Positions 1 to 64,000 of a DNA stretch of 64,000 nucleotides are shown here, piece by piece. This DNA comes from a virus (taxonomy: Duplodnaviria; Caudoviricetes), in IMG/VR virus record IMGVR_UViG_2824993554_000003, positions 36,608 to 100,607 of that record; one strand, 5' to 3'. Numbering within the stretch: the first letter of the stretch is position 1; every line of letters begins with the position of its first letter. Position numbers and translations under genes: made by a program. A model generated the notes under the pieces. It was not told the origin of the DNA, searched no databases, and was given only the letters and a program-made list of their open reading frames with translations.

Positions 1-2
1 GT

Positions 3-152
3 CAATATGCCCGCGATCACTCCATTGCAGGGGACCGGCTGAAGCGGTTCCACATCTTCATGAACGCGATCGACGGCGAGTGGCTGAAGATCCAGCGAGA
101 GCGCGCAGAGGCCGCCGAGGCCGAGCGCAAGAGCAAGGAAGCGCGGCGATAG
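3..152 (+). CDS. 3' end of probable tail assembly chaperone (partial)
   Basis: Open frame QYARDHSIAGDRLKRFHIFMNAIDGEWLKIQRERAEAAEAERKSKEARR* immediately upstream of the tape measure gene. Confidence 0.55.
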   Translation, partial: QYARDHSIAGDRLKRFHIFMNAIDGEWLKIQRERAEAAEAERKSKEARR

Positions 153-183
153 GGCCGCGCTGCCATTCCCAAAGAGGCTTCCC

Positions 184-3100
184 TTGGCTAACGTCGAAAT
201 CCGTACGCTGCGCGTCTCGGCAGAGATGGATGCGAGCAAATACGCTGCTGGCGCCCAGCAGAAGGCTGCTGCCGACGATCGCATGAAGCAATCGGGCAAG
301 GGGCTCGGCGACAGCTTCACGGAAAACGACCAGAAGATCAGCGCCGCGACCAACGTGTTGGCGAAGCTATCTCGTCAGTATGTCGACGGCTATGCGACCA
401 CGCAGCGTTTCAACCAGGCGGTCAACCAGCTGACGCGCGGCGTCGAGCTCGGCAAGATCGAGATGACGCAGGCTTCGGCCATCCTCGACGGCATCTATCG
501 CAAATACGGGATGATGGCCGATGCGGCCAAGATCGCCGAACGAGGGCAGCTTGAGCTTTCCAAGGCGGTGCAGGAGGCAAACACTCGCTTCGAGCAGCAG
601 GCGAGGGTGGTGCCGGCTGGCCAGAGCAGGCCAGCCGCCGGCGTCGCCAACGATAACCAAGCGCAATTCCGACGGCAAAACCTGGGCGCGCAGGTGCAGG
701 ATATCGGCGTGTCGCTGTATGGCGGCATGCCGATCACCACCGTTCTCCTGCAGCAGGGGTCGCAGATCGTCGGCATCTATGGCGGCAATGGTGGTGTCAA
801 CGCGCTCCTCAAGGATCTCGGCGCGATCTTAGCGGCGGCGACCCGCTATGTTCTTCCATTCGCGGCGGCCGGCGCCCTGGCTTATGGCGCCTACAAGCTG
901 TTTGCCGCCAATACCGTCGAAGCGCGGCTGGCGGTCGACGATATCACCAAATCGTTGGCGGCACAGGCGGCGCCGATGGGTGCCGTTCAGTCGCAGCTCG
1001 CCGAGCTGCAAAAGCTCCAGTCGGAATATGCGCAGGCGCTGAACACGACTGCCCGCACGCAAAGCGTGGCTTCGGCCGCTATCGTCGCCGGCACCGAACG
1101 AGAATATGAGGCCAAGCGCACGCTGCTGGAGCTCGAGCTGAAGCGGCAAGAGGCTGCGCGGGCCGTTGCGCAGTCCGAGCTGGAGATCACGTCTTCTCGC
1201 CTGCGGGGCGCAATTGCCCAGCAGGTGACGACGAATATGGATCTTGAACGGCAGGGCTTTTCGGATCCGCGCATCGGACGCTTCACCCAAGTGCCGGACA
1301 GCATCACCGGCATTCAGAAAACCCGCGATCTCCTTGCTACGAATCCGCTCTCGGACACGGTGAAGGAACTCAATGCCAATCTGAGTTTGACCGACATCGC
1401 GCTGCAGAAGCTGCGAGAAGGCCTTAGGCTGGTCGGGCCAGCGGCATCCGGCCAGGTCGGACAGATTAACGAACTCAGCAAGGCGCTCGAGGAGTTGCGC
1501 AAGATTGGCGTCGCCGCAGCTTCGCAGGCCGACGAGGCGGCAGGGCGGGCTATGGCTGCGGTGCCCGTCGTCAACGGCGTCCTCGACGAAGAGGCCCGTC
1601 GCCGCGTGCTGGCGGCTCAGCGCGCGGCACAGCAGCGCCTTGATAACCAGAACCCGACCGTGATCAACGGCGACGGCGCGCGGGTCGGTGTGCCAGTTCC
1701 CATGCAGCGGCCAAACATCGAACTGGAAGGGCTGCCGGGCGAAGAGAAGGCCGGGAAATCGGCGGCGGAGGCGTATCGCGATCTGGTCAAGAGCGCCAAC
1801 GATCGCATCGACCAGATGAAGCTCGAGGCGGCGACTGCGGGGCAGACGGGAATTCAGGCGCAAAAGATGCGCATGGAACTGGAGCTGCTTCAGCAGGCGC
1901 AGGAGAAGGGGCGCACGGTCACGGCGGATCAGCGCGCCGAGATCGAAAAGCTTTCTGAAGCCTATGCCAGGGCTGCGACGGAGGCGGCCAAGGTGCGGCT
2001 GAATGCCGACCTGTCATTCGAGCGCCAGCAGCTTTTCCGCTCGTCCGACGATCAGCAGATCGCGTCGCGGCTGCGCGGTGCGGGTCTGCCGGTCGATCTG
2101 ACCTCGCAGGAAGCGCAGGTCATGCGTGACAACATCCGGATTCAGGAGCTGCGCAACGGGGTGAAGGGCTTCTTCACCGACTTCCGTGACGGACTTCTGC
2201 AGGGCGACAGCGTCGGTAAGGCGCTCGGTGATGCCATCGTCAACGCACTCAATAACGTGCTGACGAAAGTGACCGACCGTTTGATCGAGCAGCTGGTGAA
2301 CTCAATTGTCGGTACAGGATCGGGAGGCGGATTGCTCGGCAAGCTCGGTGTCGGCGGAATCGCTGCCAATGACAATTTCTCGGCCAACACCACTCTCGGG
2401 AAGTTGCTGGGGGCCGGTGGCAGCGGCGCTGCGCCGGTCATTCCGGTTACAAAGGCTCCGCTTGGCGATATCTCCGCCTATGCGGCAGCCATCAAGTCGA
2501 TCGAGAGCAGCGGAAACTATAGGGCGCTCGGTCCGATCACGGCTTCTGGCGATCGAGCCTATGGCGGCTACCAGGTCATGGGCGCCAATGTCGGGCCTTG
2601 GACCCGGCAGGCGCTTGGCTACTCTCTGACGCCGGCGCAATTTCTTGAGAATTCCTCTGCGCAAGATGCAGTCTTTCAGAAGGTCTTCGGCGGCTACGCC
2701 TCGAAATACGGCGCTTCTGGTGCAGCGCAGGCCTGGTTCGGCGGGCCGGGATCGGTTGGTCGCTGTGGCAACGTCGCAGATCAGTTGGGAACGACTGGGA
2801 CGCAATATGTCGATAAATTCAATTCAGCCCTTTCGCGTCTTTCGGGCACGACTGAGTCGGCTTCCTCCGGCCTGCAAAATTTCAATCCCGCCCTTGGCTC
2901 CGCGACGCAAAACCTCGGGACGTTTGGCGGCGGCCTCGGTCAGTTCTCACAGCAGCTGGCGGCGGCAGCAAGCGGTGCAAATAGCCCATCGAGCATGCTT
3001 GGCGGTCTCGGCAGTCTGTTCGGCGGGATTTCGCCGACAAGCTCGCTCTGGGCACCGAATACGACCCTCGGCAGCTTCCTCGTCCGAGGCTTTGCAGAGG

Positions 3101-3432
3101 GCACCGACTTCGCGCCAGGCGGCGTTGCCATGGTTGGGGAACGCGGACGTGAATTGGTGAACCTGCCGCGCGGGTCGCAGGTCGTGCCGAACCACACGAC
3201 GGAAGCAATGCTTTCCGGCAGCCGGAGCCCCGCAAACCTGAACGTGAAATTCAACGTGATCAACAACAACGGATCAAACGTGAGAACGCAGCGGCGCGAT
3301 ACAAATGATGGCCCGCAATTCGACGTGATCATCGACGAGGTAGTGGCTGCCAAGCTTAACACGCCGGGCTCCAGCTCGCGACGTGCTGCCAAATCGCAAT
3401 TCGGTCTATCTGAAGGGCTCGCTCGTCGATGA
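184..3432 (+). CDS. Tail tape measure protein with lysozyme/transglycosylase-like insert
   Basis: 1082 aa Ala/Gln-rich helical protein; lambda-H-like motif QVQDIGVSLYGGMPITTVLLQQGSQI; IKSIESSGNY...AYGGYQVM muramidase-like motif; C-terminal FAEGTDFAPGGVAMVGERGRE. Confidence 0.92.
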   Translation: MANVEIRTLRVSAEMDASKYAAGAQQKAAADDRMKQSGKGLGDSFTENDQKISAATNVLAKLSRQYVDGYATTQRFNQAVNQLTRGVELGKIEMTQASAILDGIYRKYGMMADAAKIAERGQLELSKAVQEANTRFEQQARVVPAGQSRPAAGVANDNQAQFRRQNLGAQVQDIGVSLYGGMPITTVLLQQGSQIVGIYGGNGGVNALLKDLGAILAAATRYVLPFAAAGALAYGAYKLFAANTVEARLAVDDITKSLAAQAAPMGAVQSQLAELQKLQSEYAQALNTTARTQSVASAAIVAGTEREYEAKRTLLELELKRQEAARAVAQSELEITSSRLRGAIAQQVTTNMDLERQGFSDPRIGRFTQVPDSITGIQKTRDLLATNPLSDTVKELNANLSLTDIALQKLREGLRLVGPAASGQVGQINELSKALEELRKIGVAAASQADEAAGRAMAAVPVVNGVLDEEARRRVLAAQRAAQQRLDNQNPTVINGDGARVGVPVPMQRPNIELEGLPGEEKAGKSAAEAYRDLVKSANDRIDQMKLEAATAGQTGIQAQKMRMELELLQQAQEKGRTVTADQRAEIEKLSEAYARAATEAAKVRLNADLSFERQQLFRSSDDQQIASRLRGAGLPVDLTSQEAQVMRDNIRIQELRNGVKGFFTDFRDGLLQGDSVGKALGDAIVNALNNVLTKVTDRLIEQLVNSIVGTGSGGGLLGKLGVGGIAANDNFSANTTLGKLLGAGGSGAAPVIPVTKAPLGDISAYAAAIKSIESSGNYRALGPITASGDRAYGGYQVMGANVGPWTRQALGYSLTPAQFLENSSAQDAVFQKVFGGYASKYGASGAAQAWFGGPGSVGRCGNVADQLGTTGTQYVDKFNSALSRLSGTTESASSGLQNFNPALGSATQNLGTFGGGLGQFSQQLAAAASGANSPSSMLGGLGSLFGGISPTSSLWAPNTTLGSFLVRGFAEGTDFAPGGVAMVGERGRELVNLPRGSQVVPNHTTEAMLSGSRSPANLNVKFNVINNNGSNVRTQRRDTNDGPQFDVIIDEVVAAKLNTPGSSSRRAAKSQFGLSEGLARR

Positions 3433-3782
3433 CCGTTCCTTCCTGGCCCAGCGACCTGCCGCAGGTTTTTCTGCGGGATGGCTACTCCGAGGAGGGGGCT
3501 GACAACCTCCTCGCCAGCAATGTCTCCGTCGGACCGGCGAAGGTGAGGCGCCGAACGACGGCAAATGTCCGGCCAATCACCGGCAGCATGATGATGAACG
3601 AGACGCAATTCCAGGCGCTCGTCGACTTCGTGGCTGACGACATCAAGGATCGGGCGATCGCCTTTACCTTCCCGAATCCACATGGCGGCTCACCGTTGCT
3701 GGTGAGGATGCGCCAGGCGGTCTCCGCGTCGGCCGTCGGGATCGACTGGCGTGTGCAGATCGGCCTCGAGGTGCTGCCTTGA
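3429..3782 (+). CDS. Distal tail (lambda gpM-like) protein
   Basis: 117 aa, WPSDLP...GPAKVRRR motif, overlaps the TMP stop. Confidence 0.7.
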   Translation: MTVPSWPSDLPQVFLRDGYSEEGADNLLASNVSVGPAKVRRRTTANVRPITGSMMMNETQFQALVDFVADDIKDRAIAFTFPNPHGGSPLLVRMRQAVSASAVGIDWRVQIGLEVLP

Positions 3783-4282
3783 GCCGCGACGTTTCCAGCG
3801 GGTTCTTGAGCGCGATTTACGGGCAGGAAACGGACGAGGTTCCGATCTGCCTGCTGACCGTGACGCATGAGAGCCTCGACGAGCCGATCTACATCTCCAG
3901 CGACCCGACGACGCGTCTGTCCGACGAGCCGCTGGTTTACGGCACGGATAGCAGGGGCGAGCAGTACACCTTCCTGCCGTTCGAATTCACGCTGCCTGAC
4001 GACAGAAGCGACAGCCCGCCGCGCGTCGAACTGACGATGGACAACATCGATCGGACGCTGGTTTCGATCCTGCGCACCTTCATGACGCCGCCAAGCATCA
4101 AGCTAGAGATCATTCTTGCTTCCGATCCTGACGTCGTCGAGATCACGATGCCCGTGCTGCAGATGTCCGATGCGACGATCGAGGATCACACGATATCGGT
4201 GACGCTGGTCGCAGATGCGCTGATCAATGAGCCTCATCCGGCCGGCCAGTTCACTCCGGGTTCCTTTCCGGGGTTGTTCTGA
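3779..4282 (+). CDS. Minor tail protein (DUF1833/gpL-like)
   Basis: LPFEFTLP...LTMDNIDR and FTPGSFPGLF C-terminus; synteny between Dit and NlpC/P60. Confidence 0.75.
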   Translation: MSRDVSSGFLSAIYGQETDEVPICLLTVTHESLDEPIYISSDPTTRLSDEPLVYGTDSRGEQYTFLPFEFTLPDDRSDSPPRVELTMDNIDRTLVSILRTFMTPPSIKLEIILASDPDVVEITMPVLQMSDATIEDHTISVTLVADALINEPHPAGQFTPGSFPGLF

Positions 4283-4674
4283 TGGAGCGCTTCATCGGCA
4301 TTCCCTACCTGCCGCACGGCCGCAGCTACGATGGTGCGGACTGCTGGGGTGTCCTGTTTCTCTATTACCGCGATGTGCTCGGCCAGATGCTTCCTTCCTA
4401 TTCAGCCGAGATGCAGGACCTAGAGTTCCATCGCCGGGAAATCTCGCGGCTGGTTGCTGCCGAGAAGGGACATAACTGGGCAGAGGTCGTTGCGCCGGCG
4501 CCCGGCGATTGCGTGCTGATGCGGGTCGGCCGCGACGAAAGCCACGTCGGTGTGTTCCTTGGCGGCGGGCGCATGTTGCATTCCGAGGGGCCGCATCCCT
4601 CGCAGATCGAACGAATGGGCGACATGCGCTGGCGTGATCGCATCACCGGGTATTTCAGGTACATCTCATGCTGA
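4282..4674 (+). CDS. NlpC/P60 family tail assembly protein (gpK-like)
   Basis: IGIPY...GADCWG catalytic Cys, HVGVFLGGGRMLHS. Confidence 0.88.
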   Translation: MERFIGIPYLPHGRSYDGADCWGVLFLYYRDVLGQMLPSYSAEMQDLEFHRREISRLVAAEKGHNWAEVVAPAPGDCVLMRVGRDESHVGVFLGGGRMLHSEGPHPSQIERMGDMRWRDRITGYFRYISC

Positions 4675-7600
4675 CGGTCCGCGACGCGGCTGCCCAGATC
4701 ATCGCGCCTGAAGAGCGGGTCGATGTTTATCTGCGTCGATCGCCTCTAAGGCATGAGCGCGAGCACATTGAGGTGCCGGCCGGTCTCTCGATCGAGGAGA
4801 TCAGTGCTTGCTGCGGGCTGGAGCCGGCGCGGCTGCATGTCACCATCGCCGGCCATGTCATTGAGCAGCGGAACTGGGCGCGGGTACGGGTAAAACCCGG
4901 CGTCGTCGTCGTCATCGTCAAGGTGCCTGGCAAGGGTGCGCTACGTGCAATCGCCGGCCTGGTCGTCGCGATCTTTGCTGCGGTTGTGGCTCCCTGGCTT
5001 GCGACCACCGTGCTTGGATTCACTGCGGGAACCGCGGCGGCCAGTGTTGCCACCGGCCTAATCGGAGCGGGCATCTCTCTTGCCGGCAGTCTGATCATCA
5101 ACGCCCTTTTTCCGGTGGCAAAGCCGGATTCCCTGCCGAAGACGACCACGCTCTACTCGATCGGCGGAGCGCAAAACCAGGCGGCGCAATATGGTGCCAT
5201 ACCCGAGATCTTCGGCACGCACCGGATCTCGCCGCCCTATGCTGCCGGCCCCTATACCGAACTGGTGGGCGATGATCAGTATCTGCGCATGCTCTTCGTC
5301 GTCGGGTACGGGCCGATCGCTGTATCCGATCTGAAGATCGGCGAGACGGCGATTTCCAAGTTCGAAGACGTCAGCTATGAGATCCTGGAGGATCATACGG
5401 TCACGCCGCCGACGCTCTACACCAAACCCGTCTATCAGGAAGACGTCTCCGTGGTCCTGGATGCCGATACGGGGTGGGTTCAGCGGACCACCGCCGACAA
5501 TGTCGACGAGATATCGGTCGACGTCAGCGCCCCGAGCGGGATCTATCGCTACAAATCGTCGAATGGCAGCCGCGTCAACTATACCGTCACCATCGAGGTT
5601 CAGTACAAGCTTTCGAGCAGCAGCACATGGCTTTCGTTCGGCACTTTCGATCTGACATCGAACTCACCGCAGGCGGTGCGTCGGACGCAGACAAGGACCG
5701 TTACCCGAGGCAAATATGATGTTCGGCTAAGCAAATCATCGCCGGACTACAGCGGTAAGGATACCGTGTCGGAGACTGTCTACTGGACGGCAGTCCGTGG
5801 CAGGCGCAACGAGCCGGTCATCAGCTTCTCGAAGCCGTTGACGCTGATCGCCATGCGGATCCGGGCAACGGGGCAGCTCAACGGCACAGTCAACACGCTG
5901 AACTGCATCGCCAGCCCGAAAATTCGCGCATGGAACGGAACGACGTGGTCATCTGGCCAGGTCACCCGCAATCCTGCCGATCACTTCAGGCAAGTCTTGC
6001 AGGGAAATGCGAATGCCAGACCAGTCGACGGAGCGACGATCGATCTCATCAGCTTGCAGGATTGGCACGCTTACTGCGAGGCTAAGGGCTTCACATTCGA
6101 TCTGGTGGCGAGTGAGCAGAAGTCGGTTTATGACCGACTGACGGAAATCGCCGCGGCCGGCCGGGCGGCCGTGTCCTTCCGGGACGGGCGCTGGGGCGTG
6201 ATCTGGGACGTCGCTGATTCGCCGATCGTGCAGCATTTTTCGCCACGTAACTCGGCGAATTTTTCCTCTATAAGGGCTTATGCGGATCTGCCGCACGGCT
6301 TCCGGGTGAAGTTCATAAACCGTGACAACAGCTACCTGAACGACGAGCGGGTGGTCTACGACGACGGATACACCGAGGATAATGCCACCAAATTCGAGGG
6401 CATCGATTTTTCCGGCGTGACCGACAAGGATCTCGTCTGGAAGCATGGACGCTATCACATCGCGCAGCTGCGGCTGCAGCGGGAGACCTATTCGCTCGAT
6501 ACGGATTTCGAGCATCTGGTTTGCACCCGCGGCGATCGGGTGCGCGTCAATCATGACGTCGTGCTCTGGGGCGCCGGCGCGGCCAGGGTGAGGAGCGTCA
6601 GCTCGGCGCCGGACGGCGTCGTGATCGATGATCTGCTGACGATGGAGTCCGGCAAGACCTATTCCATGCGGTTCCGGGCGGCCGACGGGTCGTCGATCGT
6701 GCGGACGATCACGGGTGTCGACGGCGAGTTCAACTCATTCCTCTTCTCCGACGCTGGTTCCCTGCCAGCGGCGGGCGACCTTGCGATGTTCGGCGAGAAC
6801 GGCTTAGAGAGCGTCGTCTTGCGGGTCAAAAGCATCATGGCGCGGCAAGACCTTTCCGCTCGCCTGGAGCTGGTCGACGACGCGCCAGCGATCATGCAGG
6901 CTGACACCGGCACGATCCCGCCCTTCGAGACGGGTATCGCGCCGGTGCCAGACTATCGCGCCTCGGCGCCATCGGGATTTTCCTATGTCGAGACAGTCTG
7001 GACAACGGCGCCGGCGACATCGGCGATCGACATGGCCTGGCAGGCACCGGATGCCGGCGCGGCCGCATCCTACATCGTGCAGTACCGGGCCAATGGTGAC
7101 ACCGAATGGATCACGACATCGAGCGTCAGTGCGCCGGCAATCCGTCTGGTCGATCTCGCCACGGGCGTCTTTGACGTTCGTATCCGCGCGGTGTTTGCCA
7201 ATGGTGAATTGTCCGGCTTCCTGACGGCATCCTTCGTCTGCGCAATCTTCGCCTCCAACCCGGCCGATGTCGAAGACTTCCGGGTCGCGATCAGCGGCGA
7301 TGTCGCAATGCTGCAGTGGACGCTTCAGGTCGACCAAGCGCTCTCGCACTGCGAAATTCGTTTTACGCCGGCGATAACAGGCGCAACCTGGCAGACTGCC
7401 ACGCAGTTGCGGACAAATGTGCTCGGCTCGCAGGCGCAGGTTCCGGCCATGATCGGCACCTATCTGATCAAGGCCGTGAACTACGCGGGGCTAATGTCGG
7501 TGAATGCGGCGCTCGTCGTCAGTACCGTCAACCCGCTCACGGCATTCAATGCGGTCGAGGCCCTGCAGGAAGCTCCGGGTTTTGTGGGGACCAAGACCGG

Positions 7601-8309
7601 GGTCGTCGTTGCCGGCGGAACCCTCATGCTGGATTCCGCCACGAATGTGTTTGAGCTCGTCGATTGGTTTGCAGTCGACGACTATTTCCTGTCGGTGGGT
7701 GGCTTTGAAGTTGAGGGCATCTACGAGTTCGCCGACATCATCGATCTCGGGGACATCTACACGTCCCGCGTGACGGCTGCGGTCGGAGCGTTCGGAGTTG
7801 TGGCGAGCCTCGATTTGTTCGCCCGTCCGGATTGGTATGGGGTGCCTGAATTCTTCGGGCTGGTTTCGGATTCGCTCTGGAACGTACGCGTGGAGGTTTC
7901 CTCGACATCGGATAATCCAGCAGGATCGCCAACGTGGTCTGATTGGGCCGAACTGGTGACGTCGGATGTCTCTGCCAGGGCTTATCGGTTTCGGGCGAAG
8001 TTACAGTCGCTTCAGTTCGATGTGACGCCTGTGGTGGCTGCGCTGGGTGTCACCGTCGATATGCCGGACCGCGTCATTGCCGAAAACGATCTGTTAGTGA
8101 CGACGTCAGGGCGCACGATCAGCTTCTCTCCGTCTTATTATGTCCTCAGCGGAATTTCGATTGCCGCGCAGAACATGCTGACCGGAGATTATTCCGAGAT
8201 CACGGCAAAAACTGCATCCGGTTTCACCATCAGATTCAGGAACTCGTCGGGCACGCCGGTCGCGCGGACATTCGACTATGTGGCAAAAGGGTATGGATAC
8301 GTTCAATGA
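4668..8309 (+). CDS. Tail tip / host specificity protein (gpI+gpJ-like fusion)
   Basis: 1213 aa; N-terminal ubiquitin-like/gpI-like part with hydrophobic segment, YGAIPEIFG, TRNPAD, Fn3-like segments. Confidence 0.88.
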   Translation: MLTVRDAAAQIIAPEERVDVYLRRSPLRHEREHIEVPAGLSIEEISACCGLEPARLHVTIAGHVIEQRNWARVRVKPGVVVVIVKVPGKGALRAIAGLVVAIFAAVVAPWLATTVLGFTAGTAAASVATGLIGAGISLAGSLIINALFPVAKPDSLPKTTTLYSIGGAQNQAAQYGAIPEIFGTHRISPPYAAGPYTELVGDDQYLRMLFVVGYGPIAVSDLKIGETAISKFEDVSYEILEDHTVTPPTLYTKPVYQEDVSVVLDADTGWVQRTTADNVDEISVDVSAPSGIYRYKSSNGSRVNYTVTIEVQYKLSSSSTWLSFGTFDLTSNSPQAVRRTQTRTVTRGKYDVRLSKSSPDYSGKDTVSETVYWTAVRGRRNEPVISFSKPLTLIAMRIRATGQLNGTVNTLNCIASPKIRAWNGTTWSSGQVTRNPADHFRQVLQGNANARPVDGATIDLISLQDWHAYCEAKGFTFDLVASEQKSVYDRLTEIAAAGRAAVSFRDGRWGVIWDVADSPIVQHFSPRNSANFSSIRAYADLPHGFRVKFINRDNSYLNDERVVYDDGYTEDNATKFEGIDFSGVTDKDLVWKHGRYHIAQLRLQRETYSLDTDFEHLVCTRGDRVRVNHDVVLWGAGAARVRSVSSAPDGVVIDDLLTMESGKTYSMRFRAADGSSIVRTITGVDGEFNSFLFSDAGSLPAAGDLAMFGENGLESVVLRVKSIMARQDLSARLELVDDAPAIMQADTGTIPPFETGIAPVPDYRASAPSGFSYVETVWTTAPATSAIDMAWQAPDAGAAASYIVQYRANGDTEWITTSSVSAPAIRLVDLATGVFDVRIRAVFANGELSGFLTASFVCAIFASNPADVEDFRVAISGDVAMLQWTLQVDQALSHCEIRFTPAITGATWQTATQLRTNVLGSQAQVPAMIGTYLIKAVNYAGLMSVNAALVVSTVNPLTAFNAVEALQEAPGFVGTKTGVVVAGGTLMLDSATNVFELVDWFAVDDYFLSVGGFEVEGIYEFADIIDLGDIYTSRVTAAVGAFGVVASLDLFARPDWYGVPEFFGLVSDSLWNVRVEVSSTSDNPAGSPTWSDWAELVTSDVSARAYRFRAKLQSLQFDVTPVVAALGVTVDMPDRVIAENDLLVTTSGRTISFSPSYYVLSGISIAAQNMLTGDYSEITAKTASGFTIRFRNSSGTPVARTFDYVAKGYGYVQ

Positions 8310-9448
8310 GCCAAGCAACCAACTTTAGTGTTCCCACAACGGGGCCGGCATCGCCGACTGTGATGGCGACGCGCATGGATGATAGCTATCAAGCGCTTCT
8401 CAGCAGCCATTCAGGTGCTTCGCGGCCGGCCTATGCGGTTGCGGGCACGTTCTGGATCTCGACGGCCACAGCGGGTCAGCTGAAACTTTATCTTTATGAC
8501 GGATCCGATGACGTTTTGCTGATGGTGCTCGACACGGCGACCAATGCCGTGACTTTCAGCGGCCTCGGCGCTGCGATCAACGCTGCGACGGCGAAGACGG
8601 CGCCGGTCGGCGCCGACAAGCTGGGAATCTGGGACAGCGTGGCCGGGGACACGAAGAGCCTCACGCTCACCGTTCTGAGCACCTGGCTGGCTCCTCTCCT
8701 GGGGCCAGACTTCGTTCAAGGGGGGATTGTTCTTCCCAATGGGTCTACACCGCTCACGCATCTGGATATCGCCGCATTCACGGTAAAAGCGCTGAGCAAG
8801 GTCGCGATATCGGCAGGCACGCTGACGAAGAACATCAACGGAACCTGGGTGGCTGGAAATGGCGGCGGTCTCGATACGGGCACCAAGGCGGCAAACGCGA
8901 CCTATTTCGTCTATGCACTGCGCAAGCAGTCGGACGGAAGCGGCGAGGTGGTGCTTTCGACGTCGGCGACTGTCGGCGGCGTCAACACCTCGCTTCTGAC
9001 CGGCTACGACGTCCTGGCGCCGATCGGCGTCGCGCTGACGGACGGCAGCTCGAACATTCGCGAGTTCGTCATGAATGCCCGTGATGAATACACTTTCACG
9101 TCGCCTGTTAGGGACGCGGCGAGTGTCGCCGTCTCCACAACGTCGGCACTCCTAACCTTGACCGTGCCCAACGGCGTGAAGGTGAAAGCAAAGCTTCGTT
9201 TTGAGCTAACGTCCAGCGCCACCACCAACGCTGCCCTCTTTTCTGATCCGGCCCAGGGAACTCTTGTTGCCGGCATTGCTGATTCCGGCGCAAACGTGGG
9301 TGCGATCCAAGTCGCGAGCAGCTTTGCGGTCGGCAGCCAAGACGTGTGGACGAACACGGCCAAGCAGGTTCGGCAAGTTTCAGGTGCGTCCGGCAGCGTG
9401 TGGGTTTGGACGGACGGGTTTTACTTCCCATGCAAGAGGATCGCATAA
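8306..9448 (+). CDS. Tail fibre / receptor-binding protein
   Basis: ATGA overlap with J stop gives the true start at 8306 (MSQATNF); SHSGASRPAYAVAGTFW anchor motif; C-terminal half clearly homologous to 52209-53564. Confidence 0.8.
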   Translation: MSQATNFSVPTTGPASPTVMATRMDDSYQALLSSHSGASRPAYAVAGTFWISTATAGQLKLYLYDGSDDVLLMVLDTATNAVTFSGLGAAINAATAKTAPVGADKLGIWDSVAGDTKSLTLTVLSTWLAPLLGPDFVQGGIVLPNGSTPLTHLDIAAFTVKALSKVAISAGTLTKNINGTWVAGNGGGLDTGTKAANATYFVYALRKQSDGSGEVVLSTSATVGGVNTSLLTGYDVLAPIGVALTDGSSNIREFVMNARDEYTFTSPVRDAASVAVSTTSALLTLTVPNGVKVKAKLRFELTSSATTNAALFSDPAQGTLVAGIADSGANVGAIQVASSFAVGSQDVWTNTAKQVRQVSGASGSVWVWTDGFYFPCKRIA

Positions 9449-9804
9449 TGGCTTATGTATCACGATCGGATGATGGTGCTATCAACGGCGTGTTCGAGCA
9501 GCTTCAGCAAGGTCGGGCGGAGGAGTTTCTTGACGACGGTGACTCCTCCGTCATTTCCTATCTGACCAAGCAGCCCGTAGCAACGGCAGTATCTGCTCGG
9601 CAATTCAAGCTGCAGCTTTTGGCTGCGGGACTTTTAGATGAAGTTGATACTTGGGTGGCACAACAATCGCGCGACGTTCAGATTGCCTACGAATACAGTG
9701 GCACATTCGTGAAAGACAGTCAGATGATGGCGGAAGGGTTCGCTGCCATGGGCTTTTCAGCTCAGCAGATCGATGCCTTCTTTCAAGCTGCTGCTGCTCT
9801 CTGA
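9448..9804 (+). CDS. Tail fibre-associated/assembly protein
   Basis: TAATG overlap; VSARQFKLQLLAAGLLD...QQIDAFFQAAAAL; paralogue at 53564-53920. Confidence 0.65.
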   Translation: MAYVSRSDDGAINGVFEQLQQGRAEEFLDDGDSSVISYLTKQPVATAVSARQFKLQLLAAGLLDEVDTWVAQQSRDVQIAYEYSGTFVKDSQMMAEGFAAMGFSAQQIDAFFQAAAAL

Positions 9805-10743
9805 GCACTCCCAAGCCTTCTTCGCGCGCCTTGCGGCAGCATGAGAGGGCTTCTCCACCCACCTATAGAACGGATAAACCAGCGCAAGTGAAATGGAACA
9901 GACGACCACTGGAGGCGTCACGATCCACTCGACTGCGGTCGCCGCGATTACGTGGACGAGATAAATAGAGAAGCAGGCGGCGCCGATGCTTTCTAGGGCC
10001 TTGATGGGGCCTTGATAGGTCGCACTGCTAATCTCGGCCGATATCCAGCAGGCTGCCAGCACAGAGAATGGCGTCATGGTCAGATAGAAGCCGGCAGGGG
10101 TGTTGATTGTTGCCCAATAGAGGATGGAAGCAATGACCGCGGTGACGACGCGCCAGAGCCACACATTGCCGGGGAGCTTAAGACGATCGAAGTTCTCGGC
10201 GAGATAGCAGCCGATCAACCAAGCGGGAAGCCCGACAACCCAGTTGAGCATCGGCCCATATGATTGAGCATTGCCATATCGATCAGGCCCCACGCCGATC
10301 GCAACACCATACGATGCGATCACCGAAGTGGCGATGAGCAGCGGCCACCCTATGCGACGGGCCGCAGGCAACAATATGGGGTAAAGGCAATAGTAAACCG
10401 CCTCGCAGATGACGGACCAGAGAATGTAGCCGTCAACCGGATTGTAAGCCGCAATTCCGACGGCCTGGGCCAGAAGGAAGGCAACAGCGGCCGGCGGGAC
10501 TATCCGAAGAAAACGCCCGGCCAGGAACGGGGCCGCCGCAAGGTCGGCGCTTCGATACGGGTAATGGATGCAGAACCCTGAAACCACAAAGAAGGCGATG
10601 ACCGCCGGGTGCCCTGTGAAAATGTACTTGGCAATGCCTGGCATAGAGGGGCCGAGCAGGTGGGCAAACATCACGGATAGGGCCGCGATAGCTCTGACAG
10701 TATTGAGGCCAACCACATGGCGCTTCGAAAGAAGACTCGACAT
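9757..10743 (-). CDS. Acyltransferase family 3 (OafA-like polysaccharide O-acyltransferase), moron
   Basis: GLNTVRAIAALSVMFAH, VIAFFVVSGF, RFLRIVP, WSVICEAVYY, FSIYLVH, YRWVEKP; multi-TM; antisense to the late operon. Confidence 0.9.
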   Translation of the reverse strand: MSSLLSKRHVVGLNTVRAIAALSVMFAHLLGPSMPGIAKYIFTGHPAVIAFFVVSGFCIHYPYRSADLAAAPFLAGRFLRIVPPAAVAFLLAQAVGIAAYNPVDGYILWSVICEAVYYCLYPILLPAARRIGWPLLIATSVIASYGVAIGVGPDRYGNAQSYGPMLNWVVGLPAWLIGCYLAENFDRLKLPGNVWLWRVVTAVIASILYWATINTPAGFYLTMTPFSVLAACWISAEISSATYQGPIKALESIGAACFSIYLVHVIAATAVEWIVTPPVVVCSISLALVYPFYRWVEKPSHAAARRAKKAWECSESSSSLKEGIDLLS

Positions 10744-10798
10744 GAAGGCCAGTAAATACACGTAACCGCAGAAATAGACAGGCGAAATTTGTCTGTCT

Positions 10799-10855
10799 TA
10801 TTAAGGTACTAACTGGTACTTTATAATTATATAGTACTGTAGAGTACCTTTAATA
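10799..10855. repeat. AT-rich imperfect palindrome with four symmetric GTAC boxes
   Basis: AAGGTACT(10803-10810)/AGTACCTT(10843-10850), inner GTAC 10816/10834, central TATAATTATA 10822-10831. Confidence 0.8.
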
Positions 10856-10889
10856 GGTAAATGCCTCCTTCATCACCGGAGATCACTCA

Positions 10890-11144
10890 ATGCTCGTCCA
10901 TAACTGGCGCGAGGTGCTGAAGCTTGCCTGGTCGGTGCGGCTGATGGCGCTTGCGCTGCTCATCATCATTCTAGAGCCCGTCTACCTCTTCTTCGCGGCG
11001 ACCTGGGTATCTCACAACATCTACATTCAGCTCGGCATGTCGGTAGTGACCGGGCTTCTCGCTGCGGCGGCGATCGTCGCCCGCATCTTCGTTCAACGGA
11101 AAATCTCAGGAGACCTCAATGGCAAACCGCCTGCAGAAGGGTAG
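10890..11144 (+). CDS. Holin-like membrane protein
   Basis: 84 aa, two TM segments, NWREVLKLAWSVR motif, directly upstream of the endolysin. Confidence 0.7.
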   Translation: MLVHNWREVLKLAWSVRLMALALLIIILEPVYLFFAATWVSHNIYIQLGMSVVTGLLAAAAIVARIFVQRKISGDLNGKPPAEG

Positions 11145-11583
11145 TGCCGCCGCGGCCATGGCCGTGGCGCTCGTCGGCTCGTTCGAGGGGCTTCGCCAGA
11201 ATGCCTATCCGGATCCGGCAACGCAGGGGCAGCCGTGGACGATCTGCTACGGCAGCACCAATGGCGTGAAACCTGGCGACCGCAAGACGGTCGAGCAATG
11301 CAAGGCGCTGCTGGCGCTGGAGCTGCAGACCTATGCCAAGGGGATCGATGGCTGCGTGCGCGTGCCGCTGCCGGATCCTCGCTTCGTCGCGCTAACGTCA
11401 TTTGCTTACAATGTCGGCATCAAGGCAGCCTGTGGTTCGAGCGCGGTCAAGCTCATCAACCAGGGTCGGACCGCCGAGGGCTGCGAGGCGCTGCTGAAGT
11501 GGAACCGCGCCGCCGGCATCACCTTTCCCGGCCTGACGCGGCGCCGGCAGAAAGAGCGCCAGTTCTGCCTCGAGGGGATTTGA
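11119..11583 (+). CDS. Endolysin, GH24 lysozyme (SAR-like N-terminus)
   Basis: FEGLRQNAYPD...WTICYGST, FAYNVG, GLTRRRQKER. Confidence 0.93.
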   Translation: MANRLQKGSAAAAMAVALVGSFEGLRQNAYPDPATQGQPWTICYGSTNGVKPGDRKTVEQCKALLALELQTYAKGIDGCVRVPLPDPRFVALTSFAYNVGIKAACGSSAVKLINQGRTAEGCEALLKWNRAAGITFPGLTRRRQKERQFCLEGI

Positions 11584-11942
11584 TGTTCGGCCTGTCGAAA
11601 CCCATCGCGATCGGCTTGGCGGCGCTGGCCTTGCTGCTCGCCATCTCCGGCCTCGTCTTCGGGTCCATCCGCGAAATCCGTTCCATGGTCGACGCCGCCG
11701 CATCCTCCGCCAAGGCGCTCTCCGACGCCGAGTGGACGGCGAAAACCGAAAAGTCCAATGCCGAGGCGAACAAGAAGATCGCCGACCAGGCGAACGCCGT
11801 CATCCAGATCCAGGCGGACGCGAGCGATCGCGTCAACGCCGCTTCCCAGCAGCTCGAGGAATTGAGGAAACGAAATGCGGCCCTTCCTGATGGTGGCGCT
11901 ATTGGCCTTTCCCGCGATCGTGTCCGGATGCTCCCTGACTGA
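11583..11942 (+). CDS. i-spanin (Rz-like)
   Basis: TGATG overlap; N-terminal TM then coiled coil; overlaps the o-spanin. Confidence 0.7.
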   Translation: MFGLSKPIAIGLAALALLLAISGLVFGSIREIRSMVDAAASSAKALSDAEWTAKTEKSNAEANKKIADQANAVIQIQADASDRVNAASQQLEELRKRNAALPDGGAIGLSRDRVRMLPD

Positions 11943-12150
11943 CCGGCCGGCGCCCGTCGTCATCACCAAGGTGGTGAAGCCGGTGCTGCCGCCGGAATGC
12001 CGGAAGGAAACGCCGGCGCTTTCGCCGAAGCCCGACCGGGGCATGTCGCAGCAGGAGATCTTCGACAACTGGTCTGAAGATCGCACGGCCCGCAACATCG
12101 GCGAGGCGCGACGTGCGGCGTGCGTAACCGCGGTCGACGCGGCGAACTGA
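11875..12150 (+). CDS. o-spanin lipoprotein (Rz1-like)
   Basis: Signal peptide with lipobox IVSG-C, Pro-rich, two further Cys. Confidence 0.75.
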   Translation: MRPFLMVALLAFPAIVSGCSLTDRPAPVVITKVVKPVLPPECRKETPALSPKPDRGMSQQEIFDNWSEDRTARNIGEARRAACVTAVDAAN

Positions 12151-12251
12151 ACTTTCGAGTGAACGAGATCCTGCGCTGCCGGCTGGCTGCGTAGCGCGAA
12201 ACCGCGTGGCTTAGCCGCGCCGAAAACCACCTCAATCAAGGAGACTGAACC

Positions 12252-12587
12252 ATGGCAATTTCTGGTGCTCATGTGCAGTGCGGCTACGTCAAGGACGTCC
12301 GCGGCGCGAAGCTGTTCTTCCCGATCTGGTCGGAGACGATCACTCTCGGGCAGAGCACCACGCAGAGCGCGCCTTCGACGCTCTCGGCAGAAGATGCTGC
12401 TTCGCTGGTGTTCCGCGTCCGGGCGCCGGCCAGCGGTGAAATGTTTGCGGTGGCGGGATCGTCTCCCGATGCGAGCCAGGCGGTCGGCTCGACGGAGAAC
12501 ACTGCGCGTTCGCATTTCCTCGCGAGCGATGAAAAGGACATTCCGATCCGGCTTGCCGGGTGGAAATGCAACGTTGTGAGCGCCTGA
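12252..12587 (+). CDS. Hypothetical small beta-rich phage protein (possible spike base)
   Basis: AGGAG RBS; 111 aa; coupled to the downstream SGNH gene. Confidence 0.55.
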   Translation: MAISGAHVQCGYVKDVRGAKLFFPIWSETITLGQSTTQSAPSTLSAEDAASLVFRVRAPASGEMFAVAGSSPDASQAVGSTENTARSHFLASDEKDIPIRLAGWKCNVVSA

Positions 12588-12589
12588 TC

Positions 12590-14254
12590 ATGGCGGGCGT
12601 TGCAACGAGACTTGCCAATATTCGCGGGCTGGCGAAGACGGTCGAGAAGATCGTCGATCGCCGGCCCTTCTCCGCCAGGGAGCGTGCCAGCCACCCACAA
12701 TGGGTGCCAAATCCGAACCGCTACATGCCGGCGGCGACCGGAATTCATTGGTCGCAGAGCTTTGTGCAGACCTATGCGGACGGCCTGAATTACCAGTGCT
12801 CAAAGCTGTTCTTTGGCTCGCCGGATTATCCCACGAACAATTTCCTGATACCCTACCTGGGCTTCGGGTTGACTGATGGCGGCAATGCACCGCAAGAGAC
12901 GATCAACCCCAACGGCGATATGCTCCTTGATGGGTCAAACTTCGTTCATCCGGACGGCAACAAGTATCCAGTTCTTTTCGGTGGAAACGTTGCAGGAGCC
13001 GTTACAGCGGCTACCGGCGTGCTCTTCGGTCTACTCACGCTTCCCGACTGGCTTCCGCCCTGGTCTATCTACGGTATTGAAACCTACTATCATGGCACAG
13101 TAGGGAACACCTACATCGGTGGCTATCGCTGCCAGCGCCATCGTGGGGAGAAGTATTGGGCAGCCGGCGATCTCGCGTCTGTCCAAACGCTCGCAACAGC
13201 CGATGGTCCGAGCACCGCAGATCTCGACCCCGACGCCCGCTACAACGCAGTTGGTAACGTCTCCACGTCACAGCCGCTGGCCTATGGTCCCGCGCAGATT
13301 TTCGCCAAGGGCTGGGACGGTCGTCCGGTCGCTATGGTTCTCTCGGACAGCCTAGTTGAGCGGCAGGAAATCGCCGCATCCGCCGACGCACGACGCAACA
13401 TGGGCGTGGTCGGCCGGTGGCTCGATCAGCGCGATCCTGTGTGGGGCAGCACACCGCATATCATCATGGGCTTGCCCGGAGCCAAATCCGCAAACGAGCT
13501 GAATGCGAGCGCACTGCTACGCTGGAACAGCTTCCTGGACGCGGTCAAAAACACCTACAACGGCGGTCTGGATGCTTGGACATTTGGCCTCGACCAGTCG
13601 GGCCGCAACGACAACAATGCGACGGCCGCGACCTGGCTTGGATCCAAGACGGCGCTGCCGGGCACCCGGATCAGAAACAGGTATGGCGCGGGAACGCGCA
13701 TTGTTGGCATGACAATCTTGCCGACAATGGGCTCGACCGATGGCGGCCGGACAGTCGCGGCCTACACCGTCTCGACGCTGTGGGATGCGGTCTCAGGGAC
13801 GCTCAAGACGGTAAACGACGGCATCAAGGCGAGCGCCGTTTACAATGCGGTCATCGATCTGCAGGCGGCCTTCATGTCGAGCAGCGACCCGTTGCGCGCG
13901 GCGGCGGCTGAAAATTTCCCCCTCGGCAACGTCATCGGCCATCCCGGCAATCAGGACGGGATGACGACATGGGACACGATGAAACTACCGAATACCGTTC
14001 TTCTCGGCGCGCGCGTCATGTTCGAATATCAGCCGGGATTGTGGACGAGCCGGACGCTTATCAGCAAGACGGATAATGGCGACGGGACAGCCGACTATAA
14101 GGTCGCCGAGGTGCTGGCGACGAACGTGCAGGACAATGCAACGCTGCTTGGCCATGCCTTCACGGCTGCCGATTTTGTCCACCCTGCGCTCTACGCTGTC
14201 CTTAGGACGGTGGGCAGGTTGCCGCAGGCCGAGAAGGCAAAATTCTATCCGTAA
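12590..14254 (+). CDS. SGNH/GDSL hydrolase-domain protein (putative virion-associated esterase)
   Basis: Blocks VLSDSL (I), GLPGA (II), QSGRND (III), DFVHP (V). Confidence 0.72.
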   Translation: MAGVATRLANIRGLAKTVEKIVDRRPFSARERASHPQWVPNPNRYMPAATGIHWSQSFVQTYADGLNYQCSKLFFGSPDYPTNNFLIPYLGFGLTDGGNAPQETINPNGDMLLDGSNFVHPDGNKYPVLFGGNVAGAVTAATGVLFGLLTLPDWLPPWSIYGIETYYHGTVGNTYIGGYRCQRHRGEKYWAAGDLASVQTLATADGPSTADLDPDARYNAVGNVSTSQPLAYGPAQIFAKGWDGRPVAMVLSDSLVERQEIAASADARRNMGVVGRWLDQRDPVWGSTPHIIMGLPGAKSANELNASALLRWNSFLDAVKNTYNGGLDAWTFGLDQSGRNDNNATAATWLGSKTALPGTRIRNRYGAGTRIVGMTILPTMGSTDGGRTVAAYTVSTLWDAVSGTLKTVNDGIKASAVYNAVIDLQAAFMSSSDPLRAAAAENFPLGNVIGHPGNQDGMTTWDTMKLPNTVLLGARVMFEYQPGLWTSRTLISKTDNGDGTADYKVAEVLATNVQDNATLLGHAFTAADFVHPALYAVLRTVGRLPQAEKAKFYP

Positions 14255-14267
14255 CGCCAACAACCCA

Positions 14268-15104
14268 CTATCGAATATCTTCCAGCTCCGACTTGTTTTC
14301 TTCTAGGACTACTTCGTAAGCAGGAGTGCCATATCCGCCTAGGAGGTAAACATAGACAACAATGCGGCGCTGCACCGTCTTGATAGATAGGAAATGCAGG
14401 TGTCTGCGTTTGCGAACCTGTTGGGCGGGCTCCATCCCCACGAAGTTGTATATATCGCTCCGCCTACCAAACAGAATGTCAAGGACGGGCGCTGTGTCGA
14501 AACCGTCTAATCCCTTCTCTGCGACTGCGAAACAGTACGCGATTTTAAGGACTGAAAGGGCCATCGAGGTATGATCATATCGATGCTTCGTGGCGATACT
14601 TCCTCCGAGTGGCTGCCACGGCTTTCCCGTGTGTACCGTGTACGTTCGCGGCTTCTGAAGCGAACCGCCTCGTTCAGTTCCAGCAAGAATACCTGCTCGT
14701 TGAAGGCCAGTTATACTGAGAATTGGAGGGTACTGCTCGACCTTCAGGATCACTTCCTGTTCGAGGGCCATCTCCTCGGGATAGCCTTCTGATGGATTTA
14801 GAATTGCGGGAGGCAATGAAGGAGGGGTCGATTTTCTTCGTGCGCGCTTGAGCCGGAGGATAATGCGAGGCACCAGTAGATCGGCGTACATCGCCTTGTG
14901 CTCGAAGGTATTTGACATGGCCCTGCAGAGTTCGCAGCACGCCTTCTCGATGACAACGCTGCCTTCAAGCTGAAGCGGTATAATGTGCTCGTCCGTCAAT
15001 TCGTTCGGCGGAAAAACCTTCAGACAGTATATGCATTTGCCAAATGAGGGATAAGTTTTTGGCGTCATAGGCAGGGGGTCAAGTACGTTGTCAATGGCGG
15101 GCAA
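14268..15104 (-). CDS. HNH endonuclease-domain protein
   Basis: CIYC...LTDEHIIP...CCELC..SN N-terminal domain; lower GC; start codon uncertain. Confidence 0.75.
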   Translation of the reverse strand: MPAIDNVLDPLPMTPKTYPSFGKCIYCLKVFPPNELTDEHIIPLQLEGSVVIEKACCELCRAMSNTFEHKAMYADLLVPRIILRLKRARRKSTPPSLPPAILNPSEGYPEEMALEQEVILKVEQYPPILSITGLQRAGILAGTERGGSLQKPRTYTVHTGKPWQPLGGSIATKHRYDHTSMALSVLKIAYCFAVAEKGLDGFDTAPVLDILFGRRSDIYNFVGMEPAQQVRKRRHLHFLSIKTVQRRIVVYVYLLGGYGTPAYEVVLEENKSELEDIR

Positions 15105-15219
15105 TAGAAGGACCTCCGTGTGGGCAAATTCCCCATAACTGATTCAGGGATGGCAAAGCGAGTCCAACCGAAGCATCGGCGGCTTGATCCGTGCGCGGTC
15201 CAGAATCCTCGGCGCCATC

Positions 15220-15458
15220 ATCGAGTTTTAAGCGAAGGCGGCTTCTCAGGCAAAGGGGCAGACGGCAGCGGCGGATCGAGTTTTCCCATTATCGGCCGCC
15301 TGCACGGCATACGTCGAGCGCGTGAGGCTGGAACTCGGCGAGAACTTCCGCTGGATCAATCAGCGCTGGAAGTGGCCGCAGACAATCGAGATCTCCTCGC
15401 CGACGACTGCGCGGCCTGGGGTAGGGACATGCAGACGCATTACGCGGGCAGCCGCTGA
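15220..15458 (+). pseudogene. Degenerate second o-spanin-like gene remnant
   Basis: Two frames join at ~15369 to give AASQAKGQ..SAACTAYVERVR..WINQRW|EVAADNRDLLADDCAAWGRDMQ; no start or lipobox; upstream stop. Confidence 0.4.
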
Positions 15459-15476
15459 TAGATTGGCAGATGACGA

Positions 15477-15752
15477 ATGATACCTATTCCGCCAGAGGTG
15501 GCCAAATGGATGCTACAGAATGGCGGCGTGTTTGCCGTCACGACACTGATCTTTCTCGGTCTCTATCTTTATGAACGTTATGGCAGAGCGAAAGACAGGG
15601 CGGCGTTCGACGAAGCCCTGGCTAAGGCGCAGCAGGAACATGTCGCTACCCTTAAACTCGTAACCCCGCTTGCGCAGAAATTCACCGACACAATGGATGT
15701 GATCCTGCCTCTCGCCATGGCGCAGATTAACGGCAGGAGGAGGGGCGAATGA
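15477..15752 (+). CDS. Hypothetical membrane protein (single TM + coiled coil)
   Basis: GGVFAVTTLIFLGLYLYER TM; first of three overlapping ORFs. Confidence 0.65.
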   Translation: MIPIPPEVAKWMLQNGGVFAVTTLIFLGLYLYERYGRAKDRAAFDEALAKAQQEHVATLKLVTPLAQKFTDTMDVILPLAMAQINGRRRGE

Positions 15753-15943
15753 TGCTGCTCAAGTGGTTCCGACGGTCGCGCGGGAGATGGGCTCTGTGGG
15801 TCGATCCCGATGTCGAGGAGGAAAAACGCGTGCTTCAGGCAAAGCTTGCGCAGACTGTCGTGACCTTTGAGCGCCGGCGCAATGGTGTCCACCAGGTGGC
15901 GTCCGAGACGCTGAATATCTTAAAGAAGGGAAAGCACCGATGA
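15749..15943 (+). CDS. Hypothetical protein
   Basis: ATGA overlaps at both ends, GGAGG RBS. Confidence 0.6.
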   Translation: MMLLKWFRRSRGRWALWVDPDVEEEKRVLQAKLAQTVVTFERRRNGVHQVASETLNILKKGKHR

Positions 15944-16416
15944 AGCGGCTGAAAACGAGCATTGCGGCCTGGTCTGCCTTGTCGGCCGTTGTTTCCTTCT
16001 GGCTGCTCAACATCTTCATTCCCTACGAGCGGATGGTCGAGATCTCCTCAAGCCTGGTGCTCGGCGTGACCTTTGCTGTGCTGATGCGGTGGGCAAGCGA
16101 CGCGGCAAGGGCGCTGCGCTCCGGCCGGGAAGGGCCGGACTTCCTGATCGTCGCGGTCTTCTCGATCGTGTTGATCATTTTCTTTCAGCGCGTGTGGGTG
16201 ATCGTCGTGCGGTACTATGATCGGGCCGAGCATTTGGTCAATTCGCCGGTGAGCGCCTTCATCGCCTGGATGCTCGCCTGGGCTTGCATGCTGGTGCTGA
16301 TCGCGCCCGACGCCGAAAACGGCACGATTGGCGGCCGCGGCCGCGTGTTCGTCGGCGTGGCGCTGTTCATCGCCGGGATGGTTTCGGGACTGGGTTTGGC
16401 GCTGGCGATCGTCTAG
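15940..16416 (+). CDS. Hypothetical multi-pass membrane protein
   Basis: 158 aa, about 5 hydrophobic segments, translationally coupled. Confidence 0.7.
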   Translation: MKRLKTSIAAWSALSAVVSFWLLNIFIPYERMVEISSSLVLGVTFAVLMRWASDAARALRSGREGPDFLIVAVFSIVLIIFFQRVWVIVVRYYDRAEHLVNSPVSAFIAWMLAWACMLVLIAPDAENGTIGGRGRVFVGVALFIAGMVSGLGLALAIV

Positions 16417-16630
16417 CGGCATTCCATGCGCTAACTGCCCGCCAAGTCTGATGCTCCAGCTGCGCGGCCGCGCTGCGAAAGAATGGCGCCGTTTCGACGG
16501 TGATTTTCTCTCCGCACGCTGCGCATGACACAATCGAGACCGGGCCATAGGAGGCCTGAGGCCGGTGCTTGGGCTGGCATCGTGCGATCTCCGGGATCGC
16601 GTCCTCGACAGACGTAAATCGCCAGCGCAT
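16367..16630 (-). CDS. Small Cys-containing protein, weakly Lar-like
   Basis: GGGAGGAG RBS; VSCAACG and AVSAWNAAR resemble the Lar-family C-terminus. Confidence 0.4.
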   Translation of the reverse strand: MRWRFTSVEDAIPEIARCQPKHRPQASYGPVSIVSCAACGEKITVETAPFFRSAAAQLEHQTWRAVSAWNAARRSPAPNPVPKPSRR

Positions 16631-16695
16631 CACTCCTCCCTCATTCAACTATTATCCCGTCCAGTAGCGAAAACCTTCATAAGCTTGCTGACAAT

Positions 16696-16880
16696 AAAAA
16701 AAGCCCCGCCGAAGCAGGGGCAGTTGGGGAAACTCGAGATGAAGTGGAGATGCCTTGTTCATCATGCCATGTGCGGGCCACGCAGAAGGGAAGGAAGGGA
16801 CCATTGCCCTCTGCGCGGCCCGAACCCCTTATAAGGGGCAGATCGCGAATAGACAGGGTAGATGCTATCCAACGATCCAA
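16696..16880 (-). ncRNA. Candidate structured sRNA family B, copy 1 (with intrinsic terminator)
   Basis: Follows GGAAC-N17-GGTT; three hairpins conserved in three copies with stem-preserving changes; ends in GCCCCTGCTTCGGCGGGGCTTTTTTT. Confidence 0.5.
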
Positions 16881-16886
16881 GCGGTT

Positions 16887-16912
16887 AACCACCAGTCGGC
16901 GGATGCGGTTCC
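16887..16912 (-). promoter_or_regulatory. EcfG/RpoE2-type promoter motif
   Basis: Minus strand GGAAC-CGCATCCGCCGACTGGT-GGTT. Confidence 0.6.
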
Positions 16913-16943
16913 CGTACGGTTGCGCACAAATCATTTCGCCGGA

Positions 16944-17141
16944 TCAGATCAGAAGCCTTAGCAGCGCTTCCTCGTCCTTCACCCCATGCCGGAATGACTG
17001 TATAATCCGGCTGGCTAGATCCTCACGCTCAGCGTCTGTGTTGATTTGCTTCACCAAAACGACGTGGTCATAGACCCTTTGGCAGAGCGCCACCTCGGCC
17101 TCGTTCAGCACGTTTTGCGCTACGGTTTGGAATGGAAGCAT
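16944..17141 (-). CDS. Conserved 65-aa protein, copy 1 of 3
   Basis: MLPFQTVAQNVLNEAEVALCQRVYD...IIQSFRHGVKDEEALLRLLI; paralogues at 19716 and 59215; AAGGGG RBS. Confidence 0.75.
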   Translation of the reverse strand: MLPFQTVAQNVLNEAEVALCQRVYDHVVLVKQINTDAEREDLASRIIQSFRHGVKDEEALLRLLI

Positions 17142-17310
17142 GGTGGCCCCTTTCCAGCACAACATACAACGAAAAAAAGCCGATGCTAGGGCGAATGTGG
17201 ACTTACTACAGGAGAAGCGTATGGTGGCTATATCGTCAGCAACCGAAAACGTAGGCGTTGGCGGCTGAAGGTTCTCATGTGCCTCCGCCTGCAAGTAGCG
17301 GTGTGCAACA

Positions 17311-17502
17311 ATGAACAAGGACCTCTTCGAGGCCGCGATTGAATCCTCCCTTCTTCGATTAGACCAATCATACAAGCTGCTAAGATCAACCCTCCCGGAT
17401 CGATATCTCCCCGATGTGTCAGCGAAACGCAGCTTCTCCACGTCAGATTCAGAGCAACCGACGCCAAGCTCTCTAAAAAAGCCGAAGCTGCCCTTCAAGT
17501 GA
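17311..17502 (+). CDS. Hypothetical protein
   Basis: 63 aa ORF of ordinary composition; no motif. Confidence 0.35.
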   Translation: MNKDLFEAAIESSLLRLDQSYKLLRSTLPDRYLPDVSAKRSFSTSDSEQPTPSSLKKPKLPFK

Positions 17503-17571
17503 GGTGCGGCCGGCGTGCCGCGCGTTGTTGACCTGCGGGTGGATCGGGCTCCGTTTCACATCACGGTCTGG

Positions 17572-17760
17572 TCATGGCCAGTATACAGCGTCCTGATCAG
17601 CGCATTCCTCCGGGCTCAATTCGTTCCCCAACTCGCGCCAATAGATTGGAGCGATTCTGTCACAGTAGGTTTTTGGATCCAGCCCAAAGGGTCTGCGGCC
17701 TGTGCGGCAATGGAGAGTTACGCGTTGAAAGAACCGTTCGCAGAATTCCTCTTTGGTCAT
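17572..17760 (-). CDS. Hypothetical 62-aa protein, possibly leaderless
   Basis: ATG lies 7 nt after TGAAC-N17-AGTT (17793-17768); SPEECADQD..YW C-terminus. Confidence 0.55.
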   Translation of the reverse strand: MTKEEFCERFFQRVTLHCRTGRRPFGLDPKTYCDRIAPIYWRELGNELSPEECADQDAVYWP

Positions 17761-17882
17761 ACAAATAAACTGCGCGGGGCTGGAAATCGTTCAACTGAAG
17801 TGCGGCTGTACCGCGCTTTCAACAGCTCCGCCGGGGGCCACAGCTTTGGTGCTCGTAATTTTGAACTCAAAGTTTGGCGCCC

Positions 17883-18221
17883 TCAGCGGCGACCTGTCGA
17901 TGTCGCGCATCTTTCCTCCTGGAACTGCCAGCCCGCTTTTGGCTTAGGCCATCCATTCTTCGCTGCCCGGAAATCGGCTTCCATCTCGGCTTTCGCCTTC
18001 GCTGCCGTGGGGCCAGTCGCCCAGACAGTGATGCGCATGCGGCCCGCTCTAAACACGAAGCGGCGCTCGGAGGCGTTCTTGCCGGCGGTATAGCCTGCTC
18101 GAAAGCAGGCGCGCGCAGTCGACGGGGTAACACTGTCTCGGAAAGAGCCCCGCTGCGATCGCCACCAGTCGTTAAATGCCACATCGAAGGCCACGGCTTT
18201 TGGTTGAAGACGATCCAGCAT
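17883..18221 (-). CDS. Hypothetical protein
   Basis: 112 aa, coupled to 18223-18423. Confidence 0.55.
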   Translation of the reverse strand: MLDRLQPKAVAFDVAFNDWWRSQRGSFRDSVTPSTARACFRAGYTAGKNASERRFVFRAGRMRITVWATGPTAAKAKAEMEADFRAAKNGWPKPKAGWQFQEERCATSTGRR

Positions 18222-18222
18222 A

Positions 18223-18423
18223 TCAATCTCGCTCGTAGCTCGGCCGCCACCCGCGCACGATGCCTCGGCCCATGGCGCCTTCGGTTAAAACTAACTGCCA
18301 GCGGAGGTGGCGAATGTCTCCCAGGAGGGTCCCTATCGCTGCTTTCACGTCACCTTTGTGATAGGCAAGCACTTCTGCAATCTCATCATCAACCACGGCT
18401 TCGCCGATCGGCTGCTCGCGCAT
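18223..18423 (-). CDS. Small putative SOS-regulated hypothetical protein
   Basis: GGAG RBS; LAYHKGDVKAAIGTLL; LexA box 50 nt upstream. Confidence 0.65.
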   Translation of the reverse strand: MREQPIGEAVVDDEIAEVLAYHKGDVKAAIGTLLGDIRHLRWQLVLTEGAMGRGIVRGWRPSYERD

Positions 18424-18472
18424 ATCCGTGCTCCATATTGTCGGTCTTCAGATTGGCGGCCGCATCGCCGAT

Positions 18473-18487
18473 GTTCTTATTATGTTC
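18473..18487. promoter_or_regulatory. Alphaproteobacterial LexA (SOS) box
   Basis: GTTC-TTATTAT-GTTC, exact GTTC-N7-GTTC with AT-rich spacer. Confidence 0.75.
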
Positions 18488-18557
18488 GCCCGATGCCGGG
18501 AGTCAATAATCAATCTTGTGCAATTGCTCTTTAAGCTGTTGCTGATGTCATGTCGGC

Positions 18558-18735
18558 ATGACAAAGCCGCCTCGCAAGTCTGCCCAGCCGCTGCTCGGTA
18601 AAGCCGAAGCGCCGACCCGAAGCAGGCCGCGCAAAAGACAGGGCCAGGCATGGCTCGATGCGCGCCGGCATTGGATCGAGGAGAAGGTTCGGCTGGGCTG
18701 GATCGCGCTTTTGAAGTCGCGCCCGCCGAAAGGCG
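18558..18735 (+). pseudogene. 5' fragment of a LigD-type ligase gene, internally inverted
   Basis: MTKPPRKSAQPLLG..RSRPRKR and LLKSRPPKG match 20664-; the middle (~18640-18710) encodes RDPAQPNLLLDPMPARIEPCLAL on the opposite strand. Confidence 0.8.
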
Positions 18736-18763
18736 TGTGCCGGCGCCGTGGCGTTGCACCGGC

Positions 18764-18979
18764 TCAGTGAGTGGTGCAAACCATTTTAATCAAAGCAGCA
18801 AGTTGATCGCCCTCAAGGATCGCGTAACGATGGGTGCCAGTGCGAACAAGGATCTCGATCGCCTGAAGCTCGTCGATGTTCTCCCCAGCGTATTCGACTG
18901 CTGCTTGCAGCGAGATGAAATTCTTATTCACAGTGCCGGGGAGCCAGCTATGAACGGTGACAAGAGCAGGCGAAGGCAT
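18764..18979 (-). CDS. Conserved 71-aa protein, copy 1
   Basis: Near-identical to 58477-58692 with frame preserved. Confidence 0.6.
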   Translation of the reverse strand: MPSPALVTVHSWLPGTVNKNFISLQAAVEYAGENIDELQAIEILVRTGTHRYAILEGDQLAALIKMVCTTH

Positions 18980-19130
18980 TTGGTTTCCGATCTACAATTT
19001 CGACGAGATGACAATATCAGAAAACAACCTGAATGCGCTTGTGACGAGTGTATCTGGTTACCGTTTGATTGACGTCGTCGATTGCCACGTTCTGATGCTG
19101 CGCGGGCGGCCATTGTTCAGCGCCTTCAAT

Positions 19131-19238
19131 AAAAAAGAGCCCCGCCGAGACGGGGCAATTTTGGAAAGGACGGATCGCACAGGAAGGGACGAGTTACATA
19201 CGGCCCCGTCACAAAGGGCCACCCGCGCGATCCGTCCC
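19131..19238 (-). ncRNA. Candidate structured sRNA family A, copy 1
   Basis: GGACGGATCGCGCGGG pairs with CCTGTGCGATCCGTCC; terminator GCCCCGTCTCGGCGGGGCTCTTTTTT; promoter GGACC-N16-GGTT at 19266-19242. Confidence 0.55.
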
Positions 19239-19354
19239 TCTAACCGACAAAGCAATTGTTAGGTCCTGTACGGTTTCGGACAGAGGGATTTAGCCGGCCA
19301 AAGTCGAATCATACAATGAGAGAATATTGCCGACACAGTTTCGCCAGCCGGAAG

Positions 19355-19380
19355 AAAACCCCGCTTCGCGGGGCTTTAAA
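19355..19380. terminator. Intrinsic terminator-like hairpin
   Basis: AAAACCCCGC-TTC-GCGGGGCTTT. Confidence 0.55.
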
Positions 19381-19540
19381 TGCAGAAGTGTCCGATTTCG
19401 TACAAAGCAGTCTGCTACCGATACAACCACATTGCAATTTCTGCTAACCTTCATATGGTCGCTCAGCGATCTGCTAAACCCCAAGCATCTACTTCTCCTG
19501 TGCGTTGGGCGGCCGCTAATTTTCTAATTGCTCCAGGCGG

Positions 19541-19650
19541 CCGCGCAGAAGCGGTTGGAAGAAGGAGTAGACCATAACCTCTGCGCGGTCTGAACCCCTG
19601 GAAGGGGTAGATCGCGAATAATTCAGAGCAAACGCTATTCGACGATCCAA
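19541..19650 (-). ncRNA. Candidate structured sRNA family B, copy 2
   Basis: Same three hairpins as copy 1; promoter GGAAC-N17-GGTT at 19682-19657. Confidence 0.5.
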
Positions 19651-19656
19651 GTGGTT

Positions 19657-19692
19657 AACCACCAGTCGGAGGATGCCGTTCCCGTACAGTTC
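19657..19692 (-). promoter_or_regulatory. EcfG-type promoter overlapped by GAAC-N7-GAAC
   Basis: Minus strand GAAC-TGTACGG-GAAC-N17-GGTT. Confidence 0.55.
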
Positions 19693-19715
19693 CGCACAAA
19701 TCATTCCGCCGCGGA

Positions 19716-19916
19716 TCAAACTAGGAGCCGCAGCAGCGCTGCCTCGTCCTTCACCCCATGCCGGAATGACTGTATAATCCGGCGGGCTAAATCCTCACGC
19801 CCAACGTCTGTGTTGATTTGCTTCACCGAAATGACGTGGTCATAGACCCTTTGGCAGAGCGCCACCTCGGCGTCGTTCAGCACGTTTTGCGCCTGCGCAC
19901 TATGGAACGGGATCAT
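19716..19916 (-). CDS. Conserved 66-aa protein, copy 2 of 3
   Basis: Paralogue of 16944 and 59215; GGGAGGG RBS. Confidence 0.75.
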   Translation of the reverse strand: MIPFHSAQAQNVLNDAEVALCQRVYDHVISVKQINTDVGREDLARRIIQSFRHGVKDEAALLRLLV

Positions 19917-19984
19917 GACGGCCCTCCCTTCCCTATAAAAAGGGTAGGGCGGAAAAGGGCCGGATCAAGCGTGGAGGCTGTGGA

Positions 19985-20288
19985 CTATCGGTCGCACCAG
20001 TCATTCTTCTTCGTCGGTTGCGAGCGGCCGGTGTGAAGGCGTCCGGTCCACCGCGCCGCTCGACACGATCCGCAAGCCCTTTTCAGCCAGTAGCTCTTTC
20101 AGCTTTCCCTTGGCGATTAGCGCCAGCTTCCGTTCCTTCATGCACTTCGCGTGCGATCCGATCTGCGGCGTGTCTATGCCCGAGAACGGAATACCTTCCC
20201 CCAACAACCGCATGTTTTGCCCGTCGCATTTTACAGTGTCGCCATCGACCGCCGTCAGCGATGCGCAGAAGATCAATTCAGCGATCAT
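19985..20288 (-). pseudogene. Thermonuclease (SNase) pseudogene
   Basis: Versus the intact copy at 59485-59862: 71-bp deletion (equivalent to 59521-59591), one-codon deletion, DTPE changed to DTPQ. Confidence 0.85.
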
Positions 20289-20583
20289 CCTTGCTTCCTC
20301 GCATTTCGTTTAAACGCATCAGCCGGTGATAGTATTCCTCGACCTTTCGAATAGCCTCGCGCGGTTCAACTTCGAAGCCTTGGTGGAGCGTCAGCCTTCG
20401 GCGCACACTTGGGCCAAGAACACTCCATTGCCACATGCCGTTATTCGGCCCGCCGCTCTCCATTCGTATCCTCCCGATAATTATTTCCCCGTCATAGCCC
20501 AGCCAATCGAGATCCGTCGGCTGATCGCGTTCGTCGATCTTCGTGCCGCGCCATTTGTAGAGTGGTTGGTATCGAGTGTGCAT
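20278..20583 (-). CDS. Hypothetical 101-aa protein, copy 1
   Basis: YQPLYKWRGT...DGEIIIGRI...GMWQWS; near-identical to 59852-60157. Confidence 0.7.
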   Translation of the reverse strand: MHTRYQPLYKWRGTKIDERDQPTDLDWLGYDGEIIIGRIRMESGGPNNGMWQWSVLGPSVRRRLTLHQGFEVEPREAIRKVEEYYHRLMRLNEMRGSKDDR

Positions 20584-20663
20584 GTTCCGGAACATCGCCC
20601 CGGCCGGCCCAATAATCAATCTGGGTTAGTTGCTTTTTAAGCTGTTGTTGTTGTCATGGTGGC

Positions 20664-21713
20664 ATGACAAAGGCGCCTCGTAAGCTTTCCAAGCCGCTGC
20701 GCGGCGACGCCGAAGCTCCGATCCGAAGCAGGCCGCGCCAAAAGCGCGATCCAGCCCAGCCGAACCTTCTCCTCGATCCAATGCCGGCGCGCATCGAGCC
20801 ATGCCTGGCCCTGTTGAAGTCGCGCCCGCCGAAAGGGCCGCAATGGGTGTTCGAAGTGAAATGGGATGGCTACCGCGTTGCAGTCCACATCGCGCCGTCC
20901 GGCGTTCGCATCCTGACGCGCGGCGGGCACGACTGGACACACCGCTTCCCGGCGATCGCGGCCGAAGCGGCGCAGCTCGGCGCGGCGACGGCAATCCTCG
21001 ATGGCGAAGCCGTAGTGTTGGACGACCAGGGCCGCTCGGATTTCGGCAAGCTGCAGCAGTCGCTGGGCGGCCGGGGCGGGAAGTTGAATTCCGGCGCATC
21101 GGTCCTGATGGCTTTCGATCTTCTATATTTCGATGGCCACGATCTGACGAAGACAGAGCTTTCGACGCGACGGCATCTGCTCGAGGGCCTCATCGCGCCC
21201 GGTCGAGAAAGCGCGATACGCCTCTCCGAAGACGTCGACGCCGACGGCGAGCAGCTGCTGCGCGTCGCTTGCAAGCATGGGCTCGAAGGCATCATCGCGA
21301 AAGACCGCAACAGCACGTATCGCAGCGGCCGCCTCGGCGACTGGCTGAAGATCAAGTGCATCCAGAGTGACGGTTTTCTGATCATCGGATATGAGAGGTC
21401 GATGGCATCCTTCGGGGGCATCGGGCGGTTGCTGCTCGCCGCGCGCAAGGGCGACCAACTCGTCTATGTCGGGGGAGTGGGAACGGGGTTTAACGAACGG
21501 TCCGCGACTGAACTCCGGGGGCAGATGGACCAGCTGGTCATCGGCAAGCCGGCTGTCGATACCGGGCGGAAGCGTAATGCCGTCTTTATCGAGCCGAAGC
21601 TTGTTGCCGAGATCGAATATCGGGCGTGGACGCACGACGGCAAGCTGCGGCATGCGTCGTATAAGGGGCTGCGAGAGGCGGCGGACGAAGTTTCGATTTG
21701 TGAAGTGGAGTGA
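20664..21713 (+). CDS. ligD: ATP-dependent DNA ligase (LigD ligase domain only)
   Basis: EVKWDGYR motif I, LDGEAV, AFDLLY, EGIIAK, YRSGR..WLKIK, LRHASYKGLR. Confidence 0.9.
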   Translation: MTKAPRKLSKPLRGDAEAPIRSRPRQKRDPAQPNLLLDPMPARIEPCLALLKSRPPKGPQWVFEVKWDGYRVAVHIAPSGVRILTRGGHDWTHRFPAIAAEAAQLGAATAILDGEAVVLDDQGRSDFGKLQQSLGGRGGKLNSGASVLMAFDLLYFDGHDLTKTELSTRRHLLEGLIAPGRESAIRLSEDVDADGEQLLRVACKHGLEGIIAKDRNSTYRSGRLGDWLKIKCIQSDGFLIIGYERSMASFGGIGRLLLAARKGDQLVYVGGVGTGFNERSATELRGQMDQLVIGKPAVDTGRKRNAVFIEPKLVAEIEYRAWTHDGKLRHASYKGLREAADEVSICEVE

Positions 21714-21734
21714 AGCTCAACAGCGCGCGGTAGA

Positions 21735-22622
21735 TCAACGGGCAGCCGATCTGGACATAGCTCTTTGTTCGGCCTTGCTTGCGAAAACGCGTTCGGGGTG
21801 GACAGTCTCCGGACCAAAGATCATTACCTCCGAGCCCCTCCCGTAGTTTCGGGCGCTATATCCAATGCTGAATTGTTCCTGATCGCAATCACTATAGATA
21901 CGGCGAATCTGTTCGACATTGTCGTATGAGGCGACCCATGAATGACGCTCGATCGCCTTCACCACCTCGGCGAGATCGACGTGATCAGCGTGCACAAAAT
22001 GGTTCTGGTATAGTGAAGCACCCTTCACATAGTAAGGCGGATCAATATAAATCAGGCTGCGTGGTTTGATAGCCGGCACGTGACTGGCCAAGAACGCGCT
22101 TGCATCAAGGTTCGTTAAAGTTATTCGACGACGAAACATTCCAATCCTCCTGATCCTCTGGATCAGGTCGTCTTTGTTGAACCGGCAATCAATCTTCCAA
22201 TCGCCCTCTTGGGAAAGACCGCCAATCATGCCGCCGTTCAAGATGCCTGATCGATTTGTCCGGTTTAGAAAGAAAGTTGAGAATCCGACTTCCATTACAT
22301 CGCGATTCTGAGTTTCTCTTTTAATCTCTCTCGCGGCGAGCCAAGTCTCGACGGTTACAGGTGTGGTCTGGATCTTTTTCACAAACTCGTCGGTGTGGTC
22401 GATCACTGCTTTCCAGAAAGCGTAGACCGACCAGTCGATATCATTGATGTGAATGTGCCTCACTCGCTCCGAAAAAAGCAGATCAAGGGCTACCGCGGCG
22501 CCTCCCGCGAATGGTTCGGCGTAGTGGGCGCCTTCAAGCTTGTTCAACTCCAGCAAGGTGGCAAAGTATGGGGCAAGTTTGCCTTTGCCGCCCGGATAAC
22601 GCAGGGGGGAATAGTTTGTCAT
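21735..22622 (-). CDS. DNA adenine methyltransferase (Dam/D12 class)
   Basis: SPLRYPGGK, EPFAGG, FFLNRTNRSG, YIDPPYY. Confidence 0.93.
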   Translation of the reverse strand: MTNYSPLRYPGGKGKLAPYFATLLELNKLEGAHYAEPFAGGAAVALDLLFSERVRHIHINDIDWSVYAFWKAVIDHTDEFVKKIQTTPVTVETWLAAREIKRETQNRDVMEVGFSTFFLNRTNRSGILNGGMIGGLSQEGDWKIDCRFNKDDLIQRIRRIGMFRRRITLTNLDASAFLASHVPAIKPRSLIYIDPPYYVKGASLYQNHFVHADHVDLAEVVKAIERHSWVASYDNVEQIRRIYSDCDQEQFSIGYSARNYGRGSEVMIFGPETVHPERVFASKAEQRAMSRSAAR

Positions 22623-22673
22623 GAGAGACTCCGTTTCCCCTGAAATAGCACCGACCTCGTCACTCGGCCAGCG

Positions 22674-24116
22674 TTATTTCCCATTCTTTTCAAGATGTTC
22701 GAAAAGCTTCTCAAAATAGGGCTGAAGCCGATCCCATCCCGTGATGATTTCGAGCGAGGACGGTATAGCTAAATGGCTGTGGATGGCCTGGTTAAGATGA
22801 TCCAGCGTATGAGTCTTGCCTTGGGTGGCATTCCCAATGTCTCGCGCATCATCAAGGCGCTTATCAGCTTTCTGAGGGTCAATGATCGTGAGTACTGTTG
22901 CGACTTTTGTCCGCAGTTTCACCTGCGATTCATGCCAGCCCTGAGGATGTGGACAGGGAACTTGCATGTCATCGAGGAACACCATCGACGCTTTTTCAAG
23001 AAAGATCCGGACCATAACGGCAGCAATATGTGGACTACTATCGACGTTGAGCTTGCGTAGTTCACTGTAGAGCTTATTCAGCCCGTGATTGCTTATGCGA
23101 AGACCCGACGCAGCAAGCCATTTTCTTTGCTTGACTGGCTTCGACCGGGCGATGTTATGGGCTGAATTTGCCTGCTGCACGGCGCCGCCCGTGCCCGAGC
23201 TGGTGCTGTTTCCGCCCGCTGGCGCAACGCCTCCCGCGTTTCCGCCTCCGCTCGAAGATCCTGTCCCGCCAGCTTGCGTGGGGGAACTGGATTGCGTGCC
23301 AGTGCTCCCGATCTGAGGCTTCTTTCGTACATTGAGATTTTCAAAACCCTCGATAAAAGTCTTTTGAAGGTCGGCGGAGGTGACTTTTGTCTCGGTGAAA
23401 TCCTTCTTCCCCATCTCCAGGTACATTGCGACCAGTAGCGCGCATGCGGCTTTTACATCGCCATTCTCAGGGGTCAGGTTTCCCGCCCTATCGAAGGAAA
23501 GACCGAGGGTGGTCGCAATATTCGGCGAGCCAAGAACCCTTTCTACTGTCGTGGTTTTTCCAGCAATGCCGTCCATTAGATGGTCGGTGACTTCCCCGTT
23601 CTGATCAAGATAGTTCAGGGCGGTCATCCATCGAGCGAACCTGCCTTCCGATGCGTCGCTTCGGGCGGTTGCAACAGCATTCCATGCAACAACACCCTTG
23701 CCGCCCATAGCATTGTAGTGTTTGCGCTTGATCCATTCGAAGGCGTCTTTGCGGCCTAACACCACACACTCCACCTTATCAATGCCCATAGCCAGGAACG
23801 TTGGGCTCAATTTCTTAAAGATAGGGTATCCGGGCGTACCCGCAGCAATCGCTGGACTGACCAGTGTCTTCAATGCGGTGATGCGGCGGTTTCCTTCCAA
23901 TGCGATGTAGCCGCCGGGATTATTGGGATCGTCGGTCACGATCAAAAGCGACGAAGGATCGAGACCATTCATATCAATAATATCTTGAGCTAGCTCTGAC
24001 ACCTTGTGCGTCTTCTCATCGGATAAGATGATTTGCATCGCCTCCCGCTCGGTGCCGACCTTCTTGTGACGGAAATTTTCAACGTCGAGTGAAACCGAGC
24101 TGATGTCTATTTGCAT
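22674..24116 (-). CDS. ParB/Srx-like N-terminal domain + HEPN-like C-terminal domain protein
   Basis: Start MQIDISS after GAGGGG; LDVENFRH, YIALEGNRRITALK; Gly/Ser linker; AAVMVRIFLE...LNQAIH helical C-terminus. Confidence 0.7.
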   Translation of the reverse strand: MQIDISSVSLDVENFRHKKVGTEREAMQIILSDEKTHKVSELAQDIIDMNGLDPSSLLIVTDDPNNPGGYIALEGNRRITALKTLVSPAIAAGTPGYPIFKKLSPTFLAMGIDKVECVVLGRKDAFEWIKRKHYNAMGGKGVVAWNAVATARSDASEGRFARWMTALNYLDQNGEVTDHLMDGIAGKTTTVERVLGSPNIATTLGLSFDRAGNLTPENGDVKAACALLVAMYLEMGKKDFTETKVTSADLQKTFIEGFENLNVRKKPQIGSTGTQSSSPTQAGGTGSSSGGGNAGGVAPAGGNSTSSGTGGAVQQANSAHNIARSKPVKQRKWLAASGLRISNHGLNKLYSELRKLNVDSSPHIAAVMVRIFLEKASMVFLDDMQVPCPHPQGWHESQVKLRTKVATVLTIIDPQKADKRLDDARDIGNATQGKTHTLDHLNQAIHSHLAIPSSLEIITGWDRLQPYFEKLFEHLEKNGK

Positions 24117-24435
24117 GCTGCCCCTCAAATCAACTGGAAGTATGTATCTGTTATTAAGTAAACGAGCGCGCAAATAAAGAGGGGGAAGAAGATAAAGGGA
24201 ATTTGCGCAGCGGACCGAGTGCGGACCGATTGATTGGCAAAAATCAGAATGGACGGGAACATAAAGAAACCGGCTGTCCCGAATGGGTTTTCGCGGAGCC
24301 TTCTCCGTTCGTGGGGGTCTGATCGCCAGAAAACTCAAGAAAACCTGTAGCTAAGTCGATTTAGCTCCGACACGCCTACACGCGCGCGACCAAATGTGAG
24401 AGCGTTCTCCCTGTGCGAATCTTTGGAGCGACGAG

Positions 24436-25173
24436 ATGGCCGAACAATGGACATGCCCATTTTGCAACCATCACCAACTCTTTACAGACGCCAATCTTCA
24501 TTCAGCGCTCATTAAATTGCACATTGGCAAGTCGACACACGGGGAGACCGGTTTGGCTTACACTGCAATCCGTTGCGTCAACGCGGATTGTAACGAAGTC
24601 GATTTGTCAGTTAGGTTTGTTAAGACGGTCGCTCGTGGCAACGGTGCTTGGCTGATAGAGAAGGACATCCAAGGCTGGCAACTCCGCCCAGGCAGTTCCT
24701 CCAAACCTCAGCCCGAATACATCCCCGCTACGCTTCGCGAGGATTATTTGGAAGCGTGTGCGATCGCCAGCACCAGTCCCAAAGCCTCAGCGACGCTAGC
24801 GCGACGCTGCCTTCAGGGTATGATCCGAGACTTTTGCGGCATTGCCAAGGGCCGCCTGATAGATGAAATCAAGGAACTCAATAAGCGGCTGGATGACGGA
24901 AGCGCGCCCCGCGGTGTGGAACCTGAGACTGTCGAAGCGATCGACGCGGTGCGCGACATCGGGAACATCGGTGCGCATATGGAAAAGGACATCAACCTCA
25001 TTATTGATGTCGAATCTGGTGAAGCTCGAGCCCTGATAGAACTGATCGAGATGCTCTTCGACGAGTGGTATGTCGCACGACACAAGCGAGAGCAAAGGTT
25101 GGCGGCAGTTAAGACTATCGCTGCGGAAAAGAAAGCTGCGATCGCTGCAGGCCGGGCAGGCAACACTGGATGA
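24436..25173 (+). CDS. DUF4145 (HEPN-fold) protein with N-terminal Zn ribbon
   Basis: WTCPFC; EDYLEA..SPKASATLARRCLQGMIRD; VRDIGNIGAH. Confidence 0.82.
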   Translation: MAEQWTCPFCNHHQLFTDANLHSALIKLHIGKSTHGETGLAYTAIRCVNADCNEVDLSVRFVKTVARGNGAWLIEKDIQGWQLRPGSSSKPQPEYIPATLREDYLEACAIASTSPKASATLARRCLQGMIRDFCGIAKGRLIDEIKELNKRLDDGSAPRGVEPETVEAIDAVRDIGNIGAHMEKDINLIIDVESGEARALIELIEMLFDEWYVARHKREQRLAAVKTIAAEKKAAIAAGRAGNTG

Positions 25174-25347
25174 CGCTTCGCCAGCAGATGATCGGGCTCT
25201 CGTCGTCAAAGACTGACGAATGCAATGCTGATCGAGGATTTTCCCGCAGATGCGTTAGCGACCTCGCGTTGGAAGCGCTACCAAATGCTACACTATCGCG
25301 CAGTCTCTGCCCACATATTGCGCCCAAAAGCATGCCGGCACGCAAAA

Positions 25348-26967
25348 TTATGCTGCGAACCGGCCCAGAATAATTTGGGGGGATAGCGTGAGTCGGACCT
25401 CCGCTACCACTAAAACAGCCGACAGTTCCTCGCCGGCTATCGCGGACAGCCAGCCCTTAATCTCATAGCGATATTCCTGACCCGGTTCTCTCGGGTGGAC
25501 GATCACGCTTGAAACGACCTGTCGGAAGGCCGTTCCCAGCTCGATCGATGGCTCGGCGCCGGGGCTGTTGACAATCTCGGCAATGTTTTCGACATCCTCT
25601 CGAAATTTCTCCACCGCTTTCGGCTTCAGTTCGATGATGTTCGTTGGCGGCTCTTCGGCTTCAAGTTCCAGCCTGAGGCGGCTGCGTTCCGATTTTAGCC
25701 CGGGCAAAATCGCCAAGACGTCCTCTTCCTCGATCGTTCCCTTCGCCACCTGCTCTAGCACGCGCGCAATCTGCGCCTGGACGTCCGCCAGTGCGTTTTC
25801 CTTCGCTCCACGGCTGTTGCGCCGCTCCATGGCGATACGCTTGCTCTCTGCCTTGTATTCCTCGACGTAGGCATCGATCACCGAGGTATCGGCGAACATT
25901 ATCCGCAGGCGCTCGATTACGTCCCTCTCGATCTTCGCCACGTAGTAGCGGGCGTTGTTGCTGCAACTCTTGGATTCCTTATGGGTGCTGCAGACCACAC
26001 GCGGGCCGCTGCGGTCAGCGCCGATGATTGACAACCCGCCTCCGCAAGCTCCGCACTTGAGCAGTCCCGACAGCAGCCGCTTGTTCTTTGGTGCCGTGTG
26101 CGCATGTTTCCCGCCGACAGCTTCCTTGCGGTTTCTCACGGCCTGAAACAGGTTGTCGTCGATGATGCGCAGGTGAGGAACGTCGATTTCTTCCACGACC
26201 GACTCGTCATTGACGCGGGATACGCGCCGGCCGGTGGCAGGATCTTTGATCATTCGGACTCTGTTCCAGATGAGCTTACCGGCGTAGAGCGGGTTGCGCA
26301 GGATGCCGTAGCCGCGCTTGTCGTTGCCGTTGATCGTGCTGGCGTTCCACTGCTTCCCGCGCGGGGCAGGGCATCGCTCGTCGTTGAGCATGGCGGCTAT
26401 CGTCCTCGGGCCGATGCCCGCGGCGTAGAGCTCGAATATGCGGCGCACGATCACCGCTTCTCCCTCGTCGATCTCCAATTGGCCCTTTTGACCGTAGATC
26501 GGCTGGTACCCGTAGGCCTTGCCGCCAGGATGGCGCCCAGAGCGCACGACGCCGGTCATGCCGCGCTTTACCTTGCGGGCCCCTTCCTCGCGCTGCATCT
26601 GTCCGACAATGCCGTACATGCCGATCTGGACAGTATCCATCAGGCCGCCGTTGACGCATTGCATCTCGATGTTGCGGAACTTCAGCACCTTGTGCACGTG
26701 AGCGAGGTCGGCAATGTCACGCGATACGCGATCGGTGGATTCCGTGACCAGGATATCAAACTCGCCCCGTTCGGCGGCCGTCATAAGATCAGCAAGGCCA
26801 GGACGGCCGAACATTGAAGCGCCCGACTTTGCCTTGTCCGAAAACTGCTTGATAACCTTGGCGCCGAGCCGGCCAGCGAAGTCCCGGCATAGGCTGAACT
26901 GGTCCTCGACCGATTTATCGTTCTGCAAATCGGTCGAGTAGCGAGCGTAGATCACCGCGCGTTTCAT
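25348..26967 (-). CDS. Large serine recombinase (integrase of prophage B)
   Basis: IYARYST catalytic Ser, DRVSRD, AYGY, LRNPLYAG, LLSGLLKCGACG Zn ribbon, coiled coil. Confidence 0.95.
   Translation of the reverse strand: MKRAVIYARYSTDLQNDKSVEDQFSLCRDFAGRLGAKVIKQFSDKAKSGASMFGRPGLADLMTAAERGEFDILVTESTDRVSRDIADLAHVHKVLKFRNIEMQCVNGGLMDTVQIGMYGIVGQMQREEGARKVKRGMTGVVRSGRHPGGKAYGYQPIYGQKGQLEIDEGEAVIVRRIFELYAAGIGPRTIAAMLNDERCPAPRGKQWNASTINGNDKRGYGILRNPLYAGKLIWNRVRMIKDPATGRRVSRVNDESVVEEIDVPHLRIIDDNLFQAVRNRKEAVGGKHAHTAPKNKRLLSGLLKCGACGGGLSIIGADRSGPRVVCSTHKESKSCSNNARYYVAKIERDVIERLRIMFADTSVIDAYVEEYKAESKRIAMERRNSRGAKENALADVQAQIARVLEQVAKGTIEEEDVLAILPGLKSERSRLRLELEAEEPPTNIIELKPKAVEKFREDVENIAEIVNSPGAEPSIELGTAFRQVVSSVIVHPREPGQEYRYEIKGWLSAIAGEELSAVLVVAEVRLTLSPQIILGRFAA
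25398..25409 (+). other. Putative att core at the prophage A/B junction
   Basis: CCTCCGCTACCA resembles an alphaproteobacterial tRNA-Met 3' end; lies within integrase codons VVAE; no tRNA body adjacent. Confidence 0.6.
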
Positions 26968-27092
26968 TGCTTTGTCGCCTGCTGTTCCCCTGAAAGGTTT
27001 TCATTAGCGGGCTTGGGCGGGAGGGCGTCAAGCCGCGCCCGCCGCCTGGCGAGCGCTTTGACGAGTTCGATCAAGGGGGTTTCGGTCGCCAT
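26964..27092 (-). CDS. 42-aa ORF coupled to the integrase (possible directionality factor)
   Basis: MATETPLIELVKALARRRARLDALPPKPANENLSGEQQATKQ*; stop overlaps the integrase ATG (ATGA); below the ORF-track cutoff. Confidence 0.55.
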   Translation of the reverse strand: MATETPLIELVKALARRRARLDALPPKPANENLSGEQQATKQ

Positions 27093-27095
27093 CGG

Positions 27096-27758
27096 CTACT
27101 TTCCCCCGCTATCCACAGGCGCCGGTTCCTCCCCGAGCAACGACCTGAGGAAAACGCGCAAGGCGCGCTCGCTGCCGATTGTGCAGTTGGCGATACTGTC
27201 GAAGACGTTATCGTCGCGCAGCGCGATTTCCGCTTTTGCTCGGACATCCTCGATCGACCGGCACGGCTCTTTCAACATCGCCGTCTCAGCCTCTTCCTTC
27301 GCTTGCCAGACCTCGTCGTGGTCGTTGCGAGGATTCAGCGTCACCTCATTGCTGAACCGAGTGTCCGCGTCGCGCCAATCCTGGATGACCTGATTGACCG
27401 AAGGGCTGGGCGAGATGCTGACTGTGGAGTTGCCGGCAAGAAGACGAGCGACGCACATGGAATAGTCGTTGACCCCTCCCATGAAGCCCAGCACCAAACC
27501 CTTGGCCGCCTGTTTTTCGATCATGCCGAGAACGATGCATCCAAGGAGCGTGGCGTTGCCGTTTGTGGGGTGCTTGCCAATATAGTCGAGGTATTCGCGG
27601 GCAAGGTCCCTGCCGGTCGCGCAGTCCGCGGAATAGTTCGTCGTGCCTCGGTAGGCGCCGGCAGACTGCATGTCCCAATAGTCGATGCCGCCGCCTTCTT
27701 CTTTTGTCTTCACGCGCATGAAGGAAAGATCGATGGCTGGATGAGGAGACTTAAGCAT
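27096..27758 (-). CDS. Hypothetical early-left protein
   Basis: Start MLKSPHP after GGAGG; EPCRSIEDVRAKA motif. Confidence 0.6.
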   Translation of the reverse strand: MLKSPHPAIDLSFMRVKTKEEGGGIDYWDMQSAGAYRGTTNYSADCATGRDLAREYLDYIGKHPTNGNATLLGCIVLGMIEKQAAKGLVLGFMGGVNDYSMCVARLLAGNSTVSISPSPSVNQVIQDWRDADTRFSNEVTLNPRNDHDEVWQAKEEAETAMLKEPCRSIEDVRAKAEIALRDDNVFDSIANCTIGSERALRVFLRSLLGEEPAPVDSGGK

Positions 27759-28017
27759 TGGCGCCGTCCTCCGCGTTCCGGGGCACATAGGTGCCCAAAA
27801 CGTCAAAGTGGCTGATGCCCTTAGCAAGATGCGCGACATGGAAATGCGCGATGTTGACGAGGCTGCTGACGCGATCAAGTGGGATATTTCGCTCCCCATC
27901 CGGAAGCATGTAGTCGACATCCTCGACCAGGAGGTTCCGGATGGTGTCTAGCAGCCGTTCAAGATCGGTAAGCTCATAGACCAAGTCGTTCGGTTCGAGC
28001 GTTTCAGTCGGCCTCAT
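27751..28017 (-). CDS. Hypothetical early-left protein
   Basis: 88 aa, overlapping operon arrangement. Confidence 0.6.
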   Translation of the reverse strand: MRPTETLEPNDLVYELTDLERLLDTIRNLLVEDVDYMLPDGERNIPLDRVSSLVNIAHFHVAHLAKGISHFDVLGTYVPRNAEDGANA

Positions 28018-28322
28018 CGGATTGTCTCCCCTTCGCCAGCGGAATAGAAGGCGTCACGGACCCGCTGCGCTCGGAAGGAGACGTCGTTCCATGCAAAACT
28101 AAGCGTCTCAAGCTGATGTTTCGTCAGCATGATCTTCACCAAGTCGTTGCTGCCGGTTTCCCGTGGTGTCAGTTGATCGTCGAGAAGGTCGGCGAGGATA
28201 TCGGCCATGTGATGGAGGCAACAAATATCGTGCTCCAGGTTTCGGAAGGCGCCTATGATTTCGGCGTCGTTGAGATCCGTTTTCGGCATAGCTTCGCCAG
28301 CGGCCGGAGTCGTGTTCGGCAT
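28014..28322 (-). CDS. Hypothetical early-left protein
   Basis: MPNTTPAAGEAMP N-terminus; GGAG RBS. Confidence 0.65.
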   Translation of the reverse strand: MPNTTPAAGEAMPKTDLNDAEIIGAFRNLEHDICCLHHMADILADLLDDQLTPRETGSNDLVKIMLTKHQLETLSFAWNDVSFRAQRVRDAFYSAGEGETIR

Positions 28323-28375
28323 TGTCTTTCTCCAAAATGTAGGGGTGGAGATCGGCGCAGTGCGCCGGTCGCTGG

Positions 28376-28705
28376 TTAGTTGCAGTGCCGGCAGTTGCGG
28401 ACCGCGGTCTTCAGACGGCGGCGCGCATTGGCCTCGTTCTTCTTGGCGTAGACGAGGTTCTGATAGGCGGCGTTCGTGTCACTCATCATCGCTTTCCACT
28501 CGTCGCTGTCGCGATCGACGCGGGCGAGCCCGCGCGTTGACTTCCAGTCGGCGTAGGCCTCGCGGAGGACCTGCTTTTTCGTGCTGGCGTTTGTCTCGTA
28601 GGCGTCGAGTTCGATCGCGCTGTTCGCAACGGCCACCATCAAGTGGATTTTGCGGGCCGTAAGAGCGATTGAAGACGTCGCATCTTTTGTGCTATGACTT
28701 CCCAT
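28376..28705 (-). CDS. Hypothetical early-left protein
   Basis: GAGGAG RBS; helical 109 aa. Confidence 0.6.
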   Translation of the reverse strand: MGSHSTKDATSSIALTARKIHLMVAVANSAIELDAYETNASTKKQVLREAYADWKSTRGLARVDRDSDEWKAMMSDTNAAYQNLVYAKKNEANARRRLKTAVRNCRHCN

Positions 28706-28722
28706 GTCCAAGACTCCTCAGT

Positions 28723-28953
28723 TTAGGACTTTGATTTCCGCTTGCAGGCGGCAGTCTTTTGAATTCGGCGATCACCGAGGTTGCAGCCTCGTTGGTCGCC
28801 GTTTCCGTTCTCAATACCCATATCTACCAACTGCCTTATTGCAGTAGCGCGGCTGGGCACCCGATTAGCGAACCGCCAATCATCAACCTTTCGGATCCAG
28901 TCGGCGGAAACAGCCAGCTGGAACCGTTCAGTTTTGGCGGCGTCCCTTGACAT
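28723..28953 (-). CDS. Ribbon-helix-helix (Arc/CopG-like) regulator
   Basis: TERFQLAVSADWIRKVDDWRFANRVPSRATAIRQLV. Confidence 0.75.
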   Translation of the reverse strand: MSRDAAKTERFQLAVSADWIRKVDDWRFANRVPSRATAIRQLVDMGIENGNGDQRGCNLGDRRIQKTAACKRKSKS

Positions 28954-29096
28954 CATTAACCTCCATCACTTCCATTGGTTTCGAAGTTAACCATACCGTC
29001 GTTTTTCCGTCAATCCCAAAACAGATGGAACTTCCATCACTTGTGGATGAGACCGTTTTCTGCCAGATATCAACCATCAACGCTGGAAGAAAGATT

Positions 29097-29534
29097 ATGT
29101 CCGACAAAGAGCTTAAGACGATCAAATTTCAGATGATGCTCTCCGAAAGCGAGGCGCAGGCGATCGACGATTGGTCGTTTTCCCACAGGATCCGATCGCG
29201 TGCGGAGGCAATTCGCCGCCTTTGCCAGATAGGTATGTTCGCGACGGTGGGTGCGCCGAAGACTGCTGCTCTTACCGCGAAAATGGTGGACCTTTTCGGG
29301 CGCGTTTATGTCCGCACAATGGACGGTAATCAGCCTCCTGAAGAGGAGCATAAAATCTTCAAGGACTTTTTCAACGACACCGGCATGTTGCACATCGAAA
29401 CAGCCACGGAAGCCGCCAAGCTTGACGCTATGATTGCAGCTCTGGCCTCGGGCAAAAACTTCGATGACGCAGTCCGTGCTGCCAGGGAAGCTGAGAATTC
29501 CTATAACCAGGCGTTGGACGCTACAGAGCCTTGA
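29097..29534 (+). CDS. Ribbon-helix-helix regulator with C-terminal extension
   Basis: TIKFQMMLSESEAQAIDDWSFSHRIRSRAEAIRRLC; divergent from its paralogue. Confidence 0.75.
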   Translation: MSDKELKTIKFQMMLSESEAQAIDDWSFSHRIRSRAEAIRRLCQIGMFATVGAPKTAALTAKMVDLFGRVYVRTMDGNQPPEEEHKIFKDFFNDTGMLHIETATEAAKLDAMIAALASGKNFDDAVRAAREAENSYNQALDATEP

Positions 29535-29720
29535 TTCTGACAGCCTGACGGCAATGATCTGCGATCGGAGCGCCATTCGATGCTCCATGATTGCCTGTGC
29601 ACCGGCGTTGTCAGATCGCGCTCGGGCAGAAAGATGACGGCCAAGCAGCTGCGGATTGTTTTTTATAACAGCGCAGGGCCGCTTCATGAGTGCTCCATCG
29701 ACTAGATGAAGGCATCCTAG

Positions 29721-29767
29721 CGCATGATTTTTCGCGCGTCAACAAAACATGTATGAAATATCACACC
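29721..29767. promoter_or_regulatory. Putative OL operators (2 sites)
   Basis: CGCGCGAAAAATCATGCG (reverse complement of 29721-29738) and TGTATGAAATATCACACC (29750-29767) match the OR motif. Confidence 0.55.
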
Positions 29768-29790
29768 TCATCTTATCTGGGTAAAAACGC

Positions 29791-30525
29791 TCAGACGGAG
29801 AGTTGTCGCCTGACTCTTACGGCAGTCCCCATTAACAAAACCGCAGCATTGTCTTCGGCGTTCCGATACCCATTGGGTATTTCAGTACGCGGTCGGCGCC
29901 CGAGAACGATGGGGTCAAGGTTTCTCTGCTTGGATTTGCATACTAGGTGAACTTGATTTCCTTGAAGGGAGATGGCCCGAAGGCTGGTTTCCGAGATCCT
30001 TGGGTTATCCAAAGATACGTGGGCGACCACTAATTTTCCTTCGGAGAGAGAGATGGGAAGTTCGCTGTCATCAAGAGCGCTTATGACATCTCCCTTCAGG
30101 ATACCAATTGCTTCCATCGAGTCGTCGCCCATGGCGTACTCGAATATCGCCTGGTCGGGAAAACGTAAGTCTTTGTAAGTTATGAAGCGCTCGAGCGTTT
30201 TGACCTCACCCTCGTTGATCTCGGATGTCGATTTATAGACGCCAGCCCTCAAGACTTCCATGATCTCGCCCGGTGCCGGCTCAAATTGGGCAATGAAATC
30301 ATGAAGTAGCTCCCCGTCTTCCACCTTGCCCAAAAGGTAATCTATGGAGCATTGCAGAGGTCCAGTAAGCTTCAGAAGCGTGTCCATCCTCGGGTGGGCT
30401 GCACGACCTAAAATGATATCTCTCACAGACGAGCGCCCCAGCCCCGCTTCGAGGGCGACGCTCGACGGGTTTTTGCCGAGTTCGTCCAGTCTCTTCTGAA
30501 TTCTTGCGCCTAAATCTCTAATCAT
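29791..30525 (-). CDS. CI-like repressor (XRE HTH + S24-like domain)
   Basis: PSSVALEAGLGRSSVRDIILGRAAHPRMDTLLKL HTH; GDDSMEAIGILKGD. Confidence 0.85.
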   Translation of the reverse strand: MIRDLGARIQKRLDELGKNPSSVALEAGLGRSSVRDIILGRAAHPRMDTLLKLTGPLQCSIDYLLGKVEDGELLHDFIAQFEPAPGEIMEVLRAGVYKSTSEINEGEVKTLERFITYKDLRFPDQAIFEYAMGDDSMEAIGILKGDVISALDDSELPISLSEGKLVVAHVSLDNPRISETSLRAISLQGNQVHLVCKSKQRNLDPIVLGRRPRTEIPNGYRNAEDNAAVLLMGTAVRVRRQLSV

Positions 30526-30609
30526 GTCTGTAATATCCTACATAAATGGCTTGCTGACGAGCGCGAAATATCATACATACGAGGAGAATTCTGCGGGAAA
30601 CATCAAACA
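30525..30609. promoter_or_regulatory. Putative OR operators (3 sites)
   Basis: TGTCTGTAATATCCTACA 30525, AGCGCGAAATATCATACA 30560, TGCGGGAAACATCAAACA 30592. Confidence 0.6.
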
Positions 30610-30619
30610 AGGTTAACGG

Positions 30620-30892
30620 ATGGAAGACGAGCTGAGGGCGATATTGCTTTCAACGGCCGAGGCTTACGCGGCCATAGCCAGTTGCGGAATGACGACCGTC
30701 GCGCGCAGGGTGAAGAACAATGCTGCCTTTTTTAAGCGCCTGTCGGATCCGGGGACTAGCTTCACGGCCCGATCGTTCGACGAGGTCATGGGATGGTTTG
30801 CGGAGAATTGGCCGAGCGATTCTCAGAGGCCATTGGAACTGCTCCGATGGATGAAGGACAGCAGATATTGCCAGCGGAAGATCCCGGCATGA
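30620..30892 (+). CDS. Cro-like regulator
   Basis: Divergent from CI; TTVARRVKNNAAFFKRL...VMGWFAENWP. Confidence 0.7.
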   Translation: MEDELRAILLSTAEAYAAIASCGMTTVARRVKNNAAFFKRLSDPGTSFTARSFDEVMGWFAENWPSDSQRPLELLRWMKDSRYCQRKIPA

Positions 30893-31134
30893 CCGCGACA
30901 CCCGAAGAGCAAACCGCTGCCTGGGAAATATACCGCCTGGCGAAGATCAAAGCCGATAGCTCCCTCGGCTTTCAGGATGGGCGCGCCGCGGCTTTGGCTT
31001 GGCGCGTGTTCATCGACCTCTTCACAAACGATCCGGCGCCGACGCCATTCGACCTTCATCGGAATGTCGTGATCTTTCCAGCTCACAAGGCCCCCAGATC
31101 AGGAGGATCACGCCACGATGAACGAAGATCTTGA
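30889..31134 (+). CDS. Hypothetical protein
   Basis: ATGA overlap; AWEIYRLAK..DGRAAALAWRVFIDLF. Confidence 0.6.
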   Translation: MTATPEEQTAAWEIYRLAKIKADSSLGFQDGRAAALAWRVFIDLFTNDPAPTPFDLHRNVVIFPAHKAPRSGGSRHDERRS

Positions 31135-31888
31135 CGTGCAACGGCTGCCATACATGCCGCTGCAGATCGAGCGCCTTCGCAAGTCGAAGGCGTGGCTGAG
31201 GTGCAAGCGGAATCCGGAAATCGCGTTTTACATGGTGAACCTCTGGATGCGCGCCTGGCACGAGATCCCGGCCGGCAGCATCGAGGACGATGACGACGTT
31301 TTGGCCGATGCCGCCATGTGCTCCCCGGAGAAGTGGGAAGAGCTGAAAGACGACATCCTGAGGGGCTGGGATCGCCGCGACGGACGCGTGTGGCACAGCA
31401 CTGTCATAGAGATTGCGACAGAGGCAGTCGGCAAGCTTCGCATGAACAAGTCGCGCACTGCGGCAGCTCGGGAGGCGCGTGAACTTCAACGTCAGTCTTC
31501 TGTGACAGGCACTGTGACAGAGGATGTCACTGACACTGTTACAGAGCACGAAGGGAAGGGAAGGGAAGAGAAGGGAATAGAAGATAAAACAACATCTGAC
31601 GATGTTGTTGCCGCCGCCCCGTCGATTTCCCTGGATTTTGCCTTCGAAGCGCAGACGATCCGGTTGTCGCCGGCTCACCTGCAGCAGTGGCGGAAGGCAT
31701 TCCCGCATATTTCCCTCGAGGCGGAGCTTTTGGCGCTGGACGAATGGGCGGGTACCAAAGGCAATCGATGGTTTGCTGCTGTCAGCGGGGCTTTGGCGAA
31801 AAAAGAGCGAGCGGCGGTCGATCGCGTCAGCACCGCCGCAGCGGTTCGCGATCGAGGAGGCGGCCGGCGGCCTGATCCCCGAATATGA
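31118..31888 (+). CDS. Replication initiator (DUF1376/YdaU-like)
   Basis: LPYMPLQIERLRKS, LWMRAWHEIPAGSIEDDDDVLA; internal iterons and GKGREEKG linker. Confidence 0.75.
   Translation: MNEDLDVQRLPYMPLQIERLRKSKAWLRCKRNPEIAFYMVNLWMRAWHEIPAGSIEDDDDVLADAAMCSPEKWEELKDDILRGWDRRDGRVWHSTVIEIATEAVGKLRMNKSRTAAAREARELQRQSSVTGTVTEDVTDTVTEHEGKGREEKGIEDKTTSDDVVAAAPSISLDFAFEAQTIRLSPAHLQQWRKAFPHISLEAELLALDEWAGTKGNRWFAAVSGALAKKERAAVDRVSTAAAVRDRGGGRRPDPRI
31500..31590. repeat. Iteron-like repeats / putative phage origin
   Basis: CTGTGACAG 31500, CTGTGACAG 31512, ATGTCACTG 31524, CTGTTACAG 31536 (12-bp period), then a purine-rich tract. Confidence 0.65.
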
Positions 31889-32175
31889 AAACCGTCGACC
31901 AGATCCTTCGCGAATACGGAATCCAGCTCAGGCGAGCTGGCCCCGGCAATCAGAAAACAACCTGTCCAAAATGCTCATCGAACCGGCGCAACAAGCGTGA
32001 GCCCTGCCTATCGGTCCGGATCGATGCTGAGGGCGTCCAGTTCAACTGTCACCATTGCGGCTTCCATGGAGGCGATTTCTTTGACCAACACTCTCGGCCC
32101 GGCGGGCGCACTGGCATTCCAAAACCGGCAGATCGACCCTCAGGTCGCCGTTCTTTCCGGAGCCTATACGGGTAG
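31885..32175 (+). CDS. Primase zinc-binding domain as a separate ORF
   Basis: KTTCPKCS...PCLSV...FNCHHCG. Confidence 0.75.
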   Translation: MKTVDQILREYGIQLRRAGPGNQKTTCPKCSSNRRNKREPCLSVRIDAEGVQFNCHHCGFHGGDFFDQHSRPGGRTGIPKPADRPSGRRSFRSLYG

Positions 32176-33682
32176 GGCCGTTACTGGCGCTGATGGTCAA
32201 ACAACCGTCGAGCCGGACTCGTCAGGCAACATCGTCGTCTTCCCGTTCATCGATGGTGGCCGGTCGGTCGGCGAAAAGTACCGGGCGCCAGGCAAAAAGT
32301 TCTGGCAGCGGAAGGGCGGGCGAAAGACGTTTTGGAATGCCGATTGCATGGACGATACGGCGCTTGAGGACGGGCATAAGGCGCTCATCATCACCGAAGG
32401 CGAGATCGATGCACTCACTGCAATCGACTGCGGCTTTCACACGACGGTGAGCGTCCCGGACGGTGCTCCGCCTGTTAGGGAAGGGGAACTTCCAGAACAG
32501 CTCGACGATGCGGCACCCGATGATGACAGCCATGGGAAATTCGAATTCGTCTTCAACAACAGGCATCGGATCAAACGCATCAAGCGGTTCATCCTGGCTG
32601 TCGACAACGATCCGCCCGGCCGACGTCTAGCGGCGGAACTGGTAAGGCGGCTCGGCGCCGCTCGATGTTCGTTCGTGAACTATCCGGAAGGTTGCAAGGA
32701 TCTGAACGACGTCCGAATGCAGCACGGTGCCGATGCCGTCGTGCGTGTGATCACCGAGGCCAAGCCATATCCGGTGCGGGGCATCTACCTTCTTTCCGAT
32801 TATCCCGAGCTCGACGAGCCGAAAACCTACTCGACAGGCTGGCCAGACCTCGACCCCTACCTTCAACTCTGGCTCGGCGAGTTGTTGGTGGTGACCGGCA
32901 TTCCCGGGCATGGCAAGTCCACCTGGACGATGAACCTGTGTGTCAATCTCGCCCGTGTCCACGGGTGGCGTATCGGTGTGGCCTCGTTCGAAATCCCGAC
33001 GGTGCCGGCTCTGCGTTTCAAGCTTCGGCTGGCAGCGTCAAAGACGGAAACAAAGCAGTGGACGCGCGATCTCGTCGCCGATGCCGACGTGTTTATCCAG
33101 AAGCATTTTGTTTTCATCGATGCCGACCCGACCGGCGAAACTGACGATGATATGACGCTTGAATGGCTGCTTGATCGCGCCGCGGATGCCGTCATTCGCC
33201 ACTCGATCAAGGTTCTGGTCATCGATCCGTGGAACGAGGTCGAGCACTATCGGCCGCGCAACGAAAGCGAAACCCAATACATCAATCGCGCGCTTCGGCA
33301 GATCCGAAAGTTTGCCCTCCGGCACGAAGTGCTCGCTATCGTCGTCGCGCATCCCACAAAGGATCTCGGCAAGGGCGGGGAAGCCAGGACGCCGACCATG
33401 TACGACATCGAAGGCTCGGCAGCCTGGTACAACAAGCCGGATCATGGCGTCGTGATCGATGTTCCCGATCCTGAGCTGAACGAGACAGTCGTCTGGGTCA
33501 AAAAAGCCCGCTTCTCATGGTCTGGCCGCAAAGGCGACGTCACGCTGCAATACCTGCCAGAGGTCGAGGGATATCAATCTCTGGACGGCTTCGCGCCGCT
33601 GTGGAAGTCGGCCCGTGGGGAGCCGGAATACCAACCACCAAGGCAACCAAGATCCAATGCCTATCAGGGAAAGGAACACTAA
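32081..33682 (+). CDS. TOPRIM primase-SF4 helicase (T7 gp4/Twinkle-like)
   Basis: GGAGG 8 nt before TTG 32081; IITEGEIDAL, LAVDNDPPG, CKDLND, Walker A TGIPGHGKST, VIDPWN, VVAHP, DIEGS. Confidence 0.9.
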   Translation: MTNTLGPAGALAFQNRQIDPQVAVLSGAYTGRAVTGADGQTTVEPDSSGNIVVFPFIDGGRSVGEKYRAPGKKFWQRKGGRKTFWNADCMDDTALEDGHKALIITEGEIDALTAIDCGFHTTVSVPDGAPPVREGELPEQLDDAAPDDDSHGKFEFVFNNRHRIKRIKRFILAVDNDPPGRRLAAELVRRLGAARCSFVNYPEGCKDLNDVRMQHGADAVVRVITEAKPYPVRGIYLLSDYPELDEPKTYSTGWPDLDPYLQLWLGELLVVTGIPGHGKSTWTMNLCVNLARVHGWRIGVASFEIPTVPALRFKLRLAASKTETKQWTRDLVADADVFIQKHFVFIDADPTGETDDDMTLEWLLDRAADAVIRHSIKVLVIDPWNEVEHYRPRNESETQYINRALRQIRKFALRHEVLAIVVAHPTKDLGKGGEARTPTMYDIEGSAAWYNKPDHGVVIDVPDPELNETVVWVKKARFSWSGRKGDVTLQYLPEVEGYQSLDGFAPLWKSARGEPEYQPPRQPRSNAYQGKEH

Positions 33683-34227
33683 TGGCCGGCAAGAGGAAGC
33701 CGAAGGTCGAGCTGGTGTGGCGGCCGAAGACAAAGTTGGCAGATGTGTATGTCGACAATCCCTTCCATTCCCGTGCTCATGACGCGGCCGAAACAAACCC
33801 GGTCAAGATCAAAGCACAGGTCAACATCAGGGAAAGCGCCATAGCCACGCTTGCAGCGCGCAAGCATATCAACGAGGCCCAGGTGCGCGCCGCCGATCGC
33901 TTCCGCTCACTATGGGAGGCTATGGGGGGAGCTGGCGCGGGATCGTTCGATTACAGTCGCGAGCCTGTCGATGGTGGCGGCGCACGAGAGCCGCTGACAG
34001 AACGGCAGATCCGCGCCGGCATTGAACTGAAAATGGCCCGCGAAGTCCTTGGCAACCGAGCCTATGGCATCATGAGCAAGATCGCCGGGGAAGGGTATGC
34101 CATACAGGAGCTGGCAAGCAGCCATCGCGAACGCACGACGCTTACAGATTATCTAAAGGATGGGCTGGACGAGCTCGCGCGCAACTGGGGCTATGAAAAC
34201 CGTGGAACCGAACGCAAGAGAGCATGA
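33682..34227 (+). CDS. DUF6456-like putative late-gene regulator
   Basis: INEAQVRAADRFRSLWE..FDYSREPVDGG; C-terminal HTH-like; Q-like position. Confidence 0.6.
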   Translation: MAGKRKPKVELVWRPKTKLADVYVDNPFHSRAHDAAETNPVKIKAQVNIRESAIATLAARKHINEAQVRAADRFRSLWEAMGGAGAGSFDYSREPVDGGGAREPLTERQIRAGIELKMAREVLGNRAYGIMSKIAGEGYAIQELASSHRERTTLTDYLKDGLDELARNWGYENRGTERKRA

Positions 34228-34323
34228 CGATCTCTTGCGCCGTTACAACGAACAGGCTATAGATTACCTATAGTCAGGATTTGCGAGTGGCAGGGGGCGT
34301 TCTTAAACGCGGCCAAATCCCAT

Positions 34324-34590
34324 CTACTCGGATAGGAACGGCTTTCCCTGGCCGTGGACCTGGTCGAAGCCGGTCAGAAAACTTCGTGTCCAGTCCAGAA
34401 GCTCCAGTTGCTCTTTGACATCGCCTTCCGTGTTGTCACGGAGCTCGTAGTAGGCATCGCTCAGTTTCTTGAGAAACCTATCAGTAAAGCTAGGGTCGCT
34501 CTCGTTGATTGTTTGCACGATGCACGTAGCAAGAAGTGATACGCCTACCTTGGCTCGGTGAAGGTCGGTACGCTTGTCGTTTGTAGTCAT
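34324..34590 (-). CDS. Hypothetical moron protein
   Basis: AGGAG RBS, 88 aa, antisense to flanking operons. Confidence 0.65.
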   Translation of the reverse strand: MTTNDKRTDLHRAKVGVSLLATCIVQTINESDPSFTDRFLKKLSDAYYELRDNTEGDVKEQLELLDWTRSFLTGFDQVHGQGKPFLSE

Positions 34591-34636
34591 AGGTGTCTCC
34601 TAGCTGCGTCGCGTTGGTGAATCCTCTTAAGTCGCC

Positions 34637-34831
34637 TCATTCTCGCGGAATGCCGCTGCACCTTTCAACGATGAAGACTGCCGCAAGATCAGGATTAGGC
34701 TGATTCTTACTTACGATCGGGCTCAGACGGGCATAGCAGCTATCGAAGTCATTTTTCTTCGTAGCTAATGTCACGCTTACCAAGGCAAACCCCAGAACGA
34801 TGGACCCCGCTATCAGCTTTGTTTGTAACAT
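34637..34831 (-). CDS. Small exported/membrane protein with two Cys
   Basis: GGAG RBS; N-terminal hydrophobic helix. Confidence 0.5.
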   Translation of the reverse strand: MLQTKLIAGSIVLGFALVSVTLATKKNDFDSCYARLSPIVSKNQPNPDLAAVFIVERCSGIPRE

Positions 34832-34987
34832 GAGCGCTCCAATTTTCGAACCAATGTGAGTCAATCCTGAGTCTGCCCGCCGATACAAGGGGGCGAGCTC
34901 GCTTTGCCTTCTTGCAGCCGTGAGTACAAACGCGTCGTCATCAAAGGTGAGAATGGTGACAGGCCGGCCCTACCAAGGAGAACTTTA

Positions 34988-35224
34988 ATGGATCCTTCGA
35001 TTGCTCCGGCCTCGCGGGCCGCAGTGGTGACGCCGAACGATACCGCCATCGTCGGTGCGCGCGCACTCTATATCGGCACGGCGGGCGATGTTGCCATTGC
35101 GCCGCGCCGGGACGTGGATCCGGTGATTTTCAGGAGCGTGCCGGCCGGGACGATCCTACCCGTGCATGCGGCTATCGTGGCGCTGACCGGGACGACGGCA
35201 TCCAACATCATCGCCCTCTTCTAA
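34988..35224 (+). CDS. Head spike base protein (RcGTA Rcc01079-like)
   Basis: PASRAAVVTPND..ARALYIGTAGDVA..FRSVPAGTILPV..VALTGTTASNIIAL; AGGAG RBS. Confidence 0.75.
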   Translation: MDPSIAPASRAAVVTPNDTAIVGARALYIGTAGDVAIAPRRDVDPVIFRSVPAGTILPVHAAIVALTGTTASNIIALF

Positions 35225-35267
35225 AAAGGGCGCGCATTACGTCCAGCCGATCAGAAGGCAGGAGACA

Positions 35268-35741
35268 ATGACAGGCAGACCGACAAAGTTCACGCATTCC
35301 CTCGCCGACGTCATCTGTGAGCGCATCGCCGATGGCGAAAGCCTCCGATCGATCTGCAGGGACGACGCAATGCCGGCGAAGTCGACCGTGCTTGCATGGC
35401 TGGCTGATGACGAGAAGTTCGCATTTCGGACCAAGTACGCGCAGGCGCGAGAGATCCAGGCCGACGGCTTTGTCGACGAGATGGTCGAGATTGCCGACGA
35501 CGGCACGAACGACTGGATGGAAAAGAAAAACGCCGACGGTGAAACGAGCGGCTGGCAAGAGAATGGCGAGGTCCTTCGACGCTCGCAGCTCCGCATCTCA
35601 ACCCGGCAGTGGATCGCCGAGAAACTGAAGCCGAAGAAGTACGGCGCCAAGGTCGAGCTGGAACACGGCGTGACCGGCGAGGTGTCGCAGCTCCTGGAAG
35701 CGATCAATGGCAAGACCCGCGGACTTCCAAACGGCGGTTGA
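35268..35741 (+). CDS. Terminase small subunit (Sf6-like)
   Basis: GRPTKFT..ICERIADGESLRSIC..MP..STVLAWL..KLKPKKYG. Confidence 0.9.
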   Translation: MTGRPTKFTHSLADVICERIADGESLRSICRDDAMPAKSTVLAWLADDEKFAFRTKYAQAREIQADGFVDEMVEIADDGTNDWMEKKNADGETSGWQENGEVLRRSQLRISTRQWIAEKLKPKKYGAKVELEHGVTGEVSQLLEAINGKTRGLPNGG

Positions 35742-37278
35742 CCAGTTCTCGGACTGGCGCTGGCGGCTGAACAACCTCTACTGGATCACAGACAAGGAAG
35801 GCAAAAGGGTCCGGTTCGAAATGAACTGGGCTCAGATGACTTTCTTCGAGCAGATGCATTACCTCAACGTGCTGCTGAAGGCCCGCCAGCTCGGCCTGAC
35901 CACCTTCATCCAGATCTTCATGCTCGATGCCTGCGTCTTCAACCGGGATATCCGCGCCGGCACCATCGCTCACACCTTGGGCGACGCCCAGACCATCTTC
36001 CGGGACAAGGTCAAGTATCCGTACGATAATCTGCCTGAAGCTATCCGTGATGCAGTCCCGATCCAGAGGGACAACCAAACGGAACTGCTGCTGGCGAACA
36101 ACTCGAGCATCCGCGTCGGCACGTCCCTCCGATCGGGCACGCTGCAGTACCTCCATATCTCCGAATATGGGAAGCTCTGCGCGAAGTATCCGGAGAAGGC
36201 GAGGGAAGTCAGAACCGGCGCCCTCAACACGGTGCAGGCCGGGCAGCTGGTGTTCATCGAAAGCACCGCAGAGGGGCAAGAGGGGCATTTCTACAATCTT
36301 TGCGAAGACGCCCAGGTCAAGCATCGCCAGGCCTCAGCGCTGACACCACTGGATTTCAAATTCCATTTCTTCCCGTGGTGGAAAGAGCCGCAATATTCGA
36401 TCGATCCGGCGGGCGTCATCATCACGGACGCCTTCGCCAAATATTTCGGCGGTCTCGCCGATCAGGGCATCGACCTCACGGACGGGCAAAAAGCCTGGTA
36501 CGTGAAGAAGGCTGAGACACAGCTCGGCGATATGAAGCGGGAATATCCGTCGTCGCCGGCTGAGGCATTCGAAGCCAGCGTCGAGGGGGCTTACTATGCC
36601 GACCAGATGGCGGTTGCAGACGCTGAGGAGCGTATAGGCATCTACCCGCATGTGCCCGGTTATCCGGTTCACACCATCTCTGACATCGGCATGGATGACA
36701 CCAACAGCGTCTGGCTGTTCCAGGTGCTCCCGAGCCGGGTGCGGATGATCGGTTACTTCGAGCACACCGGCACGGGCATGGATGGCATGCTGGACGAGCT
36801 GGAGCGGCGCGCGAAGGAGCACGGCTATGTCTATGGCGTGCACAACATGCCGCACGATATCCGCGTCAGAGAGTGGACGCGCGGCGGCATGACGCGCATC
36901 GAGATCATGCTCCAGGAGGTCAAAGCTCGAAACCTCGGTACCGTCCGGAAGGTCGAGCGGGCTTATGTCCATGACCGCATCAACGGCACGCGGCGCATTC
37001 TGGCAAAGATCGAGTTTGACCAAGCCGGCTGTGCGCAGGGGATCAAATGCCTGAGGAACTATCGGAAAGAATGGGACGAGGATCTGAGCGTCTTCCGCGA
37101 CGAGCCTTTGCACAACTGGGCATCGCACGGCGCCGACGCTTTCGGCGGCCTCGCTATCATCTTCACGGGCCTGGCGGCTGAACCATTGAAGCCTGAACCA
37201 AAACCGCTGCCGACTTTCCAGACCATGACGTTCAACGACTTCGTCAACTCCACACCGACCTATAGCGAGCACGTTTGA
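35707..37278 (+). CDS. Terminase large subunit
   Basis: LKARQLGLTT, LHISEYG, IESTAEG, DIGMDD, HNWASHGADAF. Confidence 0.93.
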   Translation: MARPADFQTAVDQFSDWRWRLNNLYWITDKEGKRVRFEMNWAQMTFFEQMHYLNVLLKARQLGLTTFIQIFMLDACVFNRDIRAGTIAHTLGDAQTIFRDKVKYPYDNLPEAIRDAVPIQRDNQTELLLANNSSIRVGTSLRSGTLQYLHISEYGKLCAKYPEKAREVRTGALNTVQAGQLVFIESTAEGQEGHFYNLCEDAQVKHRQASALTPLDFKFHFFPWWKEPQYSIDPAGVIITDAFAKYFGGLADQGIDLTDGQKAWYVKKAETQLGDMKREYPSSPAEAFEASVEGAYYADQMAVADAEERIGIYPHVPGYPVHTISDIGMDDTNSVWLFQVLPSRVRMIGYFEHTGTGMDGMLDELERRAKEHGYVYGVHNMPHDIRVREWTRGGMTRIEIMLQEVKARNLGTVRKVERAYVHDRINGTRRILAKIEFDQAGCAQGIKCLRNYRKEWDEDLSVFRDEPLHNWASHGADAFGGLAIIFTGLAAEPLKPEPKPLPTFQTMTFNDFVNSTPTYSEHV

Positions 37279-39377
37279 TGGATGACGAAGTCACGACATT
37301 GCCGGCCGGTGACCAGTACGACCTGGCAAAAGTCGGCGCGCACTGGCAGCAGGAGATCGAGCGGGCGCAGCGCTATTTCAAGTCGTGGCTGGATCGCTGC
37401 ACGAAGATCGAGAAAATCTACCTGCAGCAGCAGGCAGACCAGACCAGCGCAGCCAAGCGTCGTTTCCCGATGCTATGGGCGAACACTTCGGTTCTCCAGC
37501 CGGCCGTCTATGCCCGTGTGCCTCAGCCCGTCGTCGAGCGTCGGTTCAAGGACTCGCAGCCGGTCGCGCGCATGGCGTCCGAACTGGTCGAGCGCAATCT
37601 GGCGTTCACCGCCGATGACGCGGATCTGGATTCAGTTATGCGGGCGGTTCGCGATGACTTTCTGCTCTGCGCCCGCGGCACGGTATGGCTCCGCTACGAA
37701 GCGGACTTCGAGCCGATCGACATGGGCGTCGAGCCTTCGGACGCTGCGAGCGCCGGATTGCAGAGCGGCGACATGGGGGACAATGGCGGCCCGGGGCTGG
37801 AACAGATCACCGACGAACGGGTCTGCATGGACTACGTCCACTGGTCCGACTTCCTGCACTCGCCCGCAAGGCGCTGGAAAGACGTCACGTGGGTAGCGCG
37901 TCGCGTCCCGATGACGGACGACGAATTCGACAACCGCTTTCCGGAGGGGCGGGCAAACCTTGCGGCCAATGGCGCCGGCTCCAACCACGGCACCAACCAG
38001 ACCGAGCGCGCTCAGAACGAGGGCAGGACCAATGTCTGGGAGATCTGGTGCAAGACGGAAGACTATACCGTCTGGATCGCAGAAGGTGCGCCCGTCGCTC
38101 TTGAGGTGTCGGAACCGCCCCTGAAGCTGACGCGCTTCTTCCCATGCCCGCGGCCGGCATTCGGAACGCTGTCGACCGGGTCTCTCATCCCGGTCCCGGA
38201 TTACGTCTACTATCAGCAGCAATGCGACGAGATCGACACGCTGACTAGGCGCATCAACAAGCTGACCGATCAACTCCGGCTGAAGGTGTTTTATCCATCT
38301 GGCGATGGATCGGTATCGCCGGCGATCGAGAAGGCCATGCGTCCGGAGAACGACACCGTCATGGTGCCGATCCCGGAATGGGCAGCCTTCACCGATAAGG
38401 GCGGCTCCAACGCCATCGTGACGCTTCCGATCGATCAGGTGCAGAAGGTGATCGTCGCCTGCATCGAGGTCCGCAAGCAGCTCGTCGAGGATGTTTATCA
38501 GATCACCGGTATCAGTGACATCGTTCGCGGGGACACCCAGGCGTCCGAAACGGCGACCGCCCAGCGCATCAAGAGCCAATGGGGTTCTATCCGCATCCGC
38601 GACCGTCAGGCCGAACTGGCACGCTTCGCCCGCGACGTCGTCAATATCGCCGGCGAGATCATTTGCGATCAGTTCCAGCCCGAGACGCTGATGCTGGTGA
38701 GCGGCATTCAGCTTCCGACCGCAGCGCAGAAGCAGCAGGTCCAGATGCAGATGCAACAGCAGCAGATGATGGCGCAGCAGGCAGCGGCGCGAGCCCAGCA
38801 GATGGGCCAGCCCGCGCCGCCGCCGCAACCGCCTCAGATCCCACCGGACATCCAGAAGATGATGGAGCAGCCGACGATCGATGAAGTTGTGCAGCTGCTG
38901 CGCAATGACAGCGTGCGCGGCTTCCGGATCGACATCGAGACGGATTCGACGATCGAGCCCGACGAGGATGCTGAGAAGCAGCGCCGCATGGAATTCGTGG
39001 AAATGGTGGGCGGCTTCATGCAGCAGGCGGGCGCCATTGCCCAACAGACGCCGATGCTCGTCCCTGTGATGGTCGAGACGCTACTGTTTGCCGCCCGCGG
39101 CTTCCGGGCAGGGCGCCAGCTCGAAAACACACTGGAGCAGGTGGGCGCCCAGCTCTCGCAAGCAGCAACCGCACCGAAGCCCCCGCCGGAGCCCACGCCC
39201 GAGCAGATGATCAATCTGAAAACTGCCCAGGTGAAGGCCGGCGCCGAAGAGAAGAAGGCACAGTTGAGCGTAGCCCAAGCGCAAATCGAGCATCAGAGCA
39301 CGGTGGAGCAAGCGCGAAGCGACATGGCGGCCCAGGCGCTCCAGCAGTTCCAGCAGCAGCCACCAGCCTATCAGTGA
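37278..39377 (+). CDS. Portal protein (podovirus type, long Gln-rich C-terminus)
   Basis: ~700 aa after TerL; YQITGISDIVRG..ETATAQRIK. Confidence 0.85.
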   Translation: MDDEVTTLPAGDQYDLAKVGAHWQQEIERAQRYFKSWLDRCTKIEKIYLQQQADQTSAAKRRFPMLWANTSVLQPAVYARVPQPVVERRFKDSQPVARMASELVERNLAFTADDADLDSVMRAVRDDFLLCARGTVWLRYEADFEPIDMGVEPSDAASAGLQSGDMGDNGGPGLEQITDERVCMDYVHWSDFLHSPARRWKDVTWVARRVPMTDDEFDNRFPEGRANLAANGAGSNHGTNQTERAQNEGRTNVWEIWCKTEDYTVWIAEGAPVALEVSEPPLKLTRFFPCPRPAFGTLSTGSLIPVPDYVYYQQQCDEIDTLTRRINKLTDQLRLKVFYPSGDGSVSPAIEKAMRPENDTVMVPIPEWAAFTDKGGSNAIVTLPIDQVQKVIVACIEVRKQLVEDVYQITGISDIVRGDTQASETATAQRIKSQWGSIRIRDRQAELARFARDVVNIAGEIICDQFQPETLMLVSGIQLPTAAQKQQVQMQMQQQQMMAQQAAARAQQMGQPAPPPQPPQIPPDIQKMMEQPTIDEVVQLLRNDSVRGFRIDIETDSTIEPDEDAEKQRRMEFVEMVGGFMQQAGAIAQQTPMLVPVMVETLLFAARGFRAGRQLENTLEQVGAQLSQAATAPKPPPEPTPEQMINLKTAQVKAGAEEKKAQLSVAQAQIEHQSTVEQARSDMAAQALQQFQQQPPAYQ

Positions 39378-39391
39378 AGGAGGCTCAAGCC

Positions 39392-39619
39392 ATGACCAAC
39401 GAAGCCAGCACCGACCAGCTTGTCGAGGGAATTCGTGCGGAAGCCCTCGCGCATATCAGCGACGTCGTCAACCTGACGCGAAGCCTGACCGGTGATCAAT
39501 ACGGCCGGCTGGTTCAGCTCGCCAAGGAACACGTGGAGACCTCCGACACGGTAGAGCAGTTTATGCTTCTTAGCTGGCTTCGTTGTGAATTGTCGATCCC
39601 GTCGAGGAGGTCGGCATGA
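39392..39619 (+). CDS. Hypothetical protein
   Basis: AGGAGG RBS, in operon. Confidence 0.55.
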   Translation: MTNEASTDQLVEGIRAEALAHISDVVNLTRSLTGDQYGRLVQLAKEHVETSDTVEQFMLLSWLRCELSIPSRRSA

Positions 39620-39927
39620 GAGAACGATACTGCCGTGTTTGCGGCGGCTGGCACCAGCTCGACAAGTGGCCGCACAACTGCATGCCGGTGAAGAGCCAGG
39701 CGCAGTCGGATCTGCCGGCGCCGCACTTCGTCAGCGACAACATCGATATCCAGTCGATGCATGACGGAAGGCATTACACCTCGAAAGCCAAGTTGCGTTC
39801 CGCCTATCGCGCGGCCGGCGTGGTCGAGATCGGCAACGAAAAGCCGCATCCTATCGAGAAGCCGAAGACGGACCGCCAGGCGATCCGCAACGAACTGCGG
39901 CGGGTTCACGCCGAATACAACGCCTGA
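39616..39927 (+). CDS. Hypothetical head-module protein
   Basis: CRVCGGWH..SMHDGRHYTSK; ATGA overlap. Confidence 0.65.
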   Translation: MRERYCRVCGGWHQLDKWPHNCMPVKSQAQSDLPAPHFVSDNIDIQSMHDGRHYTSKAKLRSAYRAAGVVEIGNEKPHPIEKPKTDRQAIRNELRRVHAEYNA

Positions 39928-39962
39928 ACGGGCATCAATCCCCGAAATAGGAAACATTCGAC

Positions 39963-41057
39963 ATGGAAGACCTGATTAACGAGGCCGGCAACGGCAGCGA
40001 AGACCTCGGCACGTCGGCCGACAAGCCCCTGAGCATCCGCGACAGCCTTAAAGCAGCGCTCGACAGCACCGAAACGGGAACGACATCCGCTGGGAGTGAC
40101 CGACAGCGCGACGAGCATGGACGCTTCGCGCCGAAGGATGGGGACAAGGGCGCTCCTACCGCCGCTCCGCAGGCTGCGGCAGCAGCGCCGAAGGCGGGAG
40201 ACGCACCGGCAGCAGCAAACGCCGCCTTAGCAGCCCAGCAAACGGCTCCTGCCGCCGCGCAGCCAACAGAACAGCAGCCGGCTGCGCACCGTGTGCCGCC
40301 TGGCTGGTCGCCTGAGGCGAAGGCCCAGTTCGCAACCTTGCCACCGGAAGTGCAGGCAGCAGTCGCCAAGCGAGAGCAGGAGGTCGACAACGGCTTCCGT
40401 GTCCTTCAGGACTATAAGGGTCTCGAGGAGTTCACGCCGATCGTAAGGCAGGCGGGCACCACGCACGCCGATGTCATGCGAAAGGCGATCGACTGGGAGA
40501 CAGCGCTCCAGCGCGACCCCGTCAATACGGTCATTCACGTCGCCAACATGGCTGGCGTCAACCTTCGCGCCCTTGTCGCAGGTCAGCAGGATCAAGTCCT
40601 GCAGCGCCGGCCGCAACAGGCTCAGCAACAGCCTATGCCTCAGCCCGTCAACGTCGAGGCCACGGTTGAACAGGTACTCCGGAAACGAGACACTGAAACT
40701 CAAGTCAATGCCTTCATTTCCGATCCCGCAAATGTGCATGCGGAAGCAGTTCTCGACGACATGGTCGCCCTTATCAGCGCGGGGCGCGCATCGTCGCTCA
40801 AGGATGCCTACGATGCAGCGTGCTGGATGCGTCCCGATATTCGCCAACAGCTGATCAGCCAGGCTGCACCGGCGGTGAACCCAGTCCAGGACCAGACTTC
40901 CCAGAGGGCAGCAGCGGCAGATCAAGCCCGCCGCGCCTCGCGATCCATCTCCGGTTCTTCCGCACCAGGTCCAAGCCAGGGCGCGGCCTCCGGTCAACCC
41001 ACATCCATCCGTGACTCGCTTCGCACTGCTTTGCACGCTGCACGCGGTCAGGTTTGA
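39963..41057 (+). CDS. Capsid scaffolding protein
   Basis: RDEHGRFA, Ala/Pro/Gln-rich, directly upstream of the capsid gene. Confidence 0.75.
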   Translation: MEDLINEAGNGSEDLGTSADKPLSIRDSLKAALDSTETGTTSAGSDRQRDEHGRFAPKDGDKGAPTAAPQAAAAAPKAGDAPAAANAALAAQQTAPAAAQPTEQQPAAHRVPPGWSPEAKAQFATLPPEVQAAVAKREQEVDNGFRVLQDYKGLEEFTPIVRQAGTTHADVMRKAIDWETALQRDPVNTVIHVANMAGVNLRALVAGQQDQVLQRRPQQAQQQPMPQPVNVEATVEQVLRKRDTETQVNAFISDPANVHAEAVLDDMVALISAGRASSLKDAYDAACWMRPDIRQQLISQAAPAVNPVQDQTSQRAAAADQARRASRSISGSSAPGPSQGAASGQPTSIRDSLRTALHAARGQV

Positions 41058-41074
41058 TCAAAGGAAAATGATCT

Positions 41075-42046
41075 ATGGTTTCCCCAAACCTCTCTGAAAT
41101 CGTGACGACCACCCTGCGGAACCGCAGCGGAGTCGTTGCCGACGACGTGACGAAGAACAACGGTCTTCTGTCTCGTCTGAACAGCCGCGGCCGCAAGAAG
41201 CCCGTCTCGGGCGGCCGCACCATCGTCCAGGAACTTCAGTACCAGGAAAACAGCACGTACAAGCGCTATTCCGGATACGAGATCCTGAACGTTCAACCCT
41301 CCGACGTCATCACCGCTGCCGAATACGACTACAAACAGGCAGCCGTTGCCGTCTCGATGTCCGGCCTCGAACAGCTGCAGAATTCCGGCGAGGACGCTGT
41401 TCTTGATCTGCTCGAACAGCGCGTCGAGAATGCCGAAACGACGCTGAAGAACAACATCGCCCTCGATTGCTATTCCGACGGCACGGCGGACGGGGGGAAG
41501 CAGATCGGCGGCCTGCAGCTGTTGGTCTCGACGTCTCCGACCTCGGGCACCGTCGGCGGCATCAGCCGGGCGACGTGGGGTTTCTGGCGTAATCAGAAGT
41601 TCTCGGCCTCGGCGGATGGCGGTGCGGCTGCATCGACAGCGAACATCCAGTCCTACATGAACCGGCTCTATATGAGCTGTGTTCGCGGTCCTGATGCACC
41701 TGATCTGATCATCGGCGACAACAACTATTTCCGCCTCTACTGGGAGTCGCTGCAGGCGATCCAGCGTATCACCTCGGCGGACAAGGGCATGGCCGGCTTC
41801 CAGTCGCTCCAGTACATGGGCGCCGACGTGATTTTCGACGGCGGCTTCGGCGGCGGTGCGCCGCTCAACCAGATGTTCTTCCTGAACACCAAGTACCTGT
41901 TCTACCGCCCCCACCGCGACCGCGACATGGCGCCGATCGGCGATGAGCGCATGAACACCAACCAGGATGCCTTCGTCCAGCTCATGGGCTTCGCGGGCAA
42001 CCTCACCATGAACAACGCCTTCCTGCAGGGCGTGCTGTTCGCCTAA
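41075..42046 (+). CDS. Major capsid protein
   Basis: 323 aa; IVTTTLRNRS..ADDVTKNN, YSDGT, IGGLQLLV, FFLNTKYL. Confidence 0.85.
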   Translation: MVSPNLSEIVTTTLRNRSGVVADDVTKNNGLLSRLNSRGRKKPVSGGRTIVQELQYQENSTYKRYSGYEILNVQPSDVITAAEYDYKQAAVAVSMSGLEQLQNSGEDAVLDLLEQRVENAETTLKNNIALDCYSDGTADGGKQIGGLQLLVSTSPTSGTVGGISRATWGFWRNQKFSASADGGAAASTANIQSYMNRLYMSCVRGPDAPDLIIGDNNYFRLYWESLQAIQRITSADKGMAGFQSLQYMGADVIFDGGFGGGAPLNQMFFLNTKYLFYRPHRDRDMAPIGDERMNTNQDAFVQLMGFAGNLTMNNAFLQGVLFA

Positions 42047-42070
42047 TCGTCAACGAAAGGATCAACTCCC

Positions 42071-42856
42071 ATGACTATCGCAACGTCTCAGACCGATCGT
42101 CTTGGCGCGAACCCGTTCGTCGTCGATGGCCCGATCGTTTCCGGCTCCGGTATTCCGGGCCCGAACTTTGCCCTTGGGTCCGTCTCCGGCGGATCGAAGG
42201 AGTCGGAGTGGGTTTACGTCAAGCTTGTCCTGGCGTCGACCACCACGCTCCAGCCCGGTCAGTGGTTCCAGTGGGATCGGGATTACACTGCAACGCTTCT
42301 GACCACGGCTGCAGCTGTTGTCGGCAATCGTTGCGGCGTCTTCGCCGGGGCAAACCAGGCGCCGACGCAGTCCGGTGGCCCGGCACAGTCGATCAGCCTT
42401 GTGGCCGGCACCTATTACCTCTGGCTGCAGCGCAACGGCCAGGCTCCGGCTCTCGTGACCACGGCAACGGCGGCCCTCGTCGTTGCTGAAACCACGGCGA
42501 CGGCCGGTCTTGCGAATGCTCCGGCATCCGCGACCGTTTCGTCGAAGGCGATCCAGGGCGTCAACTTCACGGCCGCAAACCAAACCTTCACGGCAACGAC
42601 CGTCAGCGGTTCCGCTGTGCTGACATCGCTTGGTGGCGTTACCTCAGAAGGTGGGCCGTTCATCGGCGCTGCCATCTCTGGCACCGGCATTCCCGGTTCC
42701 ACGACCATCAGCTCGATCACCTACACGCCTTCTGGTGTGGTCCAGAGCATCACCATGTCTGCCAACGCCACGGCCAATGGCACCGGCATCACAGTGACGG
42801 CGACGGGCGTGCTCGAGGCGACCTTGATGCGGCCGTACCTGTCCAAGGTGAACTAA
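42071..42856 (+). CDS. Capsid decoration/cement-like structural protein
   Basis: Follows MCP; Thr/Ala/Gly-rich beta protein. Confidence 0.6.
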   Translation: MTIATSQTDRLGANPFVVDGPIVSGSGIPGPNFALGSVSGGSKESEWVYVKLVLASTTTLQPGQWFQWDRDYTATLLTTAAAVVGNRCGVFAGANQAPTQSGGPAQSISLVAGTYYLWLQRNGQAPALVTTATAALVVAETTATAGLANAPASATVSSKAIQGVNFTAANQTFTATTVSGSAVLTSLGGVTSEGGPFIGAAISGTGIPGSTTISSITYTPSGVVQSITMSANATANGTGITVTATGVLEATLMRPYLSKVN

Positions 42857-42866
42857 GGAGAGCGTG

Positions 42867-43022
42867 ATGTCCCTGAAAAGTGAGATCGAGAAGAAGATTG
42901 CAGCCGACCGCGAGGCCGGCCGCGAAATCCCGGTGGTGATCGAGGAACTGATCCTGATGATCACCGATAAGGTCGATAAGCCGGCCGCTCAGAAGGCCCC
43001 GGCGAAGACTGAGAGCAAATGA
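42867..43022 (+). CDS. 51-aa hypothetical protein
   Basis: AAGGAG RBS; MSLKSEIEKKIAADREAGREIPVVIEELILMITDKVDKPAAQKAPAKTESK*. Confidence 0.55.
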   Translation: MSLKSEIEKKIAADREAGREIPVVIEELILMITDKVDKPAAQKAPAKTESK

Positions 43023-43029
43023 TCAACGG

Positions 43030-43055
43030 CGGGCGCTTCGGCGCCCGTTTCCTTT
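43030..43055 (+). terminator. Intrinsic terminator after the capsid genes
   Basis: CGGGCGC-TTCG-GCGCCCG-TTTCCTTT. Confidence 0.75.
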
Positions 43056-43083
43056 CCCCGCCATCAACAGCGAGACAATCACC

Positions 43084-43647
43084 ATGACCGACAACAAGGG
43101 CGTCTACGCCTCCTTCAGCATCGAGCCCGTCGAACAGCCGTTCCTCACGGAACAGGAAGGACGGCCAATTTTCAAGGACACGGAATTCGTCACAATCTTC
43201 ATTGCTGGCGACAAGCACACGGAAGTTCATCGCGTTGCTACAGAGCACGACAAAGAGCGGTTTTCGGAGACCTACAAGCGCTTCAAGGACGGTGCCGCGG
43301 CGCGCGAACAGCTGATCGGCACGCCGCTTTCGCAGTGGCCGTATCTCAAGCCGAGCCAGATCAAGGAGCTGGAGGCGATCAACGTCTATAGCGTCGAACA
43401 GCTGGCCGCTCTTTCCGATACTGCCAAGCAGAAGATCGGTATGGGCGCGAACGAGCTTGTGGCGGCCGCCCAGGCTTTCCTCACGACTGCCAAGGACGCC
43501 AGCGCGGCGTCCGCGTTCGCCGCTGAGAACGAACGCCTGAAGGATGACGTCACGCGCCTGCAGCAGCAGATCGACGAAATGGGCAAGCGTTTTGAAGCCC
43601 TTGCCAAAGAACAGGGCGGTTCCGGCCGTCGCAATGCAGCAGCCTAA
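43084..43647 (+). CDS. Hypothetical virion-module protein
   Basis: GRPIFKD, GTPLSQWP, NVYSVEQLAALSD, C-terminal coiled coil. Confidence 0.65.
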   Translation: MTDNKGVYASFSIEPVEQPFLTEQEGRPIFKDTEFVTIFIAGDKHTEVHRVATEHDKERFSETYKRFKDGAAAREQLIGTPLSQWPYLKPSQIKELEAINVYSVEQLAALSDTAKQKIGMGANELVAAAQAFLTTAKDASAASAFAAENERLKDDVTRLQQQIDEMGKRFEALAKEQGGSGRRNAAA

Positions 43648-43662
43648 ATCGGAGATCCGCGC

Positions 43663-44361
43663 ATGTCGCTGTTGTCGATCATTCAGAATGTATGCGCGGA
43701 AATCGATCTCGATCAACCGACGGCGGTCATGTCCTCGGCTGATCCGCAAATCAGACAGTTGCTGGTTCTTTCCACGCGCGCCGGCCGTGATCTGCTGAAA
43801 GATCATGACTGGTCGGCGCTGACGACGATCCGGGATTTCACGGCAACGGGTGCTATTCCGGAGCCGACCGAGCCGCCGGCGGATTTCAAGCGCTTCGTTG
43901 CCAACTCGATGATCTGGAACGTCTCGCGTCTGTGGTCGCTGAATGGCCCGGTCGAGCCCGCGGCATGGGACCGGCTCAGGATACTCAATTCCAACCCGGT
44001 GCCGCAGGTCTGGCGCATGCTCGGGGGCAAGCTGGCGTTCTTCCCGAACGATGCGGGGGAAACCCTTCGCTACGAGTACGTCTCGAAAAGCTGGATCGCG
44101 GTCAGCGGTGGTACGACCTATGCCGAGAATTGGGCGAACGACACCGACACGGTGCGTTTCCCGGAAGACCTCGTCGAGCTTTCCCTCATCTGGCGTTGGA
44201 AGCGCGCGAAGGGCCTGGATTATGGCGAAGAGCTGGAAAACTTCGAGCGTGCCAAGGAGGCGGCGGTTGGCGTCGATCGCGCCGCGCAGCCGGTGAGCAT
44301 GTCGATGCCGTACCGCGGCGAAGTTCCCGAAAACTACTGGCCGGGCACCATCACAGTATGA
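43663..44361 (+). CDS. Head-tail adaptor / tail tubular protein A-like
   Basis: MSLLSIIQNVC..HDWSAL; position in the podoviral tail module. Confidence 0.65.
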   Translation: MSLLSIIQNVCAEIDLDQPTAVMSSADPQIRQLLVLSTRAGRDLLKDHDWSALTTIRDFTATGAIPEPTEPPADFKRFVANSMIWNVSRLWSLNGPVEPAAWDRLRILNSNPVPQVWRMLGGKLAFFPNDAGETLRYEYVSKSWIAVSGGTTYAENWANDTDTVRFPEDLVELSLIWRWKRAKGLDYGEELENFERAKEAAVGVDRAAQPVSMSMPYRGEVPENYWPGTITV

Positions 44362-46181
44362 CCAGAAAACCAGTCCCCCCGAACGGGCGCACCGGCCGCG
44401 TCTCGCCCAGCAAAGACTGGATCGCGCCGATTGGCGGCTGGCGAACCGATGTCGAAATGGCAGATATGCCGAAGGACGCGGCCTTCCAACTCGATAACTT
44501 CTTCCCGGAAGCAAACCGGGTCCGCGCGCGATATGGGAATACTGCCTTCGCGACAGGCCTCGGCGCCTCAGTGCTGACGATCATCCCGTATGTCGGGGTT
44601 AGCAATCGTCTGTTCGCGGCTGCGGGCGACAAGATATTCGACGTGACCGCGGGCGGCGCGGTCGGGGCTGCTGTCGTAAGCGGGCAGAGCAGCGCGCGCT
44701 GGTCGGTTCAGCAATATACGAACCCTGCTGGGCAGGAATATTTGCGCCTCGTCAACGGCCTGGATTTGCCACTGCTCTATAACGGCACGACGTGGACGAA
44801 CAACATTCTCGTCGGTACCGCGACGCTCGCCACGCAGAACGTCGCGGTGAAGGTAGTTCAGTATACCCTCAGCTTCTTCGGAACCGGCTCTGTAACGCTC
44901 TCGGGAGCCTACGCGGGCGTTCTTAATGGAACGGGCGTCGGCAATCGCGTGACACTGACGTTTACGCCGGCGGCGGGCACGCTGACCTTGACCGTGGCGG
45001 GCTCGGTAACGAATGCCCAGCTGGAAACCGGTGCGACCGCCACGCCCTATGTCTCGTCGACGATGATCACGGGTATCTCCGATCCTTCACTGCTGATCGC
45101 GGTGACGGCTTACCGCTCGCGCCTGTGGTTCATCGAGAAGAACTCGACGAACGTCTGGTATCTCGCAACGGATGCGGTGAGCGGAACCGCCACGGTCCTG
45201 CCGGTCGGCGGCAATATGAAATACGGCGGCACGCTGGTGGCAATCGGCGTCTGGACAATTCCCGTTTCGACCGGGCTCCAGCAGTGCCTTGTCCTCATGT
45301 CCACCGAGGGCGAGGTGATCGTCTATCAGGGCTCCGATCCATCGAGCGCTTCGAACTGGAGCCTGCTTGGCACCTTCAAGCTCGGCCGGCCGCTCGGGAC
45401 AGAACGTTGCTTCCTGTCCGTCGGCGCCGATCTCGCCATCATGACAACGGACGGGATTGTTCCGATCACCAAGGCTGTTCAGCTTGATCGCGGCGCGACC
45501 AGCCTTGGAGCGATTACCGCCAAGATTGGCCCGACCTGGCGCGAAACTGTGATGACGGGCGGCACCACGTCACAGGAATGGCAGCTGGCAAGCTTCCCGG
45601 CGCGACAGATGGCGATTGTCAACCTGCCGTCGTCTCTCGGGCCGTATCAGTTTGTGATGAATACCGAGACCGGCGCCTGGTGCCGCTTCGTCGGACTTGC
45701 GGCCTCCTGCTGGGCCAATTGGCAGGACCGCCTGTTCTTCGGCTCGAGCGACGGCACGGTTTACGAGGCCGAGGTCGGCGCCAACGACAACGGCGCGGCG
45801 ATCGACGCTCTTATGGTCGGGGCGTGGAACCGCTACGGGGAAGACATGGCAACGAAGTTTTCCAAGCTTATCGGCGTGACCGGTCAGATTGGCGTTTCGA
45901 CCCTGATGTATGCCGGCATGTCCTTCGACTATCAGGTGAAGATCCCGACGGCGCTCCTGTCGTCGGTGGACAGCAACGCCGCCGCCAAGTGGGGAACCGC
46001 GATCTGGGGCGTCTCGAAATTTCCCGGAACCTCGCTCGTCCGAAAGTTTGCCGCGGCCGGAGGTGTGGGCTCCGCCTTGGCGCCGACGATCCGCGCGCTG
46101 ATCTCTGGAGCAACTGGTTCGGTATCCGAAGCTGCCGTCGTCGGTGGCTCGGTCCTCTATGAGAAGGGCGCTCCCATTTGA
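44358..46181 (+). CDS. Tail nozzle / head-closure (P22 gp10 or T7 gp12-like) protein
   Basis: ATGA overlap at 44358; ~607 aa beta-rich (propeller-like). Confidence 0.65.
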   Translation: MTRKPVPPNGRTGRVSPSKDWIAPIGGWRTDVEMADMPKDAAFQLDNFFPEANRVRARYGNTAFATGLGASVLTIIPYVGVSNRLFAAAGDKIFDVTAGGAVGAAVVSGQSSARWSVQQYTNPAGQEYLRLVNGLDLPLLYNGTTWTNNILVGTATLATQNVAVKVVQYTLSFFGTGSVTLSGAYAGVLNGTGVGNRVTLTFTPAAGTLTLTVAGSVTNAQLETGATATPYVSSTMITGISDPSLLIAVTAYRSRLWFIEKNSTNVWYLATDAVSGTATVLPVGGNMKYGGTLVAIGVWTIPVSTGLQQCLVLMSTEGEVIVYQGSDPSSASNWSLLGTFKLGRPLGTERCFLSVGADLAIMTTDGIVPITKAVQLDRGATSLGAITAKIGPTWRETVMTGGTTSQEWQLASFPARQMAIVNLPSSLGPYQFVMNTETGAWCRFVGLAASCWANWQDRLFFGSSDGTVYEAEVGANDNGAAIDALMVGAWNRYGEDMATKFSKLIGVTGQIGVSTLMYAGMSFDYQVKIPTALLSSVDSNAAAKWGTAIWGVSKFPGTSLVRKFAAAGGVGSALAPTIRALISGATGSVSEAAVVGGSVLYEKGAPI

Positions 46182-46585
46182 TCGTCTCCGAACCTCGCGA
46201 GGATATCGCGGCGTGGGTCGGTGACAAGATCGGAGTTTCGTTCGAACCTCCCTTTACCGCGCTGGCGCATATTGACCGCGGCCGGATCATTGCCGGCTAT
46301 GTCTTCAACGTCTGGACGGAACATGACGTCGAGGTTTCGCTCGCTGCCGATCGGCTTTCCGTCACGCTGATGCGGGAGGCATTCCGGTACGTGGTTGATC
46401 AACTCGGCTGCCGCCGTGCGACGTTCAGGACCCGCGCCGACAACATTCCTGCCCAACGGGCGCTGGAAAGGCTTGGCGCTCGTCTGGAGGGTCGCCAGCG
46501 GGCCTATTTCGGCGACTGTGACGCGCTGCTGTACGGTATCATGAAAGAGGACTTCCCCTATGGTCTCCACACCCAAGGCGCCTAA
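46178..46585 (+). CDS. GNAT-fold virion assembly protein
   Basis: FRYVVDQLGCRR..DNIPAQRALERLGARLEGRQR. Confidence 0.72.
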   Translation: MIVSEPREDIAAWVGDKIGVSFEPPFTALAHIDRGRIIAGYVFNVWTEHDVEVSLAADRLSVTLMREAFRYVVDQLGCRRATFRTRADNIPAQRALERLGARLEGRQRAYFGDCDALLYGIMKEDFPYGLHTQGA

Positions 46586-47561
46586 GGCCCCGGACCCGAC
46601 GCAGACCGCGGCGGCGCAGACAGCGACCAACGTGGACACCGCGATTGCGAACGCTGGGCTGAGCCACACGAACCAGTACACGCCCGACGGCTCGCTGGAA
46701 TACAAGCAGACCGGCAAAAGCACGATGACAGATCAGAACGGCAAGACATACGATCTGCCGGTCTATTCCGCCTATCAGACCTATTCGCCGGAAAATCAGG
46801 CGATCTATAACCAGACGCAGCAAACGCAGCTCGGGCTGGCGAAGCTCGCGAATGAGCAGACGGGCAAAATCTCCGGCATCCTGGGAACCAACGTCGATCT
46901 CAGCTCTGGGAACGTCGACAAATACGTCAACGACCACTGGCAGGGCGGATTCAACAACCAGTGGGACCGAGACCAGGCGAGTTTGGAGCAGAGCCTTGCC
47001 GACAAGGGCATCTCGATGGGCTCGGCCGCATATGACAACTCCATGCGTGATTTTTCGACGCGCAAGCAGGCGGCGGCGGATCAATATCAGGGCGACATGT
47101 ATTCGAATGCGCAGAATTCGATCCTGACCGAGCGCAACCAGCCGCTGAACGAGATTTCGGCGCTGATGTCTGGGTCCCAGGTCAATCAGCCGAATTACGT
47201 CAACTCGCCGACGACGCAACTGCCGACGGTCGACCAGGCGGGGCTGATCAATGAAGGCTTCAATCAGCAGATGGCGGGCTATAACCAGCAGGTTTCACAG
47301 AAGAATGCTGCGATGGGCGGTCTATTCGGTCTCGGCGGATCGCTGCTTGGCGGCTGGGCCATGTCTGATCGCCGGCTGAAGCGCGGCATCTACCAAATCG
47401 GGGTCACAGCGTCCGGCATCCCAATCTACGAATACGAATACGTATGGGGCGGCGGCCGCCAAGTCGGCTTCATGGCCGATGACGTCGAGGCAATTGCTCC
47501 TGACGCTGTTGCTGAAGGTCCGGGCGGCTTCAAGATGGTCAATTACGCGGGGGTTCTGTGA
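46560..47561 (+). CDS. DNA ejection/pilot protein with C-terminal Peptidase_S74-like domain
   Basis: PKAPKAPDP N-terminus, Gln/Asn-rich, GGLFGLGGSLLGG, then SDRRLK...GFMADDVE..PDAV..VNY. Confidence 0.7.
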   Translation: MVSTPKAPKAPDPTQTAAAQTATNVDTAIANAGLSHTNQYTPDGSLEYKQTGKSTMTDQNGKTYDLPVYSAYQTYSPENQAIYNQTQQTQLGLAKLANEQTGKISGILGTNVDLSSGNVDKYVNDHWQGGFNNQWDRDQASLEQSLADKGISMGSAAYDNSMRDFSTRKQAAADQYQGDMYSNAQNSILTERNQPLNEISALMSGSQVNQPNYVNSPTTQLPTVDQAGLINEGFNQQMAGYNQQVSQKNAAMGGLFGLGGSLLGGWAMSDRRLKRGIYQIGVTASGIPIYEYEYVWGGGRQVGFMADDVEAIAPDAVAEGPGGFKMVNYAGVL

Positions 47562-49915
47562 TGGGCTTCATATTCGGCGGGGACACCGGCCAGTCCCAGG
47601 CAGACGTAACCGACGCTCGCAAGCGCCTTGCTGCGGCAATGCTCCAGCAGGGCACGGACACGAGCCCTATCCAGTCGCCTTGGGAAGGCGCCGCGCGCAT
47701 GGCGCAAGCGCTTATGGGTGGTCTCGCCATCCGCAAGCAAGGCGACATGCAGCGCGCCGCCGACGCTCAATACATGTCAGCTATCACCGGGCAGCCTTAC
47801 ACCCCGCCTGAGCAGCCCAAGGGCTTCCTGTCGTCGATCCTCGGCGGCAGCAAGGCAGACAATCCCGGTGCTTCCGGATCGTCTATGCCGAAGGTGGATG
47901 CCGCGGGCAATGTCGCCATGCCGTCCACTGGCGGTCTCCCGAGTTCGTTCCTTGCCGCGGTCGATAAGACGGAAGGGGCAGGAGATTACGACACTCTGTT
48001 CGGACACGCTCAAAAAGATGGCCCTTTTGCTGGCACATCCGTTTCGAGCATGCCGATCAGAGACGTCTTGGCGTTCACCGAACCGAGCGGCCCCTATGCT
48101 CAGTATGTCAAGGGCAAGGTCGGTCGTGTAGCAACTCCAGTCGGGAAATATCAGACAGTCGGCACGACATTGCGTAGCGCAGTGGGTGCCCTTGGCCTTG
48201 ACCCGAATGCGCCGTATGACCGGGCCACTCAAGATCGGGTTGCATCCTATCTCGCTCGCCAGCGCATTGCATCGGCCGATACGCTGCCGGGGAAGATCCA
48301 GGCGCTGCGGGCGGAATGGCAGGGGTTCAAGAACGTTCCCGATGCCGAAATGGCGCAAATCGTGGCCGACCTTCAATCCGGCGCTATGGCACCCATCGAC
48401 GGTCAAGTTGCGAGCGCAGCGCCTGCGCCTCCGCTCCAGCCGCCGCCGGTGAATGCTCAGCCTGCGGCGCCGACGCCCGGTTATGTCGACCCGATGGTAA
48501 CAACGGCCGGCCGCCCGGATGCGCCTCCAGTGCCTACCGCACCCGCTCCCAGCGAAGTCGCAAGCCTTGACCCATCGATCGGCATTCCCATGCCGGGAGC
48601 AGCGGGGCAAATGCGCGCATCCGATCCGGCACAGGTCATGCCGCCACAGGGAGCCCCACAGGCTGCGTTGCCGCCGTTGCCGGCCGCCAACGTAGGCCCG
48701 ACGCCAAATGTCGCTGGTGTGTCGTCTGTACTCGATCCTCAGTTGGCCCGGGCTCTCCGTAATGGCGACCGCTCCGGCGTCGGCATCGGTGGCGATGTTC
48801 CTGGGCCCGGATACTTTCCGCCAGCGCCGACCGACGGCAGCCAGCCCGCGTCCCCGCAGCAGATCGCTCAGGCGCAATCCGTCGGCAATCAGTCGGGGCC
48901 GGCACGTCTCGTCCAGGCATTGGACAGCGCCAATCCTCCGCAGGCACAAAACCCGATGGCGAACCCGCGCGCCCAAGCGCTGGTGAAAGCCATGACGGAT
49001 CCGAATGCATCGCCGCAGATCAAAGCTATGGCCGCGCAGCAGTTGCAGATCCTGACGAAGCCGCCTGAGTATGGGTTTGAGACGCTGCCCGATGGGACTG
49101 TGCTCCGTAGCGACCCGCGCACCGGTACGCTCACGCCCGTTTATCGCTCGGAAATGTCTCAGGCCGATCGGGCAAAGCTTGATTTCGATCGCGAGAAATT
49201 CCGCCAGGAGCAGGCCAACCGCAACACGCCGACGGCAGCCGAGCAGGCAAACATCGATCTTGAGCGGCGGAAAGCCGATTTCGAAAGAAACAAGCCGGTG
49301 GTCGTCCAACCGGGCGAAACGCTCTTCAGCCCAGGTCAGGAGCGCGTCGTCTATCAGGGCACCGGCTACAAGCCGGAAGACGTGTCGAACCTCCGCAAGG
49401 AAATCCAGGGCCTACCGACCTACAAGTCTTATCAGCAGGCTTTGCCGCCCTATCAGTCAATGATCGACACGGCGAAGACGGACTCGAAGGCTTCCGACCT
49501 CAACCTTGTTTACGGCTTGGGCAAGATCATGGATCCGAATTCGGTCGTCCGAGAAGGCGAAATGGTCATGGTCAACAACACTTCGAGCCTGCCTGACTGG
49601 CTGCAGGGCGCTATCAACAGCGTCAACGGTGGGTCTCGTCTCGAGCCGGCAACCCGTACGGCGATCCTCAATGAAGCCCGCAGCCGTATGACGGCTTATC
49701 GCGGAGCGCTGGACAACGACATATCGCAGTATCGTGGCATCATCGGCCGGCGCGGGATGAACGAGGCCGATGTCTTGCCGACGCTCGGGGATATCCCGGA
49801 AGTGCCGAGCCTAATGCCGCCGCCGGCGGCTGACGTCGGTGCGGCGCCAGAAGGGGTCCCGGCCGATGTATGGGGCGCAATGACGCCCGCGGAGCGTAAG
49901 CTATGGCAGAAATGA
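47561..49915 (+). CDS. Ejection protein with lambda-lysozyme-like domain
   Basis: AAVDKTEGAGDYDTLFG..GKYQTVGTT..QDRVA..EWQGF; long Pro/Ala linker. Confidence 0.68.
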   Translation: MGFIFGGDTGQSQADVTDARKRLAAAMLQQGTDTSPIQSPWEGAARMAQALMGGLAIRKQGDMQRAADAQYMSAITGQPYTPPEQPKGFLSSILGGSKADNPGASGSSMPKVDAAGNVAMPSTGGLPSSFLAAVDKTEGAGDYDTLFGHAQKDGPFAGTSVSSMPIRDVLAFTEPSGPYAQYVKGKVGRVATPVGKYQTVGTTLRSAVGALGLDPNAPYDRATQDRVASYLARQRIASADTLPGKIQALRAEWQGFKNVPDAEMAQIVADLQSGAMAPIDGQVASAAPAPPLQPPPVNAQPAAPTPGYVDPMVTTAGRPDAPPVPTAPAPSEVASLDPSIGIPMPGAAGQMRASDPAQVMPPQGAPQAALPPLPAANVGPTPNVAGVSSVLDPQLARALRNGDRSGVGIGGDVPGPGYFPPAPTDGSQPASPQQIAQAQSVGNQSGPARLVQALDSANPPQAQNPMANPRAQALVKAMTDPNASPQIKAMAAQQLQILTKPPEYGFETLPDGTVLRSDPRTGTLTPVYRSEMSQADRAKLDFDREKFRQEQANRNTPTAAEQANIDLERRKADFERNKPVVVQPGETLFSPGQERVVYQGTGYKPEDVSNLRKEIQGLPTYKSYQQALPPYQSMIDTAKTDSKASDLNLVYGLGKIMDPNSVVREGEMVMVNNTSSLPDWLQGAINSVNGGSRLEPATRTAILNEARSRMTAYRGALDNDISQYRGIIGRRGMNEADVLPTLGDIPEVPSLMPPPAADVGAAPEGVPADVWGAMTPAERKLWQK

Positions 49916-51966
49916 CACCTGAACAGCAGCAGGCAATGGCGATTGCCGCGGCGCGTCTGCGTCTGAGCCGAACCCAGCAGACGCAGCAGCCTTCGGCGGT
50001 AGACCCGGCGGCGGCGCCGCCACCTCAGACCGGCGAAGAGCTGCGAGCCCGCATCTATGCTGATCTCGCCGCCAAGCGCGGGGCCACGCAGAAGCAGCCG
50101 GCGGTGGATCGCTATGGACTGCCGGCCGATGACGCCCTTTCAGTCGCCAGGACCGGCGTCGGCGGCCTCATCGAAGGTATTCCGATCGCGGGGCCGATCA
50201 TCCGCGGCGCAACCGAGCGGGCCGCGGCGGCGACACTCGCAGCCTTCTCGGACGAGACCTATGATCAGGTCATGGATCGGGTCCATGAAGCGAACAGAGC
50301 TGAAAAAGCAGCGAACCCAAAAGTCGACAAGGGGGCCCAAATAACTGGAGCCGTTGCCGGGACCATCCCGGCGGTTATGGCCGCCCCCGCTCTATTTGGA
50401 GCGGGCGGCGGCAGCTTGCTCGTCCGTTCGGGCATCTCTGGGGTGACGGGAGCGACAATTGGCGGGGCTGACGCTGGTGTTCGCTCCGGCGGTGACCCGG
50501 AGAAGATATGGGAAGGTATCAAGCTGGGTGGCCTGTTTGGTTTGGGCGGTCCCGTAGCAGGCAAGGTCATTGGGGCTGGAGCCAGATCGATCGTCGACGC
50601 ACTCCGTACTCGTGCCGCAGCGAGAATGGCTGGCATGGACCCGCAGGCGTTCGGCTACTTCCGGCGCGCGGTGACCGACGACGGCCTTGACGCAGTGACG
50701 CTCCCTCAAAAATTGGATGAGATGGGGTCACAGGCTATTCCGGCGGACCTTGGGCCGAACCTCCAGAAGCAGGCCGGTGCACTTGCGGCAACGCCCGGAC
50801 CGGCACAGACGACGATCCGAACCACGCTCGCTGATCGCGCCGCGGGCGCCAACGCCCGAATTGGTCAAACTATCGACGAGACGACGGGCCGGAATATCGT
50901 TCCTTCGGAAGTCCAGGCAGATATCGCCGCAAACCAGAATGCACATTCGCCGCTCTACCGTGAGGCATTCCGCGAGGCCACGCCGTACAATACCGAGCCA
51001 ATTGCATCCGCGATCGAGGCTGACATCAGCCGCCTTCGTGGCCCTGCGCAAGCTCGGCTGCGCCAAGTGCGCGACATGCTGAACATCGCGGACTCCAATG
51101 TTTTGTCTACCGACCCGAACGTCATGTTTCAGACGCGGCAGGCGATCGACGGCCTTTTGAAGACCGAGGTTGATCCGAAGGTGATCTCCGCACTCGTGGA
51201 AGCTCGCCAGATGCTTGACGACGGCCTCACGCGCGCCGTCCCCCGCATCAAGGAGATCGACGCGGGTTACTCCGAGCTTGCCCGCCAGGATGAGGCAGTG
51301 ACACGTGGTCAGCAGGTTTTGGATAGTGGACGGACCGCGCCTAGACCCTCTGAGCTCGCGGGAGAGGTCGAGCTTGGCGCGCAGCCTCAAGGGATGCAGA
51401 TCGGGCCTTCAGCGGTACCGCTGCGGCTGTCTCAGGGTGCCAGGGCCGAGATTGACCGCATAGTCGGCACAAATTCCAACGATATCGTCGCGATGAACCG
51501 GCTGATCAAGGGAGAGGGCGACTGGAACCGGGCGCGTCTCGCAACCCTGTTCGGCCCAGAGAAAGCGGAGCGGCTGTTCAAAGTGCTCGATAACGAGAGC
51601 ATCTATGCCGATACCGCAAAAACTGTGACCCGCAACAGCGAAACCGCTGCGCGCCTTGCAGCTCAGAATGAGTTGGGTGGCAGCGGCGGAAATTTCGGTG
51701 TCAAGGAAGCTTTCAAGGCCGGCGGTTTTCTCGGTGCCGCGCGATCGGCCGCTATCGACAAGGTCGACGGCATCGTGAAGGCGCTGATGTCGAGCAACAC
51801 CGGCAATGCAACGCGCGAAAGCCTGGCCCGGGCTCTTGTCGGGGAGCAGCGTGAAAAGCTGGTCGAAGGGCTGATAAAAGCTCAGGGGATGGGAACGACG
51901 CCCGCGCTAGTCGATCCTGTTGTCAAAGCCCTGCTTATGAACGCCGGAGCCGCGCGGACGCGATGA
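49903..51966 (+). CDS. Large ejection (internal virion) protein
   Basis: 687 aa Ala/Gly-rich with hydrophobic Gly-zipper region; third gene of the ejection trio. Confidence 0.62.
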   Translation: MAEMTPEQQQAMAIAAARLRLSRTQQTQQPSAVDPAAAPPPQTGEELRARIYADLAAKRGATQKQPAVDRYGLPADDALSVARTGVGGLIEGIPIAGPIIRGATERAAAATLAAFSDETYDQVMDRVHEANRAEKAANPKVDKGAQITGAVAGTIPAVMAAPALFGAGGGSLLVRSGISGVTGATIGGADAGVRSGGDPEKIWEGIKLGGLFGLGGPVAGKVIGAGARSIVDALRTRAAARMAGMDPQAFGYFRRAVTDDGLDAVTLPQKLDEMGSQAIPADLGPNLQKQAGALAATPGPAQTTIRTTLADRAAGANARIGQTIDETTGRNIVPSEVQADIAANQNAHSPLYREAFREATPYNTEPIASAIEADISRLRGPAQARLRQVRDMLNIADSNVLSTDPNVMFQTRQAIDGLLKTEVDPKVISALVEARQMLDDGLTRAVPRIKEIDAGYSELARQDEAVTRGQQVLDSGRTAPRPSELAGEVELGAQPQGMQIGPSAVPLRLSQGARAEIDRIVGTNSNDIVAMNRLIKGEGDWNRARLATLFGPEKAERLFKVLDNESIYADTAKTVTRNSETAARLAAQNELGGSGGNFGVKEAFKAGGFLGAARSAAIDKVDGIVKALMSSNTGNATRESLARALVGEQREKLVEGLIKAQGMGTTPALVDPVVKALLMNAGAARTR

Positions 51967-52140
51967 TGGGTCGATCCAGCAAATGGCGAGATATAGCAGA
52001 GCAGCGAAACAGATGCCCAGTACAAATCCCGCGTCGAACGACCCGCCAAGAACGTTTCCAATGCCGTCGACTGCCCAATTGATCCCATAGAGGACCGCGG
52101 TGGTAAGGGCGATACAGGTGATTTGCAGAACTCTCAGCAT
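51907..52140 (-). CDS. Small two-TM membrane protein, antisense moron
   Basis: MLRVLQITCIALTTAVLYGINWAV..FVLGICFAALLYLAICW. Confidence 0.5.
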   Translation of the reverse strand: MLRVLQITCIALTTAVLYGINWAVDGIGNVLGGSFDAGFVLGICFAALLYLAICWIDPSSRPRGSGVHKQGFDNRID

Positions 52141-52166
52141 GCCGCAACCAATACTACACCATGGAC

Positions 52167-52196
52167 GGCCTCGCAATTCGCGAGGCCTTCTCTTTT
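52167..52196 (+). terminator. Intrinsic terminator-like hairpin
   Basis: GGCCTCGC-AATTC-GCGAGGCC-TTCTCTTTT. Confidence 0.6.
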
Positions 52197-52208
52197 CGGA
52201 GAAGGTGA

Positions 52209-53564
52209 ATGCCCAGAAACCCATCCACCGGCGTCTATTCGAAACCCGCCGGCACGTCTCCTTCGATCGGTCAGATTATCGACCCCGTTCCGTGGAACGC
52301 GCTGACAACCGACCTTGGCAACGAAATCACCAATTCGCTGCCGCGGGACGGCTCGGCGCCGATGACTGCGCCGCTCAAGCTGGCAGGCGGTACGGTATCG
52401 GCACCTGGCATCGGTTTCGCCTCGACGCCGCAGACGGGCCTTTATCTCAAGGGCGGTGGCCTGCTTGGCTTTACGCAGAACGGCGTCGACGTCACATTCG
52501 ATAATGATCTGGTTTACGCGACCAAGACTGTTGATTACACGGCACTGGCGGCCGATGACAACGCGGTTCACCGCTTCACGGCAGCCGCCACGCTCACGTT
52601 GACGGCGGCAGCCACGCTCGGTTCTGGCTGGCACTATGTCGTCATTGCGGACGGCGCAGACGTGACGATTGATCCGAGCGGGGCCGAGACGATCGATGGA
52701 GCGGCGACACTTGTCGTTCCGAACGGGTACTCCACGACCATCGTCTGCAGCGGGTCGGCGTTCTTCACCAACAAACTGATGACGAAGATCCTGACAAAGG
52801 CGGACAGCACGGCCGTCGGAAGCTTCATCGACGGCCTTCTGCTTTCAAACAATACCGGTGCACCAACCACTCACGTCGATTTTGCCGCCGGCTCCGCCAG
52901 GGCGGGTTCGAGCTTCGTTTCCAGCGCGGCTTCATTCACAAAGCGGGTGACGGGGACGTGGGCAGTAGGGACCGGCAACGGCGGCCTCGATGCCGGCGCA
53001 GTCGCGGCGAACGCCACCTATTTCGCCTATGCGCTGCGCAAGGATTCAGATTTGAGCTTCGACGTCGTTCTGTCGACCTCAGCGACCATCGGCGGCGTCA
53101 CCACGACCCTGCTCACCGGCTATACCATCGTAAAATGCATCGGGGTGGTGCTGACGGACGCCAGCTCGCTTATCCGGGCCTTCGTGATGTATCCGAAGGA
53201 CGAGTATACCTTCGTGACGCCGGTCAAAGATGCTGTCAGCGCCGCTATCTCTACGACTTCGGCACTCCTGGCGCTGACAGTGCCAAATGGGGTGAAGGTT
53301 AAAGCCAAGTTGCGGATCCAATTTACATCGAGCGCAACAACCAACGCTGCTCTGATCCATGACCCGGCCCAAGGGACGCTGACCGCCGGTATCGGCAATG
53401 ATGGAGGCATCGCGGGCGCGATCCAGGCTGCAAGCAACTATGCCATCGGCTCCGGCGATATCTGGACAAACACAAGTAAGCAGGTCCGGCAAGTATCCGG
53501 TGCAGCCGGCAACATCTGGGTGTGGACCGATGGCTTCCATTTCCCGTGCGGGAGGAACGCATAA
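52209..53564 (+). CDS. Tail fibre / receptor-binding protein
   Basis: MPRNPSTGVYSKP..ITNSLPRDG anchor; C-terminal half homologous to 8306-9448. Confidence 0.8.
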   Translation: MPRNPSTGVYSKPAGTSPSIGQIIDPVPWNALTTDLGNEITNSLPRDGSAPMTAPLKLAGGTVSAPGIGFASTPQTGLYLKGGGLLGFTQNGVDVTFDNDLVYATKTVDYTALAADDNAVHRFTAAATLTLTAAATLGSGWHYVVIADGADVTIDPSGAETIDGAATLVVPNGYSTTIVCSGSAFFTNKLMTKILTKADSTAVGSFIDGLLLSNNTGAPTTHVDFAAGSARAGSSFVSSAASFTKRVTGTWAVGTGNGGLDAGAVAANATYFAYALRKDSDLSFDVVLSTSATIGGVTTTLLTGYTIVKCIGVVLTDASSLIRAFVMYPKDEYTFVTPVKDAVSAAISTTSALLALTVPNGVKVKAKLRIQFTSSATTNAALIHDPAQGTLTAGIGNDGGIAGAIQAASNYAIGSGDIWTNTSKQVRQVSGAAGNIWVWTDGFHFPCGRNA

Positions 53565-53920
53565 TGCCTTTTGTTTCACGATCTGACGACGGCGCGATCG
53601 ACGGCCTGTTCGAGCAGTTGCAGGAGGGCAGGGCAGAAGAGTACCTGGCTGCCGATGATCCCGCCATTGTCGCGCATGCGAACGCTTTGCCCAAGGTGTC
53701 CTCGGTCTCGGCGCGACAGTTCCGCCTGATGCTACGGCGTTCCGGTCTGCTCGACCAGGTCAAGGCCTGGGTGGCGCAGCAAGATGGAGAAACTCAGGAT
53801 GCCTTCGAGTACAGCGGCACCTTCGTCAAAGACAGCCCGATGATGGCGGCCGGCTTTGCGGCGATGGGCTTCACGTCGCAGCAGATCGAAGCATTCTTTG
53901 CTGCCGCTGCCTCTCTCTAA
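53564..53920 (+). CDS. Tail fibre-associated/assembly protein
   Basis: TAATG overlap; paralogue of 9448-9804. Confidence 0.65.
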   Translation: MPFVSRSDDGAIDGLFEQLQEGRAEEYLAADDPAIVAHANALPKVSSVSARQFRLMLRRSGLLDQVKAWVAQQDGETQDAFEYSGTFVKDSPMMAAGFAAMGFTSQQIEAFFAAAASL

Positions 53921-54131
53921 ACCGTCAGGGGATCAAATAGCCGGCGTGTATTCCGTAGCGAATAACCATCAAAAAAGCGCCGCCGATACCGACGGCGAGC
54001 AAAATCGCTTTACGTGTTTCGTCCTGAATCAATTTTAGTCTCCGTAAAAAAACGAGGAAGTAGGACTTCCGGGTGTTTTGGCAATGAACTTCTTTCGAGT
54101 TTGGGCGCGGGGCTTAAATGGGGGTGAGGGT

Positions 54132-54569
54132 ATGAGCAAGTCAATTCTCCGCTACGTGGCCTGCCTTCCGGTCAATCTCATCTTCGTCGGACTGGCCTAT
54201 CTGCTCTCGCCGTTCCTGGCTGCATGGTCGATGAAGCACGGGCCGGTTCTCCCGGGACGGTGGCGGTGGTTCTCGACGCTGAACGCCGACCTGGACGGCT
54301 ATATCCCGCAAAAGGTCGCGGGTTTCGATCCCGGTGCTAAGGGCTTGAAACTCTGGTGGCAGCGGACTCGCTGGACGTGGCGAAATCCATGCAACGGGTG
54401 GCAATCCGAAGCGCTGGGCATTGCTGACATCGACGACGCCTTCACGGTCAAGCGCGACGTTCCGCTGGCATTCGGCTTCCATCTCAAGGTCTGGCTTGGC
54501 TGGAACCCGGTCAAGCGGGGCGGGAACTACTACCCTTATATGCTGCAGATATCCCCGAAACGGGGCTGA
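54132..54569 (+). CDS. Trp-rich membrane-anchored hypothetical protein
   Basis: N-terminal TM; LPGRWRWFST..DLDG..WWQRTRWTWRNP. Confidence 0.65.
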   Translation: MSKSILRYVACLPVNLIFVGLAYLLSPFLAAWSMKHGPVLPGRWRWFSTLNADLDGYIPQKVAGFDPGAKGLKLWWQRTRWTWRNPCNGWQSEALGIADIDDAFTVKRDVPLAFGFHLKVWLGWNPVKRGGNYYPYMLQISPKRG

Positions 54570-54596
54570 ACCTCTTCCACAATCCGGAGCCTATCC

Positions 54597-54794
54597 ATGC
54601 TCGTCCCTAACTGGCGGCGCGTTCTCGCGCGCTCCCTGTCGCTTTGGTGCGTCTATTTCGCGGGGGCCTTCGAACTGGCCCCGTACATCGTCCCGTATCT
54701 CGACGGCTACATCCCGCCGTGGCTGTCGATCGTCCTCCTCCTGCTTTCCGTCCCGGCTCGGGTAATCGATCAGAGGCTTTCCGATGGCAAATAG
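54597..54794 (+). CDS. Holin-like protein
   Basis: MLVPNWRRVLARSLSLW; two TM; overlaps the endolysin. Confidence 0.7.
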   Translation: MLVPNWRRVLARSLSLWCVYFAGAFELAPYIVPYLDGYIPPWLSIVLLLLSVPARVIDQRLSDGK

Positions 54795-55248
54795 AATGAA
54801 AAAGGGTAGCGCGGTTGCTGCCATGGCCGTGGCGCTTGTCGGTTCTTTCGAAGGGCTCCGGCAAAACGCCTATCCCGATCCGGCAACGCAGGGACAGCCG
54901 TGGACGATCTGCTATGGCAGCACCAACGGCGTGAAGCCGGGAGACTACAAGACCGTCGAGCAGTGCAAGGCGCTTCTGTCGCTCGAACTGCAGAAGTACG
55001 CCGCCGGCATTGACCATTGTGTCACGGTCCCGCTGCCAGATGCTCGCTTCGTCGCTCTCACGTCATTCGGATTTAATGTTGGAGTGAAGGCGGCGTGCGG
55101 CTCTAGTGTCGTCAAACTGATCAACCAGGGCAAGACGGCCGAGGGCTGCGAAGCCTTGTTGAGATGGAATAAGGCCGCCGGCATCACCTTCCCGGGCCTG
55201 ACCCGTCGCCGGCAGAAGGAACGCCAGTTCTGCCTGGAGGGCATCTGA
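54784..55248 (+). CDS. Endolysin, GH24 lysozyme
   Basis: Near-identical to 11119-11583. Confidence 0.93.
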   Translation: MANRMKKGSAVAAMAVALVGSFEGLRQNAYPDPATQGQPWTICYGSTNGVKPGDYKTVEQCKALLSLELQKYAAGIDHCVTVPLPDARFVALTSFGFNVGVKAACGSSVVKLINQGKTAEGCEALLRWNKAAGITFPGLTRRRQKERQFCLEGI

Positions 55249-55592
55249 TGCTCTCCATCATCCCCGACTTCATCAAGCTGCCGGCCGCTCTCGCCCTCGG
55301 CGCTCTCGTCGCCTTCTACCCGGCCCGCTGGCTTGGTCAGTCCGAGGGCAAGCAAATGGCTGCGACAGCCGCCCTCACCAAATCCGTCCAGGTTCTGCGC
55401 GAAAGGAACACGATCGATGACGAAGTTTCCACTTCTGATGCTGCCGCTTTGTGCGCTGATCTCGGGCTGCCAGACGACCAGCAAGCAGAATGTGTGCGAC
55501 GGGTTCTCTCGCCTGACGCCGAGCCTGCACACGTCAGTGACCATCCTGAAGACCGATCGGCCGTTCGCAAACCAGATTGCCAGCCACAATAG
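55248..55592 (+). CDS. i-spanin-like protein
   Basis: TGATG overlap, N-terminal TM. Confidence 0.65.
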   Translation: MLSIIPDFIKLPAALALGALVAFYPARWLGQSEGKQMAATAALTKSVQVLRERNTIDDEVSTSDAAALCADLGLPDDQQAECVRRVLSPDAEPAHVSDHPEDRSAVRKPDCQPQ

Positions 55593-55623
55593 GTTCGGCG
55601 CCTCTCAAGGCTGCTGGGAGTAA
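55417..55623 (+). CDS. o-spanin-like lipoprotein
   Basis: AAGGA RBS; MTKFPLLMLPLCALISG-C lipobox; overlaps the i-spanin out of frame. Confidence 0.7.
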   Translation: MTKFPLLMLPLCALISGCQTTSKQNVCDGFSRLTPSLHTSVTILKTDRPFANQIASHNRFGASQGCWE

Positions 55624-55629
55624 TCGCCC

Positions 55630-57294
55630 ATGAGCATCATGCTAGCCCTTTCCACCTCCATCACAAACCAGTTGGGGGGAGGCACCACGCCGATTTTCAC
55701 TTTCTATGTGGATCCGGCCGGTTCCGATAGCAATGATGGTTTGTCGCAGGTGACGCCCTGGCAGACCGTCGACAAGGTGAACGCCGCCACAATTCCGGCC
55801 GGCTCGACAGTTCTATTTAAGGGCGGCGCTACCTTCAACGGTTCGCTCTATCTGAAAGAAACGCAGCATAGCGGCACGGCCGGGCGCATCACCACATTTG
55901 GTTCCTACGGAACCGGCGTGGCGACCTTCAACGTTGTATCCAGCACGGAAGAAGGCATTTGGACGCAAGATGTTCAATACGTTCTAATTAAGGACTTCAA
56001 GCTCACCGGTCCGGGTCGTACGGTCAGCATGTACGGCGGCCTAGACATTGCGATATCGAAGCCGTCAAACGCTCGCCTTCAAGGGCTGACCATTCGCAAT
56101 ATTGAAGTTTCAGGCTTCAATAACGGCATTATCGGCTGGGGCGGGGCGTCGGATGGCAGTTCTTCCGGCTATGATGATTTGTTGATCCAAAATTGCCTTG
56201 TGCACGATTGCTGCGCTAACGGCAACGGTATTTGGCTTGGCACTTCGGCTTATGGTCTTCTTAACAAGGCGGCGACATGGCTCCGCCCGGTCATCGACGG
56301 TTGTAAAGCCTACGACAATCCGGGCGGCTATACGTCGCCCGTCAGTCACTCCGGATCGGGCGTTCTTCTCACCGGCTGCGATGGCGCGATAGTTCAATAT
56401 TGCGAAGCCTATAACAACGGCGCTGGCAACACCTATGCCGCTGGTCCTGTCGGGATATGGTTTTACGATTGCAAGAATTGCATCATCCAATATTGCGAAA
56501 GCCACCACAATAAAACCGGCGTTGGTACGTCGGACGGCGGCGGCTTCGATATTGACGGCGGTTGCCAAGGCTGCATCGTTCAATATTGCTACAGCCATGA
56601 TAATTACGGGCCGGGCTATCAACTTTATCAATACAGCGACGCGGCTAACATTCTGCCGCTGACCGGCAACCGTATTCGCTACAATATTTCTGAGAATGAC
56701 GGCACGCAGTCACCGACAACCAAGGGCGGCTTGTTGATTGGCACTGCTGAAACTAGTCGCGCTGCGTCAGATAACGTCGTCCACAACAACACGGTATTTA
56801 GCAGTGTCGCGTCTAGCAACGGCTTCTATCTGCATAGCAATCCCGACAAATTCACGTCTTCTTACTTCGCCAACAACATTATTTATCTCACTGGAGCAAG
56901 CACAAAGGTCATTAATTCGGCGCCTAGCGCAGTTCCGGCCGTTTTGTGCATCGGCAATTGTTATTCGTCGCCATCGACTTCCATTAAATGGGGCGCAACG
57001 ACCTATACCACCTTCTCCAACTGGCGAACTGCGTTCCCGACGCAGGAAACAGTTGCCGGCGCGGCAGTGTTCAAAGCTGCTAACCCAACTCTGGTGGGGA
57101 CGGTGCCCGTGGGCAATATCAACGGTTTCAATTCCGCCCTGCTCGGCGCTTACAAGACGCAAGGGGCTTCCGTCTGTCGCAACGGGGGGCAGAACCTCAA
57201 TAGCCTCTACGGTATCACCGTGGGATCGCAGGATCTCTATGGCAACGCGATCCCGCAAGGGCTTTACGATATCGGCTGTTTTGAAAGCGCATAA
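55630..57294 (+). CDS. Right-handed parallel beta-helix protein (pectate-lyase-like depolymerase)
   Basis: FYVDPAGSDSNDG..PWQTV, repeated IVQYCEAYNN/IIQYCESHHN/IVQYCYSHDN, DGGGFDIDGG, YDIGCFE. Confidence 0.82.
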   Translation: MSIMLALSTSITNQLGGGTTPIFTFYVDPAGSDSNDGLSQVTPWQTVDKVNAATIPAGSTVLFKGGATFNGSLYLKETQHSGTAGRITTFGSYGTGVATFNVVSSTEEGIWTQDVQYVLIKDFKLTGPGRTVSMYGGLDIAISKPSNARLQGLTIRNIEVSGFNNGIIGWGGASDGSSSGYDDLLIQNCLVHDCCANGNGIWLGTSAYGLLNKAATWLRPVIDGCKAYDNPGGYTSPVSHSGSGVLLTGCDGAIVQYCEAYNNGAGNTYAAGPVGIWFYDCKNCIIQYCESHHNKTGVGTSDGGGFDIDGGCQGCIVQYCYSHDNYGPGYQLYQYSDAANILPLTGNRIRYNISENDGTQSPTTKGGLLIGTAETSRAASDNVVHNNTVFSSVASSNGFYLHSNPDKFTSSYFANNIIYLTGASTKVINSAPSAVPAVLCIGNCYSSPSTSIKWGATTYTTFSNWRTAFPTQETVAGAAVFKAANPTLVGTVPVGNINGFNSALLGAYKTQGASVCRNGGQNLNSLYGITVGSQDLYGNAIPQGLYDIGCFESA

Positions 57295-57299
57295 GATAC

Positions 57300-57728
57300 A
57301 TGACATCCAACGATGATATCCTGCGCGCTCTCGGCCGCGTGGAGGGAAGGCTTACCGGTATCGAGGAGCACGTCAGCCTCGTACGGAACGAGGTCAGCGA
57401 CGAGAAGGAGAACGCCCACGAAAGCCGGTCGGTCATTCACCGGCGCCTCGATGAGCAAGGCAAGCAGATCAATCTGCTCGACAAGGCTGTCGAGATAAAT
57501 GCGGGCGTCGATGCCCAGGTCCGCGATCAGCTCAAAAGCATCAAGGAAACGGTGCAGAAGAACCACGATGCCGTGCAGCCAACGCTGGAGGAATGGAAAC
57601 GCCTCAAAACTCTCGGCTACGGCATTTCAGGGCTGATCGCTTTTGCCGGACTCACGATCGGCGGGATGGTTGCTTACGCGAGTGATGGGGCTGTGGCTTG
57701 GCTTCGCCATTGGCTAAAGATCAATTAG
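57300..57728 (+). CDS. Coiled-coil protein with C-terminal TM (DUF1515-like)
   Basis: ILRALGRVEGRL..ESRSVIHRRLDE..EWKRLKTLG + TM. Confidence 0.65.
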   Translation: MTSNDDILRALGRVEGRLTGIEEHVSLVRNEVSDEKENAHESRSVIHRRLDEQGKQINLLDKAVEINAGVDAQVRDQLKSIKETVQKNHDAVQPTLEEWKRLKTLGYGISGLIAFAGLTIGGMVAYASDGAVAWLRHWLKIN

Positions 57729-57903
57729 CCAAACACGAGGACGCTCAGAATAACGGCGGCCAAAGACAAATGGTCACATGTTAGGGCTGTTCATCCAAGG
57801 TTCATTGTGCAGAAGCCCCAATAGAACCCTTCCGTCATCGGCGTCACAGCTCATGCGGAAGAGGGAGACTGAAACATCAACATCATCGACCGAGGCCAAT
57901 CAC

Positions 57904-58359
57904 ATGTCGCACAAATTGCTTCTCTCCGCTGCCGGATCGTTGCTTGCTGCTTTTATCATGTCGACGCCGGCGCACGCGCTGACGATGAAGGAATGCAGCA
58001 CGAAATATCAGGCGGCTAAAACCGATGGCTCCGCCAAAGACATGAAGTGGAATGATTTCCGCGCCAAGTTCTGCGGCGCGGACGCTGCTGCCGCTGATAA
58101 GGAAGACGAAGCGGACATCGCAAAAACAACCGACAAAGAGCCTGCAAAGCCGACAACCGCAGCGCCGAAGAGCGTCAAGTTCCCGAAGGCGATCGACAAG
58201 AAGTATTCGAGCGAGACGCCTGGAAAGGGTCGCCTCCATACCTGCGTCGACTCCTACCATGCCGCCAAGGATGCCGGCACGCTCGGCGATCTGAAGTGGA
58301 TCCAGAAGGGCGGCGGCTATTGGAGCCTTTGCAATACGAGCATCAAGTCCGCAGGCTGA
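57904..58359 (+). CDS. Secreted Cys-containing protein with duplicated motif
   Basis: Signal peptide ending AHA; ECSTKYQAAK..KWNDFR and TCVDSYHAAK..KWIQK. Confidence 0.75.
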   Translation: MSHKLLLSAAGSLLAAFIMSTPAHALTMKECSTKYQAAKTDGSAKDMKWNDFRAKFCGADAAAADKEDEADIAKTTDKEPAKPTTAAPKSVKFPKAIDKKYSSETPGKGRLHTCVDSYHAAKDAGTLGDLKWIQKGGGYWSLCNTSIKSAG

Positions 58360-58476
58360 ACGAAGCCTCGCAATGTTGAAGAGGAGGAGGCCGCTATGCA
58401 AGCGGCCTTTCCATTATAGCTATCATTCCAGGCGTAGCTTGGCTCAGCTGCACCAATCATTTTGCGTGTCACCCGC

Positions 58477-58692
58477 TCAGTGGGTCGTGCAAACCATTTC
58501 AATCAAAGCAGCAAGTTGATGGCCCTCAAGGATCGCGTAACGATGGGTACCAGTGCGAACAAGGATCTCGATCGCCTGAAGCTCGTTAATGTTCTCCCCA
58601 GCGTATTCAATTGCTGCTTGCAGCGAGATGAAATTCTTATTCACAGTGCCGGGGAGCCAGCTATGAACGGTGACAAGAGCAGGCGAAGGCAT
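58477..58692 (-). CDS. Conserved 71-aa protein, copy 2
   Basis: Paralogue of 18764-18979. Confidence 0.6.
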   Translation of the reverse strand: MPSPALVTVHSWLPGTVNKNFISLQAAIEYAGENINELQAIEILVRTGTHRYAILEGHQLAALIEMVCTTH

Positions 58693-58842
58693 TTGGTTTC
58701 CGATCTACAATTCAACGAGATGACAATATCAGAAAACAACCTAAGTGCGCCTGTGACAGGTGTATCTGGTTACCGTTTGATTGACGTCGTCGATTGCCAC
58801 GTTCTGATGCTGCGCGGGCGGCCATTGTTCAGCGCCTTCAAT

Positions 58843-58950
58843 AAAAAAGAGCCCCGCCGAGACGGGGCAATTTTGGAAAGGACGGATCACACAGGAAGGA
58901 AGAGTTGACATACGGCCCGTCACTAAGGGCAACCTGTGCGATCCTGCCCC
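58843..58950 (-). ncRNA. Candidate structured sRNA family A, copy 2
   Basis: GGATCGCACAGG pairs with CCTGTGTGATCC; terminator identical to copy 1. Confidence 0.58.
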
Positions 58951-58953
58951 TCG

Positions 58954-58978
58954 AACGGAAAAGCGATTGCTTTGTTCC
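58954..58978 (-). promoter_or_regulatory. EcfG/RpoE2-type promoter, consensus match
   Basis: Minus strand GGAAC-AAAGCAATCGCTTTTC-CGTT (N16). Confidence 0.7.
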
Positions 58979-59038
58979 TGTACGGTTTCGTACGAAGGCG
59001 CGGCCGCGGGATCTTCAAAAGTGCCCACAAGCCGGTAG

Positions 59039-59149
59039 CCGCGCAGAAGGGGTTGGTGAAGGAGTGGACCATTGACCTCTGCGCGGCCCGAACCCCGTGG
59101 AGGGGGTGGATCGGGAACAGTGCAGGGCAGACGCTATCCCGCGATCTAA
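59039..59149 (-). ncRNA. Candidate structured sRNA family B, copy 3
   Basis: Three hairpins retained; the reading frame seen in copies 1 and 2 is broken by a stop here. Confidence 0.5.
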
Positions 59150-59155
59150 GCGGTT

Positions 59156-59191
59156 AACCATCACTCAGCGGATGCTGTTCCCGTACAGTTC
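59156..59191 (-). promoter_or_regulatory. EcfG-type promoter overlapped by GAAC-N7-GAAC
   Basis: Minus strand GAAC-TGTACGG-GAAC-N17-GGTT. Confidence 0.55.
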
Positions 59192-59214
59192 CGCACAAAT
59201 CATTTTGCCGCGGA

Positions 59215-59415
59215 TCAAATTAGGAGTCGCAGCAGCGCTGCCTCGTCCTGCACCCCATGCCGGAATGACTGTATAATCCGGCGGGCTAAATCCTCACGCT
59301 CAGCGGCTGTGTTGATTTGCTTCACCGAAACCACCTGGTCGTAGACCCTTTGGCAGAGCGCCACCTCGGCGTCGTCCAGCACGTTTTGCGCCTGCGCAAT
59401 CTGGAATGGGATCAT
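59215..59415 (-). CDS. Conserved 66-aa protein, copy 3 of 3
   Basis: Paralogue of 16944 and 19716. Confidence 0.75.
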   Translation of the reverse strand: MIPFQIAQAQNVLDDAEVALCQRVYDQVVSVKQINTAAEREDLARRIIQSFRHGVQDEAALLRLLI

Positions 59416-59484
59416 GACAGCCCTCCCTTTCCCTATAAAAAGGGTAGGGCGGAAAAGGGCCGGTTCAAGCGTGGAGGCTGTGGA

Positions 59485-59862
59485 CTATCGGTCGCACCAG
59501 TCATTCCTCTTCGTCGGTTGCCAGGTCCGCGCAAAACCCTCCTGAAGAAGCTTCTTGCCGATTTCTTCCCCATTCGTTCGGTAGATGTTGACGAGCGGCC
59601 GGTGTGAAGGCGTCCGGTCCACCGCGCCGCTCGACACGATCCGCAAGCCCTTTTCAGCCAGTAGCTCTTTCAGCCTTCCCTTGGCGATTAGCGCCAGCTT
59701 CCGTTCCTTCATGCACTTCGCGTGCGATCCGATCTCGGGCGTGTCGATGCCCGAGACGAACGGAACACCTTCCCCCAACAGCCGCATGTTCTGGCCGTCG
59801 CATTTCACCGTGTCGCCGTCGACCGCGGTCAGCGATGCGCAGAAGATCAATTCAGCGATCAT
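59485..59862 (-). CDS. Thermonuclease (SNase) family protein
   Basis: AVDGDT..RL..GIDTPE..D....R.L..LLQEGFA. Confidence 0.85.
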   Translation of the reverse strand: MIAELIFCASLTAVDGDTVKCDGQNMRLLGEGVPFVSGIDTPEIGSHAKCMKERKLALIAKGRLKELLAEKGLRIVSSGAVDRTPSHRPLVNIYRTNGEEIGKKLLQEGFARTWQPTKRNDWCDR

Positions 59863-60157
59863 CCTTGCTTCCTCGCATTCCGTTTAAACGCATCAGCCGG
59901 TGATAGTAACCCTCGACCTTTCGAATAGCCTCGCGCGGTTCAACTTCGAAGCCTTGGTGGAGCGTCAGCCTTCGGCGCACACTTGGGCCAAGGACACTCC
60001 ATTGCCACATGCCGTTCTTCGGCCCGCCGCTCTCCATTCGTATCCTCCCAATGATTATTTCCCCGTCATAGCCCAGCCAGTCGAGATCCGTCGGCTGATC
60101 GCGTTCGTTGATCTTCGTGCCGCGCCATTTGTAGAGTGGTTGGTAGCGATTGGGCAT
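59852..60157 (-). CDS. Hypothetical 101-aa protein, copy 2
   Basis: Paralogue of 20278-20583. Confidence 0.7.
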   Translation of the reverse strand: MPNRYQPLYKWRGTKINERDQPTDLDWLGYDGEIIIGRIRMESGGPKNGMWQWSVLGPSVRRRLTLHQGFEVEPREAIRKVEGYYHRLMRLNGMRGSKDDR

Positions 60158-60312
60158 ATGCGGAACATTGCCCGAGCCGCTTCAATAATCAATCTGGGTG
60201 AATTGGCTTTTAAGCGATGAGGGGGTTCCCAGAGCGGCCCGGTGGACCGCACGGCGACTGCGAACAGGGGTGCAGCAGTACAAGATACTGAAGCCGTGCG
60301 GCCCGTCGTCAC

Positions 60313-60338
60313 AACCCATAACTGCCTGAACAGGTTCC
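60313..60338 (-). promoter_or_regulatory. EcfG-type promoter motif
   Basis: Minus strand GGAAC-CTGTTCAGGCAGTTATG-GGTT. Confidence 0.55.
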
Positions 60339-60357
60339 CGGATCATGAGTTCACCGC

Positions 60358-60449
60358 AAAAAAAGCCCCGCTGGATGGCGGGGCTAGTTTGTACAGACGG
60401 AAAGGCGGCTGCGCCAAAGTTGCTGGGGAGCAGACGAAAGCGCATCCTC
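60358..60449 (-). ncRNA. Candidate sRNA C
   Basis: Lies between promoter 60481-60456 and terminator AGCCCCGC-CATCCA-GCGGGGCT-TTTTTT; TGCT-CCCC-AGCA hairpin. Confidence 0.5.
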
Positions 60450-60455
60450 GCGCAA

Positions 60456-60481
60456 AACCCGCCGTTGCAACAGAAAGTTCC
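60456..60481 (-). promoter_or_regulatory. EcfG-type promoter motif
   Basis: Minus strand GGAAC-TTTCTGTTGCAACGGCG-GGTT. Confidence 0.6.
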
Positions 60482-60543
60482 CGACCCGCACCTAATGAAT
60501 TTGGGCAAATTGCTTTTCCGAGCGCCGCTGCTGAAGTGTCAGC

Positions 60544-61590
60544 ATGGCGAAGCCGTCCCGCAAACCTTCCCTGCCGCTGCTCGGTGAAGCCGACACGCAG
60601 CTCCGAAGCCGCCCGCGCCGGCGCCGAGATCCCGCCCAGCCGAACCTGCCCCTGGACCCGATGCCGGCGCGCGTCGAGCCGTGCCTAGCGCTGCTCAAGG
60701 CCAAACCGCCGAAGGGCGATGATTGGGTTTTTGAGATCAAGTGGGATGGCTATCGCCTGGCTGTCCACATCGAGCCGTCAGGCGTCCGCATCCTGACGCG
60801 CGGCGGCCACGATTGGACCGCGCGCTTTCCGGCGATCCTGGCCGAGGCAAGGCGCCTTCCTGTCTCAACGGCGATCCTCGATGGAGAGGCCGTCGTGCTC
60901 GACGCGCAAGGCCGCTCCGATTTCGGCATGCTCCAGCAGTCGCTGGGCGGGCGAGGGGGCAAGAGGTCGTCCAGAGATGCAATCTTCATGGCATTCGATC
61001 TTCTCTATTTCGACGGCCATGACCTCACCGGAACCGAACTTTCCTCGCGGCGCCACCTCCTCGAGGGACTGGTGCCCACCGGCGGAGAAGATGCCATCCG
61101 ATTGTCAGAGGAGATCGAGGCCGATGGCGAGCAGCTACTGCGCATCGCCTGCGAACACGACCTTGAAGGCATCATCGCAAAAGACCGCGATAGTCCTTAT
61201 CGCAGCGGCCGCCTCGGAGACTGGCTGAAGATCAAATGCATCCAGAGCGACGGGTTTCTGATCGTTGGCTATGAAAAGTCGACGGCTTCCTTCGGAGGCA
61301 TCGGTCGGCTGCTACTTGCCGCGCGCAAGGGAAGCGAGCTCGTCTATGTCGGGGGGGTGGGAACCGGCTTCAACGAGCGCTCCGCGGGGGAACTCCGGGA
61401 GCAGATGGACAGGTTGATCATCGCCAAGCCGGCTGTCAATACCGGGCGGAAGCGTAATGCCATCTTTCTCGAGCCAAAGCTCGTGGCCGAGATCGAATAT
61501 CGGGCATGGACGCACGACGGGAAACTGCGGCACGCAGCATACAAGGGGCTTCGAGAGGGGCAGGATAATGCCGCTGTCTATCAACTTTAG
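60544..61590 (+). CDS. ligD: ATP-dependent DNA ligase (LigD ligase domain only)
   Basis: EIKWDGYR and all motifs as in 20664-21713. Confidence 0.9.
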   Translation: MAKPSRKPSLPLLGEADTQLRSRPRRRRDPAQPNLPLDPMPARVEPCLALLKAKPPKGDDWVFEIKWDGYRLAVHIEPSGVRILTRGGHDWTARFPAILAEARRLPVSTAILDGEAVVLDAQGRSDFGMLQQSLGGRGGKRSSRDAIFMAFDLLYFDGHDLTGTELSSRRHLLEGLVPTGGEDAIRLSEEIEADGEQLLRIACEHDLEGIIAKDRDSPYRSGRLGDWLKIKCIQSDGFLIVGYEKSTASFGGIGRLLLAARKGSELVYVGGVGTGFNERSAGELREQMDRLIIAKPAVNTGRKRNAIFLEPKLVAEIEYRAWTHDGKLRHAAYKGLREGQDNAAVYQL

Positions 61591-61645
61591 TAAGACGGCG
61601 AGCCTGTGGGAGGCTCTGGCGGAGGGCGCGAGGTTGGTTAGATCG

Positions 61646-61674
61646 AAAGGAAAGGACGGGGCCGAAGCCCCGTC
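61646..61674 (-). terminator. Intrinsic terminator downstream of the rhuM-like gene
   Basis: Minus strand GACGGGGC-TTCG-GCCCCGTC-CTTTCCTTT. Confidence 0.65.
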
Positions 61675-61683
61675 GCACATGAT

Positions 61684-62688
61684 CTACGCGGACTTCTTCA
61701 GCTGCTTCTTACCGTTCTGTTTGAAGAGCTCGTATTGCGATTTGGCATGCTTGTCAGCATCAGCCCTAGTCGGCCCACCAGACTTATAGCCAGGGAATAC
61801 CGGAAATTCGTTGATCGCCACCAGGTCAGTCAGCTTGTTCAACAGACGTTCCATCGAAACTTGCTTCCCCTGAAGGGCCATGCCTTCGGCGTAAAGCAGC
61901 CACGACTCACCGACGATCTCCATCTTCTTCAGCTCGGTTTCGGTGCAGTAATTCTTCGCCACAGTGATATCTTGGGACGTGGGCGTCCGATTACCCATTG
62001 CGGTCATACCCATATTGGGTTTGCTTGCGTCAGCCCGTTCAAGGATGATCTGCGCCGCAGTTTGCTCCGATGCGGCGAAGTGAAAAACGTTCTGGCTGGT
62101 GGCGAAGAATTTACGGGCTGCCGGATCATCTTTGTCATAATCGATCGCGCACTGGACAAAAGTTTCCCGCACCTGCGTATAGAGGTTCTTCTCCGAGAAG
62201 CGGATAGCGCGGACTTCTTGGGCCAGCTTGAGAAGGGCACGAGGGTCGCTGTTGAGTCTCTTGCCGTTGAGAGCGTAGCCATCCTCAATGTAGCCCTTGA
62301 GAACGCTAGAAGCCCATTTACGGAATTCGGTCGCCTTCTTTGAATTGACCTTGTAGCCGACAGCAAGAATCGCATCGAGACTGTAGTGCTTAACGTCGTA
62401 GGATTTCCCGTCCGACGCAGTTGTCCGGAATTTCCGGACAACTGATTCTTCCTCGAGCTCCCTGGATTCGTAGAGGTTCTGGAGGTGTTCGCTGACCGTC
62501 TTTTTACTGACACCGAAGAGATCTGCCATTTGGTCCTGCGTAGCCCAAACCGTATCCTGCTCGAAGTCGATCGGTAGCGCGACTTCCGTCGTCTCCGTCT
62601 TAAAATTCGCGAATGCATCGAATGAATTAAAAACAGCTTTCGCCGCTTTGGTGAGAGAGCCCACCACCTTCTTGATTATCTTAGCCAT
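61684..62688 (-). CDS. RhuM family DNA-binding protein
   Basis: VWATQDQMADLFG..SEHLQNLY..EL, DGKSY....YSLDAILAVGYKVNSKKATEFRKWA, IRFSEK, FFATSQN..HFA, VAKNY. Confidence 0.85.
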   Translation of the reverse strand: MAKIIKKVVGSLTKAAKAVFNSFDAFANFKTETTEVALPIDFEQDTVWATQDQMADLFGVSKKTVSEHLQNLYESRELEEESVVRKFRTTASDGKSYDVKHYSLDAILAVGYKVNSKKATEFRKWASSVLKGYIEDGYALNGKRLNSDPRALLKLAQEVRAIRFSEKNLYTQVRETFVQCAIDYDKDDPAARKFFATSQNVFHFAASEQTAAQIILERADASKPNMGMTAMGNRTPTSQDITVAKNYCTETELKKMEIVGESWLLYAEGMALQGKQVSMERLLNKLTDLVAINEFPVFPGYKSGGPTRADADKHAKSQYELFKQNGKKQLKKSA

Positions 62689-63145
62689 TTCCGATCTTTC
62701 ATCTTATTGATCGGCGGCGGAATGTAAGAAACCGCTTGACAACCAGTGGGAAGATACCCAACTACTGCCTCGTGATCACAAACAAGCCGCCGCCAGGTGG
62801 TTGTCAGGCCCGGGGATGTTAGCGCATCTTCCGGGCCGCCGTTTTTTGCCCCGCAGATGCAGAGCGAGTCCCACATGGGGACTGCGACGCAAAGTCGCAA
62901 GAGCAATATAAGGTTTTAGTAACCTTTTATCCAACCCGCCAAACACCTTCTTGGTTAACCGTGTGTTAACATGAATAAGCCCGTTTATGAGGCCAGCGCC
63001 CGCTGGACCGGTTTTCCACGGTTTGCTTCAAAGTCGCACATGCGCCTGTGGATGTTAGCCCCTGCGAAACAATGTGGTGCGGCAGCCTGTTTTCTTCTCA
63101 GCGTTCCTCTCTCACGTTCCTCGACGACAATAACGAGGAACAGAA

Positions 63146-64000
63146 ATGCAGGAAAACATTCGACCAATAGCTCCCATTGGCGTTTCCGGACTGGTGCCCC
63201 AGGAACCGCCAACCGGGATGCCGATTTTTGAATTGGTGAAGCCGACCGATCTCTATGTGGACCCCGCATATCAGCGAAACATCAGTGAGAAGGGTATGCG
63301 CCAGATTCGGCGCATCATAGAGGGTTTCGATTGGGCAAGCTTCAAGCCTCCAATCTGCGCGTATGCAGAAAGTGACGGAATGACCATCCTGAAGGTTCTG
63401 GACGGTCAACATACGGCAATCGCGGCAGCGTCAAATCCGCATGTTGATCAGATCCCGGTGATGATCGTCGAGGCCAGCAATACCACGGATCAAGCTAAAG
63501 CATTTATCGGGCAAAACACGGATCGCTTAGCTGTGACGACGCTTCAACTGCATCAAGCTGCGCTCGCCGCGGCGAACGAAGATGCCCAAACCCTTGAACT
63601 TGTATGCGCCAGGGCGAATGTCAGAGTCATGAAGAGCCCGAACGCCTATACAGGGACCGGCGCGCGTCAAACAATAGCGGTGAAGCAGATCGAAGCCCTC
63701 ATCGCCAGGCGCGGACCAATGTTCGCTCGGGAAATCCTTGAGGTGCTTGCGAACGCTGAAATCGGCCCACTGACCGCATCCCAAATCAAGGCGGTCGAAA
63801 TGCTTATGACTGAGCCGAAGTACACCGACTTCGTGTTCCCCGACGATATAACGGTTGCCATGGTCGATCTCTTGTCCGCCGCGGAGGAAGACGCAAAGGT
63901 CTTCTCCGCCAGTCATAAGATTACGTTCTGGAGGGCGCTGGGCATCACGTGGTTTCAGAAGGCGAAAAAGCGGAAACAGCCGTTGGCGCGGGTGGCTTGA
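63146..64000 (+). CDS. ParB/Srx-like N-terminal domain protein (DUF6551-like)
   Basis: LYVDPAYQR..FDW..LDGQHTAIAA; stop codon at the window end. Confidence 0.72.
   Translation: MQENIRPIAPIGVSGLVPQEPPTGMPIFELVKPTDLYVDPAYQRNISEKGMRQIRRIIEGFDWASFKPPICAYAESDGMTILKVLDGQHTAIAAASNPHVDQIPVMIVEASNTTDQAKAFIGQNTDRLAVTTLQLHQAALAAANEDAQTLELVCARANVRVMKSPNAYTGTGARQTIAVKQIEALIARRGPMFAREILEVLANAEIGPLTASQIKAVEMLMTEPKYTDFVFPDDITVAMVDLLSAAEEDAKVFSASHKITFWRALGITWFQKAKKRKQPLARVA

Follow-up and report, generated by a model that had tools for sequence, protein, structure and literature searches.

Four promoter motifs of the ECF/EcfG type, lying within 1.64 kb of a 100.6-kb record classed as provirus, are associated with structured RNAs, and we conclude that these units are real RNA genes rather than chance motifs. 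Two of the RNA types, T4 (53 sequences) and T3 (13 sequences), represent at least two well-supported small RNA (sRNA) families absent from Rfam. The units, B1 to B4, occupy the minus strand between positions 58843 and 60481 of the 64-kb stretch of DNA that was analysed, hereafter the window. Their EcfG dependence, expression and targets are proposed from sequence. Taken as a whole, the best explanation, which we consider somewhat probable, is that they are cassettes of an accessory segment, driven by EcfG and acting through anti-Shine-Dalgarno (anti-SD) pairing.

An exact scan of the window for GGAAC-N16/17-SGTT returned 58954-58978, 59156-59181, 60313-60338 and 60456-60481 in this region, confirming all four minus-strand GGAAC-N16/17-(C/G)GTT sites of the initial annotation; by the EcfG-type arrangement (-35 GGAAC and -10 CGTT, 16-17 nt apart), the region thus holds four exact sites. 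Recurrence of the motif in a second prophage, prophage A, was likewise borne out by exact matches at 16887-16912 and 19657-19682, and the two variants reported there, GGACC (19266-19242) and TGAAC (17793-17768), are both present in the sequence. A seventh exact match, absent from the initial annotation, lies inside a 244-aa ORF (match 29839-29864, ORF 29791-30525) and probably arose by chance. All seven exact matches in the window are on the minus strand, in agreement with the co-orientation claimed for the sites; shuffles gave a mean of 1.8 matches (sd 1.47), with 1 of 100 reaching seven.

On its own the motif is common: 224, 250 and 226 matches were counted in three Rhizobium genomes of 6.3-8.4 Mb (∼30-36 per Mb), and a reversed control pattern gave 183, 248 and 229 matches in the same genomes. 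Since the control is equally common, the motif is not enriched genome-wide and by itself proves little. The background check suggested with the initial annotation nevertheless set four sites in 1.64 kb against ∼0.05 expected, ∼80 times the genome background. In the neighbourhoods of SNase genes (108 loci, 800,174 bases), 52 matches were on the SNase strand versus 14 on the other. A scan for sigma-70 promoters between 58000 and 61500 gave no matches.

The T4 family includes B4, which has promoter boxes GGAAC-N16-CGTT (58954-58978, minus strand, exact) followed by an RNA of the long form (58843-58953, minus strand; 81.3 bits with search model R1). This RNA comprises a 12-bp stem, a CUUCCUUCC loop side, a UCCUUUCC linker and an intrinsic terminator (58868-58851), and folds with z = -4.9 relative to shuffles. 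Model R1 yielded 55 matches, 53 of them distinct in sequence. In their alignment 96.2% of cells are paired and 10 of 17 pairs have changed on both sides; none of 500 shuffles reached any of five measures, and slid controls paired at 17-56%. TTCCT occurs in 43/53 members versus GGAGG in 1/53. Long and short forms are separated by large indels.

Model R1 held no promoter. Upstream of the 53 sequences we found the exact motif in 28, GGAAC-N16/17-NGTT in 44 and GGAAC within 60 nt in 50. Of the 44 members with this motif, 42 have its end exactly at the model start, and the -10 tetramers of the 44 are CGTT (20), TGTT (11), GGTT (8) and AGTT (5). Nine copies lacked a match to GGAAC-N15-18-NGTT when spacers of 15-18 were allowed. 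In most of the nine a box is degenerate (GGACC, GGAGC or GCAAC at -35; at -10, ATT, GTC, GTA or GTG instead of GTT); in one the spacer is short, and in another no -10 can be recognised. Among them is the window's own A4, a T4 copy of prophage A with its terminator (19131-19266, minus strand; 76.5 bits with R1), whose degenerate promoter (GGACC...GGTT) is the variant at 19242-19266.

The T3 family was found in three copies in the window, all on the minus strand. In B3, promoter boxes at 59156-59181, with a second GGAAC 11 nt upstream, precede an RNA with three hairpins and CU-rich apical loops (59036-59155; model R2, 118.1 bits; fold z = -4.3 versus shuffles). B3 has lost its own terminator, the next cassette having taken its place, and runs into B4. 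Prophage A carries A3 (19538-19682, promoter at 19657-19682; R2, 104.6 bits) and A3p (RNA 16775-16886 within a unit at 16695-16912, promoter at 16887-16912; R2, 119.6 bits). A3p keeps its own 3′ extension and terminator, and R1 matched this terminator region at 16695-16770. Across the 13 sequences of the family 93.9% of cells are paired, 7 of 37 pairs show double changes, and 0/500 shuffles reached four of the five measures. GGAAC-N16/17 precedes every member (13/13), followed by GGTT in 12 and AGTT in one. The claim of variable spacers held in part: spacers differ among distant family members, but the three T3 copies in the window (59181, 19682 and 16912) are paralogues with similar spacers. 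We also considered T3 as a coding gene, in view of a conserved AGAGG-N4-ATG in the apical loop, and rejected it: this is the only frame with a Shine-Dalgarno sequence and ATG in T3, and its peptides, of 19-54 aa, are unrelated beyond the loop.

In the stems of both families G-U pairs far outnumber A-C combinations (80 versus 12 in T4, 71 versus 11 in T3), which argues that the selected product is the RNA of the promoter strand. Consistently oriented copies were found elsewhere, all 27 R1 matches of at least 32 bits in SNase loci being on the SNase strand. For T4 and T3, the reported association of promoter-like boxes with structured RNAs is thus supported by covarying pairs, by G-U pairing specific to one strand and by the constant distance of the promoter.

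The two remaining units lie upstream of a small gene cluster. B1 has exact boxes GGAAC-N17-GGTT (60456-60481, minus strand) followed by a predicted RNA of ∼90 nt (60358-60449, minus strand) with a 5′ hairpin, a CCUUUCC linker and an intrinsic terminator. The terminator scan returned this site (60385-60364) together with that of B4 (58868-58851). The B1 RNA folds with z = -2.3, the weakest of the four B units (-2.3 to -4.9 against shuffles), and has homologues in 4/108 loci; its boxes are kept in L062, L055 and L012, and a divergent copy in L180 has another spacer. B2 also has exact boxes GGAAC-N17-GGTT (60313-60338, minus strand), conserved in L002, L062, L055 and L012 and present in L181 as a divergent copy, GGAAC-N17-CGTT. 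They are followed by a long GC-rich hairpin (60244-60304, minus strand; z = -3.95 for the fold of 60158-60307). The terminator scan found no terminator for this unit, and its transcript would run into ORF101-SNase-ORF66, so the unit starting at 60338 is more likely the promoter and structured 5′ leader of that operon than the separate sRNA initially described. What comes after the B2 hairpin varies among other loci: ORF101 in L177/L002, a T4 cassette in L012 and a T3 cassette in L178. No frame with a Shine-Dalgarno sequence and ATG was found after B1, B2 or B4, and the whole window contains no tRNA or tmRNA.

The genes of the cluster are all on the minus strand. ORF101 (59852-60157) encodes a phage protein (phrog_12188, E = 3.3e-28), and the gene that follows (59485-59862) an SNase-like nuclease (PF00565, 25.3 bits versus a cut-off of 21) with homologues in isolated Rhizobium phages. 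ORF66 (59215-59415), a small protein without family, is found immediately upstream of each of the three T3 copies, and the ORF66-T3 module is triplicated in the window. ORF71 (58477-58692), likewise without family, is downstream of T4 in both prophages. The flanking of the units by an SNase and a ligase gene was confirmed, the latter encoding an ATP-dependent DNA ligase (PF01068 and PF04679). The wider context is of phage type, with a beta-helix tail protein, phrog_12188 and a phrog_114 ligase, and the gene order of the region is that of an isolated Rhizobium phage. A prophage-boundary search found no PF00589 integrase, and one portal outside the window.

The initial annotation had assigned its eight sites to two unrelated phages. 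This proved incorrect: 18751-21678 matches 58464-61558 at 78-93% identity, and further matches are collinear. Because the two prophages are related, the eight sites collapse to four RNA types and are not eight independent events. The TGAAC site is directly followed by a 62-aa ATG ORF (17572-17760) without PHROG match, and this unit (17572-17793, minus strand) is coding rather than an sRNA. A modular set of at least 3-4 sRNA types had been proposed; modularity is supported by cassettes reordered or relocated in other loci.

The description of the units as prophage-borne was only partly upheld, since they are present in two prophages but T4 also occupies ordinary chromosomal and plasmid places. 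We abandoned the idea that T4 is phage-specific when a Pfam search of 20 ORFs flanking its copies turned up ordinary cell genes, among them LysR, DJ-1/PfpI, NmrA and sulfatase genes, together with an IS66. Comparison by tblastx of twelve 20-kb T4 regions with the provirus record revealed clear phage homology only in L182. A blastn search of 50,697 isolated phage genomes with T4 and its promoter gave no match. The motif is missing from both strands of a related phage locus, L001, where neither R1 nor R2 gave a match. Within the genus Rhizobium T4 is patchy (10/41 genomes). It is found on 38 plasmids, with no annotated feature under the match among the plasmid copies listed. Among 120 other Rhizobiaceae genomes, 13 had a T4 match at E ≤ 1e-5, of which only G053, a genome that recurs in the Rhizobium genus sample, exceeded 40 bits; T3 had no match in these 120 at E ≤ 1e-4. 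The double-GGAAC block occurs five times in five genomes, in every case with a T3 or T4 copy immediately after it.

These observations can be brought together in the following model. The region would be an accessory ('moron') segment of a temperate Rhizobium phage, with the end of the tail genes on one side and a divergent DNA ligase gene on the other, and would hold four cassettes in which an ECF-type promoter is combined with a structured RNA. B1, T3 and T4 are most likely stand-alone sRNA genes, and B2 a promoter with a stable 5′ hairpin leading into ORF101-SNase-ORF66. Upon stress, host EcfG (RpoE4/EcfG1-type, ECF15) would be released and, judging from the motif, would transcribe the cassettes from GGAAC-N16/17-nGTT. 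The RNAs, with structures supported by covariation, would begin a few nucleotides before the conserved 5′ stem and stop at the intrinsic terminators. Their loops and linkers contain CU-rich anti-SD-like stretches (UUCCUCCUG, CUUCCUUCC, CUCCUUC and UCCUUUCC) that appear to be exposed and, by analogy, may pair with host or phage ribosome-binding sites and lower translation, probably with Hfq. The cassettes would behave as mobile modules: they occur reshuffled in the prophages, plasmids and chromosomes of some Rhizobium species, and T3 and T4 have in common a promoter block in which two GGAAC boxes stand one helical turn apart.

Assignment of the promoters to EcfG is consistent with published work. 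R. etli EcfG1, whose recognition motif is GGAAC-N16-CGTT, directly controls the sRNA ReC64, which has a mapped start (PMC3892343), EcfG-regulated sRNAs have been proposed across Alphaproteobacteria (PMC5869019), and RpoE2 motifs lie upstream of several S. meliloti sRNAs (PMC7143759). The 100.6-kb record gave no match to Sigma70_r2 and thus no phage sigma factor. GGAAC at -35 is common to many ECF groups, which leaves some room for real RNAs that depend on another ECF sigma, or on an additional regulator binding at GTGCGGAAC-N6-GGAAC, and so stand outside the general stress response. The T3/T4 promoter block has an upstream GTGCGGAAC-N6 element that, like the double-GGAAC block, is missing from three intergenic promoters of the host general stress response (GSR) locus (the nepR/phyR region and the ReC64-like site); another or additional factor may therefore act. 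R. etli is described as having 18 ECF sigma factors (PMC3188799), and the -10 box frequently departs from CGTT (TGTT, GGTT or AGTT). We nevertheless regard this possibility as unlikely, if the least unlikely of those considered, since both boxes and their spacing fit the published EcfG1 motif, CGTT is present in 20/44 T4 promoters, the GGAACTTTT start of many T4 promoters also occurs in GSR-locus promoters and the provirus encodes no sigma factor.

Slightly less probable still is action in cis, the units serving as stress-regulated leaders or 3′ ends of the ORF101-SNase-ORF66 and ORF71 mRNAs. B2 fits such a role, since it has no terminator and precedes ORF101 both in the window and in L002/L177, L062 and L055; B3 reads into B4, the T3 copies of the window always come just after ORF66, and ORF71-like frames are found near T4 copies in some other genomes. 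Yet T4 and B1 each come with a promoter and a strong terminator of their own, and the genes that follow are unrelated in different loci. T4 also forms tandem long and short pairs with no gene between, a T4 or T3 cassette comes after B2 in L012 and L178, and ORF101 keeps a separate conserved upstream box in at least 20 loci lacking B2. As in trans-acting anti-SD sRNAs, a promoter and a Rho-independent terminator of their own and a non-coding body are found in T4, B1 and those T3 copies that keep their 3′ end, but not in B2, which lacks a terminator.

The RNAs might also be made but have another function than anti-SD pairing, titrating a protein or RNA, or serving the phage in the lysis-lysogeny decision under stress, superinfection exclusion or counter-defence. 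Beyond its pairing, the stem is conserved in sequence (GGAUCGCAC...GUGCGAUCC), which could point to binding of a protein; the cassettes lie in a phage accessory region beside nuclease and ligase genes, and their patchy distribution is as for accessory functions. We give this idea slightly less credit than cis action, and consider it improbable: the most consistent unpaired feature is the CU-rich single-stranded stretches, which match the action of rhizobial sRNAs described in PMC7143759, and many copies lie outside prophages. Finally, it is very improbable that the units are palindromic intergenic DNA repeats like RIME or REP, with chance or hitch-hiking boxes and no RNA function, for although they are multi-copy, intergenic and patchy with a conserved inverted repeat, the six- to seven-fold excess of G-U over A-C is unexpected for a DNA palindrome, and the compensatory changes in T4 and T3, the fixed promoter distance in 42/44 T4 copies, the terminator on the same strand and the uniform strand of the 27 SNase-locus matches all speak against it.

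The Rfam check (whole window, 4227 families, suhB/MmgR and other alpha-rhizobial sRNAs among them) gave no match at gathering thresholds. In E-value mode, the matches to 58700-60600 and to a tandem T4 locus on a chromosome were all weak and owed to terminators, the best scores being 24.1 versus 41, 18.1 versus 41 and 22.4 versus 50. In keeping with the initial view that the system is not a described one, literature searches gave no publication describing these cassettes, although the ncRNA lists of R. etli and S. meliloti transcriptomes may name a T4 copy otherwise, and none joining RpoE2 or EcfG sRNAs with prophages.

The closest parallels are ReC64 and GsrN, described as stress-induced sRNAs of ∼90-110 nt behind a GGAAC-N16-CGTT promoter, with a 5′ hairpin exposing a C-rich loop (PMC3892343, PMC5869019). 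The present units differ in sequence and structure (the ReC64-like unit was compared with T3 and T4 by eye). A comparable exposed loop may be present in them, but their loops are CU-rich rather than C-runs, and part of the motif is in the 3′ arm of the stem. ReC64 and GsrN genes are single-copy, at or near the ecfG-nepR-phyR locus, whereas the units are multi-copy, accessory and partly prophage-borne. Whole-genome searches gave no R1 or R2 match at the ReC64-like site of two Rhizobium genomes (L140 position 3786, L141 position 3469), and the 13 kb read around the nepR locus in G001 and G002 contained no T4 or T3 match. In S. meliloti, SmelB008, SmelC601, SmelB126/smB9, SmelA001 and SmelA018 are listed as trans-sRNA candidates behind the same sigma motif (PMC7143759); some such sRNAs are multi-copy and some have C-rich hairpin loops (PMC7143759, PMC4615179). 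The parts of these papers available to us report no phage link for them, and their likeness to T3 and T4 is drawn from these descriptions.

CU-rich anti-SD hairpins or linkers like those of the units are also attributed to AbcR1/2 (alpha-r15), the NfeR1/alpha-r14 'cuckoo' family and MmgR (suhB), a group that further resembles them in tandem genes, multi-copy families and Rho-independent terminators. NfeR1 promoters, unlike those of the units, are given as sigma-70 type (PMC7143759). The cuckoo motif CCUCCUCCC is present in 0/53 T4 and 0/13 T3 sequences and on neither strand of 58843-60481, and the best Rfam score in the alpha-rhizobial anti-SD clan is suhB at 18-19.5 bits versus a threshold of 41. 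Prophages of enterobacteria carry sRNAs (DicF, EHEC anti-sRNAs) that are accessory genes of temperate phages acting on host mRNAs or sRNAs. These belong to other bacteria and, to our knowledge, have no sequence relation to the present units and have not been described as arrays wired to a host general stress sigma factor.

One or a few sRNAs encoded beside its regulatory locus are a known part of the alphaproteobacterial general stress response. T4 and T3, with stress-type promoters in prophage accessory regions, plasmids and chromosomes of nodule bacteria, bear on the use of this response by mobile elements and on its post-transcriptional reach. Tentatively, rhizobiophages, plasmids and chromosomal islands may trade promoter-sRNA cassettes that plug into the general stress sigma factor, with recombination at the shared 45-nt double-GGAAC block shuffling the RNA bodies. 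If so, a prophage would add stress-triggered translational control to its host or read host stress for its own decisions, a mobile riboregulatory extension of the general stress response. This raises the questions of whether lysogeny affects stress tolerance or symbiosis through RNA, whether the promoter is purely EcfG-dependent and what the CU-rich seeds target. Models R1 and R2 could become database families, allowing annotation of these genes.

Finally, possible transcript traces were found in public data. A search of sequencing runs returned 23 rhizosphere RNA runs, each containing 8-24% of the words sampled, and one further source that is probably DNA. Logan contigs, which carry no strand, start or level and may include DNA carry-over, matched from four runs at 90-100% likeness, mostly 95-99%. 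The lack of contigs over 59940-60700 is uninformative because the B1-B2 insertion is rare. Elsewhere the contigs partly cover 58400-59497 and 59683-59924, with pieces such as 58400-59205, 58851-59033 and 59110-59497.

The four minus-strand sites reported for prophage B, which carries the cassettes at 58843-60481, were exact matches to GGAAC-N16/17-SGTT (58978-58954, 59181-59156, 60338-60313 and 60481-60456), as established by a window scan and by reading the minus strand of 58500-60800. Both sites reported for the other prophage of the window, prophage A (16912-16887 and 19682-19657), were exact as well, and the two reported variants, GGACC at 19266-19242 and TGAAC at 17793-17768, were present, the latter being the coding exception, with a 62-aa ATG ORF directly after it. 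Exact matches in the window numbered seven, all on the minus strand, against a mean of 1.8 in shuffled windows, where seven or more occurred in 1/100 shuffles. The seventh match (29864-29839, minus strand), absent from the initial annotation, falls inside an ORF of 244 aa; it probably arose by chance, and at most would be an internal promoter. The motif alone is weak evidence, because its counts in three Rhizobium genomes (224, 250 and 226) are about equal to those of a reversed control pattern (183, 248 and 229). The unusual feature is local motif density and orientation. The comparison with genome background proposed in the initial annotation gave four sites in 1.64 kb versus ∼0.05 expected, and in the neighbourhoods of SNase homologues (108 loci, 800,174 bases) 52 matches lay on the SNase strand versus 14 on the opposite one.

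The 100.6-kb source record is classed as a provirus, and blastn against plasmids and phages assigned it to the Rhizobium leguminosarum/etli/phaseoli group. In prophage B, the cassette region is flanked on one side by a plus-strand beta-helix tail protein gene (55630-57294) with two small late genes, and on the other by a divergent ATP-dependent DNA ligase gene (60544-61590) followed by a RhuM-family gene. The minus-strand order is B1, B2, ORF101 (phrog_12188), SNase, ORF66, a T3 copy, a T4 copy and ORF71, where B1 and B2 are the cassettes behind promoters 60481 and 60338, and T3 and T4 are two structured RNA families. An isolated Rhizobium phage has the identical layout of ligase, small ORFs and SNase, without the RNA cassettes. 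The two phages had been described as unrelated, which self-comparison contradicted: 18751-21678 matches 58464-61558 at 78-93% identity, with additional collinear matches upstream, and the ORF66 and T3 module is present a third time at 16777-17142. Since the prophages are related, the eight sites represent four RNA types, namely T3 (59181, 19682 and 16912), T4 (58978 and 19266), B1 (60481) and B2 (60338); the modular set proposed initially held, and the eight sites are not eight independent events. B1 and B2 sit on a 330-bp stretch (60215-60542) missing from prophage A.

By sequence comparison, T4 is a well-supported candidate sRNA family. A covariance model built on a seed alignment of 12 sequences, comprising the RNA body with the promoter excluded, returned 47 matches at E <= 0.01 in 100 sources; those of at least 32 bits were on the SNase strand in 27/27 cases. 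Each of five whole Rhizobium genomes contained 3-12 matches, and one to five copies were present in 10 of the 41 genomes of a Rhizobium genus sample (E <= 1e-7). Across a family-wide sample of 121 Rhizobiaceae genomes, only two exceeded 40 bits, the other 12 matching genomes scoring 31-37 bits. Over 53 distinct sequences, 96.2% of cells were paired, compared with 17-56% in slid controls. Both-sided changes occurred in 10/17 pairs, and the observed values were reached by 0/500 shuffles. The stems contain 80 G-U versus 12 A-C pairs, an excess which means that the RNA under selection is that of the promoter strand.

T4 RNAs consist of a 12-bp stem of conserved sequence with an intrinsic terminator at the end, and occur as short (69-90 nt, 16 copies) and long (>90 nt, 37 copies) forms, the long ones carrying a UCCUUUCC linker. 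The 3′ side of the loop reads UUCCU(C/U) and continues into CCUG of the stem; the anti-Shine-Dalgarno (anti-SD) sequence TTCCT is found in 43/53 copies, and GGAGG in one. Upstream of the 53 sequences, the exact motif was present in 28, GGAAC-N16/17-NGTT in 44 (scan range 15-18) and any GGAAC in 50. The motif end coincided exactly with the model start in 42 of these 44, among which the -10 tetramers were CGTT (20), TGTT (11), GGTT (8) and AGTT (5). Long copies are often paired in tandem with short ones, ∼50 nt apart and with one promoter each, as in comparison loci L186 (9898-10129), L183 (9614-9890), L064 (5411-5645), L069 (5370-5602) and L019 (4720-4944). Such pairs were found in SNase loci as well as at chromosomal positions adjoining LysR-type regulators.

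T3 is a rarer family than T4. Its covariance model, with 37 pairs, added no copy from the 100 sources. It located four copies among the five whole genomes (in two of them) and five in the genus sample (in 2/41 genomes), and of the 121 Rhizobiaceae it matched the centre genome only. Pairing reached 96.8% in seven close copies versus 37-52% in slid controls. With 13 sequences, 93.9% of cells were paired, double changes affected 7/37 pairs, 0/500 shuffles reached four of five measures, and the stems held 71 G-U versus 11 A-C pairs. In all 13 promoters GGAAC-N16/17 leads into GGTT (12) or AGTT (1), and nine have a second GGAAC 11 nt upstream. The RNA is predicted to form three hairpins, with UGGUCC...CUCCUUC in the apical part of the last, and copies with an intact 3′ end continue for ∼70 nt to a terminator (e.g., 16695-16770). 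In B3, the T3 copy of prophage B, this tail is replaced by the T4 cassette B4, so that B3 would read into B4. Each of the window's T3 copies is immediately preceded by the 66-aa ORF66 (59215-59415, 19716-19916 and 16944-17144), which has an unusually purine-rich ribosome-binding site and matched no Pfam or PHROG family; in L175 an ORF66-like frame is downstream of T3.

The T3 and T4 bodies differ, but ∼20 nt upstream of the -35 box are common to both (consensus gGTgCGGAAcCGyACnGGAAC), and this block contains GTGCGGAAC. The pattern GGAAC-N6-GGAAC-N16-18-GTT occurred five times in the five genomes versus two for the reversed control, and all five directly precede a T3 or T4 copy. It was absent from the three intergenic promoters of host general stress response (GSR) loci examined. 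The double-GGAAC block could serve as a handle by which recombination shuffles the cassettes, or as a place where an additional factor acts.

In B1 the promoter is followed by a hairpin, CCUUUCC as a linker, and a strong terminator; B2 consists of a promoter and a very stable hairpin, without terminator, whose stem resembles that of T4. L062, L055 and L012 retain the pair as one block, and L002 does so in part; blastn (E <= 1e-6) gave matches in 3/41 genus genomes, one of the three having a 33-nt terminator piece only. Divergent copies in L180 and L181 retain the boxes and differ in the spacers. B2 is followed by ORF101 in the window, L062, L055 and L002/L177, by a T4 cassette in L012 and by a T3 cassette in L178. 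We read B2 as a putative stress promoter with a structured leader, which could be placed before different downstream units. ORF101 is preceded by a ATTGATTATTGA box and its flanks at ∼60175-60205 (minus strand), and the box is also present at ∼18500-18530. At least 20 SNase loci lacking B2 conserve this box (B2 positions 131-187), which is probably the ORF101 operon's own promoter or operator.

It is likely that T3, T4 and B1 are non-coding RNA genes that are transcribed and have an ECF-type promoter. Metatranscriptome contigs cover 58400-59497 and are uninformative on starts, strand and sigma dependence. R. etli EcfG1 is described as recognising GGAAC-N16-CGTT and directly driving the 88-nt sRNA ReC64 downstream of phyR-tcrY, which has a mapped start and is activated by EcfG in E. 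coli (PMC3892343). Judged by the promoter boxes, EcfG, the GSR sigma factor, is probably what would read the cassette promoters. A phage sigma factor is not a likely reader, since Sigma70_r2 found no match in the whole record. Regarding coding potential, no SD-preceded ATG occurs within 120 nt after B1, B2 or B4. In its third hairpin, T3 carries a conserved AGAGG-N4-AUG within the apical loop (59060-59075 in the window, equivalently placed in all T3 copies); T3 was rejected as a coding gene, the frames being unrelated, 19-54 aa long, and UUG replacing AUG in one copy. This element could act as a decoy for ribosome binding, or may simply be a chance product of a CU/AG-rich loop.

By analogy with known sRNAs, T3, T4 and B1 might act by anti-SD pairing in trans, a proposal we make tentatively. 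Caulobacter GsrN and its putative Rhizobiaceae counterparts are reported to have an exposed C-rich 5′ loop and to lie near the GSR locus (PMC5869019), RpoE2 motifs are reported on several S. meliloti sRNAs (PMC3616915; PMC7143759), and AbcR1/2, NfeR1 and the cuckoo family are described as anti-SD sRNAs. On paper the cassette units would work like these RNAs, yet they are not members: unlike ReC64 and GsrN they lie outside the GSR locus, the T3 and T4 models give no match at the ReC64-like site, and the cuckoo motif is absent. No unit reaches any Rfam threshold, in line with the initial impression of an undescribed system. We found no literature linking prophages with EcfG- or RpoE2-dependent sRNAs, and supplementary ncRNA tables of transcriptome papers may list a copy. 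The observation in the initial annotation was confirmed and its interpretation upheld in part: there is partial support for mobile sRNA cassettes wired to a stress sigma factor and carried in part by prophages, with two to four families unlisted in databases.

The cassettes do lie in prophages, as first proposed, but T4 is also found beside ordinary genes and on plasmids. Only 1/12 20-kb regions around T4 copies in the five genomes had clear provirus homology. Flanking genes encode LysR regulators, DJ-1/PfpI, NmrA, sulfatase, a Crp-like regulator, GNAT, M15 peptidase, DUF1173 and IS66 transposase. By blastn, long-form T4 occurs on 38 Rhizobium plasmids, with no annotated feature under the match among the 25 matches listed, and there was no match in 50,697 genomes of isolated phages. 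Prophage copies therefore make up part of a family that is mobile and patchily distributed.

Within the record, the related prophages are arranged in tandem and collinearly (8863-21678 and 52979-61558, segments 68-93% identical); it contains no PF00589 integrase, and only one PF04860 portal, outside the window. Between the T3 and T4 copies of prophage A, a non-coding insertion (19281-19540) contains a terminator as well as three repeats resembling GTTAGCAGA; its positions 27-90 recur in nine other SNase loci, and it may encode a further RNA or bind a protein. The ligase 5′ region has an inverted copy, perfect over 76 bp (18638-18713/20739-20814), next to an 83%-identical direct copy (18504-18636/20610-20742), and these copies duplicate the divergent promoter region inside prophage A. 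The prophage-A SNase copy (20001-20400, minus strand) is truncated to 95 aa versus 125 by a ∼63-nt deletion and a 1-nt gap near its 3′ end. The gene after the ligase is the RhuM-family gene (PF13310, 61684-62688) in prophage B and a DNA methyltransferase gene (phrog_56, 21735-22622) in prophage A.
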